Source: Epithemia pelagica (Eukaryota > Protista > Bacillariophyta). From it: DNA of 64,000 bases. Location of the stretch: positions 1,550,001 to 1,614,000 of the forward strand of contig OX337234.1 of the NCBI GenBank assembly GCA_946965045.2, in the 5' to 3' direction. Positions 1 to 64,000 of this stretch are shown here, in pieces. Both the position numbers and the translations under genes were made by a program. The notes under the pieces were generated by a model. It was not told the origin of the DNA, ran no database searches, and saw nothing but the letters and a program-made list of their open reading frames with translations. Position 1 is the first letter of the stretch. Each line of letters opens with the position of its first letter.

Positions 1-717
1 TCGAAGCGACGATTCAGGGTTCGACCTTCTCAATGTTCGAATCGCCAGTAGATAGAGGCATAGAGCCGCCTAGATGCATATCATTCAGTCATCTCTTGCA
101 TGCAAGATGAGGTTATTGCAACACACGATCATTTTAGTAGTAGTTACAATATCTACAGGAAACGCTTTAATTCCAAGCAAACCAAAACTGCAGAGACGTT
201 CTCCAAGGTTTTCAATACCTTGAAGAATGTTGTCAGGCTTTTGACTCGCCACAACGTTTTCATTTCCTCTTCAATCACATCCGTTGCCAGAAATCCACCT
301 AGTTCCAGTTGCGGCCCCACTAGCCTTAAATCGGTGCGCTCCATTTCCATGATGTACAAGTCTGGCTCTTACCATCGACCAGATATCATTTCATTTCATT
401 TTAAGTCCCTTCCTCCCGATAGCCTGAAATCGCGCTCCATATCCATGATGTACACGTCTGGCTCTACCCATCGTCCAGGGATATCATTTCCTTTCAGATA
501 AGTCGCTTCCTCCCGCTGTAGACATCAATGGGACAATCAACGGTCAACAACGCGTGCAACAGAAACGTTCACTTCTAGTCGCACACGTCAATGAGCAATA
601 GAGACATTTCCTGTGATGCGAGGGGAAGACAATCGCAATACGACAGAGCAGGGGGAAGACTGACAACCCAGAGTTTCAAATGTGATCATTCAAGTGTATC
701 AAAGCCTCTTTCCATAT

Positions 718-2430
718 TCAGGATTCCCAATACACTTCTCGGGTTGTCTCCAAAGAAGTTTCAAACGTACTGGATCCTCCCAAATCTTCCTCCTCCTCCA
801 AGACCGCCACCTCCATGACACGCACTGAGCTTCGAGAAAACTCACGAAATTGATGATGATGAACTTGTGTATGTGGCCACAGATCAGGACGATTCACGCT
901 TTGTCGACGCACCAGCGGTATCCTGTTTCCTTCCTGTTGACGCGATGGGCGACTTTTCCCACCCGGTGATTGAGTTTTGTGGTGGTTTCTGTCATTGCCA
1001 GTCGGTTCGGTTCTTCGTCGATTGTAAAACAAAAGGTATGCGGCAGATTGATTGTGCTTCAAAGTGCTTTCTGAGATTCGCTGTGTAACGCTATCGTTGA
1101 ATTCATACCATTCTTCATTTCCAAAACGACTCATGGCATATGCCGTATAGTGACCGCTTCCAAGGCCACCGAAATGATTGGACACTGCATACAAATCGTA
1201 GATTGGTTTGTCGCTGCTCTGACTTTTGACAAATTTCTTGAGATTCCAATTCTCAATGGGATAGTCCACGGCTGCCGTATTCTTCGATCCCACATAGTTC
1301 CCAAAATCATCAAATTTGAATCGCTTCAAATGAACAATAAGAATGGGAGGCAAGATCCAAATATCGGTCTTCTTGATGGCATCTCTGTGGGTTTTGCATT
1401 TACTGCAATACCATTGGTTGTCGCCGTGCAATTTTTCCGGAGCCAGGTACAACTCCATACAATCTTGAAGCGACCGACATTCACTGGTCATGGGCAGTGA
1501 CAAATACATGAACGGCTCGAATCTTATATTCTTGTGTCCACAATGCAAACAAGTGAGGCAACTGCGCATTTGACCTTGAAAAATGTCTACAATGATTGAT
1601 TTATCACGGCAAAGGTAATTTTTCCAAGCTTCCATGGCATCTCGCTCATCGTTCAAACCATCGCAATCGCGATCTTCTATATATGGCTTCTTTTGGATGC
1701 GATTTAAGTCTTCATGGATGCCATCCAACATGAGTGCCAAAAGTTCTTGGGCATCATGTTGCTCCGAGCCCTCAAACTGTGGAGAAAAGTTGGCCAATTG
1801 TGCCTTGAACAGTTTGGGTCGGAGCACAAGGTTCTTACCAGACCAAATGGAACCCATCAAATCCGCATACGCTGTAGCTAGTTTCCCTTTGGTTCCAAGA
1901 GCACTGGATTTGTTAATTTCAGCTCGGTAATTGTATCCCAAAAAGTAATCGGTCAGGGGTATCGTCGCTGAAAGGCACTGCAAGCTACTGTTGAGATAGC
2001 ATGTGTTTCCCATATTATTCATGCCTACCACTCCCACTGGTCGAGACCGTTTGCTTTTACTTCGGCGAAGTCCATTGCTCACCAGATTGGAGTACGCTTG
2101 CATATGAACTTCATTGTAGGTCGAAGTGGCGAGCCCACCTCCCCGTTGCGGCGTGTCCTTGTTGTTGTGGGAAGGCAATTGTCTCAAACTGTTGCTGCCT
2201 TCATCCCCGGGGAGCCGTTCTTCTGTGTTTTCACGAACGGGCAACAGTCCACCGTCCCGAGGATTGCCATTATGTGGATTGTTGCGATGATGATGGGAAA
2301 GAGCCGTATCGTCGGTTGCCGCCGTTCCGTTGGACCCTTGATGAGACGGATGTGGTCCTTTCTTGGTAGGTGCTTGCACTGCTCCCAAGTCTCGCAGACT
2401 TTTCTCTGGTTTTGTGCAAGTACTTCCCAT
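718..2430 (-). CDS. Ubiquitin carboxyl-terminal hydrolase (peptidase C19/USP), 570 aa, single exon
   Basis: Cys box GMNNMGNTCYLNSSLQCL, QHDAQE motif, CxxC zinc-ribbon pairs (CLHC, CSKC), His box YAVSNHFGGLGSGHYTAY and FND. ATG at 2430, TGA at 718-720. Confidence 0.95.
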   Translation of the reverse strand: MGSTCTKPEKSLRDLGAVQAPTKKGPHPSHQGSNGTAATDDTALSHHHRNNPHNGNPRDGGLLPVRENTEERLPGDEGSNSLRQLPSHNNKDTPQRGGGLATSTYNEVHMQAYSNLVSNGLRRSKSKRSRPVGVVGMNNMGNTCYLNSSLQCLSATIPLTDYFLGYNYRAEINKSSALGTKGKLATAYADLMGSIWSGKNLVLRPKLFKAQLANFSPQFEGSEQHDAQELLALMLDGIHEDLNRIQKKPYIEDRDCDGLNDERDAMEAWKNYLCRDKSIIVDIFQGQMRSCLTCLHCGHKNIRFEPFMYLSLPMTSECRSLQDCMELYLAPEKLHGDNQWYCSKCKTHRDAIKKTDIWILPPILIVHLKRFKFDDFGNYVGSKNTAAVDYPIENWNLKKFVKSQSSDKPIYDLYAVSNHFGGLGSGHYTAYAMSRFGNEEWYEFNDSVTQRISESTLKHNQSAAYLLFYNRRRTEPTGNDRNHHKTQSPGGKSRPSRQQEGNRIPLVRRQSVNRPDLWPHTQVHHHQFREFSRSSVRVMEVAVLEEEEDLGGSSTFETSLETTREVYWES

Positions 2431-2811
2431 GGTATGTGTTACGATGCCGTGAGTCGAGCTGGGTCTCTATTGGTACAATTCTGCTTGGACATGAGCAAGC
2501 TATGGGCCGCCTCCGCAATTTTCATCTTCTGTTGTGGTGGCGCGGCAGTCTCCACAGCGAAGACAAGGAACGCCGTCGCATTTCCCGCAAGCCCAATCGC
2601 AAAGACATCCACCCCTGAGCGGTTTGGTCTCTTTTCTCCTTTTTTTGCTCGTGTTTTAAAACTCGTACAGGGGAAGCTTAGACGTCGCAACTCATCCATG
2701 AGACGTCTTGAAGACATTCCATGCCGTATACCTTTCCACGCGGATGAGTCGCTGGATAGAAGCTTGATAAGGTCGATCCAAGATCAATCCAATGCTGACT
2801 TCGACTTCACC

Positions 2812-4904
2812 ATGAAAGTTGCTGTTTCAGTTACACATCCAGCCACTGTTTCATTTTTGGCACTGCTTCTAGGGACCCTCTTGGTATGCCCAGTTCTCGG
2901 TCAAGAGGAGGGTGAATGCGCCGCGGACGGAACATGTTCGGCGTCAGACAAATCACCCCCGCTGGCCTGCAACACGTACATGGCTCCAAGTACGTTGGGC
3001 GATAGCACCAACATGGGTATGTACACGGGTGTAGATTTGGAAGATGGTGATGTTGTCAACTGGCCCGAGATTGCTATCCCACTACTCTTTCGAGAATGGG
3101 GAGATCATCCAGAAGGATATACCGATGGTCAACTTTGGGAACGTTACGTTTGGGAAGGATCGGTGGTGGATATTGAAACCTACGATGAAACAGATACGGA
3201 AAAGTCCAAGGGTACGTTCCTTGCATGCAGGTCTTATCATGCATAGGTATTGCAGATTCTCTGTAAATAGTTGGTGAATACTCACGGATACGAAATGTGA
3301 TTGTTCTTTTTGGATATGCTCGACAATTTACGCTTGCATTGGCAGCGGCATTCATGCCTGGAATTGGATGTACCATCAACGCCGTCATGGACCTTCACAA
3401 CATTTTGTCTACTCATGGCTCTACCTACGATACAGCAGGATTGCACCGATCTCGCGATCCGGGTTCTGGGGCGTTTGCCGGCTACTATGATTCCATCACG
3501 AGTGCATCGACCGATATTCCGGCTGGATCCGAACTCTTGGCCGCCTATGGTACTGAATGGATCCCTGATCTTCCTGGTGTTCAAGTCACGTTGGATGAAG
3601 AAATGGACGAGGCCGATCAGTTTCTTAAGGAAGAATACATCCCCTTTATCCAGAAGCATAATTCGGAGCTTACGGAAGAAGTGAAGCAGGGGCTTTGGGA
3701 ATTTATGTCCAAGGAATTCCCCATTTACAGTCAAGCCATGACGAATTTGCCCCGTGCTCCTTGGTCCGATGTTGAAGTATATGTCAACGATGTTTTAGCA
3801 TCGGAGGACGAAGACGAGGACGAGGATGCTTCGATTGTTCGACATTTTCTTCGTAAAGGCTACATTCGCTCTTTGGAATGGCTTCAAACTCACCCCAATT
3901 CGTATTGTCAGGACCATCTCAAGCCTGGCGTCTCCACAATCCCACAAGCCGGGAGAGGGGCATTTGCGACGCGAGATTTGCCTGCTGGAACGGTGGTGGG
4001 ATATGCTCCCTTGATTCACATTGGAAAGGAGGGCCGAGAAATCTTCCACATTGAATACTCGGAAGTCTTCCGCCCAGGAAAGCGTCACGTCTATGACTTG
4101 ATCATCAACTATTCGTTTGGACATCCCAATAGTACCATGATCTTAACACCCTACGGTGGAATGGTTAACTATATCAATCACGCGTCGGGCGCTAAGGCCA
4201 ATGTGAAGGTCCGATTCCCAGATAAGGAATTGATTGCACACAAACCTGAGTGGCTCAACAATGACCCGGAATTCTTTCACCATGCCATTGAAAAGATTGG
4301 TCTTTCCTTTGAATACGTCGCGTTAACGGACATTAAAGAAGGCGAAGAAGTATTCATGGACTATGGCCCTCTTTGGGAACAGGCGTGGGAAGAACATGTC
4401 AAGTCATGGCAACCACTGGAAGGCTCGGCCGATTATATCCACTCCTCCGAATGGAACGAAACGTATTTGCGAACCTATGATGAGCTCAAGACTAATCCAT
4501 ACCCGAGTAACCTCCACACCATGTGCCTCAAGTCCTATGCTGGAGACGATTCGGGTGGCTATGTGTTTGTCCCTGTTATGAATAAAGAAAGTACGGAACG
4601 CTGGTATTGTGATGTCATGGGCCGTCGCCAACAGGGAGACAATTATGTGTATGACATTGATTTGCGCATTGACCGACCATCGGAAGATGAAGAAGGCGAG
4701 GAGCCTGTTCGCGAGCAGTGGATCTTCATTCGAGACGTTGAGGCGAGTGCCATTTTCTTGACAGATAGGATGTTCACTACCGATTGGCACTTGCCGGGCG
4801 CCTTCCGTCAGTACATCCAGATTCCAGATTCGGTCATGCCCGATGCCTGGCACAATGGTCCCGATCCGTTCGAACTTCCCGAAGATGTCGTACCCGAGTC
4901 GTAG
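2812..4904 (+). CDS. Signal-peptide-bearing tandem SET-domain protein; join(2812..3211,3346..4904)
   Basis: Hydrophobic N-terminus MKVAVSVTHPATVSFLALLLGTLLVCPVLG. GT-AG intron 3212-3345 restores the frame (KSK-A-AFMPGIG). SET motifs AGRGAFATRDL, NYINH and EEVFMDYG, plus a degenerate first copy (MGMYTG...GSELLAAYG). Confidence 0.85.
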
Positions 4905-5348
4905 GGTGTCCTCCTCCGATATGGCTATACATTCTTAGATGGAAAAAGATAATCTACTCCAGATAGTTCGGCACTCGTCCTATTAAGCCGCCAACTGGAA
5001 CTCTCCGTATCCCCTTTGGAGTACCTTACTCTATTCTCTCTAGCTAGGAGTACGAATAGATAGGTAAGGTTAGCTACTGACGCATTTTTCCTACCGATTA
5101 TATAACGGTTCTTGTACACTGCGACTTTTGTACTGTACAAGACGCCAGCCGATGCCTGGGAAGCCCCAAGCAGACCGAGAGGTGCTCGCTGACTTTGCTC
5201 TCATCAAATTTTCTTGACCGAAAAAACAAACATGTGTCGACCATGAGATAGCCGAAAACATTCGTCCCAATACCAAAACAACAAGAAGGGGAACTTCCAA
5301 CTTGTACCACCACTACATCCCTTATATCATATCTAAGAGGTCCTCGTC

Positions 5349-7580
5349 ATGAGCAGCGACGGACATGTGCAATTTGATTCAGCAGCTTCCCATAAAAGAC
5401 AAGAGGAAGACAATGAAAGTGACAACGACAACATTTTCCTGCACGATGCACGACCACTTCTTCCCAAGGCGGCATTTTTCATGGGTGATCTTCGCGATGG
5501 ATTACCAATGGTAAGACCTTATATCACTTGTTCCCATAAATAATGATCGATCTCTAATGTTCTATGACAGATCAATATGCAAGCAGCCTACCTTATACTG
5601 TCGAAAAACTTGACAGAGAAACAAGTCGGAGCCTTGTTTCTTGCATTTGGTTTGAGCCAATTTCTCTGTATGTCTCCCGCTGGATACTTTCTAGATTACA
5701 GTCATCGCAAAATAGCTATCGTGAATTACGTTTCGATGGCGGTTGCAGCTCTCACCATCATTGGAACTGTTACGGCTCAAGAGGAGGGCAAAAATATGGG
5801 GTGGTTAATGTTCTGCAGAATCCTTCAAGGTGGTCTTACTGCCATTCTACCTCCTGGATTTAATGGAATTACGTTGGGAATTGTAGGAACCAAAGGTTTC
5901 ACTCTCCAAGTATCTCGAAATCGGATAATGACGCACATGGGCACTGCAGTGGTGGTTGCATTTAGCGGTTGGATTGCCTACCTCAATTATCCCAATATTG
6001 GCGCATTGTTCTTTGTGAGTCCCTTGGCTGCCATAGGGGCATGGCACTACTTGTCACAAGTTGTTCCAAATCACGTGGATCGAGATGCTGCAAGAGGTCT
6101 TATCCTGGAATCACCAACAATGACCGAGTATGAATTGGCCGACGACGTCGCAATCTGCAAACAACAAGCCATGATGCTCCCTCGTGTCGAAAAATCAACA
6201 ATAGATTTTCCTTCACCAGTATCTGGTGACAGCATGGATGACTTGTCGTCTGATTTTGTCATACTGGAAAGTTCTGCAGGAAACCTGGATTCGAGGATTC
6301 GGAGTCCTCCTAGAGCAACACCCCGACGAGCTGTATCACCGATCTCTTTAGCGACAGATGGTGCATCGCAAACATCTTCCGTTACGGGTGGGGCCAACTC
6401 TTCCTATCCTATGGGAAGCGATGGACTGGTTCAATCGGGATTGGATCCTCCATCTTCAGGGAACATGGATCGTATGATGAACCGTCCTCCACGTCCACCG
6501 TCGTCGTCCGCGAGGCAACATAATATGGATGACAAGTCCTCCCAGGCATCTTCAAGCTCTTCAAGGAAATCTTACTCATCCATGCCTAGTTTTCATGTTG
6601 GATGGGGTGATTCTTCGTTATCCGTGTCATCATCATCGTCGACACAAAATGCGGACGGAGCGCACATCGCTGAACACACAAACAAGCACATGAACGGATT
6701 CACACCGCCCCCACGAGCCCGCACACCTTTGGCTGTTCTAATGAACAAAAGTCTGGTTTTGTTTACCGCTATTGTTTTCTTCTTCAACTTGGCCAATTCC
6801 AGTGTATTACCCTTAGTGATGCAATCTCTCTCGGTTCAAGAGTCACGATTCTCCATATTGTTATCAAGTCTATGTATCTTTATTGCCCAAAGTTGCATGG
6901 CCTTTTTTGCAAAGTTTTGTGGCGATTACTCTCCATACTGGGGTCGGAAAAAATTAATGTTGGTTGGCCTCGTCTCGTTATCAATTCGATGTTTCCTTTT
7001 GACATTCCTGGTGTCTGTGCAAAATACTCTTGATGGAGCTAATGGCGATCGAGAGAACGACAACGACGTGCGTTGGTGGTTAAAATCGTTAATCTTGTCA
7101 ACCCAGTTTTTGGATTCTGTCGGAGCCGGGATAACTGGTACACTTCAAGTGCTGGTAACAGCCGATATATCTGGTGGAACAGGACGATTCTCTCTCATGC
7201 TTGGTGTGACATCGGCGGCCATGTGTTTGGGTGCAACCATTTCTGGTTATTTGGGACCTTTCCTGGCTTATGAGTACGGATATCCCTTTGCTTTCTCATC
7301 TTTGGGTATGATTTCCTTGATTCCATTCCTGTTGTACGTGGTATGTATGCCGGAAACCATGCCTCCACAGTCCATGGTGGTAGATGACACGAAACGAAGA
7401 AGAGTTCGACTGAGTGAAGTACTGACCCGCTTAAAAGAGTCGACACATCGAAGATGGCGAAGGAGTCGACAGCGGCTTTCCAATTTGCTCATTGCCATTT
7501 CCACACGGCGTGATGATCCCTCAAAGAAACCAGTTAATCCTGTCTTTGAGGTTCAGCAGGAAAGCGCTGAGATTCTTTAG
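5349..7580 (+). CDS. MFS transporter with long Ser-rich central loop; join(5349..5510,5571..7580)
   Basis: 60-bp phase-0 intron gtaag...gacag (5511-5570) joins FFMGDLRDGLPM to INMQAAYL. Two blocks of hydrophobic helices; motif DISGGTGRFSL. Confidence 0.85.
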
Positions 7581-7850
7581 TCGTCCAGGTGGAAGTATAA
7601 CCTCGCAACTCTGCAAGAAGGGCCTTTGCGCTTATTAGTGGAGAGTTCAGCTCTATCCATAATCCATATTGCTCCAACGACTTGCTCTTCTAAGAGTAGG
7701 AGTACAATAGAGGGTGATTAGACGTGCTATGTTGTGTCGGTTTTAGTCCAGTAGAGCTGAATAATGACGACCCATGTGCGATTAGATGTATGGATCTTTT
7801 CTCCAGAACGCTACTCCTAGAAGATCTCTCAAGACAGATATAACAAAGGG

Positions 7851-8579
7851 ATGCATGCAAGGAAGTTGTCAATCCGTCGGATACTGATGGTTAGAATGTC
7901 CTCCTCGGTCGTTCGCTACCGTGTTGGACTTGATATTTGCCATCAATATGCGAAGGCAAGCACAGTTCACACCGGATGTGTGCCAAGAAGGTTTTTGTCC
8001 ACCGACAACACGTCACCTCCTTTGAATCATGCGAAATCAAGGTCATGGAGCATTCCTTCTCCGACATGGTCTATCCGTGAAATGATGGACACAACACATA
8101 AGAGTGCGTCGCCTACTCATCACGACGATCGGGAAGAAGAAGAGTCTTCGTCTTCACTTCCACCCTTACGAACCTTGGCCAAGAGATCGTTGATACATCT
8201 CGATGGTGAACGCGACTCCAAACGAGTGTCAGAAATCAAGAAAGATTTGGATCAAATGTGGAACTGGATTCAGAGTGTTCGGAAGTTTCTAGTTTCATTG
8301 GAACGCGACGGCCCAAAAAGCCTGTCCGATGAAGAGAAGAATCTTTCAATTCATCTGGCAAATCTTTCTGACGAGGATATTTACGATGTTCCTCGTGGTG
8401 TGGAAGCTGGCGCTCCAACTAGATCCGATGTTTCTCGAACGGAGACAGAAAATTTTACTCCCACACAATCGGTTGCGGAAGCCGAACAGGTTTGGCGCTC
8501 AGTTCTTGAACCAAAGACGAAACTTGTAGGTGGACACCAATACTTCGTCATTGCTACATCTAAGACCAAAAAGTCCTAA
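7851..8579 (+). CDS. Probable Glu-tRNA(Gln) amidotransferase subunit C (GatC-like), likely mitochondrial; start codon uncertain
   Basis: LAKRSLIHL...DLDQMWNWIQSV and C-terminal GHQYFVI resemble GatC. The N-terminus is Arg/Ser-rich and presequence-like. Confidence 0.55.
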   Translation: MHARKLSIRRILMVRMSSSVVRYRVGLDICHQYAKASTVHTGCVPRRFLSTDNTSPPLNHAKSRSWSIPSPTWSIREMMDTTHKSASPTHHDDREEEESSSSLPPLRTLAKRSLIHLDGERDSKRVSEIKKDLDQMWNWIQSVRKFLVSLERDGPKSLSDEEKNLSIHLANLSDEDIYDVPRGVEAGAPTRSDVSRTETENFTPTQSVAEAEQVWRSVLEPKTKLVGGHQYFVIATSKTKKS

Positions 8580-8764
8580 AACAATTGGGCTATCTCGCTA
8601 GAGGATCATTTGAAGCTTCGAGGGCGGAGGCTTTCAAAACAACCGCTCCTGTTCAATGATATATGGGTCTAATCTTGACACAGATGACTCCTCTTTCTAT
8701 TCAGTGGCGAGGATCTTGAGAAGAAAAGTGTGATCATACACACCAAACCGAAACGGTGTACGGC

Positions 8765-10297
8765 CTATTCGGTGGCATCGCAAATACCCTGGGGTCCAAC
8801 CGCAAACTGAGCATCTGCTTCCGGTAACGTTGGGCTATCGAAAACTGTGCAAATGCGGTTTTCTCCTCGTCCCTTTCGTAGGCGAAGACGAGTTGTCGAA
8901 GCATGGGCAATGATGTTGCCACCAATCGGCTTCGTTTGATCCTTTGCGAAGCTCATGCTGTCTGTAGTGTTGTGATGAAAATAAGTAAACACAGTGGGTG
9001 AGGTATGAATATTTTGCCCCGTCCTTCTTTTGATATCCTTGTGTATGTACCTGGGTTGGCGACGACTTGATTAGTGATGAATACAGCAACACCAAACTCC
9101 TCGGCCAGGCGTGTCAATTGTCGTAAAAACTGCAACAGGAACACATTGGTTGAGCGGGTCAGCCAAAAACACATCAAACAAGCTCTTCAATCTTTGCCTT
9201 TCTGTACGGCTGCAATCACATACCTGTGCCATTTGCATTTGTCGTTCGGAAAGTTCACCACGTCCTTGATAATCAGTACGAAACAAAGCCGTGGCGGAAT
9301 CAACGACAAGCAATGCGTATCGATCCTGACTCATAATGGCAGCAGCCATTTTCAAAAGTTCCATCTGATGTTCGGAGTTATGAGCTCGAGCGTACGCAAC
9401 ATTCTCCAATGCCACGGTGGGATCCATTCCAAAGCGCTCGGCAATATCCCGCAATCGATTGGGTCGGAATGTTCCTTCCGTGTCAATGTAAATGGCCTTA
9501 CCCTCTGCTCCGCCCTCTGTGACTGCCATTTGGCAAGTCACGCATAATGTGTGACAGAGTTGTGTCTTGCCAGTACGGAACTCACCAAAGACTTCGGTGA
9601 TGGATCCTGTCTCGACCCCGCCCTCCAAGAGCTTGTCAAGCTCGACCGCCCCGGTCGTGAGTGTGACAAGGGCTTTCCGATCATCCAAGGCATCGGCTGC
9701 CGTCTTAAAATCCATAGGAACCATCGACTTTACAAGTTCTTTGAGTTTTTGAACCTTGGCCTCTGATATACCCTTGACTTCGGCAAGCTTCCTTGCGGTC
9801 GCGTGTGCGATCTGGCATTCCCAACAGAAAATGTCCAGTGTCAGACTTTGTAGGCAACATCATGAAATCTCACGTCATGTATACAATGAAACTTACGGAC
9901 TCAATCGTGTAATACCCTGTAGGTAGAGCGAAGTTGACAGTGTTAGCGGCGATTATTTCTAGAGGTTAGATTCTACAGAAACGCAGGAGAATGATGCTCA
10001 CCAGCAGAATTGAGCTTTTGGATATCGTTAGCGGCAATCCCATGGTCTTGAAGTGAATCGAGTGTCAGGTAGGATACTTGAACCTGCAGTGGAAGCACAG
10101 GAGGAAATAAAGAAGCATGGCGTGCTGGTGAGTAAATGGAGAAGCGAAATCGAAATATGCTTCCAACAGAAGGGGCGTAGCATCTCCAACCAGCAGTCAC
10201 TTCGTACCTCGGTCGCTTCGGCGTCCATTTCCTCTTGTTGAGCCTGTTGCGCATGTAGCACTTGAGGCATTGGTTCCATCATCATTGGGGCCGACAT
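8765..10297 (-). CDS. RAD51: RAD51 recombinase, 351 aa; complement(join(8765..8961,9051..9129,9224..9811,9897..9916,10002..10083,10208..10297))
   Basis: Walker [50 protein letters not shown]. Five GT-AG introns give an uninterrupted 1056-nt frame. Confidence 0.95.
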
Positions 10298-10693
10298 GGT
10301 GCGGAATACTTCTTCAGGTTGGTCTATTGCAAGAGGTCGTCACAGTCACGCACTGATGAAGAGATCGTGTGAGGGTTTCTGCTCTGCGCTTTGTTGTGAG
10401 TTGGTCCGGCGTTGTGTGATTTGAACCGTCGTGCCGAATCATCGTACCAAAGAGAGCCAGCCGCTCCATGGATCTAGCGCGTAAGGTCTCGTAAGCGACC
10501 GATTAGCGACACGAATTTTATGGAATCTTTTTTTGAATTTCAAAAACATGAGTGGGCCCAAACCCACACATCAACATTTCTGATGGATCACAGAAGATCC
10601 CATTGCGACAACGCCAATAGCTGTGGGATCGTCCCTTGTCATTCCGTGTGTTTCCTAGACGCTGTGTGAACCAACCATTTGTCATCCTCCAGA

Positions 10694-12862
10694 ATGAATG
10701 TTGTTCTGAATGCAATGGCCATCCTTGCGTTGGGAGCATGGTCAGGGCGTGCTTTCAGTACATCTCGTTCTGCCTGTCGCCATCGGCTTGGTACCCGAAC
10801 TCCACGCGATGTCACTAATGGTCTGAAAATGGCCGATAGTGGAGAAAGTGTAGAAGGTGGCCCTATTCTCAACAAATGGTCCAGGTAGGTCCCGGTGACA
10901 CACACACAAGAAATTGTTGCTCATACGCTGGGAATGAATTCCTCAGTTGCATTTGTCCTTGTTCAATCCATCCAGAATTTTGACTCAAACCAAGGTGCAA
11001 GGTGCCTCCCAGGCCATGCTGTACGCCACTGGCCTTAAAGAAGAGGACATGAACAAACCTCAGGTTGGTGTTTGTAGTGTGTGGTACGAAGGCAATCCTT
11101 GTAACATGCATCTGTTGGATCTTTCCGAAAAGGTCAAAGAGGGCGTTGTCGCTTCTGGATGTGTTGGTTATCGTTTCAACACTGTCGGTGTGTCGGATGG
11201 AATTAGTATGGGAACATCCGGTATGCGTTTCTCCTTGCAATCTAGAGATTTGATTGCGGATTCGATCGAAACAACCATGGGAGGACAGTGGTACGATGGA
11301 CTCATTGCACTTCCTGGGTGTGACAAAAACATGCCCGGTTGTATCATGGCCATGGGACGTTTGAACCGACCGTCTATCATGGTCTATGGTGGTACCATTC
11401 GTGCCGGTAAACAGCCTTCCAACGGTGCTCCTCTGGACATTGTTAGTGCCTTCCAGTCCTATGGACAATATGTCTATGAGAAAATTACCGAAGAAGAACG
11501 CAAAGAAATCGTTCGACATGCCTGTCCAGGACAAGGTGCCTGTGGCGGAATGTATACAGCCAACACTATGGCGACTGCTATCGAAGCACTTGGTATGTGT
11601 GCCGTAGGGTCCTTTTTAGCAGGACACGTCGGGTCGTGTTATGATTCTAACCATTCTTTGCTTTTTTCGCAGGAATGTCGCTGCCATACTCGTCGTCGTC
11701 TCCTGCTGATTCCAAGGAAAAGGCGGATGAATGCAGACAAGCAGGAAGCGCAATGCACACATTGCTCGAAATGGACTTGAAACCACGTGATATCATGACA
11801 AAGGCGGCCTTTGAGAATGCTATCAGAATGGTAATGGTCACGGGTGGTTCCACCAATGCTGTTTTGCATCTCATCGCCATGAGCCGGTCATGTCAAAATC
11901 CGGATGTAGCCATTACATTGGAAGACTTTCAGCGCATTTCGGATGTGACACCATTTCTCGCTGACTTGAAACCCTCTGGAAAATACGTCATGGAGGATGT
12001 TCAGAACATTGGTGGAACTCCAGGACTTATCAAGTTTATGATCGACAATGGCATGTTTGATGGAGACCAAATGACTGTCACGGGGAAAACACATAGCCAG
12101 AACTTGGCGGATATGAATCATCCTGGCTTAACTCCGGGACAGGAAATCATTCGCCCTCTCTCCGATCCTGTCAAACAGACTGGTCATTTGCTCATGATGT
12201 ATGGAAATCTGTGTCCCGGAGGAGGTGTGGCCAAGATCACTGGTAAAGAGGGTGAAACATTCACCGGCACGGCTCGTGTGTACGATAATGAGCAAGCCAT
12301 GATGCGTGGATTGGAAAACAAAGAAATTATTCCCGGAGACGTTGTGATTATTCGCTACGAAGGACCAAAAGGTGGACCAGGTCTTCCAGAAATGTTGACT
12401 CCAACCTCTGCAATCATGGGAGCTGGATTGGGTGACAAGGTTGCCCTTCTTACTGATGGCCGTTTCAGTGGTGGTAGTCATGGATTCTGCATCGGTCATA
12501 TCACCCCGGAGGCACAAGTGGGAGGACCCATTGCATTGGTGAAAAATGGAGATCCGATCCGAATAGATGCACGCCCTGGAACTCGCACAATTGATTTACT
12601 CATCTCCGACGAGGAATGGGACAAACGACGGAACGAATGGAAAGCACCTCCCTTCAGATCCACTCAGGGGACTCTTTTCAAGTACATCCAGTGTGTGGCA
12701 ACCGCAAGTGAAGGTTGTGTGACCGATGAGATTTTGGACATGACAACAACTGCATCTGGCCAGCACCCTGTTGTTTCAGCGAGCCCAAAGACACCAGCTG
12801 TGGCCGAACTAGAAGCGAAGATTGCTGAACTGGAAGCAAAAGTGGGAGCCACAACTGCATAG
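10694..12862 (+). CDS. ilvD: Dihydroxy-acid dehydratase (IlvD/Ilv3), 665 aa; join(10694..10884,10976..11592,11673..12862)
   Basis: Motifs [38 protein letters not shown] and [11 protein letters not shown]. Two GT-AG introns restore the frame. N-terminal signal peptide ends in GRA-F. Confidence 0.95.
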
Positions 12863-12967
12863 TTTGATGATGTGTCTAGTGAATAAAACCAGTTAACCCT
12901 TTAAGTAGTTAAAACACCCCCTATCATTTCTAAATGAGACAAACGATGAATGAGTTCATAACTTGTT

Positions 12968-15649
12968 TCACTTCTTGCTGGATGATGCTGCTTCCAAAGG
13001 ATGAACTTTCGGAGGACTAAGAACTTGGACAACCGATGGTTCGGTGGAGAAACCACGAGAAGATACGAGTGTACTTGGAACGTGAGCTGACAGCTGAAGC
13101 TCTTCACCGTAACGTGTACGCGGCGGTGGCAACGGCGATTGCATCTGTTTGTCAAATTCTTCCTCTTCGTATTGCCAGCTCTCACCGTGATTAGGAGGAA
13201 CCAGCAAGGATGGGGCCGCAGTCAACGGAACCGTTGTTTCCGCTCCTCCCCCCAAAGCAGAAAGGCTACTAAAACTATTTTCAAATGAGGTATCAATGCT
13301 TGCAAAGGATTCATTCAAACTTTGCTGGATTGCCAACTCCAACATCTCACGTTCCTGTTCGATTTCGGCCAAACGCGTTGCCGTTTCAGGATCCGTGTCA
13401 TGGCTGTCGTCGCGGCCAACGTAGTCTTGAAAGCTTTGACTTCGTTGGGGCAGCGAGCGAGACGAAGGATCGTAGTCGCTCGTTCTTCTCGAATCAATTT
13501 GAGGAGGCTGTGGTGATTGAAAAGATGAAGGGGATCTTGCAGCGAGAACATGTTCGTACTGGATGGGTGGTGGTGGCGGCGGTGGTGGTGGGACTTGTTC
13601 CACTGGTGCCAAGGTGCTTGATTCGGCCAAACTACGCTCCATTGCGATCTTCAGCATCTTTTCTTCCAACTGCAAGGACTCCTCTGGTGACAAGCCATCT
13701 GCTCTTGGGGTATTGGCACTCGATATACCGCCCATGTATGCCCCCGCACCATGACGCTCGATTCCACCGTACGGTGTGTGGCTCGATCGACCATCCCGGG
13801 GAGGATAATCATCCTGAGAGTCATGGTAGTGGAAGCTGGCCCCGGGACGTTGTTCTGTCATGGCGTTCGGGTACTGTGAATGGCCATTGGCTGAAAAGCC
13901 CATTTCTTCCTCTCTCTCTACTAGAGCTTGAAAGCTACGCTGCATCTGGCGAGGAGCATGACGATTGGGTGAAGCAGCTCGTGCCATACTGGAAGGACGA
14001 AACGTCTGGCGCGGAACATTGCCAAAATCAGACTCCATTTGTCTACTACGGTGAGGCAAATGAGGACTCCCATCATGGGCGTAGTTGGACGAGCGTGATC
14101 CTTGCCGGGGAGAGCTCCGGGGCGCTACGTGGTCTCGTCGAGCAACAGCTTGGTGGCGAACGTGAGTTTCATGGAACGTGACACTCGGCCGAGACTTGTT
14201 TCGGTGGGCCATCTCGTTGGTTTCTCCATAGTTGACCGGAAGAGCATTCATGTTTCTGCCATCGTACCGAGCCGGTCTTTGACTTGAACTTGAGTTTCCG
14301 ATGTATTCACCACTGTGACGAGACGAACTGGGTTTTCTTCCACGACTTGTGAAGGAGGATGAGCGATTCGGAGGCGTGAAGGAATATCCGGATGCAGGTG
14401 GAGGAGCCTGACGAAGATGGCTCTCCATTTGGTGGTGAAGATGGCCATTTGCAGACCGAGACATCTCCACTAGGTCCGCACCAATGTTGGATACATCTGT
14501 GACAACGATTGAGCGTGAAGATAGCTGTGGTGACCTCAAGCCTCCGTTTCGCGCAGACGCATCGAACCCAACTCTGCGGCGATGCGCAAGGGTGGACTGT
14601 GATGAGATCATTTCCGCCATGACATGAGAGTGCTGATGGCGAGGACTCGGCCGAACAAGATTTGGATTCGTTGAGCTGGAACCAGACGGACGAAATTTGC
14701 TCATTCTTCTTTGCCGATCTTCTGAGCTTGTTAGTCCATCTGCTTTGCTCATTGCGGAAATGTTTCGACTTTCTCTGTGTTGCGACTGTGCATGGATCGC
14801 GGGTGGAGATGCCCTGCTACTCGACATCAATCCAGAGGTAGGCTGCCCCCTCGAATCCGTCCTTGATGGAGGTGAGGGAGTGACACGACGAACTGGACTC
14901 CTTGGGGGAGATGAGTCTGAGTTCAGTTCACTGGATGGACTTCTACTATCAACAGGGTTACTCGCTGAAACATCAATTGAACTTGCGTCATCAGCAACCA
15001 GTGATTCCAATTCATCTTCGCCTGAAAGAAAGTTCTCTTGACTGCTGTAAGCAGTAGAGGAAGCCATGGTGCAAGACGTGAAGCTCTCGTAGTGTTTTGG
15101 CTCTTGTTCGAGGGTTTTCACTATATCCGATGAAATAGACTGATCTACGCGAGTGCTTTCATCATCGTCCTCGTCACATGCAAGCTGGTCGTTCTGCCTT
15201 AATGCCAGGAAACCACTACATTGACTCCGGTCATCGTCGAAGGAGTTGCATGAGCTTCTAAGTCGAGTGGAGTAGGTACCTATTGTGCGTTGTTTGCCAT
15301 CTGTGGAGAGGGAAATTGTGAATTCTGGATTCGAGCTCGAAGCGGTCATGATATCTTCCATGGTATACGGTGCGTCAAACTCTTCTGTCGCTTGATCTTC
15401 ATCGTGTCGCTGATCACGTATTTCATTTTGCTGTCCCCTGTGTGAATTGGATCGACTGCCCGTAGATGAAGCAAGTTTCTTTTGTTTGCGGAACGAGGCA
15501 TAGCTCTCATTGCATCCAGTGGAACTCGCAACCGATGAATCATCCAAGCTCATTTGCTTCACCATCGTTTTCGCCCGGGTCCTTCCCATCCACCTTCTTC
15601 CCATGAGTGCTCTCATGCGGCTACTTCGTGGTTGTTCAGGGTCTGCCAT
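12968..15649 (-). CDS. Intrinsically disordered Ser/Arg/Pro-rich protein with two UIM-like motifs
   Basis: Long open frame with first ATG at 15649 (MADPEQPRSS). UIM-like EEKMLKIAMERSL and EREMLELAIQQSL; poly-Pro tract. Confidence 0.7.
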   Translation of the reverse strand: MADPEQPRSSRMRALMGRRWMGRTRAKTMVKQMSLDDSSVASSTGCNESYASFRKQKKLASSTGSRSNSHRGQQNEIRDQRHDEDQATEEFDAPYTMEDIMTASSSNPEFTISLSTDGKQRTIGTYSTRLRSSCNSFDDDRSQCSGFLALRQNDQLACDEDDDESTRVDQSISSDIVKTLEQEPKHYESFTSCTMASSTAYSSQENFLSGEDELESLVADDASSIDVSASNPVDSRSPSSELNSDSSPPRSPVRRVTPSPPSRTDSRGQPTSGLMSSSRASPPAIHAQSQHRESRNISAMSKADGLTSSEDRQRRMSKFRPSGSSSTNPNLVRPSPRHQHSHVMAEMISSQSTLAHRRRVGFDASARNGGLRSPQLSSRSIVVTDVSNIGADLVEMSRSANGHLHHQMESHLRQAPPPASGYSFTPPNRSSSFTSRGRKPSSSRHSGEYIGNSSSSQRPARYDGRNMNALPVNYGETNEMAHRNKSRPSVTFHETHVRHQAVARRDHVAPRSSPRQGSRSSNYAHDGSPHLPHRSRQMESDFGNVPRQTFRPSSMARAASPNRHAPRQMQRSFQALVEREEEMGFSANGHSQYPNAMTEQRPGASFHYHDSQDDYPPRDGRSSHTPYGGIERHGAGAYMGGISSANTPRADGLSPEESLQLEEKMLKIAMERSLAESSTLAPVEQVPPPPPPPPPIQYEHVLAARSPSSFQSPQPPQIDSRRTSDYDPSSRSLPQRSQSFQDYVGRDDSHDTDPETATRLAEIEQEREMLELAIQQSLNESFASIDTSFENSFSSLSALGGGAETTVPLTAAPSLLVPPNHGESWQYEEEEFDKQMQSPLPPPRTRYGEELQLSAHVPSTLVSSRGFSTEPSVVQVLSPPKVHPLEAASSSKK

Positions 15650-16893
15650 TGTTCGTTTGTCACCAATGATGATGAGATGGACCGTTCTTCCTCGACTCTC
15701 CTTTTTTGCTTTGAGAACGAGACAAAGGCCAACAAAGCACAAACGGTGCGCAGAAGGGCGTAACACTTGGTGGGGCCCAACCAGAAACAATCGAATTATT
15801 AAAATAGTGTACAGATAACAAGAACTATATCACGGCATCTCGACGTTGTGGGGCCACGAGGGTCTTGCGTCTTGCTGTTCTTTCTGATTCGCCACACATT
15901 TCAAAACACAAACACAAAACATGACGGATTTTTCATTTTTCATCAGTTGTTTTTGACAAAGAGCCACACAACATTACTCGGGAATTTCATGATTCTTCCA
16001 TCAGAATTTTGAAACCCGAAAATAAGTTCGGTTTTTGTTTTTGTGCTTGATGCTATCGATGGAGATTGGTAATCGTAGTTTTCAGTCTTGTCCAGGAGCT
16101 AAAAGAAAGACAAACTTCTTCTTTCTTCTCACAAACTTTTGACACGTACAATCCACAAATAATACAACAGACAACAGAGACGAAACAGAGCACAAAAACA
16201 CTCCTCCTAACATCTCTCTCTCTCTGGAGAAGATCGAGTGCGCACATCCTTGCCACATGATCTACTGGGATTGACACTTGTTCCATATCCCAGATCTCAT
16301 CGCCACAGCGCTATCGTTTGACAGGAGAAAAAGGCGACAGTGGAACGAAATTGAAAAGGTCCGAAAGGAAAAGGTTCAATGTAGAGGACCCTACTAGCTT
16401 ACTCCAAAGCTCGTCGTTACTCTCTAGAGATGGTACTCCTCTAGAGACATAATTGCGAATGATCAACGAACACATCATAATTTCATAGGTAGACGCTGTA
16501 GCTTGCTTCAGCTAGAGATTTCGAAGAGAACATGCTGTTCCTCTCTTCTTCTCGAAAAAGCATCTGAAATCTCAATGTCAGACCTGGATGATATTACGAG
16601 CTCGAGCTTGTATTGTCAACTATCTCCCGAGGGTCGACTGTCGGTCGAGAATGGAGAATCGAGGTCGTCCGCTTTTCAATGTCCATTATTTGGTCTTGGT
16701 CGTAGCCGAATATGGATGGGCCCAACCAGAACTCTCGAAATTCGGAAGTCCGAACACGACAAACGACACACGACCCTCCCCCAAATGGTTCCGCATCTTC
16801 ACGAAAATGACGCCCCCCAAAAGAAGCCCCCAAATCATTTTTCAGTATTGGGGGTTGTCACCCTGTGATCATAAAATTGACAGCGATCGGACC

Positions 16894-19800
16894 ATGAAAC
16901 GCAATGATTCGTTGGGATTCAAGAAAGGCTTTCTTCTATCAGCAAAAGAGACAAAGAGGAAAGGGAAATTGTCTTTTGACCGCGAGAAAGAGTTGTCGCG
17001 CCAACGTGTAAAGTCTTCCGATGCGCTCCTCGGTGTAGAAAAGATAGATGGCCAAGCGGGAAAGACTGCCTTTCTACTTGACGTTCGACGTGAGAATAGC
17101 GTCAGCAATGACCAACAATCCACCACGGCGTTTGCTTTGGGCAGCCAATCTGAGAGCAGAAAGGATCACGACCAGGATCAGGAAGAAGCGGGCGACAATA
17201 ATCAGGAAGAACCTTTATTAACGCAGGTAAAGTCATCGAAACTGATAACCACGAGTGACAAGAACACAACGAATTACCCAGAGGATGAACCGAGGGTTGA
17301 AAGCCCGCGTATTGGCAGTAGCAAATCTTCTTCCTCCAACCCGATTTTGGGAGACTCATTTAGAGAGCTGCAGTTGAACAACAACTACTCAAGGTTAAAT
17401 CATATCCTTGCCGAAACATTGAGAAAACTACGATCTACCACGAAGACAAAGAGTGCCTCCATCCTACGAAAGTTTGAAGCAAACCTTCAGACTGGCAACG
17501 AAGCATTCATTTGGGGCATTCTTTTGGACTCTGTGGTCACTGAGGCACGGCACGGCTCGGTAGAGCTGCAACTTATCGTGTTTTTTGCTTTCAAACACTT
17601 TTCTTCCCTCTTGACGTTTGTGGTCAAAAGTGAATCAAGTTCGAGTCCGACCACGTCTTCTGCTTCTCCTTCCTCACGAAAGCTGTGTTTAGCGGCACTT
17701 ATGGTTCTGGATCACGTATGCTATCTTATGGATGAATGTCATCTTTTGGATCTTCTACCACAGTTGGTCGAATCTGCAATGCCAAATATTCTTCACAACG
17801 TATTGGAAAGCAATACCAAGCGAACTGTACTTTCACAGCAGGCGTCCGACACCTTTTGCAATCTCTGTCACACATTTGCTTCTTTGCTTCTGAAACATGA
17901 GTCGCAAGAGCAGTGTAACTCGATTTCCTTACAGCACAAGCTCAGACCCTTGGTGGGTGCTTTCATCAAGTGTCATGAAACGTGGCTCGCAGGCGACGCT
18001 CAGAACAACTCTTTCAATCAAGGCATCAAATTCAACCTCATCAACCCACAAGAGTATCGCACTCACTTTCGACTAGCATTGGTGTCTGACTGGAAAAATG
18101 TCTTGGAATCGCTTAATGATGAACAGACTGGTAGACATGAGGCTTCAGCCGTTGACTTTCTCAAGGTTGTTGTCGGTGATCAAAATTACCAAAAGATATC
18201 GAACAACATGGGCAGTTTGCGATCCACCTTTTTATCAAGTCACTTCAAGAAACCAGATGATGTAATCGATTGCTTGAACTCAATGGTTGATACCGAGCAT
18301 CGGCGTCAGTCTGAAGTGTGGAGTGTTAATCGAATACGCCTCCGGGAAGTAGTATCGTGGTTGGTCCAAAAGCCCGCCAAATATCCAAAGGCTCTTCAGA
18401 ACAGTTGCCAAGGAGATTTCGTGGGACTTGTTCTTCATATTTTAAAGAAAACACCGATCGAAAGTCCTACGGCATCCCTATTGTTTTGTCTTCTGTAAGT
18501 TTTCATATCTTCACCGATCTCACGATGACCCAATTTTTCTCACTTGGGAACGATTTTTTAAAATCCAGCGAGGTCAATGTATTCTGGGATGATTCCCAAG
18601 ACAGTTCATGGGCTAAAACTCGATTCATATCCATTGTTGACGTTCTACTCAGCGAAAGTTCAGCTTCGGAAAGCAAGGGCCATGGTGGCATTGAACGACG
18701 GAAAGTTTTGTGTAACCTCGCCTCTAGGTTAGCGGTAGAACAGGGACGATCACTATTGGAGCTTTTACTTCATCGAACAACACTGGATTCACCTGTAGCG
18801 GTGGATATTCTAGCATCGACTGCCTGTTGGACAAATGACTCCGACGTTGCTGATTTCGTTTGCAAACATTTCATTGAAGGCGTATCGCATCTCGGGATTA
18901 TAAGAGAACGAATGATTCAGGATGATGATTTGTTTGGCAGATGCAGTATGCAAGGTGTCGAAAGAATGGTTGACAAACTGGTGGGCCTCGGTACCAAGGA
19001 AGACACTGAAGATGCTCTGTCCTGTCTTACGACAACTTTACGAAGAGTCTTCCGCAGCTCTTCAACGTCCGGGAATGCCAAACAAATCACTCGAATCCTT
19101 TTGGATCAGATGTCAAGAGTTGAGAAACGACCTGGGATCGAGCCTATCGTGGCCAATCTTTGTCAGCGGTGGCGGCAAGACCTCCTGCACGAAGAAGGCT
19201 ACGCAGATTCACATTACGCAGATGTCGCTGTCGCTTTAATTCAAGAAATGATGAATGCGCCCTCTAAAGTCGAACCTCTAATGGCATTTGGTTGGATGGC
19301 CCAAGAGGAAAACGGCGTTGAAAGTCCCTTCTCTCCCGCTCAAGAACGGCGAATTTCAGTGTTCGTCGCAAGGGCTGCAGAGGCTTGCACAACAGACTTT
19401 GAATTACTCAAAAAGACCAAGTCGTTACAGCATCCTGATATATTTGAACGCTTATGTCCTCTTTTAATTTTGAGAAGGATACCATCACAGTACTATCAGA
19501 TTGCCCGAACGTCAAGGGTAGTCCAAGAACCATCGCAGTTGAACTTTGCGAGCATCTCTGTGTCGCTGTCGATTCATTTGGTGGATCGACTACGACCTTG
19601 TGATGACGAGATTGTACAAGTTTCTCCCGAAGAGAGAAAGCTTGCTGCTGAAGTTATTGCAAGATTGTTACCATTGGTATCAAGGGAGGGAATAGATGAC
19701 GAAGGCTCACTCTATGCCTCAATTTGCTACCCTTATCTTGTCAAACTTTCTGAACACCCTAAACAGTTGTGTGATGTCAGAAATGTACCTCTTTGGCGCT

Positions 19801-20621
19801 CGGTGAGGGTGTCATTGTTTGTTGCATGCAGCTCTATGGTTGAATCAAAAAACGTCGAAGAGACAGGTGTTGTTCTGTCGATGGTTGTGGCTTGCCTCAA
19901 GCTAATAGAGATCGATGCTGAATCGTTCAATGATGAATCGTTACTTGAGGAAGCGGAAAAGCTGCACGCTGGGTGCTGTGACTTTTTCGCAATGTGCTTC
20001 ATCAAGCTTTTCGCTGAGAAACAATTGGTGGATAGTGCTCTGGAGCAAAGCAGTCAGGGTAACTACACGAAGAAAGCTTGCTATCACCTTCTCGGTGCAC
20101 TGAGAGAAGCGACTGATCGAGGAGCAGCAATTCCACGTTGTATTTGGAACTCTATAGTTCTCGCAGCAACGAGGATCGAGGAAGGCAAAACTTTCAACCT
20201 GAGCCATTTCATCTTGCCTTGGATGTTTCGGTGGAAAACGGAAGCTTCTCAGAGCGAAAAGAGATGGCATGACTTCGACACATGGGCCTCGATGAAGCTT
20301 ATCTTCACTCTGATTACTCGACAGAAGTCGTCTGGACTCTTTCCACACACAGATCCTAAGATATCATTTGAAATCATTGTTAGTTGGACATTGGATGTCG
20401 TACGAAACCGAAAAGGGGAGGGAGCACTGGCGGTTAAGGCACGGACGGAGGCTTTCAAAGTACTTCTCGTCCTCATTGGTTTTGGACCAGAGTTGTCTTC
20501 ATCCGGAAGATGGCAGAGTTTGATGGCGGATCTTCGAGATATTCATATGTCAGAGCTTGATGCGGAATTTGTTGCCAAAATAAATTCAACAATTTCAATG
20601 GTTGAGAGAAGTCAAGCGTGA
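16894..20621 (+). CDS. Large helical (ARM/HEAT-like) protein of unknown function, ~1217 aa; join(16894..18494,18569..20621)
   Basis: Two long overlapping ORFs are joined in frame by a 74-bp phase-2 intron (ct|gtaagt...atccag|c). Leu-rich amphipathic composition. Start codon inferred. Confidence 0.7.
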
Positions 20622-21648
20622 GACCCAACTTGCGTTCCGAAACATCAACTTCGTTGTCATTTCTACCGACATATGAAGATTCGAGGAGGAGATATTGCTT
20701 CATAGAGAGATCGATGATGAGAGGGAAAGTTCGAAATACTGGCACATAAATCAGAAACCAGTCTAGCAAGGCCGATGGACTCTCGTCAATCTTCTACCGT
20801 ATGCCGATACAACCTTATTCCCAACCTCGCTTGGCAGACTCGTAAGTGCTGTGCTTGGAGACAAACACGGCTTGCTTATTATTGTTTACCTTTCAATAAT
20901 GGCCACATTAGGTAGAATCAATTCATCGGGATAGTAGGACGAGGCATCGTCATCGAGGGATAGACCTAGGTAGCCAAGTAAACACAAACGATAAGCGATC
21001 GAAGAGCGACTTACCACATATTTCTCGTAGTTGTTTAAGGTCGTGGTGGAAGGTGGGAAAATCGCAAATCCATCGAGCAGGGGGGGGGGCGGGGTACTGT
21101 AGAAAAAAGAGAGTTTGCGGGATTTGGAGCAACTACCCTTGAACTGCCGCCACATTCATTGCATGCGTAACGGTTTTTAAGAAAATAAAATTGAATTTCT
21201 CAAGCTAAAATTTTCGAAGAACAAAAGAAGGGGGGGGCCGGTCCAACCGCAACAAACTCTAGAGGAATATCGGCCAAAAACAATAGGAGCACTTGAGCAC
21301 CAATTTCGCTCACTCACACGCTCCAAAAAGACCAAAATCCCATGCAGGCGCACCTCTGCACAGGCCCGCGCACCATTTTCCTCCCTATTCCAAAAACCCT
21401 CTCACCGAAACCCAGACACACAGGACTTATTTTATTGATCAATAAATTCACAGAAATGTCACACTGTTACCACAATTCTGTTCTGGCATAGCACCATTTC
21501 TTCCAACTCGGATGCAAACGAATGATCGACTCGGAGCGTACCAACAACCAAAGCCAATGGTATAAAGCCGTCCATGGAACAACAATCCACCAACTAGAGG
21601 CACCACAAAGCTCTACATTTGAATCGCTGGGAACATCAAACATGCACC

Positions 21649-23427
21649 ATGCCGACAACCGATTCTTACCGCCCATTATATATCCCCAACATGGAGGATT
21701 CTTTTCGTCTCGATACTTTTGCTCATATTGTCTTACCGACGCAAGACAAATTTACTACTACCATCGCACGCATTGAACGGAACGACGAAGGGGCTCCATC
21801 GCTTTCTTTATTCTTTCCTCTTTTTCCGAAAAAGAAACTGGCATGTCACCCCGACATACCCGACCATGACATCACGCCGATCACCCGTGGAGCTGGGGCA
21901 AAGTGCATCGAGTTATATAAAGCTTCTGTTTCCATCCACGGAAGCCACCCCATCACCATCAAGACCGAAATTCTCTACCCAGCCTTCGTCACCAATCAAG
22001 ACGACCTGGCCGATCCTAAGAACGCATGGGCCGAAGGAATGCGAAACGTCTACGTTGTCCGTTTCCGCCAGAAAAAAATTCATGGCGTGGTTCGTCTTGT
22101 TCCCATTCGAAACGAAGAAGTGCGTTGCTTTCCAACAGATTGGATCAAGCGCGCCCCTGACGACCTGATCATTTGTCCCAGATGCTTGCACAAAAGCATT
22201 TGGACTGGCCTATTCCAACTGCGCAAGGCCATAGTCAAAATTCTCAATCGTCGAAGTGGTGCAATCGAAAATCGACAGACACAGTCGCTGTCCATAGGTA
22301 CAATTCCACTGGAGGTATTTAATTACATCCACGTGGTTGCAAACTCGACTGTGCATTCACTCACCTGTCACTCTATTCGCTCCACAGAGTCGTACCTGAC
22401 AATGGACAGCAACTTGACCCGTCACAAACTTAAGTTCAAGTTCAAAAGTGGGTTTATGCGCTTCATTTCATGCAATGACCTGAACTTACTACGTCAATTT
22501 CTTGGGATCGCTGCAGTCTATGGATCCACAGAAGCCCGACCGACTTTAACAGAGGGCGACAGTGCTCAACAGTTGAAAAGAGGACACACTCTCACCGTTG
22601 TACGAGGACAAGAAGAGTCGGAATCACCCCAAGAATTCAAGCGCCGGAGCAAACAACAGCGCATTGACTTCATTTTTTCTCCACATCAGGTGCGTGTGAC
22701 AGTTGCATTTGAGAAATATCATTATGACACACTCCGCTCTAATGGTAGTCTCAAACACGCCGCTCCAACGCCTCATCTACAGGGCATTCTTACCGGAACG
22801 GGCTACAAAGACCCGCCTGACACTGTCCTGTATGTGGATCATCAAGGACAAACTTTCGCCGAAGAAGAGGACGAAGAAAACAGCAATGATGACCTTCTGA
22901 TCACCTCCGATCTCTCCGAAGACAACAGCACCCCAGTCAAGGCGTCACCCGTACAACCAAGCCCTGTCAATCGTTCGAACAACACTCAGGACAAGAATTG
23001 GCTAGAGAAAAACACCATTCTCTAATCGAGAGAAGATCGCCTCGAGTTGATGTCAATCGACTCACGAGTCAAAGCTACAGTCAACGATCGTAGTGTTTAT
23101 GTTGGCGACCGATACATGGCAGAGGAATCAGTCGTCGAAGTTGTCTCTATCATTAGGGGATCAACATCGCCTCGCTATCTCCTCTGTCACAGGGTTTCTT
23201 GCAACCTGTTCACTACCATCTACGATCCGAAGGAGTACTTGACAGAAGAGGATGAGAAATATTACATAGACATGGAAATCTTCCTTCCTCCTTCTAAACT
23301 GCCTGCCTATGTCTGCCGCCCAGTGGCTGGACCATTGTTCAAGAAGGACCAGGACGATCTGCATCAGATCACCTTTGTCTGTCCACACTCTCAGCGAATC
23401 CTCAATGACATTGACAACTACAAGTGA
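21649..23427 (+). pseudogene. Unknown ORF (~590 codons) with one in-frame TAA at 23023-23025; probable second gene of the RAG1-like element
   Basis: ORFs 21619..23025 and 23047..23427 are in the same frame, separated by a single stop codon. Ends 49 bp from the stop of the transposase gene. Confidence 0.55.
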
Positions 23428-23476
23428 GAAGAAACCAGTAGTACCTTAATCTTATATATATAATCAACCAACACTA

Positions 23477-26400
23477 TTATGCCTCGTCCTCATCACACTC
23501 ATCTTCATCATCTTCCATCATCTGTCTTTTTCGTTCGTCGTTTAGAAGCTGATTGGCTTTGTCCGATGCTGCCGAGTATAAACCCTCCTTCCCAATTGTC
23601 CAATCAAACTTTAGCTCGACTCTCTCTTCTACTTCGTCCTCTCCACCAAGAGCAACAGTAGAAGTCTGTTCCTTAATTAGCTGCCCAAATTCTATCGTAC
23701 CCCCGAGATTACGCACCCAATTACGATTATACTCTCGTTGTTCTGGCGTTATCGTTTGGAGATACGATCTCATATGAGTCTCAGAGTATCCTGATAGAAA
23801 TAGCTGGCGTCGCTGAATCCATCGCGCCATCGGAAGAAGCCTCGTTTGCTGTCCCAATCCCTTATTAACAGCACCCCCCCGTTGTGTCCTGTTGAAATAG
23901 AAAGACTTAAACAAACTATTGAAAGCTTTTCGCATAGACATGCTTGTCAGGATCGTCATCACAGTCATTCCTGACCAATCCATTGCTTCTTACCTTCCCA
24001 CCCTTGTTGAGAGTGGATCGCCAAATTCCTCCAGTGAAAGAGGTATTCCATGATATGGCCCGATCCGAGCATGTGAGCGTAATTGGTGACGCCCTCTGCC
24101 TGGTGCAAATCAATCCATTCCTTGAGAAAAAGGTCAACTTCCTTTTGGAAGTCGAATATTTCCGCGTCTGTCATATCTTCTCTCGAGCGCAGTCTCTTCA
24201 TCGCCTCCGAGTAATGAGCTACCCCACGAGTCCATTTGTCTTTCTCTATTGGATCGGCAACAGATAGTTCGACGAGTTTTGGAAAGTGCTGCAGCATCGA
24301 CCGAACTTGCATGTTGCCCAAAACAACTTTGTCCACTTGTTTGGTCTTCCGATTCAATGGAAAATCCCACTTGGCTATGTTGCGTTCGGTTCCAAAGATT
24401 GTGGTCGAAACCAGGTCCTCGATCACATCCCGGTAAGCTTCCGCCGCTCGTTTATCCGACGTCTTGTCTTCATCCTTCTGCCAACTCAACAACCCTTGTT
24501 TGGCATTTGTGATACCTTGCTTGAAACAGAGTGTGAGAATCTTGATTCCCATACGAATTTCCATATGCAATATACATGGCACCAAGTCCATCATTAGGAC
24601 TAGGGCCGATGTTGCATTCTTGTGTCCAAATTTCTTGAGGGCCTTGAGTGAATCGTGATATACCCATTCCAAAATCATTTGTGTCTTCAATCTTTCCTGT
24701 CGTTCCTCAATAGATCCAGACAAGGACATTCCTCTCTCCTTTAGATCATTTGTCAACCGCCTTGTATATTGATTGCGAGTAGGACGATCTGCCCGACGGA
24801 CATCAAAGTGAATGCAGGTTGGATCGGTTTTTTCTGAAGGGATGGGCAGTATTCTTGGGTCTTTGCCATTTACAATCTGGCATTCATCCCAAATTGTTTC
24901 GACTTCCTTGACATTCTCTGGTAGCTGCTTCTCAAATGCATCGACTTCTCGTTGCATGGTTTGACAATGCTTCGGGGTGAACATCCTGTGGTGGCGACAA
25001 ACCCAATCAGGGTCATTCAAATGCCCCATGGTCTGGCACCAATTGCAAGTTTCTGGTTCATCTGTTGCTGCCAGATGCAGATTGTTGCTATGAATGGGAC
25101 ATTTTGTACATGGGAAGTTTGCTTTTTTGGTTGCTCCACCACAGCCGCAGAGCTTCCACTCGCAGGACATGTCACAATTTGTGACTATCCATATGGCGAG
25201 TATCCCCAATAGCATAGGCACCAATGTAGTAGCGGCTTCGGCAATCTCAGAGAACAGAACTGAGAAAATACCACGAACATTGGCCTTGGTTTCTCCACCA
25301 ATGACACATAGTAATGGGCTGACATCGTTTCGAGATGAAGTGAGGGGGTTGGACTTGTCGTTGAATTTGATACCCGCCATAGTATGATTGTCGTAGCTTG
25401 TTAGAGTGGCTCCATCTAGAGTTTGAGCCATCATCAAATTGTCTTCCTTGGCAATACCGACTGCATTACGCCCTTTCACTATCTCTCGGATCATGTCGGC
25501 CGGTCTGAATATAAAGCCTTCGGCGCCATCCTTAGTGTTTTGAATCATATGGAAAGGAATTTTCTTGTTGCCAAATTCCTCCACCATTGCCGCCACTTTC
25601 TTTAACGAACCAGCACTTGGAAGCAACGTACGCTTGTGTTTTTGTCCGCCATTTTCGCATCGTCTTAATAATTCGATCCCCTCGTAGTTCAGCACACCAC
25701 CGGCTAGGTCCATTTCTCGGAGAATCCGGAACGGTGAGTAAACATACTTCCTCATGTGGATCCGAAATGTCTCTGGCATCCTGTCACGTAGTTGCAAACC
25801 ATGGATGTCATCATACAACATCATCTCACACAGTGCCTTGAAAAAGGAATCCGAACGGTGACTATCAGTGGCATGGTTCTGTGTGCTTCGGACGATAACC
25901 ATTTTGATATGCTGCACGATGGCCTCCGTCTTCTCGTCGTCGGTGCAGGATCGCGGAACGTTGCTAAAACATTCGATTTGTTGTTGCGATTCCTCGATTT
26001 GTTTCGCCATTGTCCGGATCTTATCGGCTCTGCTTTTCAGAACCTTGGCCTGCGCCTTCTTCTCGTGTATAAGGTCGCGTCTTTGTTGCTTCAATACCTG
26101 AATTTGAGCCTGGAGTTGAGCTATTTCCTGTGATGGTGATCTAGAAGGCGACCTTGGTGGTACAGAGGATGCATTGGTTGTCACTGTCAGGTTTGATCGT
26201 AGAGAAGAGGCTTGTGATCGATGAGAAAGGCTGTTGGTTAGAGATGGTTGTTGTGACAACGACGAGATAGTAGACTGCCTTTGTGACGTTGGAGATGACA
26301 GTTCTTGTAACATGGACAGTGTGCTAGTAGCTGTTGAATGAGCAGTAACGATAGTCGCAGTTGGATTGTTGTTCCGTGACGGAGAGAGTAAGATCTGTGG

Positions 26401-27210
26401 GGAATTGTTTCGATTCCCTGCTGGTGGTGGTGAAACGGAATTGTTCGTGTCCTCATCACTTGTATCGAAGATTGTATCGTCTTTAGGATGATTCGGGGTG
26501 TTACTGGATGTGTCTCTATTGCGTGTAGGAGGTGGTGGTTCTTCAATCGGTACGCATACCATAGGACTTTCTGTAGGTGGTGGTGAAGGTTGTTGCCGAG
26601 ACGGTGGTGTGGGTGGGATCTCAGTTGGGTTGCTGTGCTTGATCCGTTGTTTCTTGCGATAGACTTTGGGGGGATCGGGTTTTCTTGTTGTTGGATACCC
26701 AGAGTTCTGATGCTTAGCACGACAAGTCCATCGGCCGTTGATGGTTTTCCGATTAAGTGGAATGCCGGGTCGATCTTTCTCTTGTTCGTCAGCGTCTTTG
26801 CAGTTGCCGCAGAACTTGAACTGGCGGAATAGCTGGTAAATATACTGACCAAATATAGAGCAGGGGTAGAAGTCATGCCCTTCGAATTCGGCTATCAGTT
26901 CCGCGATTCTCTTTCTTTCGTTGTAGTTGAATTGCAATGGTACATTCGACGCGGATTTCCTCATGGAACGAGTTTGTTTGTTGGGTGAGGGAGGTCGGGC
27001 TTCAATGGCCTTCGTTTGGGAACGAGTCAGGCCTCCGAGTATGGCAGCTGGAACTGGAGCAATGGGGACTTGAGCTTTCGTTGATGTTGATGTTTCATTG
27101 GGTTCGTTGGATTCGTTTGTTGATGGTGGGTTTGGTCCATTTGCATCTTTCTTGCGCTTGGGTGGTGGTTTCTTGCCCGGACCTTTGCGATTGCGATTGC
27201 GCTTCGGCAT
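23477..27210 (-). CDS. RAG1/Transib-like DDE transposase, 1221 aa; complement(join(23477..23925,23994..27210))
   Basis: LDG (Asp codon 25414-25416), NCDMS (25171-25173), CTKC, PCILH, TNYAHMLGSGH and SQQGWE (Glu 23995-23997). The 68-bp intron 23926-23993 continues the frame into AFNSLFKSF. Basic NLS at the N-terminus. Confidence 0.75.
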
Positions 27211-28337
27211 CACGAAAACAGTTCCGAGTTGATTTGTGAAGTACAATGAGTCGTTTACAATGGTATCATCGTAAAGGAAAGAAAGATCGAACAAATGAGG
27301 ATGGATATCGGCATTTGATGTCTCATTAAAGGCGATCAAACAACGAAAGATAGGCGACTACGGGGATATGTTAATATTAAGGACTGTATATTTTTGGTCG
27401 TCGAGTCACGAGGGTTAAATGAAATTTTGGTGGAGTCCCGATCGTTGGCATGAAATTTTGGGGGCCTAATTTCGGTCAACGATTTCGTTGCGATGCAAGT
27501 GAGGTAAGTGTTATGTTCCATTGGAATAAGAATCTATATATCTTAAAATGTCTTATTCCAACGGAATATAACAGTGACCCATGTTCGGATCTGGTTGAAA
27601 AGCTTGTCAAAGTGGCCATAGTGGATTTCGTCGAAATTTTCTTCAAGTCTCGTCTTATACTTAACTAAAAATGCTAGTACTGTGTGGCATATAGAAAAGG
27701 AGGTGGAATTCCGAGTGTGACATCGATGCGAGCAAGAGCGGTCAGACTGCTCGTCGGGCCAGTTTTGGTCTGGAAGTGCTCCTATTGAAGGATTCTTTTG
27801 CCTTTTTTTTTGTTGTATCGGTGTCAGTGGGAAAACGGGGGGTCTTCTGTACGACAGTGCTAAAAAGTGTACGTTTTTCAAAAATATTTTTAAAACGCGT
27901 CGGATTTCGCCGGGAATTCCCTGAATTTTAAAATGAGGGCTTAGCCGTATTTTGACTGTTGCCGGCGCGTTGGAGACGTTGATTCCGCGAGAATCTCATA
28001 GTTGATTGATTGTACGGGAACTAACGACCGCTGAGAAAAATGTTGGAATCAGGAAATATGGGGAAAATCAGACAAATTAATGGCAGACGACCGATATCGA
28101 AAAGTGGGCAAAAATATACCCTGGCGGTAGCCCCTGTGACATCACCTGATCGAGGTCGTAAGTCTTTGCGTTGTTTCGAGAACTAGAAATACTGGTGTAA
28201 ACTGTAATTGCCAAAAAACAAATTGCAGATGCATCCTTGATTTCCCTCACATCAGAATCATTGTAAATTGTAGAGGTAGTTAGAGGAGTACATTCCTGGT
28301 GATGTCTGCCACATCATTTCGTGGACGAGTAGGACAT

Positions 28338-28710
28338 GGATGGCCAACAGGTGGGAGTATGAAAAGGATTTCTCATCGGATCATTAGGATCAGGGTGAAA
28401 AATTCTTATTTCTTGTTCTACTGTACTGCGCTGCACCGTAGTAGATTTGTGGAGGAGTAACCCTAAATGCCGAAAAAAGGGGTAAAATTGATGGCGACTG
28501 AATTACATGGGATGATATCCGAGATTTGTACTAGTTATTAAGTAGTCCTACCTAGGAAGAATCGCCATCGACAATCGACAACAGAAAACAGATGTGAGGG
28601 ATAATACAGAATAATTTACGATAATGCTGATGTGAGTGAAAGTGAAGAATCTTCGTGAAAGAAAAGCAAGAATCTAGGATAATTCGTTCCTGACTGAACA
28701 TAGATTTTCT
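28338..28710 (+). repeat. Dispersed copy of the GTGGGAGTATG...AGGGTG / AAGCAAGAATC module
   Basis: Matches 32500-32740 (ggatggccaacaggtgggagtatgaaaagg...; aagaatctaggataa...ctgaaca). Confidence 0.75.
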
Positions 28711-29518
28711 TTATATACATAGTTTTTATTCTTGTTGGTCCACTAGTCGGTCCGTAACTTGTTCAGTTCGGAACAAATTCTCGTAGAATCTTAAATTTCC
28801 CTCACATGCAAAAATTTGGGGGTCTTGAAAAAAGTTTGGGGGCGATGGAATGATTTCGTGGTTTCCTGGAGTGGGTTCTTCACCTTCTTCCTCTGCCGGT
28901 ACAGCAGCCTCCACCTCCGACTTGCTGCAGCTGTTCTTGGTCCCACTGTTGCAAGTTCATCAATGCTTCGGCCCATTATAAACATGCAGCTGCAACGTCT
29001 TCAACAGATGACTCTCATTTATCTGATTGGTCAGAAAGTGGAAGTGTAGCGTAGTGTGTAGTGTAATAAGATCTACTGGTTGAAATCTTCATGGTGAAAA
29101 AACCATGGGACGAGTTTTTCCAGTCAAAGCCTGTGGGTGCACTACCTAGTGGGTTGACTCAATGAAATGTTGGAAGGCTGACTGGTCAGAGCCCACGTTG
29201 GCCCACCTATTGGTGCGCATGCTTGTAGGCTTTTTCCACAGCAGAGGACACCAAAGACGGTGATAGAATAACAATAGAACACATTTGACTTCTCTACCAT
29301 TTTGCGCTCTCCCGTATTTTTCCACCTTCATGAACATCCTGGTTTCCATTGCTTCATGAGAAAAAGGACGGTGAATAGAGCTGTTGTTGATTTCTGGGTA
29401 AGGAGTTTCTATTCTGACGGAAAAATAATCCCAACACCACAGTCTTCCAAGAATAACGTTAGCTACGTTACAATTCATCCGTGACGAGACATAATGGAAA
29501 GTCTCTGTCTATTTTGTT

Positions 29519-30912
29519 GTGGGAAAACAGTGGAGGAACAACGCAAAAAAATGGGAGCAGCTACATGGAGATTTAAAAGTACAAGTTAAGCAAGAGGTCA
29601 TGTTGTTTTGCAGCCGATGCCAACGTGAATGCTGCCGAAGGTGCCTTCTGAAGATAACAAAACTGATGACAGAAGAAAAATGTGAAGATGAAAAGTGGTT
29701 CCAACAGGCGGTCAAGTTTCTGTCTTCCGGCCGATCGGCACGAAATTTCATTGGTCATTGCTGTGAATATTGAGTGAATCGGAATGATTCCATCATTACA
29801 AACAATGATGTACGTCACAATCAAAGTTGCGGCGGTAGAAGTATCGATGGCTTTCTTTTTTTCCAGAGTTGGGTCTATTCATTGATTCTCCTAGCTTCAA
29901 TGAAGTGGATGTCCATTCGATTGGGGAAGTCAAAGGAGAATCACCAGGACTTTGGCATTGTGTCCCCAGTAAAGCTTGTTGTTCCCGAGCGTTGGAGAAT
30001 GAACTATTTCCAAAGAAATATGAAAATCGTACGTCTTTTGGTCTTCGATGCAACTTAGCAGGGATCAAAGGAAAGTTGATTCTTGAAGAATCTCTAGTGC
30101 AAATTGATGTTATCAAGCAAGATCGAAAAATGTTCAACAAGAAGCGGAAAGGAAGCAATGATCTATCTGATCGAGAGATATCTGATAGTGTTCTATTCAA
30201 ACCAAGCTCAACGGCAGATGTGTCAATCGTTATCTTTCATTCAGAAGAATCGAAGGCAAGTGTACTGGTGTTAATGCGAATTCACAACCGAAGTAATACA
30301 ACAAATCCCAAAATGTCGGAAATGATTCAACTTTATGACTACATAACACAGGATGGGATGTTGCGACACGGTGGTTACGACAGTGCGCGAAGTGCTGGTT
30401 CGTCAGGTCTGACAGAGCTCAACGACACCATGGCCAGGTTTTTAAATGTTCCTTCGAATTTCCCCCGAAAGGTGACAGGAGTGAAGTTGGTGAAAAAGCA
30501 GTTCTACTGGAAGGCCTTCTATATGTCGCCGTGGCAGAAGCGTGCTTGTACGATGTGATATGGACAGCCTGTAGTTGGTGGCCGAGTTAAAAACACAGAA
30601 GATGTCATGAGGAAATGCCCCATGTTACTTGAATTGTCCATGACAAAAGTTGTTGCAATAAAAATTCTTCGTATAATCAACAATGATTTTGGCGGACGAC
30701 TTTTCCCTCCCATATCAGTATCTGCAATCAAGCGCGAAGAACAGCTCATGTCTGAAGCGAAGAAATCCCAGTCGCGTACTACAACATTGAACAACTTGCT
30801 TCTGTGTTATGTGACAAGGTACCGGTACACTTTGGTACAACATGCCGTTGGTTTCCACAAGGATTTTTTTCAAGGGGTGAATCGTCTCTACTTGAAATTC
30901 GAAAAGTGTTGA
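29519..30912 (+). pseudogene. Disrupted Cys-rich ORF of unknown function, probably transposon cargo
   Basis: Consecutive ORF fragments 29519..29773, 29869..30558 and 30607..30912, broken by stops and frameshifts. CSRC/CCRRC and FIGHCCE motifs. Confidence 0.4.
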
Positions 30913-31209
30913 TGAACCCTACAAAAACCCCATCAATGGGGAGAGGTGGTGCCGGTAACATCACAAAGTTTTGTTTTGGCATTTTATGTTGGTAACGGAA
31001 CATAACTACTAGAGTTCTTTATATGGGTAACGCCTAGTCTGAATAGGGATGGGTAACTAGTACTCAAACCACACGTCTTTAAGTACTAGGTAGGAAGAAT
31101 TGCGGTTGGAAAAAAAAAGAAAACTGACGTGAGGAAAACTAAAGAATCTATGATAATTCTGCTCTGAGTGGAAATCAAGAATCTGCAATAATTCTCACTT
31201 GTTTTATGC

Positions 31210-31860
31210 AAAATGCTCACCGCGCTGCATCGTACAATAGTATCTTAATGGCCAATAGTTGGGAGTAGGAACATGATTTCTCATCGGCTCCTTAGGGTAA
31301 GGGTGCAAAAACAACATGTGAGAGAAAAGCAAGAATCTACAATAATTTACTCTCACCGCGCTGCATCGTAGTATGTTAATGGCTAACAATTGGGAGTATG
31401 CAAAGGATTTCTCATTGGATCACTAGGGTTAGGGTGCAAAAACAACATGTGAGAGAAAAGCAAGAATCTACGATAATTTACTCTCACCGCGCTGCATCGT
31501 AGTATGTTAATGGCTAACAATTGGGAGTATGTAAGGATTTCTCATCGGATCAGGGTTAGGGTGCAAAAACAACATGTGAGAGAAAAGCAAGAATCTACGA
31601 TAATTTACTCTCACCGCGCTGCATCGTAGTATGTTAATGGCTAACAATTGGGAGTATGTAAAGATTTCTCATTGGATCAGGGTTAGGGTGCAAAAACAAC
31701 ATGTGAGAGAAAAGCAAGAATCTACGATAATTTACTCTCACCGCGCTGCATCGTAGCATGTTAATGGCTAACAATTGGGAGTATGCAAAGGATTTCTCAT
31801 TGGATCATTAGGGTTAGGGTGCAAAAATAACATGTGAGAGAAAAGCAAGAATCTACGACA
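31210..31860 (+). repeat. Tandem repeat, 127-131-bp unit, ~5 copies, each with a (T)TAGGGTTAGGG-like motif
   Basis: ATGTGAGAGAAAAG recurs at 31316, 31447, 31574, 31701 and 31832. Confidence 0.9.
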
Positions 31861-31868
31861 ATTTACCC

Positions 31869-32030
31869 GGGGCTGAACATAGGATGTAAGAGAAACGCAG
31901 GAATCTGTGATAATTTGCTCGGGGCTGAACATAGAGTGTGAGAGAAAAGCAAGAATCTGTGATAATCTGCTCGGGGCTGAACATACATGTGAGAAAAAAG
32001 CAAGAATCCGCGATAATTCGCTCGAGGCTG
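31869..32030 (+). repeat. Tandem repeat, 52-bp unit, 3 copies
   Basis: GGGGCTGAACATA recurs near 31869, 31921 and 31973; it shares AAGCAAGAATC with the 130-bp unit. Confidence 0.85.
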
Positions 32031-32329
32031 AATGAGGCGGGATACTTGATCGGCCGGATCTTGTCTTCACGGTCTCAAATCCGTCATTGTTTCCCTGCCG
32101 TCGTCTTCATCATCATCGGTCACGGTTTCCGCGACTGGCTGGTCGTGCGGTTGATCTTGCGCTTGGTCTTGATCATAGTCCTGAATGGAACCCTCCATGG
32201 TTTCAGTATCCGGGACTAGTGTGTTCTCGTCAGATATCGGAATGGTCTCGGCGACCGACATGTCAGTGTCGTCGCTGTTTTGGTCATTGAAAAGGATTTC
32301 TTATCGGATATTTAGGGTCATTTCTTCTT

Positions 32330-32740
32330 TTGCTGTATAGCGCTGCATCGTAGTAGATGCGTACAGGAGTGGCAAGTAGATGGCCAGCAGGTGGGAGTAT
32401 GAAAGGGACCTCTCTTTGGATCATTAGGGTTAGGGTGCAAAATTCTGTTATTATAGCGCCGCATCGTAGTAGATCCGCAGACCGCGGAGGAAGGGGATGG
32501 CCAACAGGTGGGAGTATGAAAAGGATTTCCCATCGGATCATTAGGATTAGGGTGCAAAATTCTGATTTGTTCTTTTATTATAGCGCTGCATCGTAGTAGA
32601 TCGGTGGAGGAGTACCATATGGATGGCCAACAGGTGGGAGTATGAAAAGGATCTCTCATTTTGCACTGAACATAGGATGTGAGAGAAAAGGAAGAATCTA
32701 GGATAAACCCGTTCCGGCGACTGAACACAGACATACGTTC
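32330..32740 (+). repeat. Three further degenerate copies of the GTGGGAGTATG module
   Basis: gcgctgcatcgtagtagat...caggtgggagtatgaaa near 32340, 32460 and 32583. Confidence 0.8.
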
Positions 32741-35700
32741 ATCGTATGTCGTAGAACTACACTTGAGTGAGGTAGATTACTGTCTACCTAGATAAAACTG
32801 ATCTGATTGAAGGAAAATTGATGTCACTACTTTCTACTACTCGATGACTGTCGAACCTAGAGATCTAGGCATAACGTAGCATTTTATTGTGTCGACATGA
32901 CAAACGGGAGGTGACTGATTGTGTTAGTAGCGTTTCACGGAATCCTACCGAGGTAGGCGCTATAGGCGGGTTGTTGCGACATGGTCCATTCAAGACCAAG
33001 AACTACTCAAGTTACTCCTCTAGATATAGAGGTATCAAAGGTTGACCTAGCTTTTACTCCCGTGACGTTTCAATCATTTTTTGTTCAAAGAACGACTCCC
33101 ATTGTTGCTCGAAGTCTACGTTCCGGACCTCCCTCCCTCACAAAAAACAGATTCTCGACAACACAAATTCAACGGGTGTCGGTCACACAAGCTTTTACAC
33201 GTTGGCTGGTATAATATTTTACAAACTTTGTCACTTCCAATGGAGCTTGACGGTCACAAAGCAAAGGAAGAGGAACTCCGAGAAAAAGGAAGAGGAAAGG
33301 CGAATGACAAGAAAGAACGTTATTCCCCCCTTTCTTCTCAATCTCATAAGCCTCTGTCCCACAATGGTATGAAAAGAAACAAGGAGGAGCGTCTTGCGGA
33401 CCTTGAGAAACTGATGGCTGACTTCTCGAGTTGACTGGAACAACTATTGGATTATAACGAGAGGCTCGTTTCAGAAAACCAAACATTAGCTCGACGCATA
33501 AAGACATTGGATGACAACAACCACACTTTGGAATTGCGCGTACGCGTGTTGGAGCTATTGGCCATTGGAAAAGAAGACTAGAACCCAAGAATTTGGAAAT
33601 CTGATCTTCGTTTGATTCAGAAACCAGTCGGAACCTAATGTACTTTTCTGACGTATGTTTTAAATTACTCCAATAATAGTATTTCTGCGACCGAACAATA
33701 ATAAACCTGTGGTACTAATAGGTTACATAGTAGCTAAGTATGAGCGTCTATTCTAGATGAAATGAGGAAGCTAACCGTAGTCAGAAGTACGACAGTGATG
33801 CCACAAACCACAATAAAGATAAAACAACATCAGTCAGTAAGGAAGCACGTCAGAAAGAGATTTGAATATTATAGCCCCGGGATAAGAAAGACGATGCAGA
33901 AAGAGAAAATTTCGATAAAGAAACGGAAGGATATATTCTTACGCACGTTTTTTTCTGCCTATTGCATAGCAGAAAGTTAAAGGACAATTAGAGGTTTGCA
34001 GTCGGCATAAATTTCAGATCCTACGGATGAGAGATTTGAATCTAGTATGGGTTAAGAAAGAAACTGATCCCAACAAACTGATGCATTCTCTGACGCATGA
34101 AGTTCTAGAGGAAATCAAGAAACCCATTTGTCGTAAGAAGTACGACAGTTTGTCACCCAAAATATTAAAAAATCATCATTCAGCTAGAAACGTTAAAGTT
34201 AAGGGACAGAAACGTCATCCCATTGTATTTCTTAATATTCAGAAAACAGTTGGTTCTTTGTCATCAAAGAATGGTACGATGACACCAGGTTGTCACAATG
34301 CTTTCATGGTTCATAGAAGGATTCTTGTTCAAGACAACCCGCCCTGCAAATGATGGACTCATAATTTCGATTCACCTTGGTATGTATTCACTGCGGACCA
34401 CCTCGACTTAATGTGACAATCGATGAGCCTAACCTAACCTTTCTCCCTCATATGCTTCAATCATGTTTATGGACGTTTGAACCGGTGATTACTGGCCACT
34501 GCTGGGAACCTTCCACAACCGATCCTATCCATCCCATTCGATCAAAACAAACTAATCTTCTTATCAACCTATCCTATTCATCTTACCCGTTTCTCCCAAT
34601 CCCATTCGATCAAAACAAACTAATCTCCTCATCAACCGATCCTATTTATTGCCAATGCAAAAACTCATTCTTTCCAAAATTGATCCTATCAAAACCAAAT
34701 CTCATACAAAACTCATCATATATCCAACCCGATTCTGTATCGAAAAACACATCCTCTCCATAACTGATCCTATGCATTATTCATGCAAACCTAGTATATG
34801 CCGTATATGAATACAAACAAAGGTCATGTCACTTCCTACTGCTGAAGAAGTAAAAAAGAGCATAAATGCACGGATGAAATCTTTATATTGCTATGAGAAT
34901 GGAATAGCAAGAGCCTGGGTTTGTCTAGTATGTGATCAGTTTACTGGGGAAGATTACAAAAAAATCTATAGTAGTACATTACAGAAGAACCGGCACTACT
35001 TTGTTCCCCACAATGGGGAGGATTTATCTCCATCCCTATTGAAAGATTACGAATACTCTGGAACTGGTTGTCAAGAATGGATGAAAGGCTGTATGTTTTC
35101 CCCCCGTGGCATATATGTAAGGAATCCGACAGGTTGTTTTGTTGTTTGTAAGAAGTGTCATGGTGATTTAATGTGTCGTAGACAACCAGAAAAAGCAATC
35201 GCAAACGGGTGGTATTTTGGAACAGCTCCACAAGAAATCATGGATTTAACAGAATCAGAACTGGCACTCATAACACCTGTTAAATCGTTTGGTTATTGCT
35301 TTACATATGTTGGTGGTCGAAATCAGAAACTGAAAGGAACTTTAGGATACTACAAGGTGGCACAAGAATCAATCAGTCGCACGGTAGTAGTTGCACTGAA
35401 ACTGTCAGAAATTATTAACAGCAATATTGTGTACATTATGCCTGGAGAATTTACTGAGGAACAGGCAGAAATAGTCCGTCGGAAGCGTCAAATTAACCCT
35501 CAGAGAGTGCGTATAGCTTTGGAATGGCTCATTGCAAATAATCCTGCTTGGGGAAACATACGATTACATGATCTAAATAATCAGTTACTGCGTGCCAAAC
35601 CACATTTAGTTGATTTATCAACAACAGTTACAACAGATGCACGTACATCTATGCATTCGCAAGGAGAAGAAGCACAAATGAAAGAAGTCGAAAGAGAAGA

Positions 35701-37519
35701 ATCCTATGCAGTTTATTTCCCTGACAGATCTCTGACAACAGTTTATGGAGGACAAACGTCTGCGGAATCATTTGAAAGAATTGTACTAGATGCACAAAAA
35801 CAAGGCTTTGATGCAACAGTCGTGTCTAATCTTTCAAGGAATTTTACAAACGACTATATTGATAATAATTTTGTTCTGTCGTGTCTTCATCAAATGCCAT
35901 ATGGAACAGGCGGCCCAGATGAGGACCGTCTTAGCTCAGATGGAGACACAATGAACCTTGACTTAGCTCAATATGCACGTCATCTATCTTTCATCAGCAA
36001 TCCTCTCTTTCACTCTCCAATGTTTGTTTTGAAACTATTCAACATGAAGATCCGAAGTACACTTCTTAAAACCGCCTGTCAGATTTTAAATGGAAATCGG
36101 AAATTGTATGATTTACCTGGTGCTCTTTACAAGCTAAACTTTGCAGCCGCTGCTCATGCATACAGCTCAGGAAATAGATCATTGCATAATCAAACAGCAC
36201 AAGCAATGTTTGCAGGTGTAGACAGTATTACCAAAGCTCTCCCTCATACAGACGAAGCTGCAAAACAAGCACGAGGATGGATGACATCATTACAGCATCA
36301 TTTTGGTTTAGGAGGAATGTTTATAACTGTAACACCCGATGACGAAAATTTGTTTCTTGTTTCGGCATATTCCATGAGAGACAGGAATGGCAAAGCATTT
36401 GATGTTAATAGATTATCTGCCGAAGAACTTCAAAAGCGAGCAAAGCTACGTCGCCAAACACGTATAGAATTTCCTGGTATAACGTCTTTAGCATTTGAAT
36501 ATGTTCTAAATATTGTACTGGAAGAGGTCATTGGATGGGATGTCAAGAAAAATAGAGCAACAGGCAAGCCAGGATTATTTGGAATACCAATAGCTTATGG
36601 TGGTGCAATTGAGGAGCAAGGACGCACAACACTACATGTTCATTTAATCATTTGGATACAAGGATTTGATAGCTATCTTGATTCTATGAACCATCCAAAT
36701 GAACGAGTTCGATTTCATGCAAGAAGACACATTTGTGAACAACTGGATAATAGTGTTTCTACATCTCTCATTAAACTTTCTCGTTCTAGTCAGAAAAGGA
36801 AAGCAAATGAGCCTAGTACCAGAACTTTGTTTAAACATGAATGCTGCGAACAACACCGACAGCGAAAATATCCTAAATTGGTTGAAAAGCAGCAATTGCG
36901 AAACCTTCGCCACAAGGACTGTGCAAAAAAAAACCTAACTGTCGCTTACTGTCAACATTGTGATAAGACGTGGAAAAGCGACGATCTAGTACTTGACTTC
37001 TTGCACAATACCACAGATATATATCTTCCTCGAGGGCTACCAGATACCACAAAGCTACTAGCTAACATGTGTTATGAATATACCAAGCCTGATACTACGT
37101 CTATTACAGTTTCGTCAGTTATTCAGCACGTGACAACTGACCTTCATCATTCATCTCATGCAAAGTCATGTTTCAAGCACCAACCTTGGAAATCCAAAAG
37201 CACTACCCTAAAACACACTTCAGAATGTAATCATGCAGGAATGGAGTGTCGCATGAGATTCCCACAGCTACCTCAAAAGCAGACAACTCTGCAACCTATG
37301 CTCCAAGGTCACGCTAACCAATGCAAATTCTATACCTGGTATGGCAAAACATCCATAAAAAATTTCTTTCATGTAGTTCCTAAGAGAAACATATATGATG
37401 TTTTTGTAAATTCATATATCAAGCCTATTTCTGAATCAATGATTGGTGGTAACTCCAATGCTCGGGTTGTGACGCCAGGACCTATTGGAATGTATACGAT
37501 AAAATATCCAACAAAAACA

Positions 37520-37633
37520 TGTTGAAGCCGGGCGAGCCACGTCGCCAAAATGTGAGGGAATTAGCGAATGTGTGAAAGTTCCCAAGTAGATGTGAAAGAT
37601 ATTATAGTTTTGATTTACCGCGAAATTTCAGCA
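37520..37633 (+). repeat. 5' LTR (114 bp)
   Basis: Identical to the 3' LTR except for a 26-bp deletion after TGTTGAA. Confidence 0.95.
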
Positions 37634-37690
37634 GTTTATCAGACCCAACGACGAGTTTTTCACGTGCAGTACAAAGATTGATTGACGACG

Positions 37691-39284
37691 ATGGTACTTA
37701 CTGCAGCGCAGACGACAGCGTTCTTTGAACAACCGGCCCAAATGGGCATCCCACACGCAACGGTTGTCCAACTTCAAGTGGAAGGTATCGCAGTTGTCGC
37801 GGATTTAGCCGATTTCGACAAGGAATCTTTGCAGCAATTGGCTGACAACCTCAGGAAACCGGCAGGGCGAATCCCTGATCCTAACCCCGGAGCGGCTCCT
37901 GGTGCAACGATACCGACACCACCGTTCATTTTCGGGGCCAAGTCCCAACCGCTTGAGCGTAGCATGCGAAATCGTTCGTTACTACAATACAACGGACCGT
38001 GAGATGACCGCTGCGAATCTACGATGGACGCATGTCATTCGAAATTTTGAAGTACAGTGGAAGGCCCTACAGGCCCGTAAGAAGGACGACGATGTTCCTG
38101 AGGTACCCAAGATTAGCAAGGCTCTACCAATTATCAAGTGGTCGGAAGCTTTCCACGATTTCCTCTATCGAGTTATCGGTGTTCGGACCACTCCGCTGGC
38201 TTACGTCACGCGAGCAACTGTGGATGTCCCTGTTGTTGCCCCAGCCCTTCTGACGAATAAGCCACATTCGGAAGAACATGGATCCGTTGAGGGAGAATTG
38301 ATTGCCCGAGCCTCTCATGCCCATGAATTGTATCGCGACGACAACGCGGCTGTCTATTACCATTTGGAAGAGGCGACACGAGGGACTGTCTATGCAGCTT
38401 CGATTAAACCATTCCAACGCGGCAAGGATGGAAGGGGAGCATGGTTGGCTCTAACCAACCAATACGCTGGAAAGGACAAGTGGGAAGCCGAATTGAAGAA
38501 GCAAGACGACCTTCTACATACCAGGATTTGGAAGGGACAATCCAACTTTCCTTTAGAAGGTTTCATTGGGCAACACAGAAATGCCTTCGTTTCGATGCAG
38601 CAATGTGCTGCCCATGTGGAGTATCAACTCCCGAATTCCCACACAAGAGTGGGCTATCTCTTAGAAGGCATCCAGTGCTCGGATGCTGGTCTGCAAGCTG
38701 CTATGGCCAGTATTCGGACCGACGACGGCCCGACTGGAATGCGAAATGACTTCGAAAGAGAGGCAGCTCATTTATTGCCTTACGATCCAGTGGCCAAACG
38801 CCGCGCAACGGCGACGAATAAACGTGGATCCTCTCAAATCTCCGCGGTTGATGCTGCTGAAGGGATCGATGATGACCCGACGGCCCAAGCCTCCAGTGCA
38901 ACTGCGACAGCGAAGAAACGCAAAGCCAGTATAGGCAAACCTTCGATACCACACACCGGATGAGTATCGTGGATTGTCGAAAGAGCAAAAGGACAAATTA
39001 CGAGAGTGGCGGACGAAGAACCCGCCGCCTAAAAAGGACTCTGACAACACCTCTGGCGGCAATAAGCGATTCAAAGGGACGAAAAGCAGATCGCAGCGGT
39101 GATTGCTAAGGAACTAAAGAAATTGGTTCAAGAGGAGTCAAAGGCTGAAGATGAAGAAGCCAATATTGCCAGCCTGGTACAGGCAGCAGTGGCGCAACAA
39201 CTCGACGAAACGAAGCCCAAAGCTGATGACAAACCCAAACCCAAAGTCACCCTGCGCTCCATCTTAAAACAGGCAAAGGCCTGA
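37691..39284 (+). pseudogene. gag: copia gag with three frame-disrupting lesions
   Basis: MVLTAAQTTAFF...FGAKSQ, shift near 37946, ACEIVRYY...SIGK, shift near 38940, LRYHTPDEY..., shift near 39080, IAKELKK...LKQAKA*. Confidence 0.75.
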
Positions 39285-39296
39285 CAAGGTCTGGCG

Positions 39297-42200
39297 GTGA
39301 ACATCTCCTCCACGACGTCACGAGGAGGAGGACAATCACTGCAGCCGGACACAACAACTTGGGACCCTGGAAAAATTCAAATTTCCCAACAACACTTTGC
39401 GGCTCTCGTGGCTGCAAGTGATATGACTCATGACGACATGGAAGAGATGTCAACCGATGGCGGTTCCAGAACGGAACTCGACAGCCATGCCAACATGCCC
39501 GTGGTTGGACGGAACGTTTACGTCCTGAATTGGACCGGAAGAACGGTGGACGTGAGCCCGTTCTCGCCCGACTATTCCACGACTACGGCAGAATTGGTTG
39601 ATGCCGCATTGAAATTTGACTGCCCATATGAGGGCAAAACTTACATACTAGTGGTGAGAAATGCGATATATGTGAAGGCAATGGAACATAATCTCATACC
39701 ACCATTCCTCATGCGAGAGGCAGGCATCATCGTGAATGACAAGCCTAAAATCCACACGGTAGATCCGACAACCGATGACCATGCGGTAGTGTTCCCGACA
39801 ACGGGGTTTCGGATTCAACTATCCTTGTGGGGAGTCTTTTCATTCTTCTCCACCCAACAACCATCGGAGGACGATCTGATGGCTGGTCTTGACACATACG
39901 TCCTTACCCCAACAATTTGGAATCCCCACTCCGATGCATATGCGACAAACGAGGCCAATATGTTGGACTGGGAAGGTAATATGCGTGAACCAAGAGACCG
40001 AGTAACTGTGATTATCGATGATATACCTGACGACAAGGACGAGCACGGTCGGTACACCATATCATCAATGGAAGCCGAAGCAATCGACGGCGTGTGTCAA
40101 TGCCGAGCTCAAATGGATGCACGGAGTGCAGATGGCTGGGACAAATCGACAAACCACCTATCTGTTATCTCTTCAACGCTATCCGAATCCAACATGGCAA
40201 GAGCAATGGAGGAAAGAGCTGAATTTGGATATGACGCCATAGGCATTGGCGAATTGACGGCCCCATATGACGACGACCCTTTGATTGTGACAGATGCATC
40301 GTCCTCAGAGGAGCAAAGTGATGGGAGCAATGATGAACTCGACGAGAATGACTGGATGGAATTGGAAATGTCCGACGACCTGGACAACATCTTTATGTCA
40401 TCAACCGTCGACGCCAGCAACCCACGAGGAGTGGACGCGGCACATCTGTCCAAAATCTGGCGCATTAGTCATGAAGATGCGACACGGACGTTGGCAGCAA
40501 CCACTCAGAACAGTATGAGGCCAATGGACCCTAGTTTATCGCAGAACTATGGGACCAACGATCGGATGCTGAGGTATCGAAGGATAAATGATTACTTCTT
40601 CATGGATACGCTGTTCGCAACCAGTAAAGGTGGAAAATCGTCGCGTGGGAACACTTGCTGTCAATTATTCGTTACGGATAAAGGCTTCATCTACGTGGTA
40701 CCACTGAAACGCAAATCAGAAGTGATGCATGCGGTCAAGCAGTTTGCTAAGGAGATCGGTGCACCACAAGCCATCATTTGCGATATGTCAGGCGAGCAAA
40801 TGAAACCCGATGTCAAGCTCTTCCTGAATGACATTGGCACAACTCTCCGAGCCTTGGAAGAAGGGACACCATGGTCCAATAAGGCGGAGTTATATATTAA
40901 GCTAATGAAAGAAGCCGTCCGAAAGGATATGCGGGAATCCCATTCCCCTCTACCATTCTGGGATTACTGTCTTGAACGACGGGTGCGGATCTACAACCTG
41001 ACTGCACGGGATCACCCAAAGATTTGGGGAACCAACCCTTACACCATGACAATGGGAGAGGAAGGCGACATCTCGAACCTCTGTCAGTATAAATGGTACG
41101 AATGGTGTTACTGTCGGGAGCATACGGCTCCATTTCCCCACAACCAAGAGGTACTTGGTCGCGTGCTAGGCCCTGCACGAGGTGAAGGGAATGAAATGGC
41201 TCAGTGGGTATTAAAGGCGAATAGACGAGTCGTGCCACGACGCTCTGTTCGCCCCCTCCACGCCTCAGAGGAGAACAGTCCCACTGAGATCAAGAAGCGC
41301 CAGTTGTTCGACAAACTGATCGAGAGGAGATACGGGACATCGACCAGCCCGCCTCCCAAAATCTCAAAACCCAACGACGACGAATTTGAGAACTACGAGG
41401 ACAATGACGAACCCTCGCGCCCAGTCCCTGAAATTGAAGACATGGTGGACACCAATGGGCGCCTTCTCAACCAACTCCCAGCGTATGATCGACTGCTCCA
41501 AGCAGAAGTACAAATGCAGCTGGGTGAAGAATATCGCACGGGCAAAGTGACGCGACGGGCATTAGGACCCGATGGAAAGGTCACTGGGAAGTATGACCAC
41601 AACCCATTTCTGAACTCCATGATTTACGAAGTTGAGTTTGCCGATGGGCAAGTGCGAGAATACTCGGCCAACCTGATAGCGGAGAATATGCTCACTCAGG
41701 TAGACTCCGAAGGATTCAGCACAACGATCATGGAAGGGATAGTAGACCACAGACGGGACGACGCTGTTGCCGTCCCAAAGAACGAAAAATATATCATAAC
41801 GCGATCTGGACAGAGGAGGCTCCGGAAATCCACAGCTGGATGGAAACTCCTCATCAGATGGAAGGACGAGAGCGAGTCCTGGATCAAGCTCTCTGAAATG
41901 AAGGAATCCCATCCTGTTGAGACAGCAGAGTATGCGAAGGCAAAGGGAATTGACGATGAGGCTGCCTTCTGCTGGTGGGTTCCGTACACCCTAAAGAAGA
42001 GAGATGCCATCATTGCAGCTGTCAAAACCCGTGTACGGAAAACAACGCATAAATATGGGATTGAAGTGCCGACATCGGTAGAACACGCAAAGGAACTCGA
42101 TAGACGCAATGGAAACACGATGTGGATGGACGCATTAGCCAAGGAAATGTACAACGTGGGAGTGGCGTTTGAAGTTCTTGATGAGGGACAAAAGGCGCCG

Positions 42201-43790
42201 CCTGGTTGGAATCATGCGTCTGGCCATCTTGTATGGGACGTGAAGATGGACTTCACGAGAAAGGCAAGGTGGGTACTTGATGGCCACAAGTGCCCCAATC
42301 CTATAGGGTCAACCTTTGCCGGTGTTGTGTCTCGAGAAAGTGTCCGCATAGCGTTCACATATGCAGCACTGAATGGGTTGGATGTGTTTGCGGCTGACAT
42401 CCGCAATGCATATCTCCAAGCTCCGTCGTCCCAGAAGGATTATGTGATATGTGGTCCTGAGTTTGGACTCGAAAACGTCGGCCGTGTGGCACTCATACAT
42501 CGAGCATTGTATGGGGGAAAAACGGCGGGAAAGGACTTTAGGAACCATCTGCGCTCCTGCATGCATCACCTAAAGTTCCAGTCCTGCCCAGCGGACCCTG
42601 ATGTATGGATGAGGCCAGCTGAAAAGTCGGATGGAGCAACCTATTATGAGTATGTGCTACTATATGTCGATGATGCGCTAGTGGTGAGCGAGAACGCTGA
42701 ACGCATTCTACGTGATGAGATCGGGCGATACTTTGAGCTGAAAGAGGAGTCAGTTGGACCTCCCACGCTCTACCTTGGTGGTCGAGTCCGAAAAGTCACA
42801 CTGGATAATGGGGTGAAGGCATGGGCCTTTAGCTCATCGCAATATGTCCAAGCGGCCGTAAGAAATGTTGAGGAGTACCTTGGTCGAGAAGAAAACCAGA
42901 GGTGGAAGCTACCAGCTAAGGCAGACACTCCAATGCAATCAACATATCGACCAGAGCTCGACGTGACGCCCGAATTGACACCAAAATTGGCATCGTACTA
43001 CCAGTCCCTGATTGGGGTGCTGAGGTGGATTGTTGAGTTGGGAAGAGTTGATATCTGTCTGGAAGTGTCGCTCCTCTCATCCCATCTTGCATTGCCGAGA
43101 GAAGGCAACTTTGGTCAGGTCCTCCAAATCTTCTCTTATTTGAAGAAGTACCACAATACGGAATTGGTATACGATCCGTCTGATCCCGTAGTGGAAGAGA
43201 GTGATTTCGAGCGAAAGGATTGGACAGCATCCGAGTTTGGGCATGTTGATGGGAAGGAAGAGTTACCACCGAATATGCCTGAGCCTAGAGGACAAGGTTT
43301 CATTATCCGAGCGAAAGTCGATGCAGATCACGCGTTGGATACCGTGACAAGGCGCTCACGGACTGGTTTTCTTGTTTATCTAAACAGTGCACTGGTGCAT
43401 TGGTGGAGCAAGAAGCAGACAAGTGTCGAATCTTCATCTTTTGGTTCAGAATTCATTGCGATGAAGCAATGTTGTGAATATCTGAGAGGACTCCGTTACA
43501 AATTGAGGATGCTGGGAATACCATGTGATGGGCCAGCGCTCATATATGGCGACAACCAGTCAGTCTTAGCCAATACCACCATTCCCGATTCCACATTGAA
43601 GAAAAAGAGTCAAAGCATAGCCTTTCACTTTGTTCGTGAGGGATCAGCGCGGGATGAATGGAGGACAACCTATGTAAACACGCACAATAACGAAGCGGAC
43701 CTTCTTACGAAACTGTTGCCAAACGGTGAAAAGAGAGAGGGTTTTGTGCGCAATCTACTGCATCACATCTTCGGATCTAATGCAGAGTGA
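39297..43790 (+). CDS. pol: copia pol (protease, integrase, chromo-like module, reverse transcriptase, RNase H); open 1497 codons
   Basis: ELDSHAN (protease); DTLFA...DMSGE...WSNKAE (integrase); ADIRNAYL and LYVDD (RT); VDADHA and IYGDNQSV (RNase H). Confidence 0.95.
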   Translation: MNISSTTSRGGGQSLQPDTTTWDPGKIQISQQHFAALVAASDMTHDDMEEMSTDGGSRTELDSHANMPVVGRNVYVLNWTGRTVDVSPFSPDYSTTTAELVDAALKFDCPYEGKTYILVVRNAIYVKAMEHNLIPPFLMREAGIIVNDKPKIHTVDPTTDDHAVVFPTTGFRIQLSLWGVFSFFSTQQPSEDDLMAGLDTYVLTPTIWNPHSDAYATNEANMLDWEGNMREPRDRVTVIIDDIPDDKDEHGRYTISSMEAEAIDGVCQCRAQMDARSADGWDKSTNHLSVISSTLSESNMARAMEERAEFGYDAIGIGELTAPYDDDPLIVTDASSSEEQSDGSNDELDENDWMELEMSDDLDNIFMSSTVDASNPRGVDAAHLSKIWRISHEDATRTLAATTQNSMRPMDPSLSQNYGTNDRMLRYRRINDYFFMDTLFATSKGGKSSRGNTCCQLFVTDKGFIYVVPLKRKSEVMHAVKQFAKEIGAPQAIICDMSGEQMKPDVKLFLNDIGTTLRALEEGTPWSNKAELYIKLMKEAVRKDMRESHSPLPFWDYCLERRVRIYNLTARDHPKIWGTNPYTMTMGEEGDISNLCQYKWYEWCYCREHTAPFPHNQEVLGRVLGPARGEGNEMAQWVLKANRRVVPRRSVRPLHASEENSPTEIKKRQLFDKLIERRYGTSTSPPPKISKPNDDEFENYEDNDEPSRPVPEIEDMVDTNGRLLNQLPAYDRLLQAEVQMQLGEEYRTGKVTRRALGPDGKVTGKYDHNPFLNSMIYEVEFADGQVREYSANLIAENMLTQVDSEGFSTTIMEGIVDHRRDDAVAVPKNEKYIITRSGQRRLRKSTAGWKLLIRWKDESESWIKLSEMKESHPVETAEYAKAKGIDDEAAFCWWVPYTLKKRDAIIAAVKTRVRKTTHKYGIEVPTSVEHAKELDRRNGNTMWMDALAKEMYNVGVAFEVLDEGQKAPPGWNHASGHLVWDVKMDFTRKARWVLDGHKCPNPIGSTFAGVVSRESVRIAFTYAALNGLDVFAADIRNAYLQAPSSQKDYVICGPEFGLENVGRVALIHRALYGGKTAGKDFRNHLRSCMHHLKFQSCPADPDVWMRPAEKSDGATYYEYVLLYVDDALVVSENAERILRDEIGRYFELKEESVGPPTLYLGGRVRKVTLDNGVKAWAFSSSQYVQAAVRNVEEYLGREENQRWKLPAKADTPMQSTYRPELDVTPELTPKLASYYQSLIGVLRWIVELGRVDICLEVSLLSSHLALPREGNFGQVLQIFSYLKKYHNTELVYDPSDPVVEESDFERKDWTASEFGHVDGKEELPPNMPEPRGQGFIIRAKVDADHALDTVTRRSRTGFLVYLNSALVHWWSKKQTSVESSSFGSEFIAMKQCCEYLRGLRYKLRMLGIPCDGPALIYGDNQSVLANTTIPDSTLKKKSQSIAFHFVREGSARDEWRTTYVNTHNNEADLLTKLLPNGEKREGFVRNLLHHIFGSNAE

Positions 43791-43925
43791 GTCAATCAGT
43801 GGAGTAGGTACGACATTGAACCACTGTGTGAGGGTGGATGTAACAAGATGTGAACCATCCTAAACTGGAAGAAACTAACAAGGCACCAGCTATGACAAGA
43901 CGAAACTACACAAGGTAGTTCCGCC

Positions 43926-43935
43926 TTGAGAGGAG
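43926..43935 (+). promoter_or_regulatory. Polypurine tract of the copia element
   Basis: TTGAGAGGAG lies immediately before the 3' LTR TG. Confidence 0.8.
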
Positions 43936-44075
43936 TGTTGAAATAACGGGTGCCAAACGGCTAAGATAGCCGGGCGAGCCACGTCGCCAAAATGTGAGGG
44001 AATTAGCGAATGTGTGAAAGTTCCCAAGTAGATGTGAAAGATATTATAGTTTTGATTTACCGCGAAATTTCAGCA
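43936..44075 (+). repeat. 3' LTR (140 bp)
   Basis: TGTTGAAATAACG...TTTCAGCA. Confidence 0.95.
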
Positions 44076-47000
44076 AACACGCAGGATCAAAATTCGGAGC
44101 CCTATAGCACAGTGATTGAGAGTCTTACAAGTGCCCTCCAAAAAATAGATACGCAGCAGAACCAGAATAGTCAGAGATCACTGTCACTTCGGCTTCTGAT
44201 TAGAGCTGGATTCGCTGCCAACAAGAATAATATTGTAGGTGCATCACAAGCATCCTTCTTGACAAGGAATCACTCCAGGTTCCTATTTTCCCACCAGTTT
44301 GCGTATGTTCCTCTATGTGACCTGGTCAAAATTATCACAACGAATTTCGTTGATAGAACTTATGTTCGATCATACAAGGGCAAGCCATATGCTGATTCAT
44401 GGCTTTGCATTACCTATGTCGACCACAAGCTTTATCTGATCTCTGCCCAAAGCTATTCTTTGAACAATATGAGGTAATCAGAGGGTCTTCAAATGGCGAT
44501 GATGAGTTATTTGACTTTGAGGACAATCGACATTTCACTCATCCGGCACAAGTCAATAGACGCGAAGATGGGGAAATTTCCAGATTCCAAGTGATCCGGG
44601 AGCGGAAAATACCACGACTGGCATGGGTCCCTAACCATTGTCTTGTTCTTGATGCCGCAAAATTCGACGGGACAGACATTTTAACCTGTGAGAATATCAC
44701 TGAAGAAATGGAGGACTATGCATTACACATTTTTGCTCTTTGTCACTCCTACATTTGTGTTGATGATTTGAAGTTGAATGATTCCTTTGTCCTGAAACTC
44801 CGACAACTTTTTGAAGCTGGACATTTAGACGACCATGTTCAATATCTTCAAAACATGCAGGATGCAAGGGGCAACTACATGAGAGTCACACCTACCGAGG
44901 ATGACCTTCAAGCGTGTAGCATTCCTTTTCAATATGATGATGAAGATGATGGTATAGACGAGAATACCAAAAAATCAGGAAACGATTTGCCACCTGAGGA
45001 AGAAGAGCAGTTACAAAGTTTGCTGTTACAAGGACAAAAGCTTGACATTTTCCTTTCATTGATTGAAGATGACCTTCAAGCATTTGACCCAACTCAAGGT
45101 GTCAATTCCAATTCCTTTCAAGAAAATTTTGTGCCGTCGTCCATTTCATTCAAAAGCGTTCAGTTGCGAGGAAGCTACAGATGTGGGACAGATCAACTAT
45201 GCAATCTTCCATATCAATATTCAGATCAGGCTACTAGTCCCTTTCTTCCCCTAGATTCGACTGATGCGGTAGATCTTGATGGCAACAATGTTGATGAAGA
45301 TGAACTAAACATCATGGAAATGCCGCCAATTCCAAGTCCCACAGACATTGTTCACGTCCTTTTACAGCGGAATTGTTTGTCGCCAGAAAGATCTATTCAA
45401 GTCATGGCTTCATCAAAACGACTAGCAGAAGCAAATGGATCTGCTCTAAGCATATGTGCATGGGCTGAAAAAACTGGATTAGACAGTGAACAAAGAAGGG
45501 CATTTGAGGTTTTTGCCGGTTCATTCGTTCTTTCATTTTTCAACGACGCAAATGAAACTACCACACCAGGACCCCAGCTCCCACGAACTCGGAATAGAGT
45601 TTTCCTCAAAGAAAAAGTGCGGCTTTTGAAATTGTGCGGTAAGCTCCCAGTGAGGGCGACACAGCAGAGAATGTGTGATATGAATCATAAAAACTTGGTG
45701 TGTTTTCTTCATGGACCTGGTGGGAGTGGTAAATCGGCCGTTCTTGAATTACTACAGCTATATGCACGAGAATATTGCAATCATTTGAATTACGAGTACA
45801 ACAGTGAAACAATTGTGGTAACGGCAATGAGTGGTGTTACCGCAACTCTCATTGGAGAACGTACTACACATTCTGCTGCTCATCTTAACAAGAAAGCGTC
45901 AAAGATTCCATATGAAGACAAGTTCCGTTGGAAGCACACACGTCTCTTGATCGTGGATGAGATCTCTTTCGCCTCGAAATCTGAAATCAAAACACTGGAT
46001 GCTCATGTCAAATTAGTCAAGGACGCACCTTTCAAAGATTATGGCGGGATTGATGTTATCTTCTGTGGAGATATGAGGCAGCTGCAACCAGGCGGAGGAA
46101 AAGTCAAAATTTATGAATGTGAATTTCCTGAGTTCCATGGAATGATCAATTGTTACCTTGAATTGAATGCTATGCATCGATTCTCAAATGATGTCATGTG
46201 GGGAGAATTATTGTGCAGGTTTCACAATGGCAAACTGACTGAAGACGACATGGACACAATAAACACGCGGGTTGTCGATCAAAACGGCTTGTCACTACCA
46301 AATGATATACGGTATGTATCATACAGGAATATAGACAGGGTGTCTATTAATACTGGACTCTTCCTCAAGCATCTACAATCAGCACCTGATCAATCCTATA
46401 TCGAGAACAACTGTGTTCTTGTCCTTTCAAGCTGCTTGAAAATCAAAGAAGGTGATTGCCAATACCGGTCACCATCGAATGCCTGGGAAACGTATCTTTG
46501 GCAAAGCTGTGGGGAAGGGCAGTGCAAACCATCGGGATTTTCAGGTCGGTTTGACCCAGCAATGCTGCTATTCTACAACCGTCCAGTGTTGGTGAATAAC
46601 AACAAAAATGTGGAAAAGATGATTGCAAACGGTACTCGAGCATTTCTTCAGACAATTCATTTGAAGCCCGATGAAACATACACAATGTGCACTGTCGATT
46701 CCATTGCAGTTCCTACTGTAAGAGCTGACCAAATTCTGAAGGTAGAACTCCACTTTGAATCACCTAATGCAACAGGCAACACATTCAAAATTGCACCAAA
46801 AGAACACACCTTCATTGCCGATGTACCCTATCCCCGATCTCTCCAAACTGGGAGTAATCAAGACACCACACAACAACTTCATATGAAGGGACTACAACTT
46901 CCTTTCATTTGCAATAATGCAACAACGGGACACAAGCTTCAAGGAGCTTCGGTACAAACTTTGTTTGTACACACACGGTCAATGGTGGAGAATTGGTCAT

Positions 47001-47599
47001 ATGTGGTTCTCTCCAGGGTAAAAACTATCTCGGGATGGATGGTATCGGGTCCACGGCCTATAGTGCCAGAAAAGAGACTCCTCTATCGAAACTGAAAGCA
47101 AAGCTTCCATATACTATATGAAAGTCGCTAGGTTTAGGGTTCCTAGCTTAATACGGCCCCGCGGCTTCCACCTAGTTCTTACTTACGGCTAAAGTAACTT
47201 AGTAGGAAAGTTAGGAGCTTTTTTGCACTTTGCCCGAGTTTTTGGTGGTTTTACCTAGTTTCCCCTCTAACTTACTTACTGCTTCTCTAAAACCCTATTA
47301 CCCATTTTTTAAGCTCATTGGTCTGGGGCTATTGCTAGCGGAATTAACCTGGACGGTAGTAGAAGTTTACATGTACATGTAGCTGTTTCAACATCATATC
47401 TAGTCTATGAGTAGAACAAGCCTATGTCAATGCGGGTACAAGTTTACATGTATCTCTTCATAGCAGTATCGATCATGCAGCATCCATCCAACCTTTAGTT
47501 ACCTTTATATCCTAGCTTGTTGCTGACATAGAATGTTTTCACCTGATTGGGTAGACTGTGTGTGGTTGAAAGAGGAAGATACTGCACCTGCCCGTGGAG

Positions 47600-50500
47600 A
47601 AGGGTAGCATATGGATGGCTAACAGGTGGAAGTATGACAAGGGTTTCTCCTCGCATCATTAGTGTTAGGGTACCAAATATGGATGGCTAACAGGTGGAAG
47701 TATGACAAGGGTTTCTTCTCACATCATTAGGGTTAGGGTACAAAATTGTGATGGGCAGTTTATTCCCCACCCCCCAGACTCATTCATTCTGACGCACGGT
47801 ATTTCTGCAGATAGCAGAACAGAAAACCAAGGAGATGATGTTTTGTTAGTAGTAGCGGGCTAAACTATTTAGCCAATCTTAAATCCTAATCTTTGATGAC
47901 ATTTGAATCTAGCAGACTGGTACTTATTGTTGGTAGTTGCTAGTAGTAGTCGTTAAGCATCTCGATCCAAATGATCAATTCTAACGCTCATTTTTTCTGC
48001 TTATCGGTCATCGGAAAGAACCGACCCGAACAAACTGATGTATTCTGATGCACAAGATTAGGGTTCAAAGATTATCTAGTACTGTATGAAAAAGAATCCG
48101 ACCCGAACAAACTGATGTATTCTGACACACAAGATTCCACATCTCGAGAGGAAACAGAACCAACCTGAATCAAAAGTAAGACAGTATTGATATTGATGAA
48201 CCATACATAAATAAAGAAGAATAAGAGAGATGAATTCAGATGGCATTTCTGGATATTCAGAAACCGGCTGATTCTTTGTCATCACTAGGCAGCTTGGAGA
48301 AAGGTGAGGTGACACCAGGTTGTCAGGATGATTCTTCGTTCATGGTACTTGACGAACTTGCCTACCAATGGATGGACTCATAATTTTGGCTTTCCATTGA
48401 TTGTTATTACGCTGGTACGTATTCACTGCGTAAATTTGTTTTTGAAATTTCAGTGAAGATTCCGAACCTAACATTTCTTCATATGCTTCAATCATGTTAC
48501 AATGGACATGTGAACTGCTGATACCTGGTGATCATGTACGGTGTGGTTGTCACTGGAATTTGTCTTATCCCGATGATTTCTAGATCCTCTCCAAAATGAA
48601 TCCTTTCTATTCCAAATGCATATTTATATGCGCTATCCTATCCTTTCCAATTCATCATATCCAATCCAATTCCATTTACAAAAATATATTCATTCCAAAA
48701 CCTATCCTATCCATTACCAATATCCTATGCAATCATTGTCGTCATCAGCCTTGATCTTAATATAACATAATGCTACTTCCTAGTCCTTAATGCTGTGAAC
48801 AACACCGCAAGCGAAAATATCCTAACTTAGATCCAACTCAAGGTGTCAACCCAAATTCCTTTCAAGAAAAGTTTGTGCCGTCCTCCATTTCCTTCGAAAA
48901 AATTCAGGTGCAAGGAAGCTACGGATGTGGGACAGATCGATTGTGCAATCTTCCATATCATTATTCAGATCACGCTACTCCATTTCTTACAATACATTCA
49001 CTGGACATGGTAGAAGTCAACAACAATGTTGATGATGAAGAACTCAACATGGAAATGCCGCCCATTCCAACGGCGTCAGACATCATCCACGTCCTCTTGG
49101 AACGGAATTGCTTGTTACCAGACAGATCTATTCAAGTCATGGCTTCATCAAGAAGATTGCCAGAAGCCAATGGATCTGCTTTAAGCATGCGTAAATGGGC
49201 TGAAAATACAGGATTAGACAGTGAACAAAGAAGGGCATTTGAGGTGTTTGCCAGTTCGTTTGTTCTTTCCTTTTGCAATGACGCAAATGGATCAACCACG
49301 CCGGGAGTCCATCTGGCAAGAACTCGAAACAGAAGTTTCCTTAAGGAAAAACTGAAGCTTTTGAAATTGTGGTAAACTCCCTGTTAGGGCAACACAGCAG
49401 AGAATGTGTGATTTGAAGCACAAAAACTTGTTATGTTTTCTTCATGGGCCTGGTGGGAGCGGTAAATCGGCAGTACTGGAATTGCTGCAACTGTATGCAA
49501 GAGAATATTGTGATCACCTGAATTACGACTACAACAGTGAAACGATAGTGGTTACGGCAATGAGTGGTGTTGCCGCTACTCTCATTGGCGGACGTACTAC
49601 ACATTCTGCTGCTCATCTTAACAAGAAAGCGTCAAAGATTCCATATGAAGACAAGTTCCGTTGGAAGCACACACATCTCTTGATCGTGGATGAGATCTCT
49701 TTTGCCTCGAAATCTGAAATACAAATACTCGATGCTCATGTCAAATTACTCAAGGATGCACCTTTCAAAGACTATGGCGGGATTGACGTCATATTCTTTG
49801 GAGACATGAGGCAACTTTAACCCGGCCAAGGACAAGTCAAACTTTACAAATGTGAATTTCCTGAATTCCATGCAATGGTCAATTGCTACCTGGAATTAAA
49901 TGGTATGCATCAATTTTCAAACGATGTCACGTGGGGAGAATTATTGCGCAGGCTTCGAAATGGTACATTGACCGAAGATGACATTGACACAATAAACACA
50001 CGAGTAGTCGATGAAAACGGCTTGTCACTACCACATGACATACGATATGCATCATACAGGAATATAGACAGGTTGTCTATTAATACTGGACTCTTCCTCA
50101 AGCACCTGCAATCGGCACCAGATGAGTCCTATATCAAGAACAATTGTGTTCTCATTCTTTCCAGTTCTTTGAAAATCATACATGGTGATTGCCAATACCG
50201 ATCACCATCAAATGGTTGGGAGACCTATTTTTGGGAAAACTGTGGAGAGGGACAGTGTAAACCATCAGGATTTTCAGGTCGATTTGATCCAGCAATGTTA
50301 GTATTCTACAACCGTCCAGTATTGGTGAATACCAACGAAAATGTTGAAAAGATGATTGCAAATGGTACTCGGGCATTTATTGAATCCATTCATTTGAAGC
50401 CCGATGAAACATACACGATGTGCACTATTGATGACTTTCAAGTTCCTACTGTGAGAGCTGGCCAAATTCTAAACGTGAAACTTCGCTTTGAATCACCCAA

Positions 50501-50834
50501 TGCATTCAGCAGTACATTTGAAATTGCACCAAAAGAGCACAGTTTCATTGCAGAAGTACCCTATCCCGGGTCTCTCCAATCTGGTAGTGACAACAATACC
50601 ACACAGTCTCTTCATATGAAGGGACTACAACTTCCTTTCATTTGCAATAATGCAACAACGGGACACAAGCTTCAAGGAGCTTCTGTACAAACTTTATTTG
50701 TACACACATGTTCAATGGTGGGGAATTGGTCGTATGTTGTTCTCTCCAAGGTGAAAACTATCTCGGGATTATTTCTAGGAAAACCATTGGAGAAACGATT
50801 CCTCAAAGTTCTCAATGCTATTCCCGACGTCTAA
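47600..50834 (+). mobile_element. Second, internally deleted and degraded Helitron2-like copy
   Basis: The upstream region matches 32600-34830. Rep start remnant at 48770; helicase fragments 48875..49375, 49404..49820 and 49875..50834, with a frameshift and a nonsense codon. Confidence 0.85.
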
Positions 50835-50875
50835 GGAGGTTTTTTGAAGATAAGTGACTGGAATTCCACCAACAG

Positions 50876-51056
50876 GCGCGTGACACACGCCCAATAGGCG
50901 CGTGTAGCACCCCCAGAACACGGATCACGCGCATTTGGCGCGTACAAAGCGCGTGGCGCTCCAGATTGCGCGTGAATGCGCGTGAAACGTGTAGACAACG
51001 CGTGAAACGTGTTGACACCCGCGTGAGCATGTTTATTGTATGTGGAAACGCGTGCA
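50876..51056 (+). repeat. CGCGTG motif cluster (8 copies in 180 bp)
   Basis: Direct reading of the sequence; locally CpG-dense. Confidence 0.8.
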
Positions 51057-51354
51057 CAGAGCCTAACCTTTGCCTAGATACCTAACTACTAGCTACACAT
51101 ATAACACCTAGTATTCCAGTCGCACGTAAACTCCAAAAGCGACCCACAAATTTCTCCTCCACCACCCAATCACGTCACAGTGACATACGAAGAACAATGG
51201 ACACAAAATCACAGAAGAATGCTGAAAATTAGATTTTCCTCACACAACAACCACACAAAAGATATACTCTCCCACTTTTGTGATCACTTTTTTACGATAG
51301 AGTCATAGAGTGCCTCATCCAACTCACACCAACCCCCAACGCCCCAAAAAACAC

Positions 51355-51425
51355 ACAGCAGCAGCAACAACAACAACAACAACAACACAACAGCAACAAC
51401 AACAACAACAACAGCTACAACAAAC
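51355..51425 (+). repeat. (CAG/CAA)n microsatellite
   Basis: cagcagcagcaacaacaacaac... Confidence 0.9.
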
Positions 51426-51599
51426 AGGCGAACACAAAGAGAATCATTTCCTTTTTCAAATTGGAAAGGTGCTAGGTAAGCCAAGTCGACAAGACAACAG
51501 TGAGAGTTCGTTTTGTCGTTTTCCTATATGCCCACTAATCATTTTCTTCTGTTTCCATGAAAACCCAACCATGTGATCGCTGTTTGGCAACTATTTCTT

Positions 51600-53150
51600 C
51601 CCTCCTATCATCCCACAAGACAATTTTCAACGCTCTGAACGACTGGATTGGTGGTTCTGTTTGAAAAAGGGCAAAGACACCAAGTTGGTGCACCCATTTC
51701 ATTCTCCCATCAATTTCCATCGACCAAAACTGGTTGGATTGCTGGATTGCCGCTGCTTCTTCCCTCCTATTATCCCATAAGACCATTTTCAACCATCTGA
51801 ACGGTCGGATTGGTGAGGATTCTATTGAACAAAGGGCATAAGACACCAAGTTGGTGCACCCACTTCCTTCACCCCTCCATTTCCATCGACCAAGACCCTG
51901 TTGGATTGCTGTGTTGCTACTCCTTCTCAATTGGAACAAGGGCCGAGACACCAAGTTGGTGCACCCATTTCCTTCACCCCTCCATTTCCGTCGACCAAGA
52001 CCCTGTTGGATTGCTGTGTTGCTACTCCTTCTCGATTGGAACAAGGGCCGAGACACCAAGTTGGTGCACCCATTTCCTTCACCCCTCCATTTCCATCGAC
52101 CAAGACCCCGTTGGATTGCTGTGTTGCTACTCCTTCTCGATTGGAACAAGGGCCGAGACACCAAGTTGGTGCACCCATTTCCTTCACCCCTCCATTTCCA
52201 TCGACCAAGACCCTGTTGGATTGCTGTGTTGCTACTCCTTCCCGATTGGAACAAGGGCTGAGACACCAAGTTGGTGCACCCATTTCCTTCACCCCTCCAT
52301 CTCCATCGACCGAGACCGTGTTGGATTGCCGTGTTGCTACTCCTTCCCGATTTGAACAAGGGCCGAGCCACCAAGTTGGTGCACCCATTTCCTTCACCCC
52401 TCCATCTCCATCGACCAAGACCCTGTTGGATTGCTGTATTGCCACTCCTTCTCGATTGGAACAAGGATCAAGACACCAAGTTGGTGCACCCAATTTTCAC
52501 TCCTCCATCTCCACCGACCAAGACCTTGTTGGATTGCTGTGTTGCTACTCCTTCCCGATTGGAACAAGGGCCGAGACACCAAGTTGGTGCACCCATTTCC
52601 TTCACCCCTCCATCTCCATCGACCGAGACCGTGTTGGATTGCCGTGTTGCTACTCCTTCCCGATTTGAACAAGGGCCGAGCCACCAAGTTGGTGCACCCA
52701 TTTCCTTCACCCCTCCATCTCCATCGACCAAGACCCTGTTGGATTGCTGTATTGCCACTCCTTCTCGATTGGAACAAGGATCAAGACACCAAGTTGGTGC
52801 ACCCAATTTTCACTCCTCCATCTCCACCGACCAAGACCTTGTTGGATTGCTGTGTTGCTACTCCTTCCCGATTGGAACAAGGGCCGAGACACCAAGTTGG
52901 TGCACCCCTCTCCTTCCCTCCTTCATCTACATCAACCAAGAAGACCCCATTGGATTGCTGTATCTTGATTGGTGGTTCTGTTGAAGGGCCGAGCCACCAA
53001 GTTGGTGCACCCATTTCCTTCACCCCTCCATCTCCATCGACCAAGACCCTATTGGATTGTTGTATTTGCTACTGATTCTTGACTGGAAGGACCGAGACAT
53101 CAAGTTGGTACACCCATTTCCTTCAATCCTCCATCCCTATTGACCAAGAC
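51600..53150 (+). repeat. 105-bp minisatellite, 14 core motifs, with a duplicated 313-bp trimer
   Basis: CACCAAGTTGGTGCACC-type cores at 51678, 51844, 51949, 52054, 52159, 52264, 52369, 52474, 52577, 52682, 52787, 52890, 52995 and 53098. Confidence 0.95.
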
Positions 53151-53269
53151 CCTCCAGGGTTTCCATCACGCAAGCTTGAGAAACGGTAGTATCAAGTTGC
53201 ATCGGAACCCTGCATCGAAAGAAAATTTCTCCTTGTTTCTTCCCCAAGCTGATTGAATCGCACGTTAAT

Positions 53270-56200
53270 ATGGCTGATTCGGTAGAAGATTCCGATCAAT
53301 ATTTCCCAGACTTGATATGTTATGAATACACAATCGAGTGGTATCGTTCTGTTTATTCCAACACTGATAATTGGACAGATTTCTCCACTACATATGGAGG
53401 TGAAACCATATTCGTATCCCTCTTGCGCTGTGGATCAAGTATTTTCAGTGATATCGCCTCGCATGCTGCTGTTTGTTTCCCGAAGATACTGAGACTTGTA
53501 GAGACGATCGAAGAACAACAAGAGGGAAACAAGAGTGACGGAGCTGGTAGTTTTATTTCACCAGGAATCGACCTATTCGAACAAACTCTATATGGAGACG
53601 CACTTCGTCTGTGGGACAAGGAATTCCCGTGCACGACAAGATCAAAGTCGAGCGCAAGCTTTACTCGATCCCTCAAGGTGTTTCTTGGAGCCCATCCTAT
53701 GCTCGCTGATATTGTCCTCAACTCGTATTCGGTGGAGAGACGGCTTAATGTCGTGGCTGCAAAAATATTGGACTACATGACCTCTGATAGATCAAAGTTT
53801 CCGAAAGACAGAACAATACCAGTCCGAGAAATGGTTTGGAGCGTTCAACATATGGCAGCTGTCTATCGGGTATTGGAATCTGACTCCTATGAAATGGAAG
53901 GAGTCGATGTTGAAAAAGCATTAGCCCTTACACTTCCTGATTGCTGGTTTCGTCCTTATTTTGACATACCAAGAGCTGCTAAGTATCCCGCAAACGACTA
54001 TTCCAATTTGGCGGTTCTAATTTCATATTACCAGACGACGGAACGGGAATACGCTACAAAGACGAAGGAGTATCAGAAGGGGCGACATGAACAACGATCT
54101 CAAGACAGGAAACGCCGTAAACAAGCGTCAGACAGTAAATGTGATCTTGCAACAATTTCTACCATTTTCACTGTTTCAAATAACGAGAGCAAATCACCAT
54201 CTCAGTCTCTGTCAGCGACCGAGGAGGATCGGAGTTCCATTTTCGATACTCTTGCATTGAAAAAGAAACCACAAAAAGGAAAACAAGACGACAAAAAATC
54301 TTCCTCTCAATCGAAGGTGGGTCTGTTGGAAAGTAAATCACATGTTGACCATGGTAGCGACAAACCTAAAGGAATACCAAAGAAACCACCTCCTCTCAAG
54401 AATAAACCTGGTCCATCAGACGACCTTGCTTCTTTCACTAACGACCGTTTGATTCATATGGCTAACTGGTCCCTCAAACAGTCGATGTCAGCGATCAATG
54501 AAGCTTGGGATCTCTGTAAAGAAAGTGCCGTTAGACGTAAGGGAAGCATCCATGAAGTTGTTTTGCGATTTGTCTGTACCTGTGCTTGCTGTTCCAACAA
54601 GAATGGTTCTCTACAACATGACAATGGGAAAATGGACGTCCTTTTTGTCCCACATCGCCAGTACAGACGAAACCTTTTGCTACGGACGAATACTCAAGAG
54701 ACGACTAAGTTTAAGGGGATCCCTCCCCTCATATTCAGGTTGATGCTTGTGCTGGTGGTTCATAAATGGCACAACAAGTCCGTTTCCTTTGAGCAAATCG
54801 ACGAAGATAGTCTGAGAATGGACACAACGACTGCAATGGATTTGAGTTCGTCGTCTTCCGATACTACATTGGTCGTCGTCACTACCAAGTATGAAGCTTT
54901 TGATCCCGTCTTAATCCTCGTACAAGCACATCAAAGAGAAGTGTTGATATTCGATCCATTATCGACAAGGGATATTCGCTCGTGGAGGCCTACAGTGATT
55001 CGATGTCTACGGAAACTAAGGCTATTGGACGACGATAAGAAAATCCAATCATTCTTGAGCGTTGATATAAAGGAAGAGCTCGTTGGATGTGACTGGAGAT
55101 TCATTTATAAGAAGTATCCGAATCCGGTGGCACCAAGTGCGTGTCCGCTTCCCCAAGTATCAATAATATGTGTGATCGACGAGATCCTGTCAAAGGCGTC
55201 CCCTAATATGTCCTGTGATCAGATGATGGGGAAATGGGCTCAAGAATTGCCATCGTGTAGGCGAGAATGTCACAAGGCCTGCAATCATATCGTGAGTACG
55301 GCTATCAATAGAGCGAAACGTGATTCGACTCTGCGTGTATGTTTCAAGGACGTCAATGACGATACACGTCCAAGGATCAAACGCAGTCGCCGGTTTATAA
55401 TGGAAGGGAAAGATCGAGGGGAGGTAATGGAAGATGTGCTGGATTCCGACGATGAACGATTCGAGGACATTAAAGTGATACAAGAGATTACAGGAGCGGA
55501 CAAGGCGCTCGAACGACTTCGCGAAGATCGGCGATTTTTGGATCTGGTACGAACATTGAACAATGAAGATCAGAAAGAGGCACTCTGTTCCACTTGTGGG
55601 ACCTCATTGCTTAAAAAGGATCTGGATAGAAGTCGGACCTGTTCTATCGTGAGTTGGACAAGGCAAGAAACCTCCAACTGTCCTCATTATCATTGTCCAA
55701 CATGTACTTTCATCCGGAATTCGGTGAAGAATCGATTTTGTTCCATATGTGGTCATAGTCATGCTGAGCTAATACCACACGATCTACAAGAGACAGAATT
55801 AATCGCGAAGAAAGACAAGACAATCGTCCTAGACAAATATGATGAAGACTCCGAACAATATTGTGCCATATGCCATGGACAGCGTCCTAACGACTGTCGG
55901 ATCGAGAGATGCGGGCACAAGTTTTGTCGGGTGTGTCTTGGTCATGTCCTTACCACCGAAAAACAAGTTCCTATGGGGAAACAGAAATCGACACCTCCTG
56001 AAATGAACGAGAGTTGCCCCTTGTGCAACGGAGATATTGCTTCGATTACGTACACCAATGCACATGATGGTTCAGTTGAAGAAGTTGGTGTGTCAAAAGA
56101 GGAACATCGTGGTCTCTACAGACCGGTCCCTGTATTTCCAGAGACAGCATGGGGTCGTGTACCGTTGGAAACTCTGCGTTTCATGAGTAAAGAACAACAA

Positions 56201-56278
56201 AGGGAGAAGAATAGGAGAGACCAAACTGATTCTTCTACTGTCACGATCAGTAACACAGAAGCGAAAAGGCAAGTCTGA
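53270..56278 (+). CDS. 1002-aa ORF with two C3HC4 RING-like fingers and a degenerate Ulp1-like segment; possibly exon 1 of a fusion gene
   Basis: CSTC...CPHYHCPTC...CSIC (55586-55750) and CAIC...CGHKFCRVC...CPLC (55862-56025). Confidence 0.7.
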   Translation: MADSVEDSDQYFPDLICYEYTIEWYRSVYSNTDNWTDFSTTYGGETIFVSLLRCGSSIFSDIASHAAVCFPKILRLVETIEEQQEGNKSDGAGSFISPGIDLFEQTLYGDALRLWDKEFPCTTRSKSSASFTRSLKVFLGAHPMLADIVLNSYSVERRLNVVAAKILDYMTSDRSKFPKDRTIPVREMVWSVQHMAAVYRVLESDSYEMEGVDVEKALALTLPDCWFRPYFDIPRAAKYPANDYSNLAVLISYYQTTEREYATKTKEYQKGRHEQRSQDRKRRKQASDSKCDLATISTIFTVSNNESKSPSQSLSATEEDRSSIFDTLALKKKPQKGKQDDKKSSSQSKVGLLESKSHVDHGSDKPKGIPKKPPPLKNKPGPSDDLASFTNDRLIHMANWSLKQSMSAINEAWDLCKESAVRRKGSIHEVVLRFVCTCACCSNKNGSLQHDNGKMDVLFVPHRQYRRNLLLRTNTQETTKFKGIPPLIFRLMLVLVVHKWHNKSVSFEQIDEDSLRMDTTTAMDLSSSSSDTTLVVVTTKYEAFDPVLILVQAHQREVLIFDPLSTRDIRSWRPTVIRCLRKLRLLDDDKKIQSFLSVDIKEELVGCDWRFIYKKYPNPVAPSACPLPQVSIICVIDEILSKASPNMSCDQMMGKWAQELPSCRRECHKACNHIVSTAINRAKRDSTLRVCFKDVNDDTRPRIKRSRRFIMEGKDRGEVMEDVLDSDDERFEDIKVIQEITGADKALERLREDRRFLDLVRTLNNEDQKEALCSTCGTSLLKKDLDRSRTCSIVSWTRQETSNCPHYHCPTCTFIRNSVKNRFCSICGHSHAELIPHDLQETELIAKKDKTIVLDKYDEDSEQYCAICHGQRPNDCRIERCGHKFCRVCLGHVLTTEKQVPMGKQKSTPPEMNESCPLCNGDIASITYTNAHDGSVEEVGVSKEEHRGLYRPVPVFPETAWGRVPLETLRFMSKEQQREKNRRDQTDSSTVTISNTEAKRQV

Positions 56279-56375
56279 TCTATATTATTAGTACTCTCCA
56301 TCAAGAGAAGAGACGTTCTAGTTTCAGGTATTTGGCATTTCTATCCGCGTACTAACTATGTCTTTGTACTACAAG

Positions 56376-58401
56376 AAGTTCGGAAACGACAAGCACACAT
56401 CCTAGAGCGGAGGTGACATCCATAAAGAAGAAACATATTCGTCCCACTTTCGAAGATATGGCATCGGATCAGACGATTTCGAGACTCACATGTACACAGG
56501 AGACCTATGCCAAGTACGAAAAGAAGAAAACGCAACGTATAAGTGAAACAGTGGTCGCCATGTCGCATCGGAACGAAAGTGCACATGAAAGAATGTGCTA
56601 CTTTGTTTTGGACAAGGACATCGATCGAATAAGGATGTTATCGCATCTACTGCAGCGTTGCTTTGGAAGTTACGACGATCAAGATTGTTTTGGTTTGTCG
56701 TTCGAAAAGGATATGATACAACGGAAGGTCGATATGAAAGATATCCCGAGTGTCTTTGCACGTATCCCAGAAATATCCAACAAGGCTATGGATGATGTTG
56801 TGGAGACAAGAGATGACGTTGTCAGTCATTCGAACATTATACCAGAATGTTGTCCTATGATTGTTGCTCAAATCCCGGTGGGTCTTGTAACTAAAACGAT
56901 CCACAATGCATTCATATTGGAATGTACCTTGTCCAGGACAAGATATAGAGAAATCAGGAAGAAGACAACACATGTGTCGTCCTCTATATTCGAAGATCCT
57001 GTCATGATGATTCGGACTAACAAAAATTTATGCCTTGACGAAAATGATCACCTCTTCAGAGATATCATTATCCTCTTCCCTTTGGCTGGGGTTTTTTATA
57101 CATGTGTGCGTCAATTTCAAGAACTATCAAGGTCGTCCGACATCACATCGTCATCAGTCCCACTACCGTTGTCTTGGTTACGTCTGCGACACAAAGATGG
57201 CCAACCTGCAAGTAATGCATTCTTGAAAAAGATTCATCGTTGTTGGAGTCTAGATTGGGGTGAACATCTTACTAATAATGGCAAAACTGTGAAGGAATGT
57301 TACCAATGGTCCGATGTGGAGGATGGGAGCCCACTTTTACCGCCTGACGTGTACCTCGATGACAAGGGAAAGATCGAAAAGCCAGGGAATAAACAGTCAA
57401 TGACACATCACATGTCACGGGAACAATATCGAACAAGGCTGATTATAAACAGGAATGACTCAGATAAGAAAGGGAGTCGGAGATATGTTAGTGGTGCTTT
57501 GCATCGAAACCTATGGTTGCAAATGTCGTCCGGTACACACCCAAGGCCACTGGTATACGACCATCGTATTCGGGGAAACATTACTTTCATTGTTCGGACA
57601 CGCCGAAATGATGGGAGACCAGAGTCACTTAGTTACATTCGAGTGACATCCCTGGTACGGAAGGACCAGACGTTGTTGGACCTATTACACCACAGAGCAA
57701 GGGAATTTACACGTACTGGGTCTCTGAGAAAGGCGGCCAATGCCAGATGTAATAAGGGAGACTTGGGATCTATGACTACTGTTGGTAATACTGCGGCAAG
57801 AGGAAACGGTTCTACTTTCGTTTCCGAGAAATTATTTACAAAGGACAAGACATTATCGATGATACTGCCGAAAATAAGTACAGCGGCAAAAAGGTTCTGT
57901 GAACGCGAATATCCTGGGGTGATTCCAACATTCCGGTATCTAGAAGATTCAGCTGGCGAAGAAATGCCTAGTGAATTCGGAGGAAGAGTCGGAGGTATGA
58001 CCTCAGCCATTACCCTGAGTTTGAACCTCATGAACACGACACATTATGATGTTCACGATGGTTCTGTTTCATTCGCAATCTGGACAGAGACAATCCCAGG
58101 TGACTCCCAAAATTGGTTCTTTGTTTTGCCGAATATTCTTGTGGAGTATGATGGTACTACATACCATGGTCTTTGTATACAACTATTTCATGGGGTTTCG
58201 GTTCTATGGGATGGACGTGTGATCCGGCATGGAACGTCAATACACACACAAAGACAACATAAAGATGGGAACATGAAGAACGACACTATTAGTTGGTTTT
58301 GGGCAGTAAGTTCTATGTCTATGAATGCAACTGTCAACGAAACAAGAGAGGACCATGGTATAACCAAGACGGTTCAAGGCATTCGTAGCGGAACATTATA
58401 A
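56376..58401 (+). CDS. TET/JBP-like 2OG-Fe(II) dioxygenase ORF; possibly exon 2 of the RING gene (first own ATG at 56458)
   Basis: LSLNLMNTTHYDVHD (HxD, 58042-58050), FFVLPN, LWDGRVIRHGTS (distal His 58228-58230). Confidence 0.65.
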
Positions 58402-58939
58402 ATTCTTTCTGGATGCATTCATCACCAAGGAAAAACAAATTCAGGGAGCATTCCACGTCTTTTGCTTCTTACGAGCACTCTGGTGTGATACACCAGCAGC
58501 ATGTTTCTTTGGATTTTCCTGTGCTATATGATAACATGCAGTAAAAATAGGCATATAGTTGCGAAAGGAGCAACCAGGTGGTGAAGAAATCAGCCACAAT
58601 GCCCATTGTTTCTCGGTGTGCTATCACTGCTACGAAGACAAAACGAAACTTCAACATCAAATCGTGTATTCGAGATGAGATTCTATATTGCAACAGTATT
58701 CAACCAAGACGAGTCTTCCATCTTTTATACGATATCGAACGGTCTTCTCGAAGAGTAATGGTAAGAGGATTTCTGTTTGCGGTTGCAAGAGGATGTACTT
58801 CGGAGAAAACAACTGATCCTGACTATATCTCAGTTCTTATCGTTTTTATGGGGAAAAATTCAAATAACGCTAAGAATTTCTGAGTCTTGTTTGCTTTGTC
58901 ATACGATTCAATGGAGGATAAAATGAGCCTACGAAATTT

Positions 58940-61900
58940 TTAGTCAATGTCAAGGCCAACGCTATATCGGTATGGTCTATTGCAAGCCTTTCTCGTCACA
59001 GATCACGAGATCCGATCCTATGGTATCCATAAAAATGATACACTAAGGGTCTCTTCCAAAATCTGGACCGATTCCATGAAGAGAAGGATCTCTTTGCTCC
59101 ATGTCCATACAATTTTGGCACGGCGACAACGCCAAACCGATCTGATCTATTGCAAGCCTTTATCTTGACGGCACATGAGATCAGAGCCTATGGTATACAT
59201 GGCTATGATATCCCGAGGATATGTACCAAGACCTGGGTCGATTCGATGAACAGAAAAATGTCTTTCCTCCAAGAAGTCTATGGAAGTTTGGGACGACGAC
59301 AACGCCGCACCGGTGTGGTCTACAACAAGAATTTAGGTCAATGATAGACGAGATCAGCGCCTATGACGTCCATGCCTATGATACCACAAGTGTCTCTACC
59401 AGTTTTGAAGCGATTCAATTTATAGAAGGGTGTCTTTGCTCCATGTCCATGGAAGTTTGGGACATCGACAACACGACACTGGTATGGTCTACAACAAGAC
59501 TTTTGGTCCGCGATAGACGAGTTCAGAGCCTATGACATCCATGCCTATGATACCCCAAGTGTGTCTACCGAAATTTGGAGCGATTCAAGTTATAGAAGGG
59601 TGTCTTTGCTACATGTCCATGGAAGTTTGGGATATCGACAACGCGAGACTGGTATGGTCTAAAACAAGACTTTTGGTCTGCGATACATGAGTTCAGAGCC
59701 TAAGACGTCCATTCCTGTGATACCCCAAGTGACTCTACAGAAATTTCGAGCAATTCAAGTTATAGAAGGGTGTCTTTGCTCCATGTCCATGGAAGTTTGG
59801 GACATCGACAACATGACACTGGTATGGTCTACAACAAGACTTTTGGTCCGCAATAGACGAGTTCAAAGCCTATGATCTCCATGCCTATGATACCCCAAGT
59901 GTGTCTACCGAAATTTGGAGCGATTCAAGTTATAGAAGAGTGTCTTTGCTCCATGTCCATGGAAGTTTGGTACAACGACAACGCCACACCGATATGGTCT
60001 ACAACAAGACTTTTGGTCCATGGTAGATGAGTTCAGAGCCTATGATATCCATGCCTATGATACCCCAAGTGGCTCTACCGAAATTTGGAGCGATTCAAGT
60101 TATAGAAGGGTGTCTTTGTTCCACGTCCATGGAAGTTTGGGACATCGACAACACGACACTGGTATGGTCTACAACAAGACTTTTGGTCCGCTATAGACGA
60201 GTTCAGAGCCTATGACATCCATGCCTATGATACCCCAAGTGTGTCTACCGAAATTTGGAGCGATTCAAGTTATAGAAGAGTGTCTTTGCTCCATGTCCAT
60301 GGAAGTTTGGTACAACGACAACGCCACACCGGTATGGTCTACTACAAGACTTTTGGTCCATGGTACACGAGTTCAGAGCCTATGACGTCCATTCCTGTGA
60401 TACCCCAAGTTTGTCTACCGAAATTTCGAGCGATTCAAGTTATAGAAGGGTGTCTTTGCTCCATGTCCATGGAAGTTTGGGACAACGACAACGCCACACC
60501 GGTATGGTCTACAAGAAGACTTTTGGTCCGCGATTACGAGTTCAGAGCCTATGATCTCCATGCCTATGATACCCCAAGTGTCTCTACCGAAATTTGGAGC
60601 GATTCAAGTTATAGAAGAGTGTCTTTGCTCCATGTCCATGGAAGTTTGGTACAACGACAACGCCACACCGATATGGTCTACAACAAGACTTTTGGTCCAT
60701 GGTAGATGAGTTCAGAGCCTATGATATCCATGCCTATGATACCCCAAGTGTGTCTACCGAGATTAGGAGCGATTTAAGTTATAGAAGGGTGTCTTTGCTC
60801 CATGTCCATGAAAGTTTGGTACAACGACAACGCCACACCGGTATGGTCTACAACAAGACTTTTAGTCCGCGATAGACGAGTTCAGAGCCTATGACATCCA
60901 TACCTATGATACCCCAAGTGTCTCTACCGAGATTTGGAGCGATTCAAGTTATAGAAGAGTGTCTTTGCTCCATGTCCATGGAAGTTTGGTACAACGACAA
61001 CGCCACACCGGTATGGTCTACAAGAAGACTTTTGGTCCGCGATTACGAGTTCAGAGCCTATGATCTCCATGCCTATGATACCCTAAGTGTCTCTACCGAA
61101 ATTTAGAGCGATTCAAGTTATAGAACGGTGTCTTTGCTCCATGTCCATGGAAGTTTGGTACAACGACAACGCAACAGTGGTATGGTCTACAACAAGACTT
61201 TTGGTCCGCGATTACGAGTTCAGAGCCTATGACATCCATGCCTATGATACCCCAAGTGTGTCTACCAAAATTTGGAGCGATTCAAGTTATAGAAGGGTGT
61301 CTTTGCTCCATGTCCATGGAAGTTTGGGACATCGACAACACGACACTGGTATGGTCTACAACAAGACTTTTGGTTTGAGATGCACGAGTTCAAGGCCCAT
61401 GACATCCATACCTATGATACCCCAAGTGTCTCTACCGAGATTTGGAGCGATTCAAGTTATAGAAGAGTGTCTTTGCTCCATGTCCATGGAAGTTTGGTAC
61501 AACGACAACGCCACACCGGTATGGTCTACAAGAAGACTTTTGGTCCGCGATTATGAGTTCAGAGCCTATGATATCCATGCCTATGATACCCCAAGTGTCT
61601 CTACCGAAATTTAGAGCGATTCAAGTTATAGAACGGTGTCTTTGCTCCATGTCCATGGAAGTTTGGTACAACGACAACGCCACACCGGTATGGTCTACAA
61701 CAAGACTTTTAGTCCGCGATAGACGAGTTCAGAGCCTATGACATCCATACCTATGATACCCCAAGTTTCTCTACCGAGATTTGGAGCGATTCAATTTATA
61801 GAAGGGTGTCTTTGCTCCATGTCCATGGAAGTTTGGGACATCGACAACGCGACACTGGTATGGTCTACAACAAGACTTTTGGTCCGCGATAGATGAGTTC

Positions 61901-64000
61901 AGAGCATATGATATCCATTCCTGTGATACCCCAAGTGTCTCTACCGAAATTTGGAGTGATTCAAGCTTTAGAATGGTGTCTTTGCTCTATGTCCATGGAA
62001 GTTTGGTACATTTGGAAGTTTGGGACATCGACAACACGACACTGGTATGGTCTACAACAAGACTTTTGGTCTGCGATACACGAGTTCAAAGTCTATGACA
62101 TCCATGCCTATGATACCCCAATTGTCTCTACCGGAATTCGGAGCGATTCAAGTTATAGAAGGGCGTCTTTGCTCCATGTCCATGGAAGTTTGGGAAATGG
62201 ACAACGCGACACTGGTATGGTCTACAACAAGACTTTTGGTCTGCGATAAACGAGTTCAGAGCCTATGACGTCCATTCCTGTGATACCCCAAGTGACTCTA
62301 CAGAAATTTCGAGCAATTCAAGTTATAGAAGGGTGTCTTTGTTCCATGTCCATGGAAATTTGGTACATCGACAACACGACACTGGTATGGTCTACAACAA
62401 GACTTTTGGTCCGCGATAGACGAGTTCAGAGCCTATGACATCCATGCCTATGATACCCCAAGTGTCTCTACCCCAAGTGTCTCTACCGAACTTTGGAGCG
62501 ATTCAAGTTATAGAAGGGTGTCTTTGCTCCATGTCCATGGAAGTTTGGGACATGACAACGCAACAGTGGTATGGTCTATAACAAGACTTTTGGTCTGCGA
62601 TAGACGAGTTCAGAGCCTATGACATCCATGCCTATGATACCCCAAGTGTCTCTACCGAACTTTGGAGCGATTCAAGTAATAGCAGAGTGTCTTTGCTCCA
62701 TGTCCATGGAAGTTTGGGACATCCACAAGGCGATACTGATATGGTCTACAACAAGACTTTTGGTTCGCGATAGACGAGTTCAGAGCCTATGACATCCATG
62801 CCTATGATACCCCAAGTGTGTCTACCGCAATTTAAAGCAATTTAAATTATAGAAGTTTGTCTTTGCTCCATGTCCATGGAAGTTTGGGACATCGACAACG
62901 CAACAGTGGTATGGTCTATAACAAGACTTTTGGTCCGCGATAGACGAGTTCAGAGCCTATGACATCCATGCCTATGATACCCCAAGTGTTTCTACCGAAA
63001 TTTGGAGCGATTCAAGTTATAGAAGAGTGTCTTTGCTCCATGTCCATGGAAGTTTGGTACAACGACAACGCCACACCGGTATGGTCTACAACAAGACTTT
63101 TAGTCCGCGATAGACGAGTTCAGAGCCTATGACATCCATGCCTATGATACCCCAAGTGTCTCTACCGAGATTTGGAGCGATTCAAGTTATAGAAGAGTGT
63201 CTTTGCACCATGTCCATGGAAGTTTGGTACAACGACAACGCCACACCGGTATGGTCTACAACAAGAGTTTTGGTCCGCGATAGACGAGTTCAGAGTTTAT
63301 GATATCCATGCCTATGATACCCCAAGTGTCTCTACCGAAATTCGGAGCGATTCAAGTTATAGAAGGGTGTCTTTGCTCCATAACCATGGAAGTTTGGGAA
63401 ATGGACATCGCGACACTGGTATGGTCTACATCAAGACTTTTGGTCTGCGATACACGAGTTCAGAGCCTATGACGTCCATTCCTGTGATACCCCAAGTGAC
63501 TCTACAGAAATTTCGAGCGATTCAAGTTATAGAAGGGTGTCTTTGCTCCATGTCCATGGATATTTGGTACATCGACAACACAATACTGGTATGGTCTACA
63601 ACAAGACTTTTGGTCCGCGATAGACGAGTTCAGAGCCTATGACATCCATGCCTATGATACCCCAAGTGTGTCTACCAAAATTTGGAGCGATTCAAGTTAT
63701 AGAAGGGTGTCTTTGCTCCATGTCCATGGAAGTTTGGGACATCGACAACACGACACTGGTATGGTCTACAACAAGACTTTTGGTTTGAGATGCACGAGTT
63801 CAAGGCCCATGACATCCATGCCTATGATACCCCAAGTGTGTCTACCGAGATTTGGAGCGATTCAAGTTATAGAAGAGTGTCTTTGCTCCATGTCCATGGA
63901 AGTTTGGTACAACGACAACGCCACACCGGTATGGTCTTCAACAAGACTTTTGGTCCGCGATAGACGAGTTCAGAGCCTATGACATCCATGCCTATGATAC
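58940..64000 (+). repeat. 170-bp tandem satellite, ~30 copies, continuing past the window end
   Basis: GAGTTCAGAGCC-type motif at 59519, 59689, 59859, 60029, 60199, 60369 and onward. The first 2-3 units are much more diverged. Confidence 0.97.

Follow-up and report, generated by a model that had tools for sequence, protein, structure and literature searches.

The locus and its genes

The window analysed here, that is, the whole stretch of 64,000 nucleotides taken from contig OX337234.1 of the diatom Epithemia pelagica, contains a transposon of 6507 bp (positions 21281-27787) with two convergent genes, a transposase gene and a partner gene referred to as ORF2, and their features are collected in Table 1. 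The transposase is encoded on the minus strand, in an open reading frame that runs from the ATG at 27210 to a GAA codon at 23997-23995. Directly after this codon, the sequence G/GTAAG...AAAAG/CT (slashes marking the splice sites) delimits an intron, and the spliced transposase reads ...HSQQGWE-A-FNSLFK... and yields a product of 1221 aa with a single terminal stop. Introns are also present in the paralogues L009 (74 nt) and L010 (64 nt), at the identical phase-1 position but with another length and sequence, and splicing restores WEAFNSLFK in each of them. The transposase genes of L001 and L004 are intronless, and the homologues are contiguous across WEAFNS, without interruption at the site of the window intron. 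The window transposase keeps 69 of the 72 strongly conserved positions of its family (columns at least 85% conserved). The original prediction had proposed an intact, spliced protein of 1221 aa, with a 68-bp intron one base past the Glu codon and with all candidate catalytic and zinc residues retained; the first part is borne out by the reading frame and the paralogue introns, the second by the presence of D599, D680, E1072, C701/C704 and H1046/H1052 in the window copy. The gene is thereby confirmed as real and intact and, as read from its sequence, spliced.

Table 1. Positions of the transposon features in the window
Feature	Position	Strand	Remarks
Transposase exon 1	27210-23994	-	residues 1-1072, with base 1 of codon 1073; homology to the modelled paralogue P0001 over the core, starting near residue 471
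Transposase intron	23993-23926	-	68 nt, GT..AG, phase 1
Transposase exon 2	23925-23477	-	residues 1073-1221 and stop; homologues colinear through FNSLFK..FYFxRTxRGG
D599 codon, first catalytic Asp candidate	25414-25416	-	at least 90% conserved, invariant in sub-alignment; D139 of the paralogue model, inside strand 132-144
D680 codon, second catalytic Asp candidate	25171-25173	-	at least 90% conserved, invariant in sub-alignments; D220 of the paralogue model, directly after strand 213-219
E1072 codon, candidate for the catalytic Glu, separated from the intron by one base	23995-23997	-	invariant; in the model on helix 608-624; paired in the alignment with the Glu of RAG1 EGNESGNKLF
C701-x2-C704, candidate Cys half of a split zinc site	25099-25110	-	at least 90% conserved, invariant in sub-alignments; putative zinc role
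H1046-x5-H1052, candidate His half of a split zinc site	24055-24075	-	invariant
C722-x2-C725...C738-x-H740, extra conserved cluster	24991-25047	-	at least 90% conserved
C879-I-L-H882, C/DxxH-type motif	24565-24576	-	H invariant, C at least 90% conserved (sub-alignment); directly after short strand 415-417 of the model
N-terminal C117-x16-C134-x2-C137-x25-C163-x3-H167 cluster	26710-26862	-	conserved in full-length family alignments
Partner gene ORF2, truncated part	21649-23025	+	premature TAA at 23023-23025; 48% identity with its convergent counterpart in L001 (594 aa)
ORF2 in-frame remainder, C-terminal beta-rich domain	23026-23427	+	frame of 21649-23025; 29% identity with L001 ORF2 at its C-terminus
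Terminal inverted repeat, partner-gene side, CAATAGGAGCACTTGAGCACCAA	21281-21303	+	homology with other copies stops exactly there
Terminal inverted repeat, transposase side, CAATAGGAGCACTTCCAGACCAA on the minus strand	27765-27787	-	copy-to-copy homology ends there
Left target-site duplication base A	21280		empty-site alignment to L013
Right target-site duplication base A	27788		empty-site alignment to L013

The transposase belongs to a large family. One search returned 55 homologues and a second 1104 cluster representatives at E<=1e-3; many environmental contigs in public data are included, and dozens of diverged copies, many of them intact, are found in the one genome. These numbers, together with the uninterrupted reading through WEAFNS, the introns of L009 and L010 and the 69 retained columns, place the conservation of the gene and its motifs far beyond chance.

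Transposon ends, target site and mobility

The transposon has the termini 5'-CAATAGGAGC..GCTCCTATTG-3', and its inverted repeats extend over about 23 nt, the first 14 of which are identical at both ends and absent from the rest of the window. The termini conform to CAATAG[G/C/A]AGC, and a further block, ACCAA in the window copy, is equidistant from the two ends in several copies. Termini of the CAATAG..CTATTG type enclose the two-gene unit in the window copy and in L001, L002, L004, L006/L007, L009, L010, L011 and L014, while at L005 the convergent ORF2 is present and matching termini were not found. The inverted-repeat transposon, its second gene and its non-Transib ends and target duplication were all absent from the original prediction.

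The homologous contig L013, with flanks 99% identical, lacks the window element exactly, which demonstrates both the mobility of the element and a target-site duplication of 1 bp: positions 16000-21280 of the window align to 7473-12767 of L013 and positions 27788-33000 to 12767-17998, so that a single base of the empty site is common to both flanks. A second exact empty site, L012 for the L011 element, likewise gives a duplication of 1 bp, and nine of the ten elements are flanked by one identical base per side and nothing longer, L014 having TA/TA rather than a single repeated base. A target duplication of 5 bp or longer is ruled out by the element flanks and the empty sites. The idea that the flanking base is instead a lineage-specific terminal nucleotide was also rejected, given that the sister elements L001 and L011 have A/A and G/G, respectively, and that the empty sites hold a single base.

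The window element has been mobile recently. Its sister copy L014, 98.8% identical, is inserted at a different locus, and nonsense mutations have been found in both; in environmental contigs, the identical protein P0046 occurs at two distinct insertion sites.

Conserved residues and predicted fold of the transposase

The motifs listed in the original prediction, AQTLDGA (D599), GGET, NCDMSCEWK (D680), FPCTKC (C701/C704), PCILHMEI (C879/H882), TNYAHMLGSGH (H1046/H1052) and SQQGWEAFNSLFK (E1072), were all found and are colinear. D599, D680 and E1072 are each at least 90% conserved in the family alignment, invariant in the sub-alignments and kept in the window copy. C701 and C704 follow D680 by 21 and 24 residues, and H1046/H1052 were aligned by HMMER, with a one-residue gap, to two His of the zebrafish RAG1 segment ITNYLHKT-LAH. 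The candidate ligands of a split Cys2-His2 site, C-x2-C and H-x5-H, are conserved and, by sequence, correctly placed before and after the insertion that separates the second Asp from the Glu, with the His pair aligned to that of RAG1. The N-terminal Cys/His cluster (C117..H167) is probably a zinc-binding DNA-recognition module.

In transposases of the RNase-H fold, one catalytic D lies in the first strand of the sheet, the second D just after the strand that follows the first long helix, and the E on a helix. An AlphaFold model was made of the core of P0001, a paralogue 46% identical to the window protein and standing in for it (pLDDT 87.1, pTM 0.85), and this model places the putative D, D and E where an RNase-H-fold transposase needs them. 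In the Foldseek search of the PDB with the same model, ranks 1-49 were occupied only by RAG1, the amphioxus RAG1-like protein (BbRAGL) and HzTransib, with a best E of 6.6e-10. The alignments with RAG1 chains span roughly 700 columns or more, counting gaps. Target-normalised TM scores lay at 0.47-0.61 in the 43 RAG1 chains, those of BbRAGL and HzTransib at 0.40-0.61. The superfamily that came next was hAT, represented by Hermes (E 0.011, probability 0.41, TM 0.13-0.17). The transposase family is therefore predicted, by way of its 46%-identical paralogue, to have the three-dimensional architecture of the RAG1 core. The proposal that the gene is RAG1/Transib-like is supported by this comparison of the paralogue model, in which RAG1 and Transib came out best and no other DDE superfamily did, although the term may denote the wider clade only, as CACTA/Mirage/Chapaev structures are unsolved and the C(2)C and H..H motifs of these groups are common with RAG1 (PMC12730594). 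For the same reason, namely that the PDB holds no CACTA/Mirage/Chapaev structure, the fold search does not separate a position near RAG1/Transib from one anywhere in the wider clade.

At the sequence level, membership in RAG1/Transib is not significant. Pfam found no transposase family in the window protein, in its exon-2 piece or in 31 and 46 relatives; CACTA-type families gave no match to the 46 core sequences even at E<=10, and the hAT, MULE and P families none among the 31 and 46 relatives. When the PDB was searched by sequence, with the protein alone and with two full profiles, no transposase was returned; what did appear was coiled-coil noise and one weak match to a SAP domain. A sub-profile of the H..H..E region had RAG1 as its only PDB match (E 1.1-1.8, not significant alone), in the very register that had been proposed for this block, and three further sub-profiles, covering D..D..C2, the second D with C(2)C, and CxxH, gave noise only. 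A profile search of a large protein database for distant annotated relatives had family members only among the matches listed, and Foldseek against viral proteins gave nothing below E 0.001.

The partner gene

ORF2 is conserved and convergent at every examined locus that reaches past the transposase. In the sister copy L014, CAA stands in place of the premature TAA and ORF2 is an uninterrupted frame of 592 aa. No Pfam match to ORF2 was found. The L001 ORF2 was modelled with moderate quality (pLDDT 67.5, pTM 0.40), and all 50 Foldseek matches listed for this model contain BAH domains (E 5e-4 to 1e-2); the product of the gene, about 592 aa long, appears to have a domain that resembles BAH. A RAG2-like Kelch propeller was considered and rejected, the model matching BAH domains only among the 50 matches listed. 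Purifying selection is shown on both genes: the older copy pair L001 and L011 (dS about 0.5) has a dN/dS of 0.081 in the transposase and of 0.091 in ORF2. The window copy, with its truncated ORF2, would rely on other copies if the partner is required.

Relationship to known transposons

RAG1, which cuts DNA to assemble the antibody genes of vertebrates, descends from Transib transposons, known mainly from animals, and in ProtoRAG a RAG1-like and a RAG2-like gene are arranged tail to tail between inverted repeats. The window element recalls ProtoRAG in that two convergent genes lie in one element with terminal inverted repeats, one of them encoding a predicted RAG1-fold enzyme. The ORF2 model bears a resemblance to domains that read chromatin, and in function these can be compared with the RAG2 PHD finger; unlike RAG2, however, ORF2 is not predicted to form a Kelch propeller, the matches listed for its model all contain BAH domains, and there is no sign of common descent. 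The transposase shares with RAG1 (mouse and zebrafish), Helicoverpa HzTransib and BbRAGL the predicted fold over the whole core and the D, D and E at canonical RNase-H-fold positions, with RAG1 and Transib the long insertion that parts the second Asp from the Glu, and with RAG1 the C(2)C soon after the second Asp, the His pair 20 residues before the Glu and an H..H..E block that aligns. RAG1 and Transib have been included in a wider clade, CMCT, characterised by common C(2)C and H(3-4)H motifs, CA..TG termini and target-site duplications of 2-5 bp, and the fungal ESTA elements have been tied to RAG1 by HHpred (Kojima, 2025; PMC12730594). With this clade the element has in common its 5'-CA..TG-3' termini, its short target duplication and the C(2)C, and, as in ESTA, the link to RAG1 is made by profile methods only. 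It departs from the clade in a 1-bp duplication that falls outside 2-5 bp (L014 alone having 2 bp, TA), a His spacing of 5 instead of 3-4, a BAH-like second gene and the lack of any Pfam match to CACTA families.

We read the element as a distinct lineage somewhere within the RAG1/Transib-CACTA assemblage. Its ends, 1-bp footprint and second gene match no described relative. In full, our reading is that the 6507-bp element is probably a cut-and-paste transposon combining a DDE transposase of RAG1/Transib architecture with a BAH-like partner, and that it represents a separate, apparently undescribed RAG1/Transib-CACTA ('CMCT') lineage and no Transib proper.

CACTA elements make more than one protein, and in this respect the two-gene element would not be out of place on the CACTA/Mirage/Chapaev side of the clade or next to it (or with Lanisha/ESTA), with RAG1 surfacing in the searches only as the sole solved representative of the clade. 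Such a position could also draw on the C(2)C and H(3-4)H motifs and CA..TG termini common to these groups, RAG1 and Transib, on the HHpred link between ESTA and RAG1 (PMC12730594), and on a duplication nearer to the 2-bp lower end of the clade than to the 5 bp of Transib. We nevertheless consider it unlikely, as the 46 core sequences have no CACTA-type Pfam match at E<=10 and the 1-bp duplication lies outside the range of the clade; compared with CACTA/EnSpm itself, the element has termini other than CACTA, a duplication of 1 bp against 3 bp, and no match to the Pfam CACTA domains.

Quite unlikely, too, is that the element belongs to the Transib superfamily proper, as a protist group directly sister to animal Transib/RAG1 whose ends and duplication have drifted, even though only RAG1, RAGL and Transib structures fill the first 49 Foldseek ranks, RAG1 is the only PDB sequence match of the H..H..E sub-profile, and the spacings are close (D to C(2)C 21 against 19, H to E 20 against 20 in the mouse RAG1 numbering used in the original prediction). 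Transib elements are recognised by a 5-bp target-site duplication, termini with a 5'-CAC.. heptamer and a nonamer, and a 12/23-like asymmetry (PMC1131882). The window element lacks the 5-bp duplication, having 1 bp where Transib and RAG1 have 5; it lacks the invariant CAC.. termini, with CAATAGG against the CACAATG/CACAGTG of RAG1/Transib; and its ends are symmetric, without 12/23-like spacing. The transposase itself has no significant sequence similarity to RAG1/Transib and differs from them in its N-terminal region, in the distance from the second D to the E (392 aa, compared with 206-214 in Transib and 253 in RAG1), in its His spacing (5 compared with 3-4), and in that its insertion contains an additional Cys3His cluster and a pair of SAP-like helices.

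The strong purifying selection on both genes, the many intact diverged paralogues in one genome and the spliceosomal intron could alternatively be explained by a domesticated host gene family, in which a RAG1-like recombinase serves the cell and is no longer mobile. This is very improbable considering that each copy has kept matched inverted-repeat ends, that the window and L011 copies are absent from homologous contigs otherwise 99% identical, and that a 98.8%-identical copy sits at an unrelated locus, with nonsense mutations in both copies.

The hAT transposon Hermes has a DDE enzyme with a large insertion domain, hairpin chemistry and 8-bp duplications. It is the next-best structural match and similar in its insertion domain, but the match is very weak (E 0.011, TM 0.13-0.17), the duplication is 1 bp against 8 bp, and there is no Pfam hAT match. 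That the RAG1 resemblance is a mere coincidence of motifs in a protein of another DDE superfamily, e.g., hAT, Mutator or P, is scarcely credible, for although other superfamilies also have a C/DxxH motif and, following their catalytic Glu, an E-x-x-N, and although no significant sequence link to RAG1 was found, the full-length match of the model to the RAG1/Transib fold (E 1e-9, about 700 or more columns, against the values for Hermes) largely refutes it, and Pfam gives no match to hAT, MULE or P.

Proposed mechanism

In the transposon of a separate RAG1/Transib-CACTA lineage that we favour, the transposase core, as predicted, begins with N-terminal helical DNA-binding modules, continues into an RNase-H-like domain carrying D599 and D680, and then into a long, mostly helical insertion with candidate zinc ligands at its start (C701/C704) and end (H1046/H1052), after which E1072 follows on a helix. 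On the analogy of RAG1 and HzTransib, the transposase may act as a dimer that pairs both transposon ends and nicks the DNA at the CA terminus, the freed 3'-OH would form a hairpin on the flanking DNA, and the blunt ends of the element would be inserted into the target with a stagger of 1 nt. The BAH-like partner probably tethers the reaction to chromatin or licenses it there, a role that would be analogous, not homologous, to that of RAG2 with its histone-reading PHD finger. Zinc binding, hairpin chemistry and the role of the partner are what we infer from these analogies.

Conclusion

In the literature searched, there was no description of this transposon family, no Transib in stramenopiles and no DNA transposon with a 1-bp target duplication. 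It is conceivable, though we hold the idea only tentatively, that the family constitutes an undescribed RAG1-fold transposon lineage of superfamily rank in microbial eukaryotes, with a chromatin-reading partner of its own, a tail-to-tail layout like that of RAG1 and RAG2, and integration with a 1-nt stagger. Standard domain searches miss every member of the transposase family, and yet the whole RAG1-core fold is, by the model, present in a very large family of more than 1100 sequence clusters, which bears on the reach of this fold across eukaryotes and on the origin of partner dependence. The partner gene is under equally strong selection, and its model resembles readers of histone marks, whose job is comparable to that of the RAG2 PHD finger. 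The 1-bp duplication, if general, would imply a target-DNA geometry unlike the 5-bp stagger of RAG and Transib. As the copies are young and polymorphic in the genome, transposition assays are realistic. Should the lineage be nearer to Transib/RAG1 than the CACTA-type groups are, the design of a RAG1-like enzyme plus a chromatin-reader partner would either predate animals or have arisen twice, and the diatom element would offer a young, non-animal system for studying how a partner controls RAG-type cutting.

Transposase gene and its intron

The transposase gene (for coordinates, see the table) begins with a reading frame running from an ATG to a GAA codon, after which the bases read G, then GTAAGAAG...GCGAAAAG, then CT. 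Removal of the 68 nt between G and CT fuses this frame with the next ORF and yields a protein of 1221 aa with a single, terminal stop, as the original prediction had it, and the motifs quoted there are all present in the same order. The intron is backed both by relatives uninterrupted across the site (...HSQQGWEAFNSL...) and by two diverged paralogues from the same assembly, L009 and L010, whose GT..AG introns of 74 and 64 nt differ in sequence and occupy the identical phase-1 position, their removal restoring WEAFNSLFK in each. The paralogues L001 and L004 are intronless. In the tree, the nine sampled copies of the window's assembly form one clade (100/100) and the window copy clusters with two intronless copies, so that the intron pattern requires at least two changes, losses being more likely than repeated gains. 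The window transposase agrees with 69 of the 72 columns conserved at 85% or more, among them those of every candidate catalytic or metal-binding residue, whose retention had been predicted.

Coordinates of the element, its neighbours and related loci (L numbers: positions in the fetched locus)
Sequence	Feature	Positions	Strand
Window	TIR transposon	21281-27787	
Window	Exact terminal 14-mers, inverted	21281-21294, 27774-27787	
Window	Transposase, ATG to end of second ORF	27210-23477	minus
Window	GAA codon before intron	23997-23995	minus
Window	Intron	23993-23926	minus
Window	SAP-like stretch (residues about 808-850)	24661-24789	minus
Window	Premature TAA in second gene	23023-23025	plus
Window	Adjacent large ORFs	16588-18498, 18525-20621	plus
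Window	Units related to tandem array	28329-28702	
Window	Tandem array	31163-31985	
Window	Helitron N-terminal domains ORF	34826-37525	
Window	Copia-type reverse transcriptase ORF	39297-43790	
Window	PIF1-type helicase ORF	44399-47095	
L009	Second family member	4445-10454	
L006, L007	Copies encoding P0046	372-5682, 6-5316	
L014	TA flanks	7631-7632, 14140-14141	
L014	Other transposase genes	4908-6080, 16622-17044	
L009	Other transposase gene	12506-13288	

Fold and catalytic residues

Neither the window protein nor sets of 31 and 46 relatives matched a Pfam transposase family, even at E<=10, and searches of PDB sequences with the single sequence and with full profiles found no transposase. The contiguous core of a paralogue, P0001 (46% identical to the window protein), was modelled from a 46-sequence alignment (mean pLDDT 87.1, pTM 0.85). 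In a Foldseek search of the PDB, ranks 1-49 are mouse and zebrafish RAG1, amphioxus BbRAGL and Helicoverpa Transib (lowest E 6.6e-10, probability 1.00), with alignments to RAG1 chains that cover some 700 or more columns, counting gaps, and target-normalised TM of 0.47-0.61 (RAG1) and 0.40-0.61 (BbRAGL, HzTransib). Hermes, a hAT transposase, is the first match outside this group (E 0.011, probability 0.41, TM 0.13-0.17). The search proposed with the original prediction thus leads, through this model of a 46%-identical paralogue, to the RAG1/Transib group and not to another DDE superfamily.

RNase-H-fold transposases need acidic residues at defined places in the fold. In the P0001 model the first conserved Asp lies within strand 132-144, the second directly after strand 213-219, and the conserved Glu on helix 608-624; their window equivalents, D599, D680 and E1072, form a candidate catalytic triad, placed in the model as such a fold requires. 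The reading of the gene as an intact, spliced, RAG1/Transib-like recombinase is accordingly supported for fold and catalytic layout. The proposed motif register with RAG1 has sequence support in part: a 106-column His..His..Glu sub-profile matched only three of 177,635 PDB sequences, all RAG1, at E 1.1-1.8 (not significant alone), aligning itnYiH..gsgH...GwEalnsl with ITNYLHKT-LAH...EGNESGNKLF as predicted, and sub-profiles of the remaining motif regions gave noise only.

Within the insertion domain, a conserved DLxLRxLxxxGxLxxRxxRL stretch is the sole weak PDB sequence match of the full profile (MKL1 SAP domain, E 2.5); it is modelled as helix-loop-helix and may be an added DNA-binding motif.

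Element ends, mobility and selection

Within the window, just two exact copies of the 14-mer CAATAGGAGCACTT are present, in inverted orientation, and they extend to inverted arms of 23 nt; DNA homology to a degenerate copy, L002, ends at these termini. Termini of the form CAATAG(G/C/A)AGC...CTATTG also bound the unit in L001, L002, L004, L006/L007, L009, L010, L011 and L014, some of whose transposases share only ~30% identity with that of the window. On contig ctg1248l (L013), the counterparts of window 16000-21280 and 27788-33000 are 99% identical to them and join directly at one shared base, and ctg1357l (L012) is likewise an empty site for the L011 copy (...ACATTGC/ACAG... against ...ACATTGC(element)CACAG...). 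These comparisons, possible because the assembly contains contig pairs diverged by ~1%, demonstrate insertion polymorphism and a single-base target-site duplication. Such pairs (L013/L012 against window/L011) are either haplotypes or recent duplicates, and many host proteins of ERZ21939226 lie on two contigs. An identical base (A, G, C or T) stands just outside both ends in nine of ten elements and varies among sister copies; the sole exception, L014, has TA/TA flanks, which could reflect a mutation in the flank or a stagger that is occasionally 2 nt.

The full-length sister on ctg1302l (L014) is 6507 bp long and 98.8% identical, differing by 78 substitutions and not a single indel, and its flanks are unrelated. 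The window copy has an intact transposase and a premature TAA in its second gene, CAA in the sister; the sister has an intact second gene and two nonsense codons in its transposase. L001 and L011 form an older pair, with 86% identity at the nucleotide level and dS ~0.5; between them the transposase has a dN/dS of 0.081 and the second gene one of 0.091, so that selection maintains both.

A second family member, 44% identical, lies on the window's contig ~10 kb past the right end of the window (L009); it has ends of its own (CAATAGCAGCATTCTGTG), and its partner-gene region is fragmented. Environmental contigs from three sources (L006, L007, L008) encode the identical transposase P0046 at two or more insertion sites, which suggests recent activity in another organism also; their partner gene encodes only 362-388 aa.

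Partner gene

A convergent second gene follows the transposase directly in every fetched locus reaching past it, and these genes are mutually homologous. This includes L005, in which a search for matching termini gave none. Pfam gave no family match for the partner. A moderate-quality model of the intact L001 copy (pLDDT 67.5, pTM 0.40) retrieved BAH domains in 50 of 50 among the PDB matches listed, including EBS, SHL, DNMT1, Rsc2, Sir3, ORC1, BAHCC1 and PBRM1 (E 4.7e-4 to ~1e-2; TM ~0.32-0.46, normalised to isolated BAH domains). A RAG2-like fold was considered and rejected, since the model is not a Kelch propeller. BAH domains read nucleosomes and histone marks, and the partner protein may have a chromatin-targeting or licensing role.

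Surrounding DNA

The window is rich in transposons, and the Helitron, Copia and PIF1 ORFs may represent a single Helitron into which a Copia element inserted. The tandem array comprises five or more units of ~127-131 bp; at a distance of 2.5 kb there are related single units as well as short inverted repeats, and L013 carries a similar array. Immediately beyond the left end of the element, two large adjacent ORFs lack any Pfam domain and are at least 90% identical on the homologous contig. Pogo-like DDE_1, Y2-type and hAT transposase genes lie near family copies in L014 and L009.

Relation to known families and proposed mechanism

One search recovered 55 relatives of the transposase, and an exhaustive search 1104 cluster representatives at E<=1e-3. 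The 30 closest share an 'ena' source tag, all eight looked up belonging to the window's own assembly (ENA ERZ21939226), and for most of them identity to the window copy is only 40-46%. Transib, as described by Kapitonov and Jurka, has a transposase of ~700 aa, a 5-bp duplication and termini of CACAATG plus a nonamer, with CAC invariant (PMC1131882). The window transposase has no significant sequence similarity to it and is longer, part of the added length being a further Cys3His cluster and the SAP-like helix pair. Common to the RAG1/Transib-CACTA assemblage (CMCT) are the motifs C(2)C and H(3-4)H, termini of the form CA..TG and duplications of 2-5 bp (PMC12730594); the window family matches in termini and C(2)C motif, whereas its His spacing is 5 and its 1-bp duplication falls outside the stated range. 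As there is no solved CACTA-type structure, the family behind this fold match may be nearer to Transib/RAG1 or to the CACTA side. The literature searched, Repbase lying outside its scope, described neither this transposase family nor any DNA transposon that duplicates a single base pair.

The analysis shows a fold of the RAG1 type, conservation of the DDE and Cys/His residues, inverted ends starting with CA, a single-base duplication and a mobile element whose two genes are both under selection. For such an element the biochemistry of RAG1 and HzTransib offers a probable route: the transposase would form a paired-end complex, nick at the element terminus, make a hairpin on the flanking DNA and strand-transfer blunt 3'-OH ends, in this case staggered by 1 nt. 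Candidate modules for recognising the ends are an N-terminal C-x16-C-x2-C-x25-C-x3-H cluster and the helical region before the RNase-H domain. By this analogy the window transposase would work as RAG1 and Transib do, yet we do not file it as Transib; its gene belongs to a two-gene TIR transposon that is young and polymorphic and whose lineage is apparently undescribed.

Follow-up and report, generated by a model that had tools for sequence, protein, structure and literature searches.

Tandem RING fingers and a TET/JBP-like dioxygenase as probable products of a single gene carried by a Plavaka-related transposon in a diatom-like alga

Two neighbouring open reading frames (ORF1 and ORF2) within a 64,000-nucleotide stretch of genomic DNA (the window) were interpreted, at a probability of about 0.72, as the two exons of one gene for a TET-type dioxygenase, carried as anti-silencing cargo by a Plavaka-type transposon. 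The transcript would be a single mRNA that is spliced at a 107-nt U2-type GC-AG intron and translated into a protein of 1674 residues. Of the original prediction made for this DNA, the intron (by comparison of paralogues), the RING fingers, the dioxygenase and the element-borne nature of the gene were supported, and a protease relic was not; no link to a Helitron was found.

Organization of the gene

ORF1 was listed among the window's reading frames at 53270-56278 (1002 aa), with the frame of ORF2 being open from 56356 to a stop codon ending at 58401. The predicted donor, TACTAAC motif and acceptor AG were all located in the window sequence, and excision of 56269-56375 was found by counting to join 2999 and 2026 nt into one 5025-nt frame whose only stop is terminal, as had been proposed. 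Exon 1 (53270-56268, plus strand) supplies amino acids 1-999 and two bases of codon 1000, and consists of approximately 760 N-terminal residues without a known fold followed by two RING fingers. Exon 2 (56376-58401, plus strand) supplies 674 codons and the stop, and encodes the TET/JBP-fold module, which in the predicted product is separated from the RING fingers by a basic linker, KKKHIRP.

Comparison of copies of the gene gave dN/dS values of 0.21-0.50 for exon 1/ORF1 (four copies compared) and of 0.13-0.28 for exon 2/ORF2. Values well below 1 in both frames indicate that selection acted on the protein during the spread of the family. Both exons were found to be intact and in phase in at least three copies, namely those of the window and of loci L001 and L002.

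The predicted GC-AG intron

The predicted intron (56269-56375, plus strand, phase 2), which was delimited from sequence and paralogue comparison, contains the stop codon of ORF1 (56276-56278). Its donor reads AAAAG/GCAAGT with the first intronic G at 56269, and a branch-point-like TACTAAC (56350-56356, plus strand) is situated 19 nt 5' of the acceptor AG (56374-56375). GC donors form a small minority among eukaryotic introns. As 36 formal GT/GC-AG combinations were found that also preserve the frame, frame restoration alone is weak evidence for a splice. What goes beyond chance is that diverged paralogues conserve this very donor and acceptor.

Three subfamilies (the window family, L026 and L007), with proteins only approximately 29-60% identical to one another, retain the GC donor, the acceptor and a branch-like TAAC. 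The branch-like counterparts are TATTAAC in L026 and GCTAAC in L007, at a similar spacing to the acceptor, and the corresponding introns are 107 nt (window), 105 nt (L026) and 72 nt (L007) long. In the window family the ORFs are shifted by 2 nt relative to each other, and in L026 and L007 they share a frame; splicing yields one continuous frame in each of the three. In all three subfamilies the RING ORF terminates in '(K/G)RQV', encoded by AGGCAAGT, while the adjacent residues differ; the 9-mer AAGGCAAGT would be expected 0.41 times per 64 kb when both strands are counted. The GC content of the intron is 37% compared to 44% for the exons, and in L001 a MITE lies within the intron with the frames on either side of it still open.

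The 5' part of the ORF2 frame was also examined. In the window, this frame has no ATG from the upstream stop at 56353 up to position 56458, and the 27 codons that follow the acceptor and precede the ATG there share 52% identity with L026 and can be aligned in L007 and L006 too. The methionine at 56458 is itself not conserved, with isoleucine, glutamate/lysine or a stop found in L006, L007 and L026, loci which are decayed by frameshifts, a Copia insertion and a stop. In two copies of the window subfamily, a 1-bp deletion 70 nt 5' of the donor would place the fusion out of frame. Three sequencing runs, all from one study and probably derived from DNA (longest contigs >440 kb), were found to contain the stretch, and the 56268/56376 joint was absent from them, as is expected for DNA; no RNA run was found to contain it. 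Taken on the conservation of these sites across three paralogous subfamilies, a GC-AG intron very probably joins both frames into one protein, in agreement with the original prediction.

RING fingers and the N-terminal region

Two strict C3HC4 matches were identified in ORF1 using the pattern C-x2-C-x(9-39)-C-x(1-3)-H-x(2-3)-C-x2-C-x(4-48)-C-x2-C, which was found in none of 2000 shuffles of this ORF. RING finger 1 (55586-55750, plus strand, aa 773-827) and RING finger 2 (55862-56026, plus strand, aa 865-919) are both present in L007 also, and the tandem arrangement first proposed is supported. In Pfam, RING finger 2 matched zf-C3HC4 with 23.8 bits when searched as a fragment (cut-off 21) and 19.1 bits in the whole ORF, with RING finger 1 giving weak zinc-ribbon matches only. 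Weak PDB matches to the RINGs of RING1B, BMI1 and Arkadia were obtained for the region of RING finger 2. The AlphaFold model of ORF1 was unusable (pLDDT 32.7).

A protease-like relic had also been suggested within ORF1, but no match to Peptidase_C48 or any other protease was found with Pfam, using fragments at E<=10. A domain of the Ulp1/C48 type, for which an Atlas lead of 0.79 was the single indication, was not supported.

The dioxygenase module

The AlphaFold model of ORF2 (pTM 0.82) was found with Foldseek to have TET2, CMD1, CcTet and NgTET1 as top matches, with an E value of 2e-10 for the alignment to the TET2 catalytic domain, which covers ORF2 aa 168-665 (56878-58371, plus strand). VIA-align of this model with TET2 (4nm6_A) gave a Z of 19.3 over 301 residues at an rmsd of 4.0 A, followed by CcTet (16.5), NgTET1 (16.2) and CMD1 (16.1), the next family being that of AlkBH3 and FTO with a Z of about 11.7-11.8. 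Predicted Fe(II) ligands are present as an HxD motif, H556-Y-D558 (58042-58050, plus strand), invariant in alignments of 37 and 10 members, and as a third ligand, H618 (58228-58230, plus strand), which follows R617, is invariant in alignment A6 and reaches a conservation of at least 90% in A2. Of the arginines considered as possible 2-oxoglutarate ligands, R457 is invariant in the family alignments, R617 is nearly invariant and R626 is not conserved.

At the sequence level, 616 representatives related to ORF2 were found at E<=1e-3. Neither ORF2 nor any of 37 relatives matched the Pfam families Tet_JBP (PF12851) and 2OG-FeII_Oxy_6 (PF20515), the latter being touched only by a distant relative, P0143 (21.5 bits, below the cut-off of 27). 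No PDB sequence match was obtained for ORF2, which is only 7-15% identical to any of the solved TETs. The proposal of a TET/JBP-like dioxygenase is supported by the modelled fold and the conserved HxD...H triad, but not by a Pfam Tet_JBP match.

Distant relatives of ORF2 (35-41% identity) are stand-alone ORFs of approximately 580 aa with their own ATG, an upstream in-frame stop and no RING. Diverged exon 1 homologues are situated on the upstream side of the TET-like ORF in L006, L007 and L026. As the more distant relatives stand alone, the RING fusion would be specific to subfamilies of this genome.

The carrier transposon

The gene is carried by a cut-and-paste element of 23-24 kb that has terminal inverted repeats and encodes a Plavaka-related transposase on the strand opposite to the gene. 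The left terminal repeat is the 9-bp CGTCTAAGG (50828-50836, plus strand), at which a sharp boundary of homology was observed in five copies with unrelated left flanks, and the element extends from 50828 beyond the end of the window at 64000. The opposite end was identified in L024 and L025, where the 9-mer CGTCTAAGG is found inverted, so that the ends read CGTCT..AGACG. Both of the copies for which the two ends are known possess 2-bp target duplications (CG/CG and TT/TT). With these ends and duplications, the gene is indeed element-borne, as originally proposed. A Helitron had been considered as the carrier, but the PIF1 ORF (44399-47095) lies outside of the element, to the left of 50828, and the left flanks of the other copies are unrelated.

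An 826-aa ORF of the element matches P0187 (E 3e-24), which in turn matches Pfam Plavaka PF18759 with 38.9 bits (cut-off 26.3). A 557-aa ORF next to it gave Atlas matches of 0.91-0.94, Plavaka/DUF6830 clusters among them. Neither of these two ORFs gave a match when scanned against Pfam directly.

The gene had been described as embedded among transposons and satellites; the satellites were found to be internal arrays of the carrier itself. A 105-bp tandem array of 12.6 copies (51841-53153; TRF) is situated just upstream of the gene, and at the equivalent place in L001, L002 and L004. A 170-bp satellite array of at least 27.6 copies (59276-64000; TRF) runs past the window end, and in all copies this array, 4-8 kb in length, separates the gene from the transposase. 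Convergent to the gene is the remnant of a Cys-rich 291-aa ORF (58441-58721, minus strand), from which approximately 600 bp have been deleted at 58620/58621; L001, L002 and L004 possess approximately 600 extra bp at this point, and in L002 the ORF is intact (12029-12904). The subfamily of the window is present in approximately 20 copies in the assembly, with clusters at 90% identity containing 17 members for ORF1 and 23 for ORF2, distributed over many contigs.

Proposed function and alternative readings

The predicted Fe(II)/2-oxoglutarate dioxygenase would oxidise a modified DNA base, most likely 5-methylcytosine (5mC), through which the element may resist methylation-based silencing, while the RING fingers may contribute ubiquitin-ligase or protein-docking activity. 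An extended form of this mechanism, which we regard as improbable, is that of a self-targeting eraser with two activities. In this form, the N-terminal region of approximately 760 aa would bind the 105-bp and 170-bp arrays inside the element, the TET module would oxidise methylated bases in cis, and the paired RINGs, being RING1B/BMI1-like, would ubiquitinate chromatin or the host methylation machinery. The transposon would then maintain its own activity by supplying the enzyme as well as the sites to which it binds.

It is quite unlikely that ORF1 and ORF2 are separate genes, carried together as partners without fusion, with ORF1 ending at 56276-56278 and ORF2 starting at the ATG at 56458. 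Each is complete with a stop and an ATG, the distant relatives of ORF2 stand alone, and the spliced joint is absent from the three runs, yet the peptide preceding this ATG is conserved where the ATG is not (L006, L007, L026), the gap from stop to ATG is just 179 nt, and in three subfamilies the 'RQV-stop' end falls on a conserved 9-mer of the splice donor. That the copy is a silent or decaying relic, with frames open only through the youth of the family and with splice and protein irrelevant today, is in our judgement highly unlikely. Truncation affects approximately half of the cluster members listed, the neighbouring Cys-rich ORF has been damaged in the window copy, two copies have the frameshift before the donor, and the older subfamilies (L006, L007, L026) are all decayed; against this stand the low dN/dS of both ORFs among copies and the three or more copies with both exons intact in phase.

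The spliced gene could also encode an enzyme with an activity other than 5mC demethylation, such as thymine hydroxylation, CMD1-like addition, or action on 6mA or RNA, and would then serve to mark the element instead of lifting its silencing. JBP enzymes carry out thymine hydroxylation, CMD1 adds a vitamin-C-derived group, and CcTet has both 5mC and 6mA as substrates. CMD1, CcTet and NgTET1 fit the modelled fold about equally (Z ~16), sequence identity to any solved TET is low, and the activity of NgTET1 extends to thymine (PMC12344493). This is considered somewhat unlikely, as TET2 is the best fold match and the transposon-borne TET/JBP enzymes of fungi have been interpreted as 5mC oxidases in the account of PMC12730594.

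Comparison with known systems

Genes of the TET/JBP type have been described in fungal DNA transposons, TET+ Plavaka among them (Iyer et al. 2014 as cited in, and Kojima 2025, PMC12730594). These share with the present element the cut-and-paste Plavaka lineage, 2-bp target duplications and a TET/JBP-fold cargo beside the transposase, and, as that account describes them, a proposed role in escape from methylation silencing. The host is a diatom-like alga here rather than a fungus, and the termini CGTCTAAGG..CCTTAGACG differ from those given for fungal Plavaka in section 3.2.2 of that paper (TGT..ACA for PlavakaA, CATCA..TGATG for PlavakaB). Unlike the fungal TET+ Plavaka, the element is 23-24 kb in length with two internal tandem arrays, its dioxygenase is predicted to be fused to two RINGs and a 760-aa region (Kojima 2025 nowhere uses the word RING), and the dioxygenase family escapes Pfam Tet_JBP and PF20515.

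Giant Plavaka elements with accessory genes PAG1-3 are described from the red alga Bostrychia moritziana (preprint 10.1101/2025.02.11.637652). According to the preprint's description, these are similar in being of large size (17-19 kb) and of the Plavaka lineage, in encoding an accessory protein with a 2OG-dependent oxygenase domain, and in having tandem repeat arrays that adjoin the oxygenase gene; its authors propose that this protein binds and modifies its own element. PAG3 is linked there to ParB proteins, with no RING reported in that description, and its likeness to ORF2 is one of description only. The Bostrychia three-gene cassette, which as described contains a 6mA/SET methylase gene, was not seen in the element reported here. 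The VANDAL transposons of Arabidopsis, which encode the anti-silencing factor VANC (as cited in the same preprint), share the concept of a DNA transposon whose product strips methylation from its own copies; VANC is an unrelated protein, neither an oxygenase nor a carrier of RING fingers.

Among characterized enzymes, TET2, CcTet, NgTET1 and CMD1 share with the ORF2 model a double-stranded beta-helix with TET-specific extra elements that set it apart from AlkB/FTO, in addition to the HxD...H metal triad. They differ from it in their low identity (7-15%), in the lack of a sequence-level match and in having no N-terminal RINGs. TET-carrying transposons have already been described in fungi. What is new here is the fusion to RINGs, together with the lineage and the termini, and the gene possibly represents transposon cargo that counters DNA-methylation silencing in a diatom-like alga.

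Gene structure and the predicted intron

The RING ORF (ORF1) was found to extend from an ATG at 53270 to 56278, encoding 1002 aa, and the TET-like ORF (ORF2) to lie in another frame that is open from 56356, has its first ATG at 56458 and stops at 58401. Between them, a donor site reads ...GCGAAAAG/GCAAGTCTGA... (slash, splice junction), with the G of its GC at 56269, followed by a branch-like TACTAAC motif at 56350-56356 and by an acceptor, ...TACTACAAG/AAGTTCGG, with its AG at 56374-56375. Removal of 56269-56375 (107 nt, phase 2) joins 2999 and 2026 nt into a frame of 5025 nt with a single terminal stop, giving 1674 residues, a product for which only length and stops were counted, by script, similarity searches having been performed with the exons separately. 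The ORFs, splice signals and phase-2 excision are thus as the original prediction of a cryptic GC-AG intron had described them. The G+C content of the intron is 37%, compared to 44% for the exons, and the 9-mer AAGGCAAGT has a chance expectation of only 0.41 per 64 kb.

Restoration of the frame was rejected as sufficient proof of splicing, being weak alone, given that the window offers 36 formal GT/GC-AG pairs that keep the frame. It is on the comparison of loci that the predicted splice depends, as no RNA run covers the ORF1-ORF2 stretch; the three runs that do cover it belong to one study, are not recorded as RNA and have contigs that are probably DNA, broken at variant sites, in which the 56268/56376 joint does not occur. 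Comparison was made, beside approximately 20 near-identical copies, with three older subfamilies of the same assembly, ERZ21939226 (L026, L007 and L006), all three decayed and each with a RING ORF ahead of a TET-like ORF. Identity to the window was 59-64%, 45-55% and 27-47% for ORF2, respectively, and approximately 30%, 29% and 23% for the ORF1 tail.

The L026 donor is GAAAAGG/GCAAGTCAGATCTATA, compared to GAAAAG/GCAAGTCTGATCTATA in the window, and TATTAACTATGC followed by ATAACAG/AAGTTTGGAAAC has as its window counterpart TACTAACTATGT...ACAAG/AAGTTCGGAAAC. The RING ORF of L007 ends in ...KREKRQV, compared to EAKRQV in the window, with a donor of GAGAAAAG/GCAAGTTTAA, a GCTAAC approximately 50 nt further on and an AATAG/ acceptor at 7920-7921. 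The GC-AG intervals of L026 (105 nt) and L007 (72 nt) each separate two ORFs in a common frame. With lengths of 107, 105 and 72 nt in the window family, L026 and L007, respectively, the intervals exactly cancel the differing frame offsets between the ORFs. Matching donor, branch and acceptor elements have thus been kept in three lineages despite strongly diverged coding flanks, and it is this conservation, not the restored frame, that favours the GC-AG intron of the original prediction.

The sequence preceding the ORF2 ATG is also supported as coding by three features. In the window, the stop at 56353 is followed by no in-frame ATG before 56458; the stretch of 27 residues that separates the acceptor from the ATG at 56458, which includes a basic KKKH.RP motif, is 52% identical in L026 and alignable in L007 and L006; and the start methionine of ORF2 is replaced by Ile in L007, Glu/Lys in L006 and a stop in L026. 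In two copies, a single base is deleted at window position 56199, a loss that would disrupt the fusion.

Other features of this region were noted. The L001 copy carries a MITE of approximately 340 bp (L001:7485-7823, corresponding to window 56281-56285), 12 nt into the predicted intron, with inverted ends AAGACTG(A/G)TTCCAT and TATA-like bases flanking the insertion, both frames being intact. In the decayed L026, the donor motif is present twice (5658-5666 and 5808-5816), exactly 150 nt apart, which suggests an internal duplication or recombination between subfamilies. A 143-nt gap in the transposase gene (L024, 9774-9916) was considered as an intron calibrator and rejected, being low-complexity, Lys/Glu-rich sequence with no clear intron.

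RING fingers of ORF1

Strict C3HC4 RING spacing fits two stretches of ORF1 (aa 773-827 and 865-919), a pattern that appeared in none of 2000 shuffled ORF1 sequences, and Pfam matched the second RING when searched with a fragment (23.8 bits, cut-off 21), in agreement with the tandem RING fingers originally proposed. A protease-like relic, also proposed for this ORF, found no backing: the first ~760 residues gave no family match, and an Atlas search with the N-terminal 740 aa returned non-significant scores of ~0.8. The AlphaFold model of ORF1, built on a shallow alignment, was unusable (pLDDT 32.7). Relatives of ORF1 were confined to assembly ERZ21939226.

A TET-fold module in ORF2

Pfam gave no match for ORF2, its halves or 37 relatives, nor did PDB sequence and profile searches with ORF2, and a word search found a 98% paralogue, one JGI protein and nothing else. 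An exhaustive representative search identified 616 relatives at E<=1e-3 (358 at E<=1e-10), mostly 500-700 aa in length; the family falls outside current sequence models. Alignments of 37 and 10 members showed H556 and D558 to be invariant and H618, R457 and R617 to be invariant or at least 90% conserved, with R457 and R617 as candidates for the 2-oxoglutarate-binding arginine.

The AlphaFold model of ORF2, built on the family alignment, had a pTM of 0.82 and a mean pLDDT of 75.8, exceeding 85 across most of residues 400-650. With this model, the first 22 PDB matches in Foldseek were TET2, CMD1, CcTet and NgTET1 (best E 2e-10), and VIA-align placed TET2 nearest (Z 19.3; 301 residues, 4.0 A), followed by CcTet (Z 16.5), NgTET1 (Z 16.2) and CMD1 (Z 16.1), with AlkBH3 and FTO at Z 11.8 and below. 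From the fold matches and the conserved residues, ORF2 is therefore predicted to be a dioxygenase of the TET/JBP fold, as had been claimed from the window sequence, and its metal triad (H556/D558/H618) is intact.

Relatives with and without RING fingers

Metagenomes and a Logan contig supplied ORF2 relatives at 35-41% identity, each of them a stand-alone ORF that begins at an ATG of its own, and in L026, L007 and L006 a RING ORF adjoins the TET-like ORF. Separate occurrence of the two ORFs in relatives had been taken by the original prediction as grounds for its refutation; the TET-like ORF stands alone in the former and next to a RING ORF in the latter, and judging from these sequences the RING-TET fusion is therefore lineage-specific. 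No match to ORF1 was found in long members of the ORF2 family, P0129 and P0143 among them, or in 16 metagenome loci of ORF2 relatives, which at 1-6.5 kb are too short to reveal RING linkage.

Among distant family members, P0143 (1607 aa) and P0138 (1165 aa) carry a DEAD/Helicase_C helicase fusion in place of the RINGs, P0143 being the sole member touching Pfam PF20515. Metagenomic loci of stand-alone relatives (L008:2454-2906, minus strand; L009:2470-3537, minus strand; and L010) have in common a downstream gene in convergent orientation whose Cys-rich C-terminus is CXC-like. As it bears no relation to the 291-aa ORF of the window element, this gene may form, with the ORF2 relative, a second conserved two-gene module. 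In the older subfamilies, the RING-TET linker (L007:8001-8540, L006:6400-6700) is enlarged by in-frame tandem peptide repeats, exemplified by NQDKVVAAEAN in P0036.

The carrier transposon

Clusters at 90% identity contained 17 members for ORF1 and 23 for ORF2 on at least 12 contigs, with approximately half truncated. Among four copies, dN/dS was 0.13-0.28 for ORF2 and 0.21-0.50 for ORF1; both frames were thus under protein selection during multiplication of the family, of which locus L003 is the window itself.

The left boundary at 50828 is sharp, common to copies with unrelated flanks, and reads CGTCTAAGGAGG..., and the opposite end, on the other strand, starts with CGTCTAAGGGCAGC; these matching ends form a 9-bp terminal inverted repeat. 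Both copies with two known ends are flanked by 2-bp duplications (ctg1087l, CG/CG, element of 23,191 bp; ctg1180l, TT/TT, 24,161 bp). From the left, the element consists of the inverted repeat with 1 kb of unique sequence, a 105-bp array (51841-53153), the RING-TET gene, a convergent Cys-rich ORF of 291 aa, a 170-bp satellite that starts at 59276 and runs past 64000 (its length elsewhere being 4-8 kb), a set of opposite-strand ORFs (346, 557 and 826 aa), and three small ORFs with the second inverted repeat. The 291-aa ORF is partially deleted in the window copy, where ~600 bp carried by L001, L002 and L004 are missing at 58620/58621 and the middle of the ORF is gone; contigs from sequencing runs show the undeleted form. 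Both the 170-bp 'satellite' and the 105-bp array belong to the interior of the transposon, and as satellite length differs among copies, the element spreads satellite arrays through the genome.

The 826-aa ORF matched P0187 (E 3e-24), which itself matches the Pfam Plavaka model (38.9 bits, cut-off 26.3), and Atlas matches of the 557-aa ORF include Plavaka/DUF6830 clusters. Direct Pfam scans of the 826-aa and 557-aa ORFs were blank, and Pfam gave no match for the ORFs of 291, 346, 305, 188 and 213 aa. Of the transposase linkages originally raised, Helitron was rejected because the PIF1-helicase ORF (44399-47095) lies outside the element, to its left, as does a Copia-type polyprotein ORF (RVT_2; 39297-43790), both unrelated to it; the linkage found is to a transposase that is probably Plavaka-related.

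Proposed function and comparison with known systems

We consider it probable (roughly 0.7) that a single spliced mRNA would be translated to a nuclear protein, the nuclear location being suggested only by the basic linker. Given the fold, the chances are about even that the C-terminal domain would oxidise a modified DNA base, most likely 5mC; more tentatively, such oxidation would weaken methylation-based silencing of the element. Recruitment of an E2, or docking of the protein on chromatin, may be the task of the RINGs, and the N-terminal region may be where the internal arrays are bound.

For active erasure of a host DNA-methylation mark by mobile elements, TET/JBP enzymes encoded by transposons offer the clearest candidates, and descriptions of them have been mainly fungal. 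Distinctive here are the diatom-like algal host, a giant carrier with repeat arrays of its own and the two-RING fusion. The relatives also define a TET-fold family that is large, with 616 representative sequences, and overlooked by current Pfam models. Were splice and activity both true, the element would provide a testable model of a transposon coupling base oxidation to ubiquitin signalling, and a source of new DNA-modifying enzymes.

In the literature searched, neither a TET-like enzyme fused to two RING fingers nor a tie between diatoms and Plavaka as carriers of such cargo was found. Kojima 2025 (PMC12730594) describes the capture of TET/JBP genes by many fungal DNA-transposon lineages, including Plavaka, with target duplications of 2 bp or 2-3 bp and termini of TGT..ACA or CATCA..TGATG; RING and algae are both absent from that paper. 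A preprint on Bostrychia (10.1101/2025.02.11.637652) describes red-algal Plavaka elements of 17-19 kb, whose accessory gene PAG3 has a 2OG-oxygenase domain and adjoins tandem arrays. The present element resembles these known Plavaka systems in its probable lineage, short duplications and the idea of cargo, but is set apart from them by its host, its termini, its internal arrays and the fusion to RINGs.

Follow-up and report, generated by a model that had tools for sequence, protein, structure and literature searches.

A divergent TET/JBP-like domain without the distal arginine of solved TET enzymes, probably joined to a RING-finger exon, in the diatom Epithemia pelagica

Introduction

Whether a TET/JBP-like protein lacking the arginine that normally binds 2-oxoglutarate (2OG) may still be a DNA-modifying dioxygenase, and with which co-substrate, is the question raised by an ORF in the genome of the diatom Epithemia pelagica. 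This ORF lies in a stretch of 64,000 nucleotides (contig OX337234.1, positions 1,550,001 to 1,614,000 of the forward strand), hereafter the window, in whose numbering positions are given unless another locus is named. An earlier note, made from the letters alone, had placed a TET/JBP-like domain at 57700-58320.

Results and Discussion

The TET-like ORF belongs to a large, unannotated family

All four TET/JBP-type motifs were found in one frame of a 662-codon ORF (56413..58401, + strand), where they span 58024-58305 and thus all fall within the range in which they had been claimed. The start assigned to this ORF by the tool is a GTG, while its first in-frame ATG is at 56458. The features of the ORF are the following:

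56406..58401, + strand: TET-like ORF, probable second exon (ORF call; stop codon at 58399-58401)
56815..57747, + strand: conserved N-terminal region, ORF residues 135-445, without a recognised fold
57670..58398, + strand: predicted TET/JBP-fold double-stranded beta-helix (DSBH) dioxygenase domain, ORF residues 420-662 (AF2, Foldseek, VIA, Atlas)
58024-58050, + strand: NLMNTTHYD, in the frame of ORF 56413..58401
58117-58134, + strand: FFVLPN, same frame
58207-58236, + strand: WDGRVIRHGT, same frame
58279-58305, + strand: NDTISWFWA, same frame

An exhaustive HMMER search of 1.84 billion cluster representatives yielded 616 relatives of the TET-like ORF at E ≤ 1e-3, of which 358 at E ≤ 1e-10. In contrast to this large family, a word-indexed search with the same ORF returned three proteins only, i.e., a 98% identical copy (P0001) and two truncated paralogues, both of which come from the same ENA assembly as P0001. 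For column statistics, the C-terminal domains of 72 relatives were aligned with window residues 420-662 (alignment A2, 73 sequences), and domain numbering follows the columns of A2, with domain residue 1 corresponding to ORF residue 420. The family is not only large but also unannotated: none of the A2 relatives carries a Pfam annotation, and a word-indexed protein search with the alignment retrieved unnamed family members only. The PF12851 HMM, which the earlier note had suggested for verifying the domain, did not recognise it either, as neither the whole ORF nor its C-terminal pieces had any Pfam match at E ≤ 10. Sub-threshold matches to PF20515 (Tet-like) were limited to one of the 73 aligned sequences (E 0.0018) and to a helicase-fused relative outside these 73 (P0113; E 2.6e-4). 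Since its members are unrecognised by Pfam, standard annotation misses this family.

Searches against known proteins were likewise negative. Among PDB chains, phmmer with the TET-like ORF found nothing related and the A2 profile found no TET chain, HMMER revealed no sequence similarity between the TET-like protein and CMD1, and tblastn of phage genomes for canonical Tet_JBP sequence gave no match. Moreover, the literature searched yielded no account of TET-like enzymes in diatoms, nor of a TET-fold family that lacks the distal arginine. With regard to domain architecture, two relatives carry DEAD/Helicase_C fusions (P0113, 1607 aa; P0110, 1165 aa), and this combination of helicase and hydroxylase loosely recalls JBP2.

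The predicted fold is closest to that of solved TET enzymes

The domain was modelled with AF2 on A2, which resulted in a model with a pLDDT of 91.2 and a pTM of 0.88, the last-strand blocks (domain residues 201-220) having a pLDDT of 91-92. Foldseek with this domain model ranked human TET2 first (E 4e-8, TM 0.55-0.60, vs. a TM of about 0.40 for AlkB), and in the VIA comparison the top 14 matches were all TET enzymes. The VIA scores (Z units) of TET enzymes and other proteins were as follows:

NgTET1: 13.1
TET2: 12.8 (221 aligned, 17% identity)
CcTet: 11.9
CMD1: 11.8 (18% identity; its structures are PDB 7CY4-7CY8)
PolD: 10.7
FTO: 10.5
AlkB: 10.4
PHD2: 9.9

Other comparisons pointed in the same direction. 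Tet_JBP accounted for 22 of the 30 nearest clusters by language-model features (scores up to 0.96), and an ESM-Atlas fold search retrieved phage Tet_JBP (TM 0.67) and basidiomycete PF20515 (TM 0.66) proteins, next to an uncharacterised cluster (TM 0.70) in which most of the members that have taxonomic records belong to Bacillariophyta. The TET-like family is probably one of diatoms.

The lead of the TETs over AlkB, FTO, and PHD2 in VIA is only 2-3 Z units, so that a branch of the AlkB or prolyl-hydroxylase families instead of TET/JBP has to be weighed. A better match to either of these families, which according to the earlier note would speak against its reading, was not seen. Their matches had lower Z scores, aligned over 158-191 residues (vs. 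186-223 for TETs) at 5-14% identity, and did not show the pattern of an N-terminal Arg and a His+5 Asp that is described below, while the TET-like family has no Arg available for the AlkB-type last-strand motif. We therefore consider such a placement highly improbable. Instead, the model comparisons show that 57670-58398 encodes a DSBH fold closest to the solved TET enzymes, and the structure model that the earlier note had called for, with TET2 as its best Foldseek match, thus supports the TET/JBP-like reading.

The iron site is conserved throughout the family, and the distal arginine is missing

Residues of the predicted active site were examined in A2, and their equivalences to residues of TETs and CMD1 were derived from offsets from the metal ligands and from alignment ranges rather than from superposition. 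The residues concerned are:

57745..57747, + strand: Arg445 (R26), R in 71/73
58042..58050, + strand: HxD iron ligands His544 (H125) and Asp546 (D127), H in 72/73 and D in 72/73
58057..58059, + strand: Asp549 (D130), His+5, invariant (73/73)
58081..58083, + strand: Trp557 (W138), His+13, W in 69/73
58228..58230, + strand: distal iron ligand His606 (H187), within RHGTS, 73/73
58279..58308, + strand: last DSBH strand Asn623-Val632 (NDTISWFWAV), no Arg/Lys

The HxD...H triad, said earlier to be intact in this sequence, is therefore intact in nearly all of the alignment as well. The 616 relatives, the conserved metal ligands, and the confident AF2 model together exclude a chance motif match for the TET-like ORF.

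Two further conserved residues may be positioned to handle the base. Arg445 stands 99 residues ahead of the HxD motif, and CMD1 R244 stands 101 residues ahead of its own; moreover, the VIA alignment ranges place model residue 1 at TET2 1234 and CMD1 221. Based on this spacing and alignment start, Arg445 was equated with TET2 R1261 and CMD1 R244, two residues that make a stacking interaction with the base and a contact to the proximal carboxylate (PMC7854593). The His+5 position of the invariant Asp549 is that of CMD1 D350, NgTET1 D234, and TET2 N1387, residues that form a hydrogen bond to N4 of 5-methylcytosine (5mC; PMC7854593).

The last strand deviates from what is known. The four solved TETs share the last-strand motif R-x5-[FY]-x-[HR], i.e., R1896, Y1902, and H1904 in TET2, R289, F295, and H297 in NgTET1, R410, F416, and R418 in CMD1, and R385, F391, and R393 in CcTet (PMC7854593, PMC11040006). 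The family pattern is N-H-x-[YF]-G-x-F-[FW]-A-A-K, and this copy reads N-D-T-I-S-W-F-W-A-V. In A2, each of columns 204-213 contains R+K at or below 5%, and between H187 and column 213 no column exceeds 21% R+K. The position of the Arg would correspond to column 204 or 205 (Asn623 or Asp624 in this copy), depending on whether F210 or W211 (Phe629 and Trp630 in this copy) is the stacking aromatic; neither column is basic (column 204: N 49/73; column 205: H 37, N 11, S 6, and R 4, n=73). The TET2 sequence around H1881-K1905 would favour column 205 as the presumable equivalent of R1896. Judged from the alignment, the distal-carboxylate Arg of every solved TET enzyme is absent from the whole TET-like family, so that the loss noticed earlier in a single last strand is real and family-wide. 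In addition, the family has Ala or Val in place of the base-edge His/Arg of the solved TETs. In contrast to TET2 and NgTET1, which are 2OG-dependent 5mC dioxygenases, the TET-like family thus lacks both the 2OG clamp (R1896/R289) and the base reader (H1904/H297), and the TET-like protein has no Cys-rich or CXXC domain and no PF12851 match.

The co-substrate pocket may resemble that of CMD1

CMD1 of Chlamydomonas reinhardtii is a TET homologue that acts as an ascorbate-dependent 5mC glyceryl transferase (PMC7854593). Its Trp358 (H345+13) occupies the site of Arg1896 and clashes with the C5-carboxylate of 2OG, and the authors of that study see in this a reason why CMD1 is unable to use 2OG (PMC7854593). 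In CcTet, the corresponding residue is L339 (H326+13), which makes a hydrophobic NOG contact, and the TET2 counterpart is a valine (PMC11040006). Trp557 of the TET-like protein is found at the same His+13 offset, and we infer from this offset that it may play a role like that of CMD1 Trp358. Among the ascorbate contacts of CMD1 that were considered (R244, H249, S335, T337, W358, T399, and S414), those matched by offset were the Arg, an S/T at His-8, the Trp at His+13, and a Thr at His+2, while the counterparts of S335 and S414 are uncertain. Specifically, T337 would correspond to S117 (S/T in 73/73) and T399 to T189, while CMD1 F371 would correspond to F151 provided that the intervening loop is equally long.

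Trp557 and the other offset-matched ascorbate contacts therefore suggest a pocket closer to that of CMD1 than to that of TET2, a likeness that does not imply the use of ascorbate. Nevertheless, the likeness is partial: CMD1's essential His249 has no obvious counterpart in the family, as an Asp stands there by offset; in CMD1 the Arg is retained (R410) but points away from the pocket, whereas the TET-like family has no such Arg altogether; and CMD1's base-reading Arg418 has no counterpart. Furthermore, the TET-like protein differs from CMD1 by an additional conserved N-terminal region of about 400 residues and probably by a RING-finger exon. As read from these residues, the co-substrate pocket of the TET-like family is non-canonical, and the missing distal Arg together with Trp557 at the CMD1 Trp358 offset points to either a new mode of 2OG binding or another co-substrate.

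We therefore think it probable that the domain encoded at 57670-58398 is the catalytic part of a highly divergent TET/JBP-fold Fe(II) dioxygenase with a non-canonical pocket, which most likely modifies the methyl group of 5mC. A somewhat doubtful, though still serious, alternative is an ordinary 2OG-dependent 5mC oxidase, in which the distal carboxylate would be held by other residues such as the Asn of column 204, the His of column 205, the Tyr of column 207, and Asn541, and which would yield 5hmC/5fC/5caC like TET. The pocket is indeed polar and conserved at these positions (N204 in 49/73, H205 in 37/73, Y/F207 in 56/73, N122 in 69/73), an Arg is present at column 205 in 4/73 members, the remaining TET machinery is intact, and in CcTet this carboxylate also receives hydrogen bonds from Thr323 and Tyr361 (PMC11040006). 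However, the Arg is used by every solved TET, with CcTet requiring both 2OG and Arg385 and being inactive as R385A (PMC11040006), and the TET-like family is without that Arg. Moreover, column 205 is occupied by an acidic Asp in this copy, and a bulky Trp at His+13 is what keeps 2OG out of CMD1 (PMC7854593).

As for the base, the conserved residues suggest 5mC as the substrate of the non-canonical dioxygenase. Activity on another substrate, i.e., thymine in DNA (as for JBP) or methylation in RNA or on adenine, seems unlikely to us, yet several observations would fit it: the His/Arg with which solved TETs read O2/N3 of cytosine has become Ala/Val in the family, thymine oxidation is also carried out by NgTET1 and TETs (PMC7854593, PMC12344493), 6mA is also demethylated by CcTet (PMC11040006), and some relatives have the loosely JBP2-like fusions to a DEAD-type helicase. 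In contrast, the invariant His+5 Asp corresponds to the acceptor of the hydrogen bond donated by cytosine N4, and docking to CMD1 indicated that this Asp disfavours thymine (PMC7854593).

The TET-like gene is under purifying selection and is probably preceded by a RING exon

The TET-like ORF and its 98% copy P0001, which sits in locus L003, differ by 19 synonymous and 13 non-synonymous changes (dN/dS 0.19), and the TET-like gene is under purifying selection. DNA contigs over 52900-58800 showed many variants of 90-99%, consistent with several copies, and provided no usable junctions.

Several observations could suit a decaying or non-catalytic copy, i.e., a pseudo-enzyme or a reader of modified DNA. 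Residue 624 (column 205) is Asp in this copy, vs. His in P0001 and in most relatives, and could weaken this copy; Gln590 replaces a Lys/Arg present in 49/73, and Ile626 stands where the family mostly has Tyr/Phe. The setting is repeat-rich DNA beside a satellite, and the TET-like gene has frame breaks in paralogues L001 and L002. Against this, the ORF is intact across 662 codons, the iron triad is kept, and the dN/dS vs. the 98% copy is 0.19, and we hold decay or loss of catalysis in this copy to be improbable.

A second ORF precedes the TET-like ORF on the same strand, and its features are:

53270..56278, + strand: RING ORF, 1002 codons, probable first exon (exon to 56268), with a C-terminal RING
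about 55862-56041, + strand: RING finger, residues 865-924 (weak Pfam RING matches)
56269..56405, + strand: putative 137-nt GC-AG intron (sequence reading)

The order of RING and then TET is also found in L001, L002, L003, and L006, of which L001, L002, and L006 are divergent paralogous loci. L003 and the window are collinear from 50827 on. Compared with L003, the RING ORF has a dN/dS of 0.63. The RING domain is absent from ten longer relatives from elsewhere, and DEAD-helicase domains are present in two of eight other longer relatives. For the N-terminus of the RING ORF, a Ulp1/PHD identity was considered and set aside, as this weak lead (score 0.75) was unsupported by Pfam.

The two ORFs may be joined by splicing. 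The donor AAAAG/GCAAGT at 56268/56269 (phase 2; GCAAGT at 56269-56274) is a consensus GC donor, TACTAAC is found at 56350-56356, and with an acceptor AG at 56404-56405, exon 2 would begin at 56406. This splice would keep the frame (AG + A yielding an Arg codon, followed by the TET frame), and the peptide ahead of the first ATG (56458) is conserved in L002. In L002 (5849-5922), whose RING protein shares only 29-34% identity over the aligned parts, the same donor 8-mer and phase are followed by an in-frame TAG/A acceptor 72 nt downstream, and L003 (9467-9949) retains all intron signals, including TACTAAC. Since the donor, phase, and in-frame acceptor are kept in L002 and L003, the pair is probably a single RING-TET gene of about 1660 codons by count, read through a GC-AG intron. 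Within the putative intron, L003 also has a 340-bp insertion (L003 9485-9824) that is absent from the window; its ends are AAGACTG...CAGTCTT with ATAT on both flanks, and it is MITE-like.

The gene pair lies among repeats and is linked to a satellite

At the start of the window, host genes were found at 718-12862 (a ubiquitin hydrolase (UCH), a SET-domain protein, an MFS transporter, and a dihydroxy-acid dehydratase), and a repeat-rich stretch begins at about 16 kb. Upstream of the RING-TET pair lies a Helitron with a Helitron_like_N (Rep) part at 34826-37525 and a PIF1 helicase at 44399-47095, broken up by a Copia-type element (RVT_2, 39297-43790). A second helicase fragment (48827-50769) shares 85% identity with 45083-47036. 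This Helitron is absent from the paralogous loci L001-L003. No transposase tied to the TET-like copy was found within the window, and no transposon terminus could be recognised where the homology to L003 begins (50827).

A 105-bp tandem array (12.6 copies, 51841-53153) is situated ahead of the RING ORF, and a 170-bp satellite follows the RING-TET pair from 59276 to the window end (64000). The satellite after the pair is also present in L003 (12760-18813) and, at 66% identity, in L002 (10694-13530), i.e., the linkage between gene pair and satellite is conserved. With regard to base composition, the RING ORF, the TET ORF, and the satellite have a GpC observed/expected ratio of 0.57-0.67, compared with about 0.8-1.0 elsewhere in the window. 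The corresponding CpG ratio amounts to 0.64-0.67 for the Helitron ORFs and to about 1.0 for the RING and TET ORFs.

Some of the related loci have neighbours of their own. In L003, a second TET-like paralogue (L003 1-1134), which shares 34% identity with residues 246-633, is found upstream of the L003 copy at a distance of 9 kb, and between the two TET-like genes there is a weak Ulp1-like ORF on the minus strand (L003 1824-4190); among ORFs neighbouring the paralogous loci, a weak Ulp1 match was all that was found. In L005, from another sample, the relative P0053 (10001-12574) stands tail to tail with an 891-aa protein (12635-15307, - strand) that matches the Plavaka transposase family slightly below the Pfam cut-off (E 2.5e-5). 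CcTet and the basidiomycete Tet-like family PF20515 are linked to KDZ/Plavaka-type transposons, and the Plavaka-like neighbour in L005 echoes this link between fungal TET genes and transposons.

Proposed action and significance

The non-canonical TET-fold dioxygenase proposed here would flip 5mC out of DNA and then modify its methyl group, with Asp549 placed to read the cytosine amino group and Arg445 placed to stack on the base. It would either bind 2OG in a new way or, like CMD1, use another co-substrate and perhaps form another product, and its catalytic domain would be the C-terminal part of a long protein that starts with the RING-finger ORF. In the diatom Phaeodactylum tricornutum, 5mC is confined to transposons (PMC12344493), and given this 5mC on transposons in a diatom, the substrate would be at hand.

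A more far-reaching scenario, which we offer as a speculation that is rather unlikely to hold in full, is that this TET-fold family, probably of diatoms, abandoned 2OG and uses another co-substrate to produce a novel hypermodified cytosine on repeats and satellite DNA, with the fusion to a RING ubiquitin ligase in this lineage coupling base modification to chromatin ubiquitylation. CMD1 is, to our knowledge, so far the sole TET-family enzyme with a co-substrate other than 2OG, and we know of no other place where its base has been seen. Beyond CMD1, there is now a TET-like family of hundreds of clusters (at 50% identity) in which, as far as the alignment tells, the Arg is lost and the CMD1-type Trp, the Asp that reads cytosine, and the iron site are all retained. 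A TET-fold enzyme fused to a RING domain, as is probable here, would represent a new domain architecture. If active, the family may place undescribed DNA modifications on the repeats of diatom-type genomes, and it would offer a natural test of how co-substrate pockets evolve in DSBH oxygenases.
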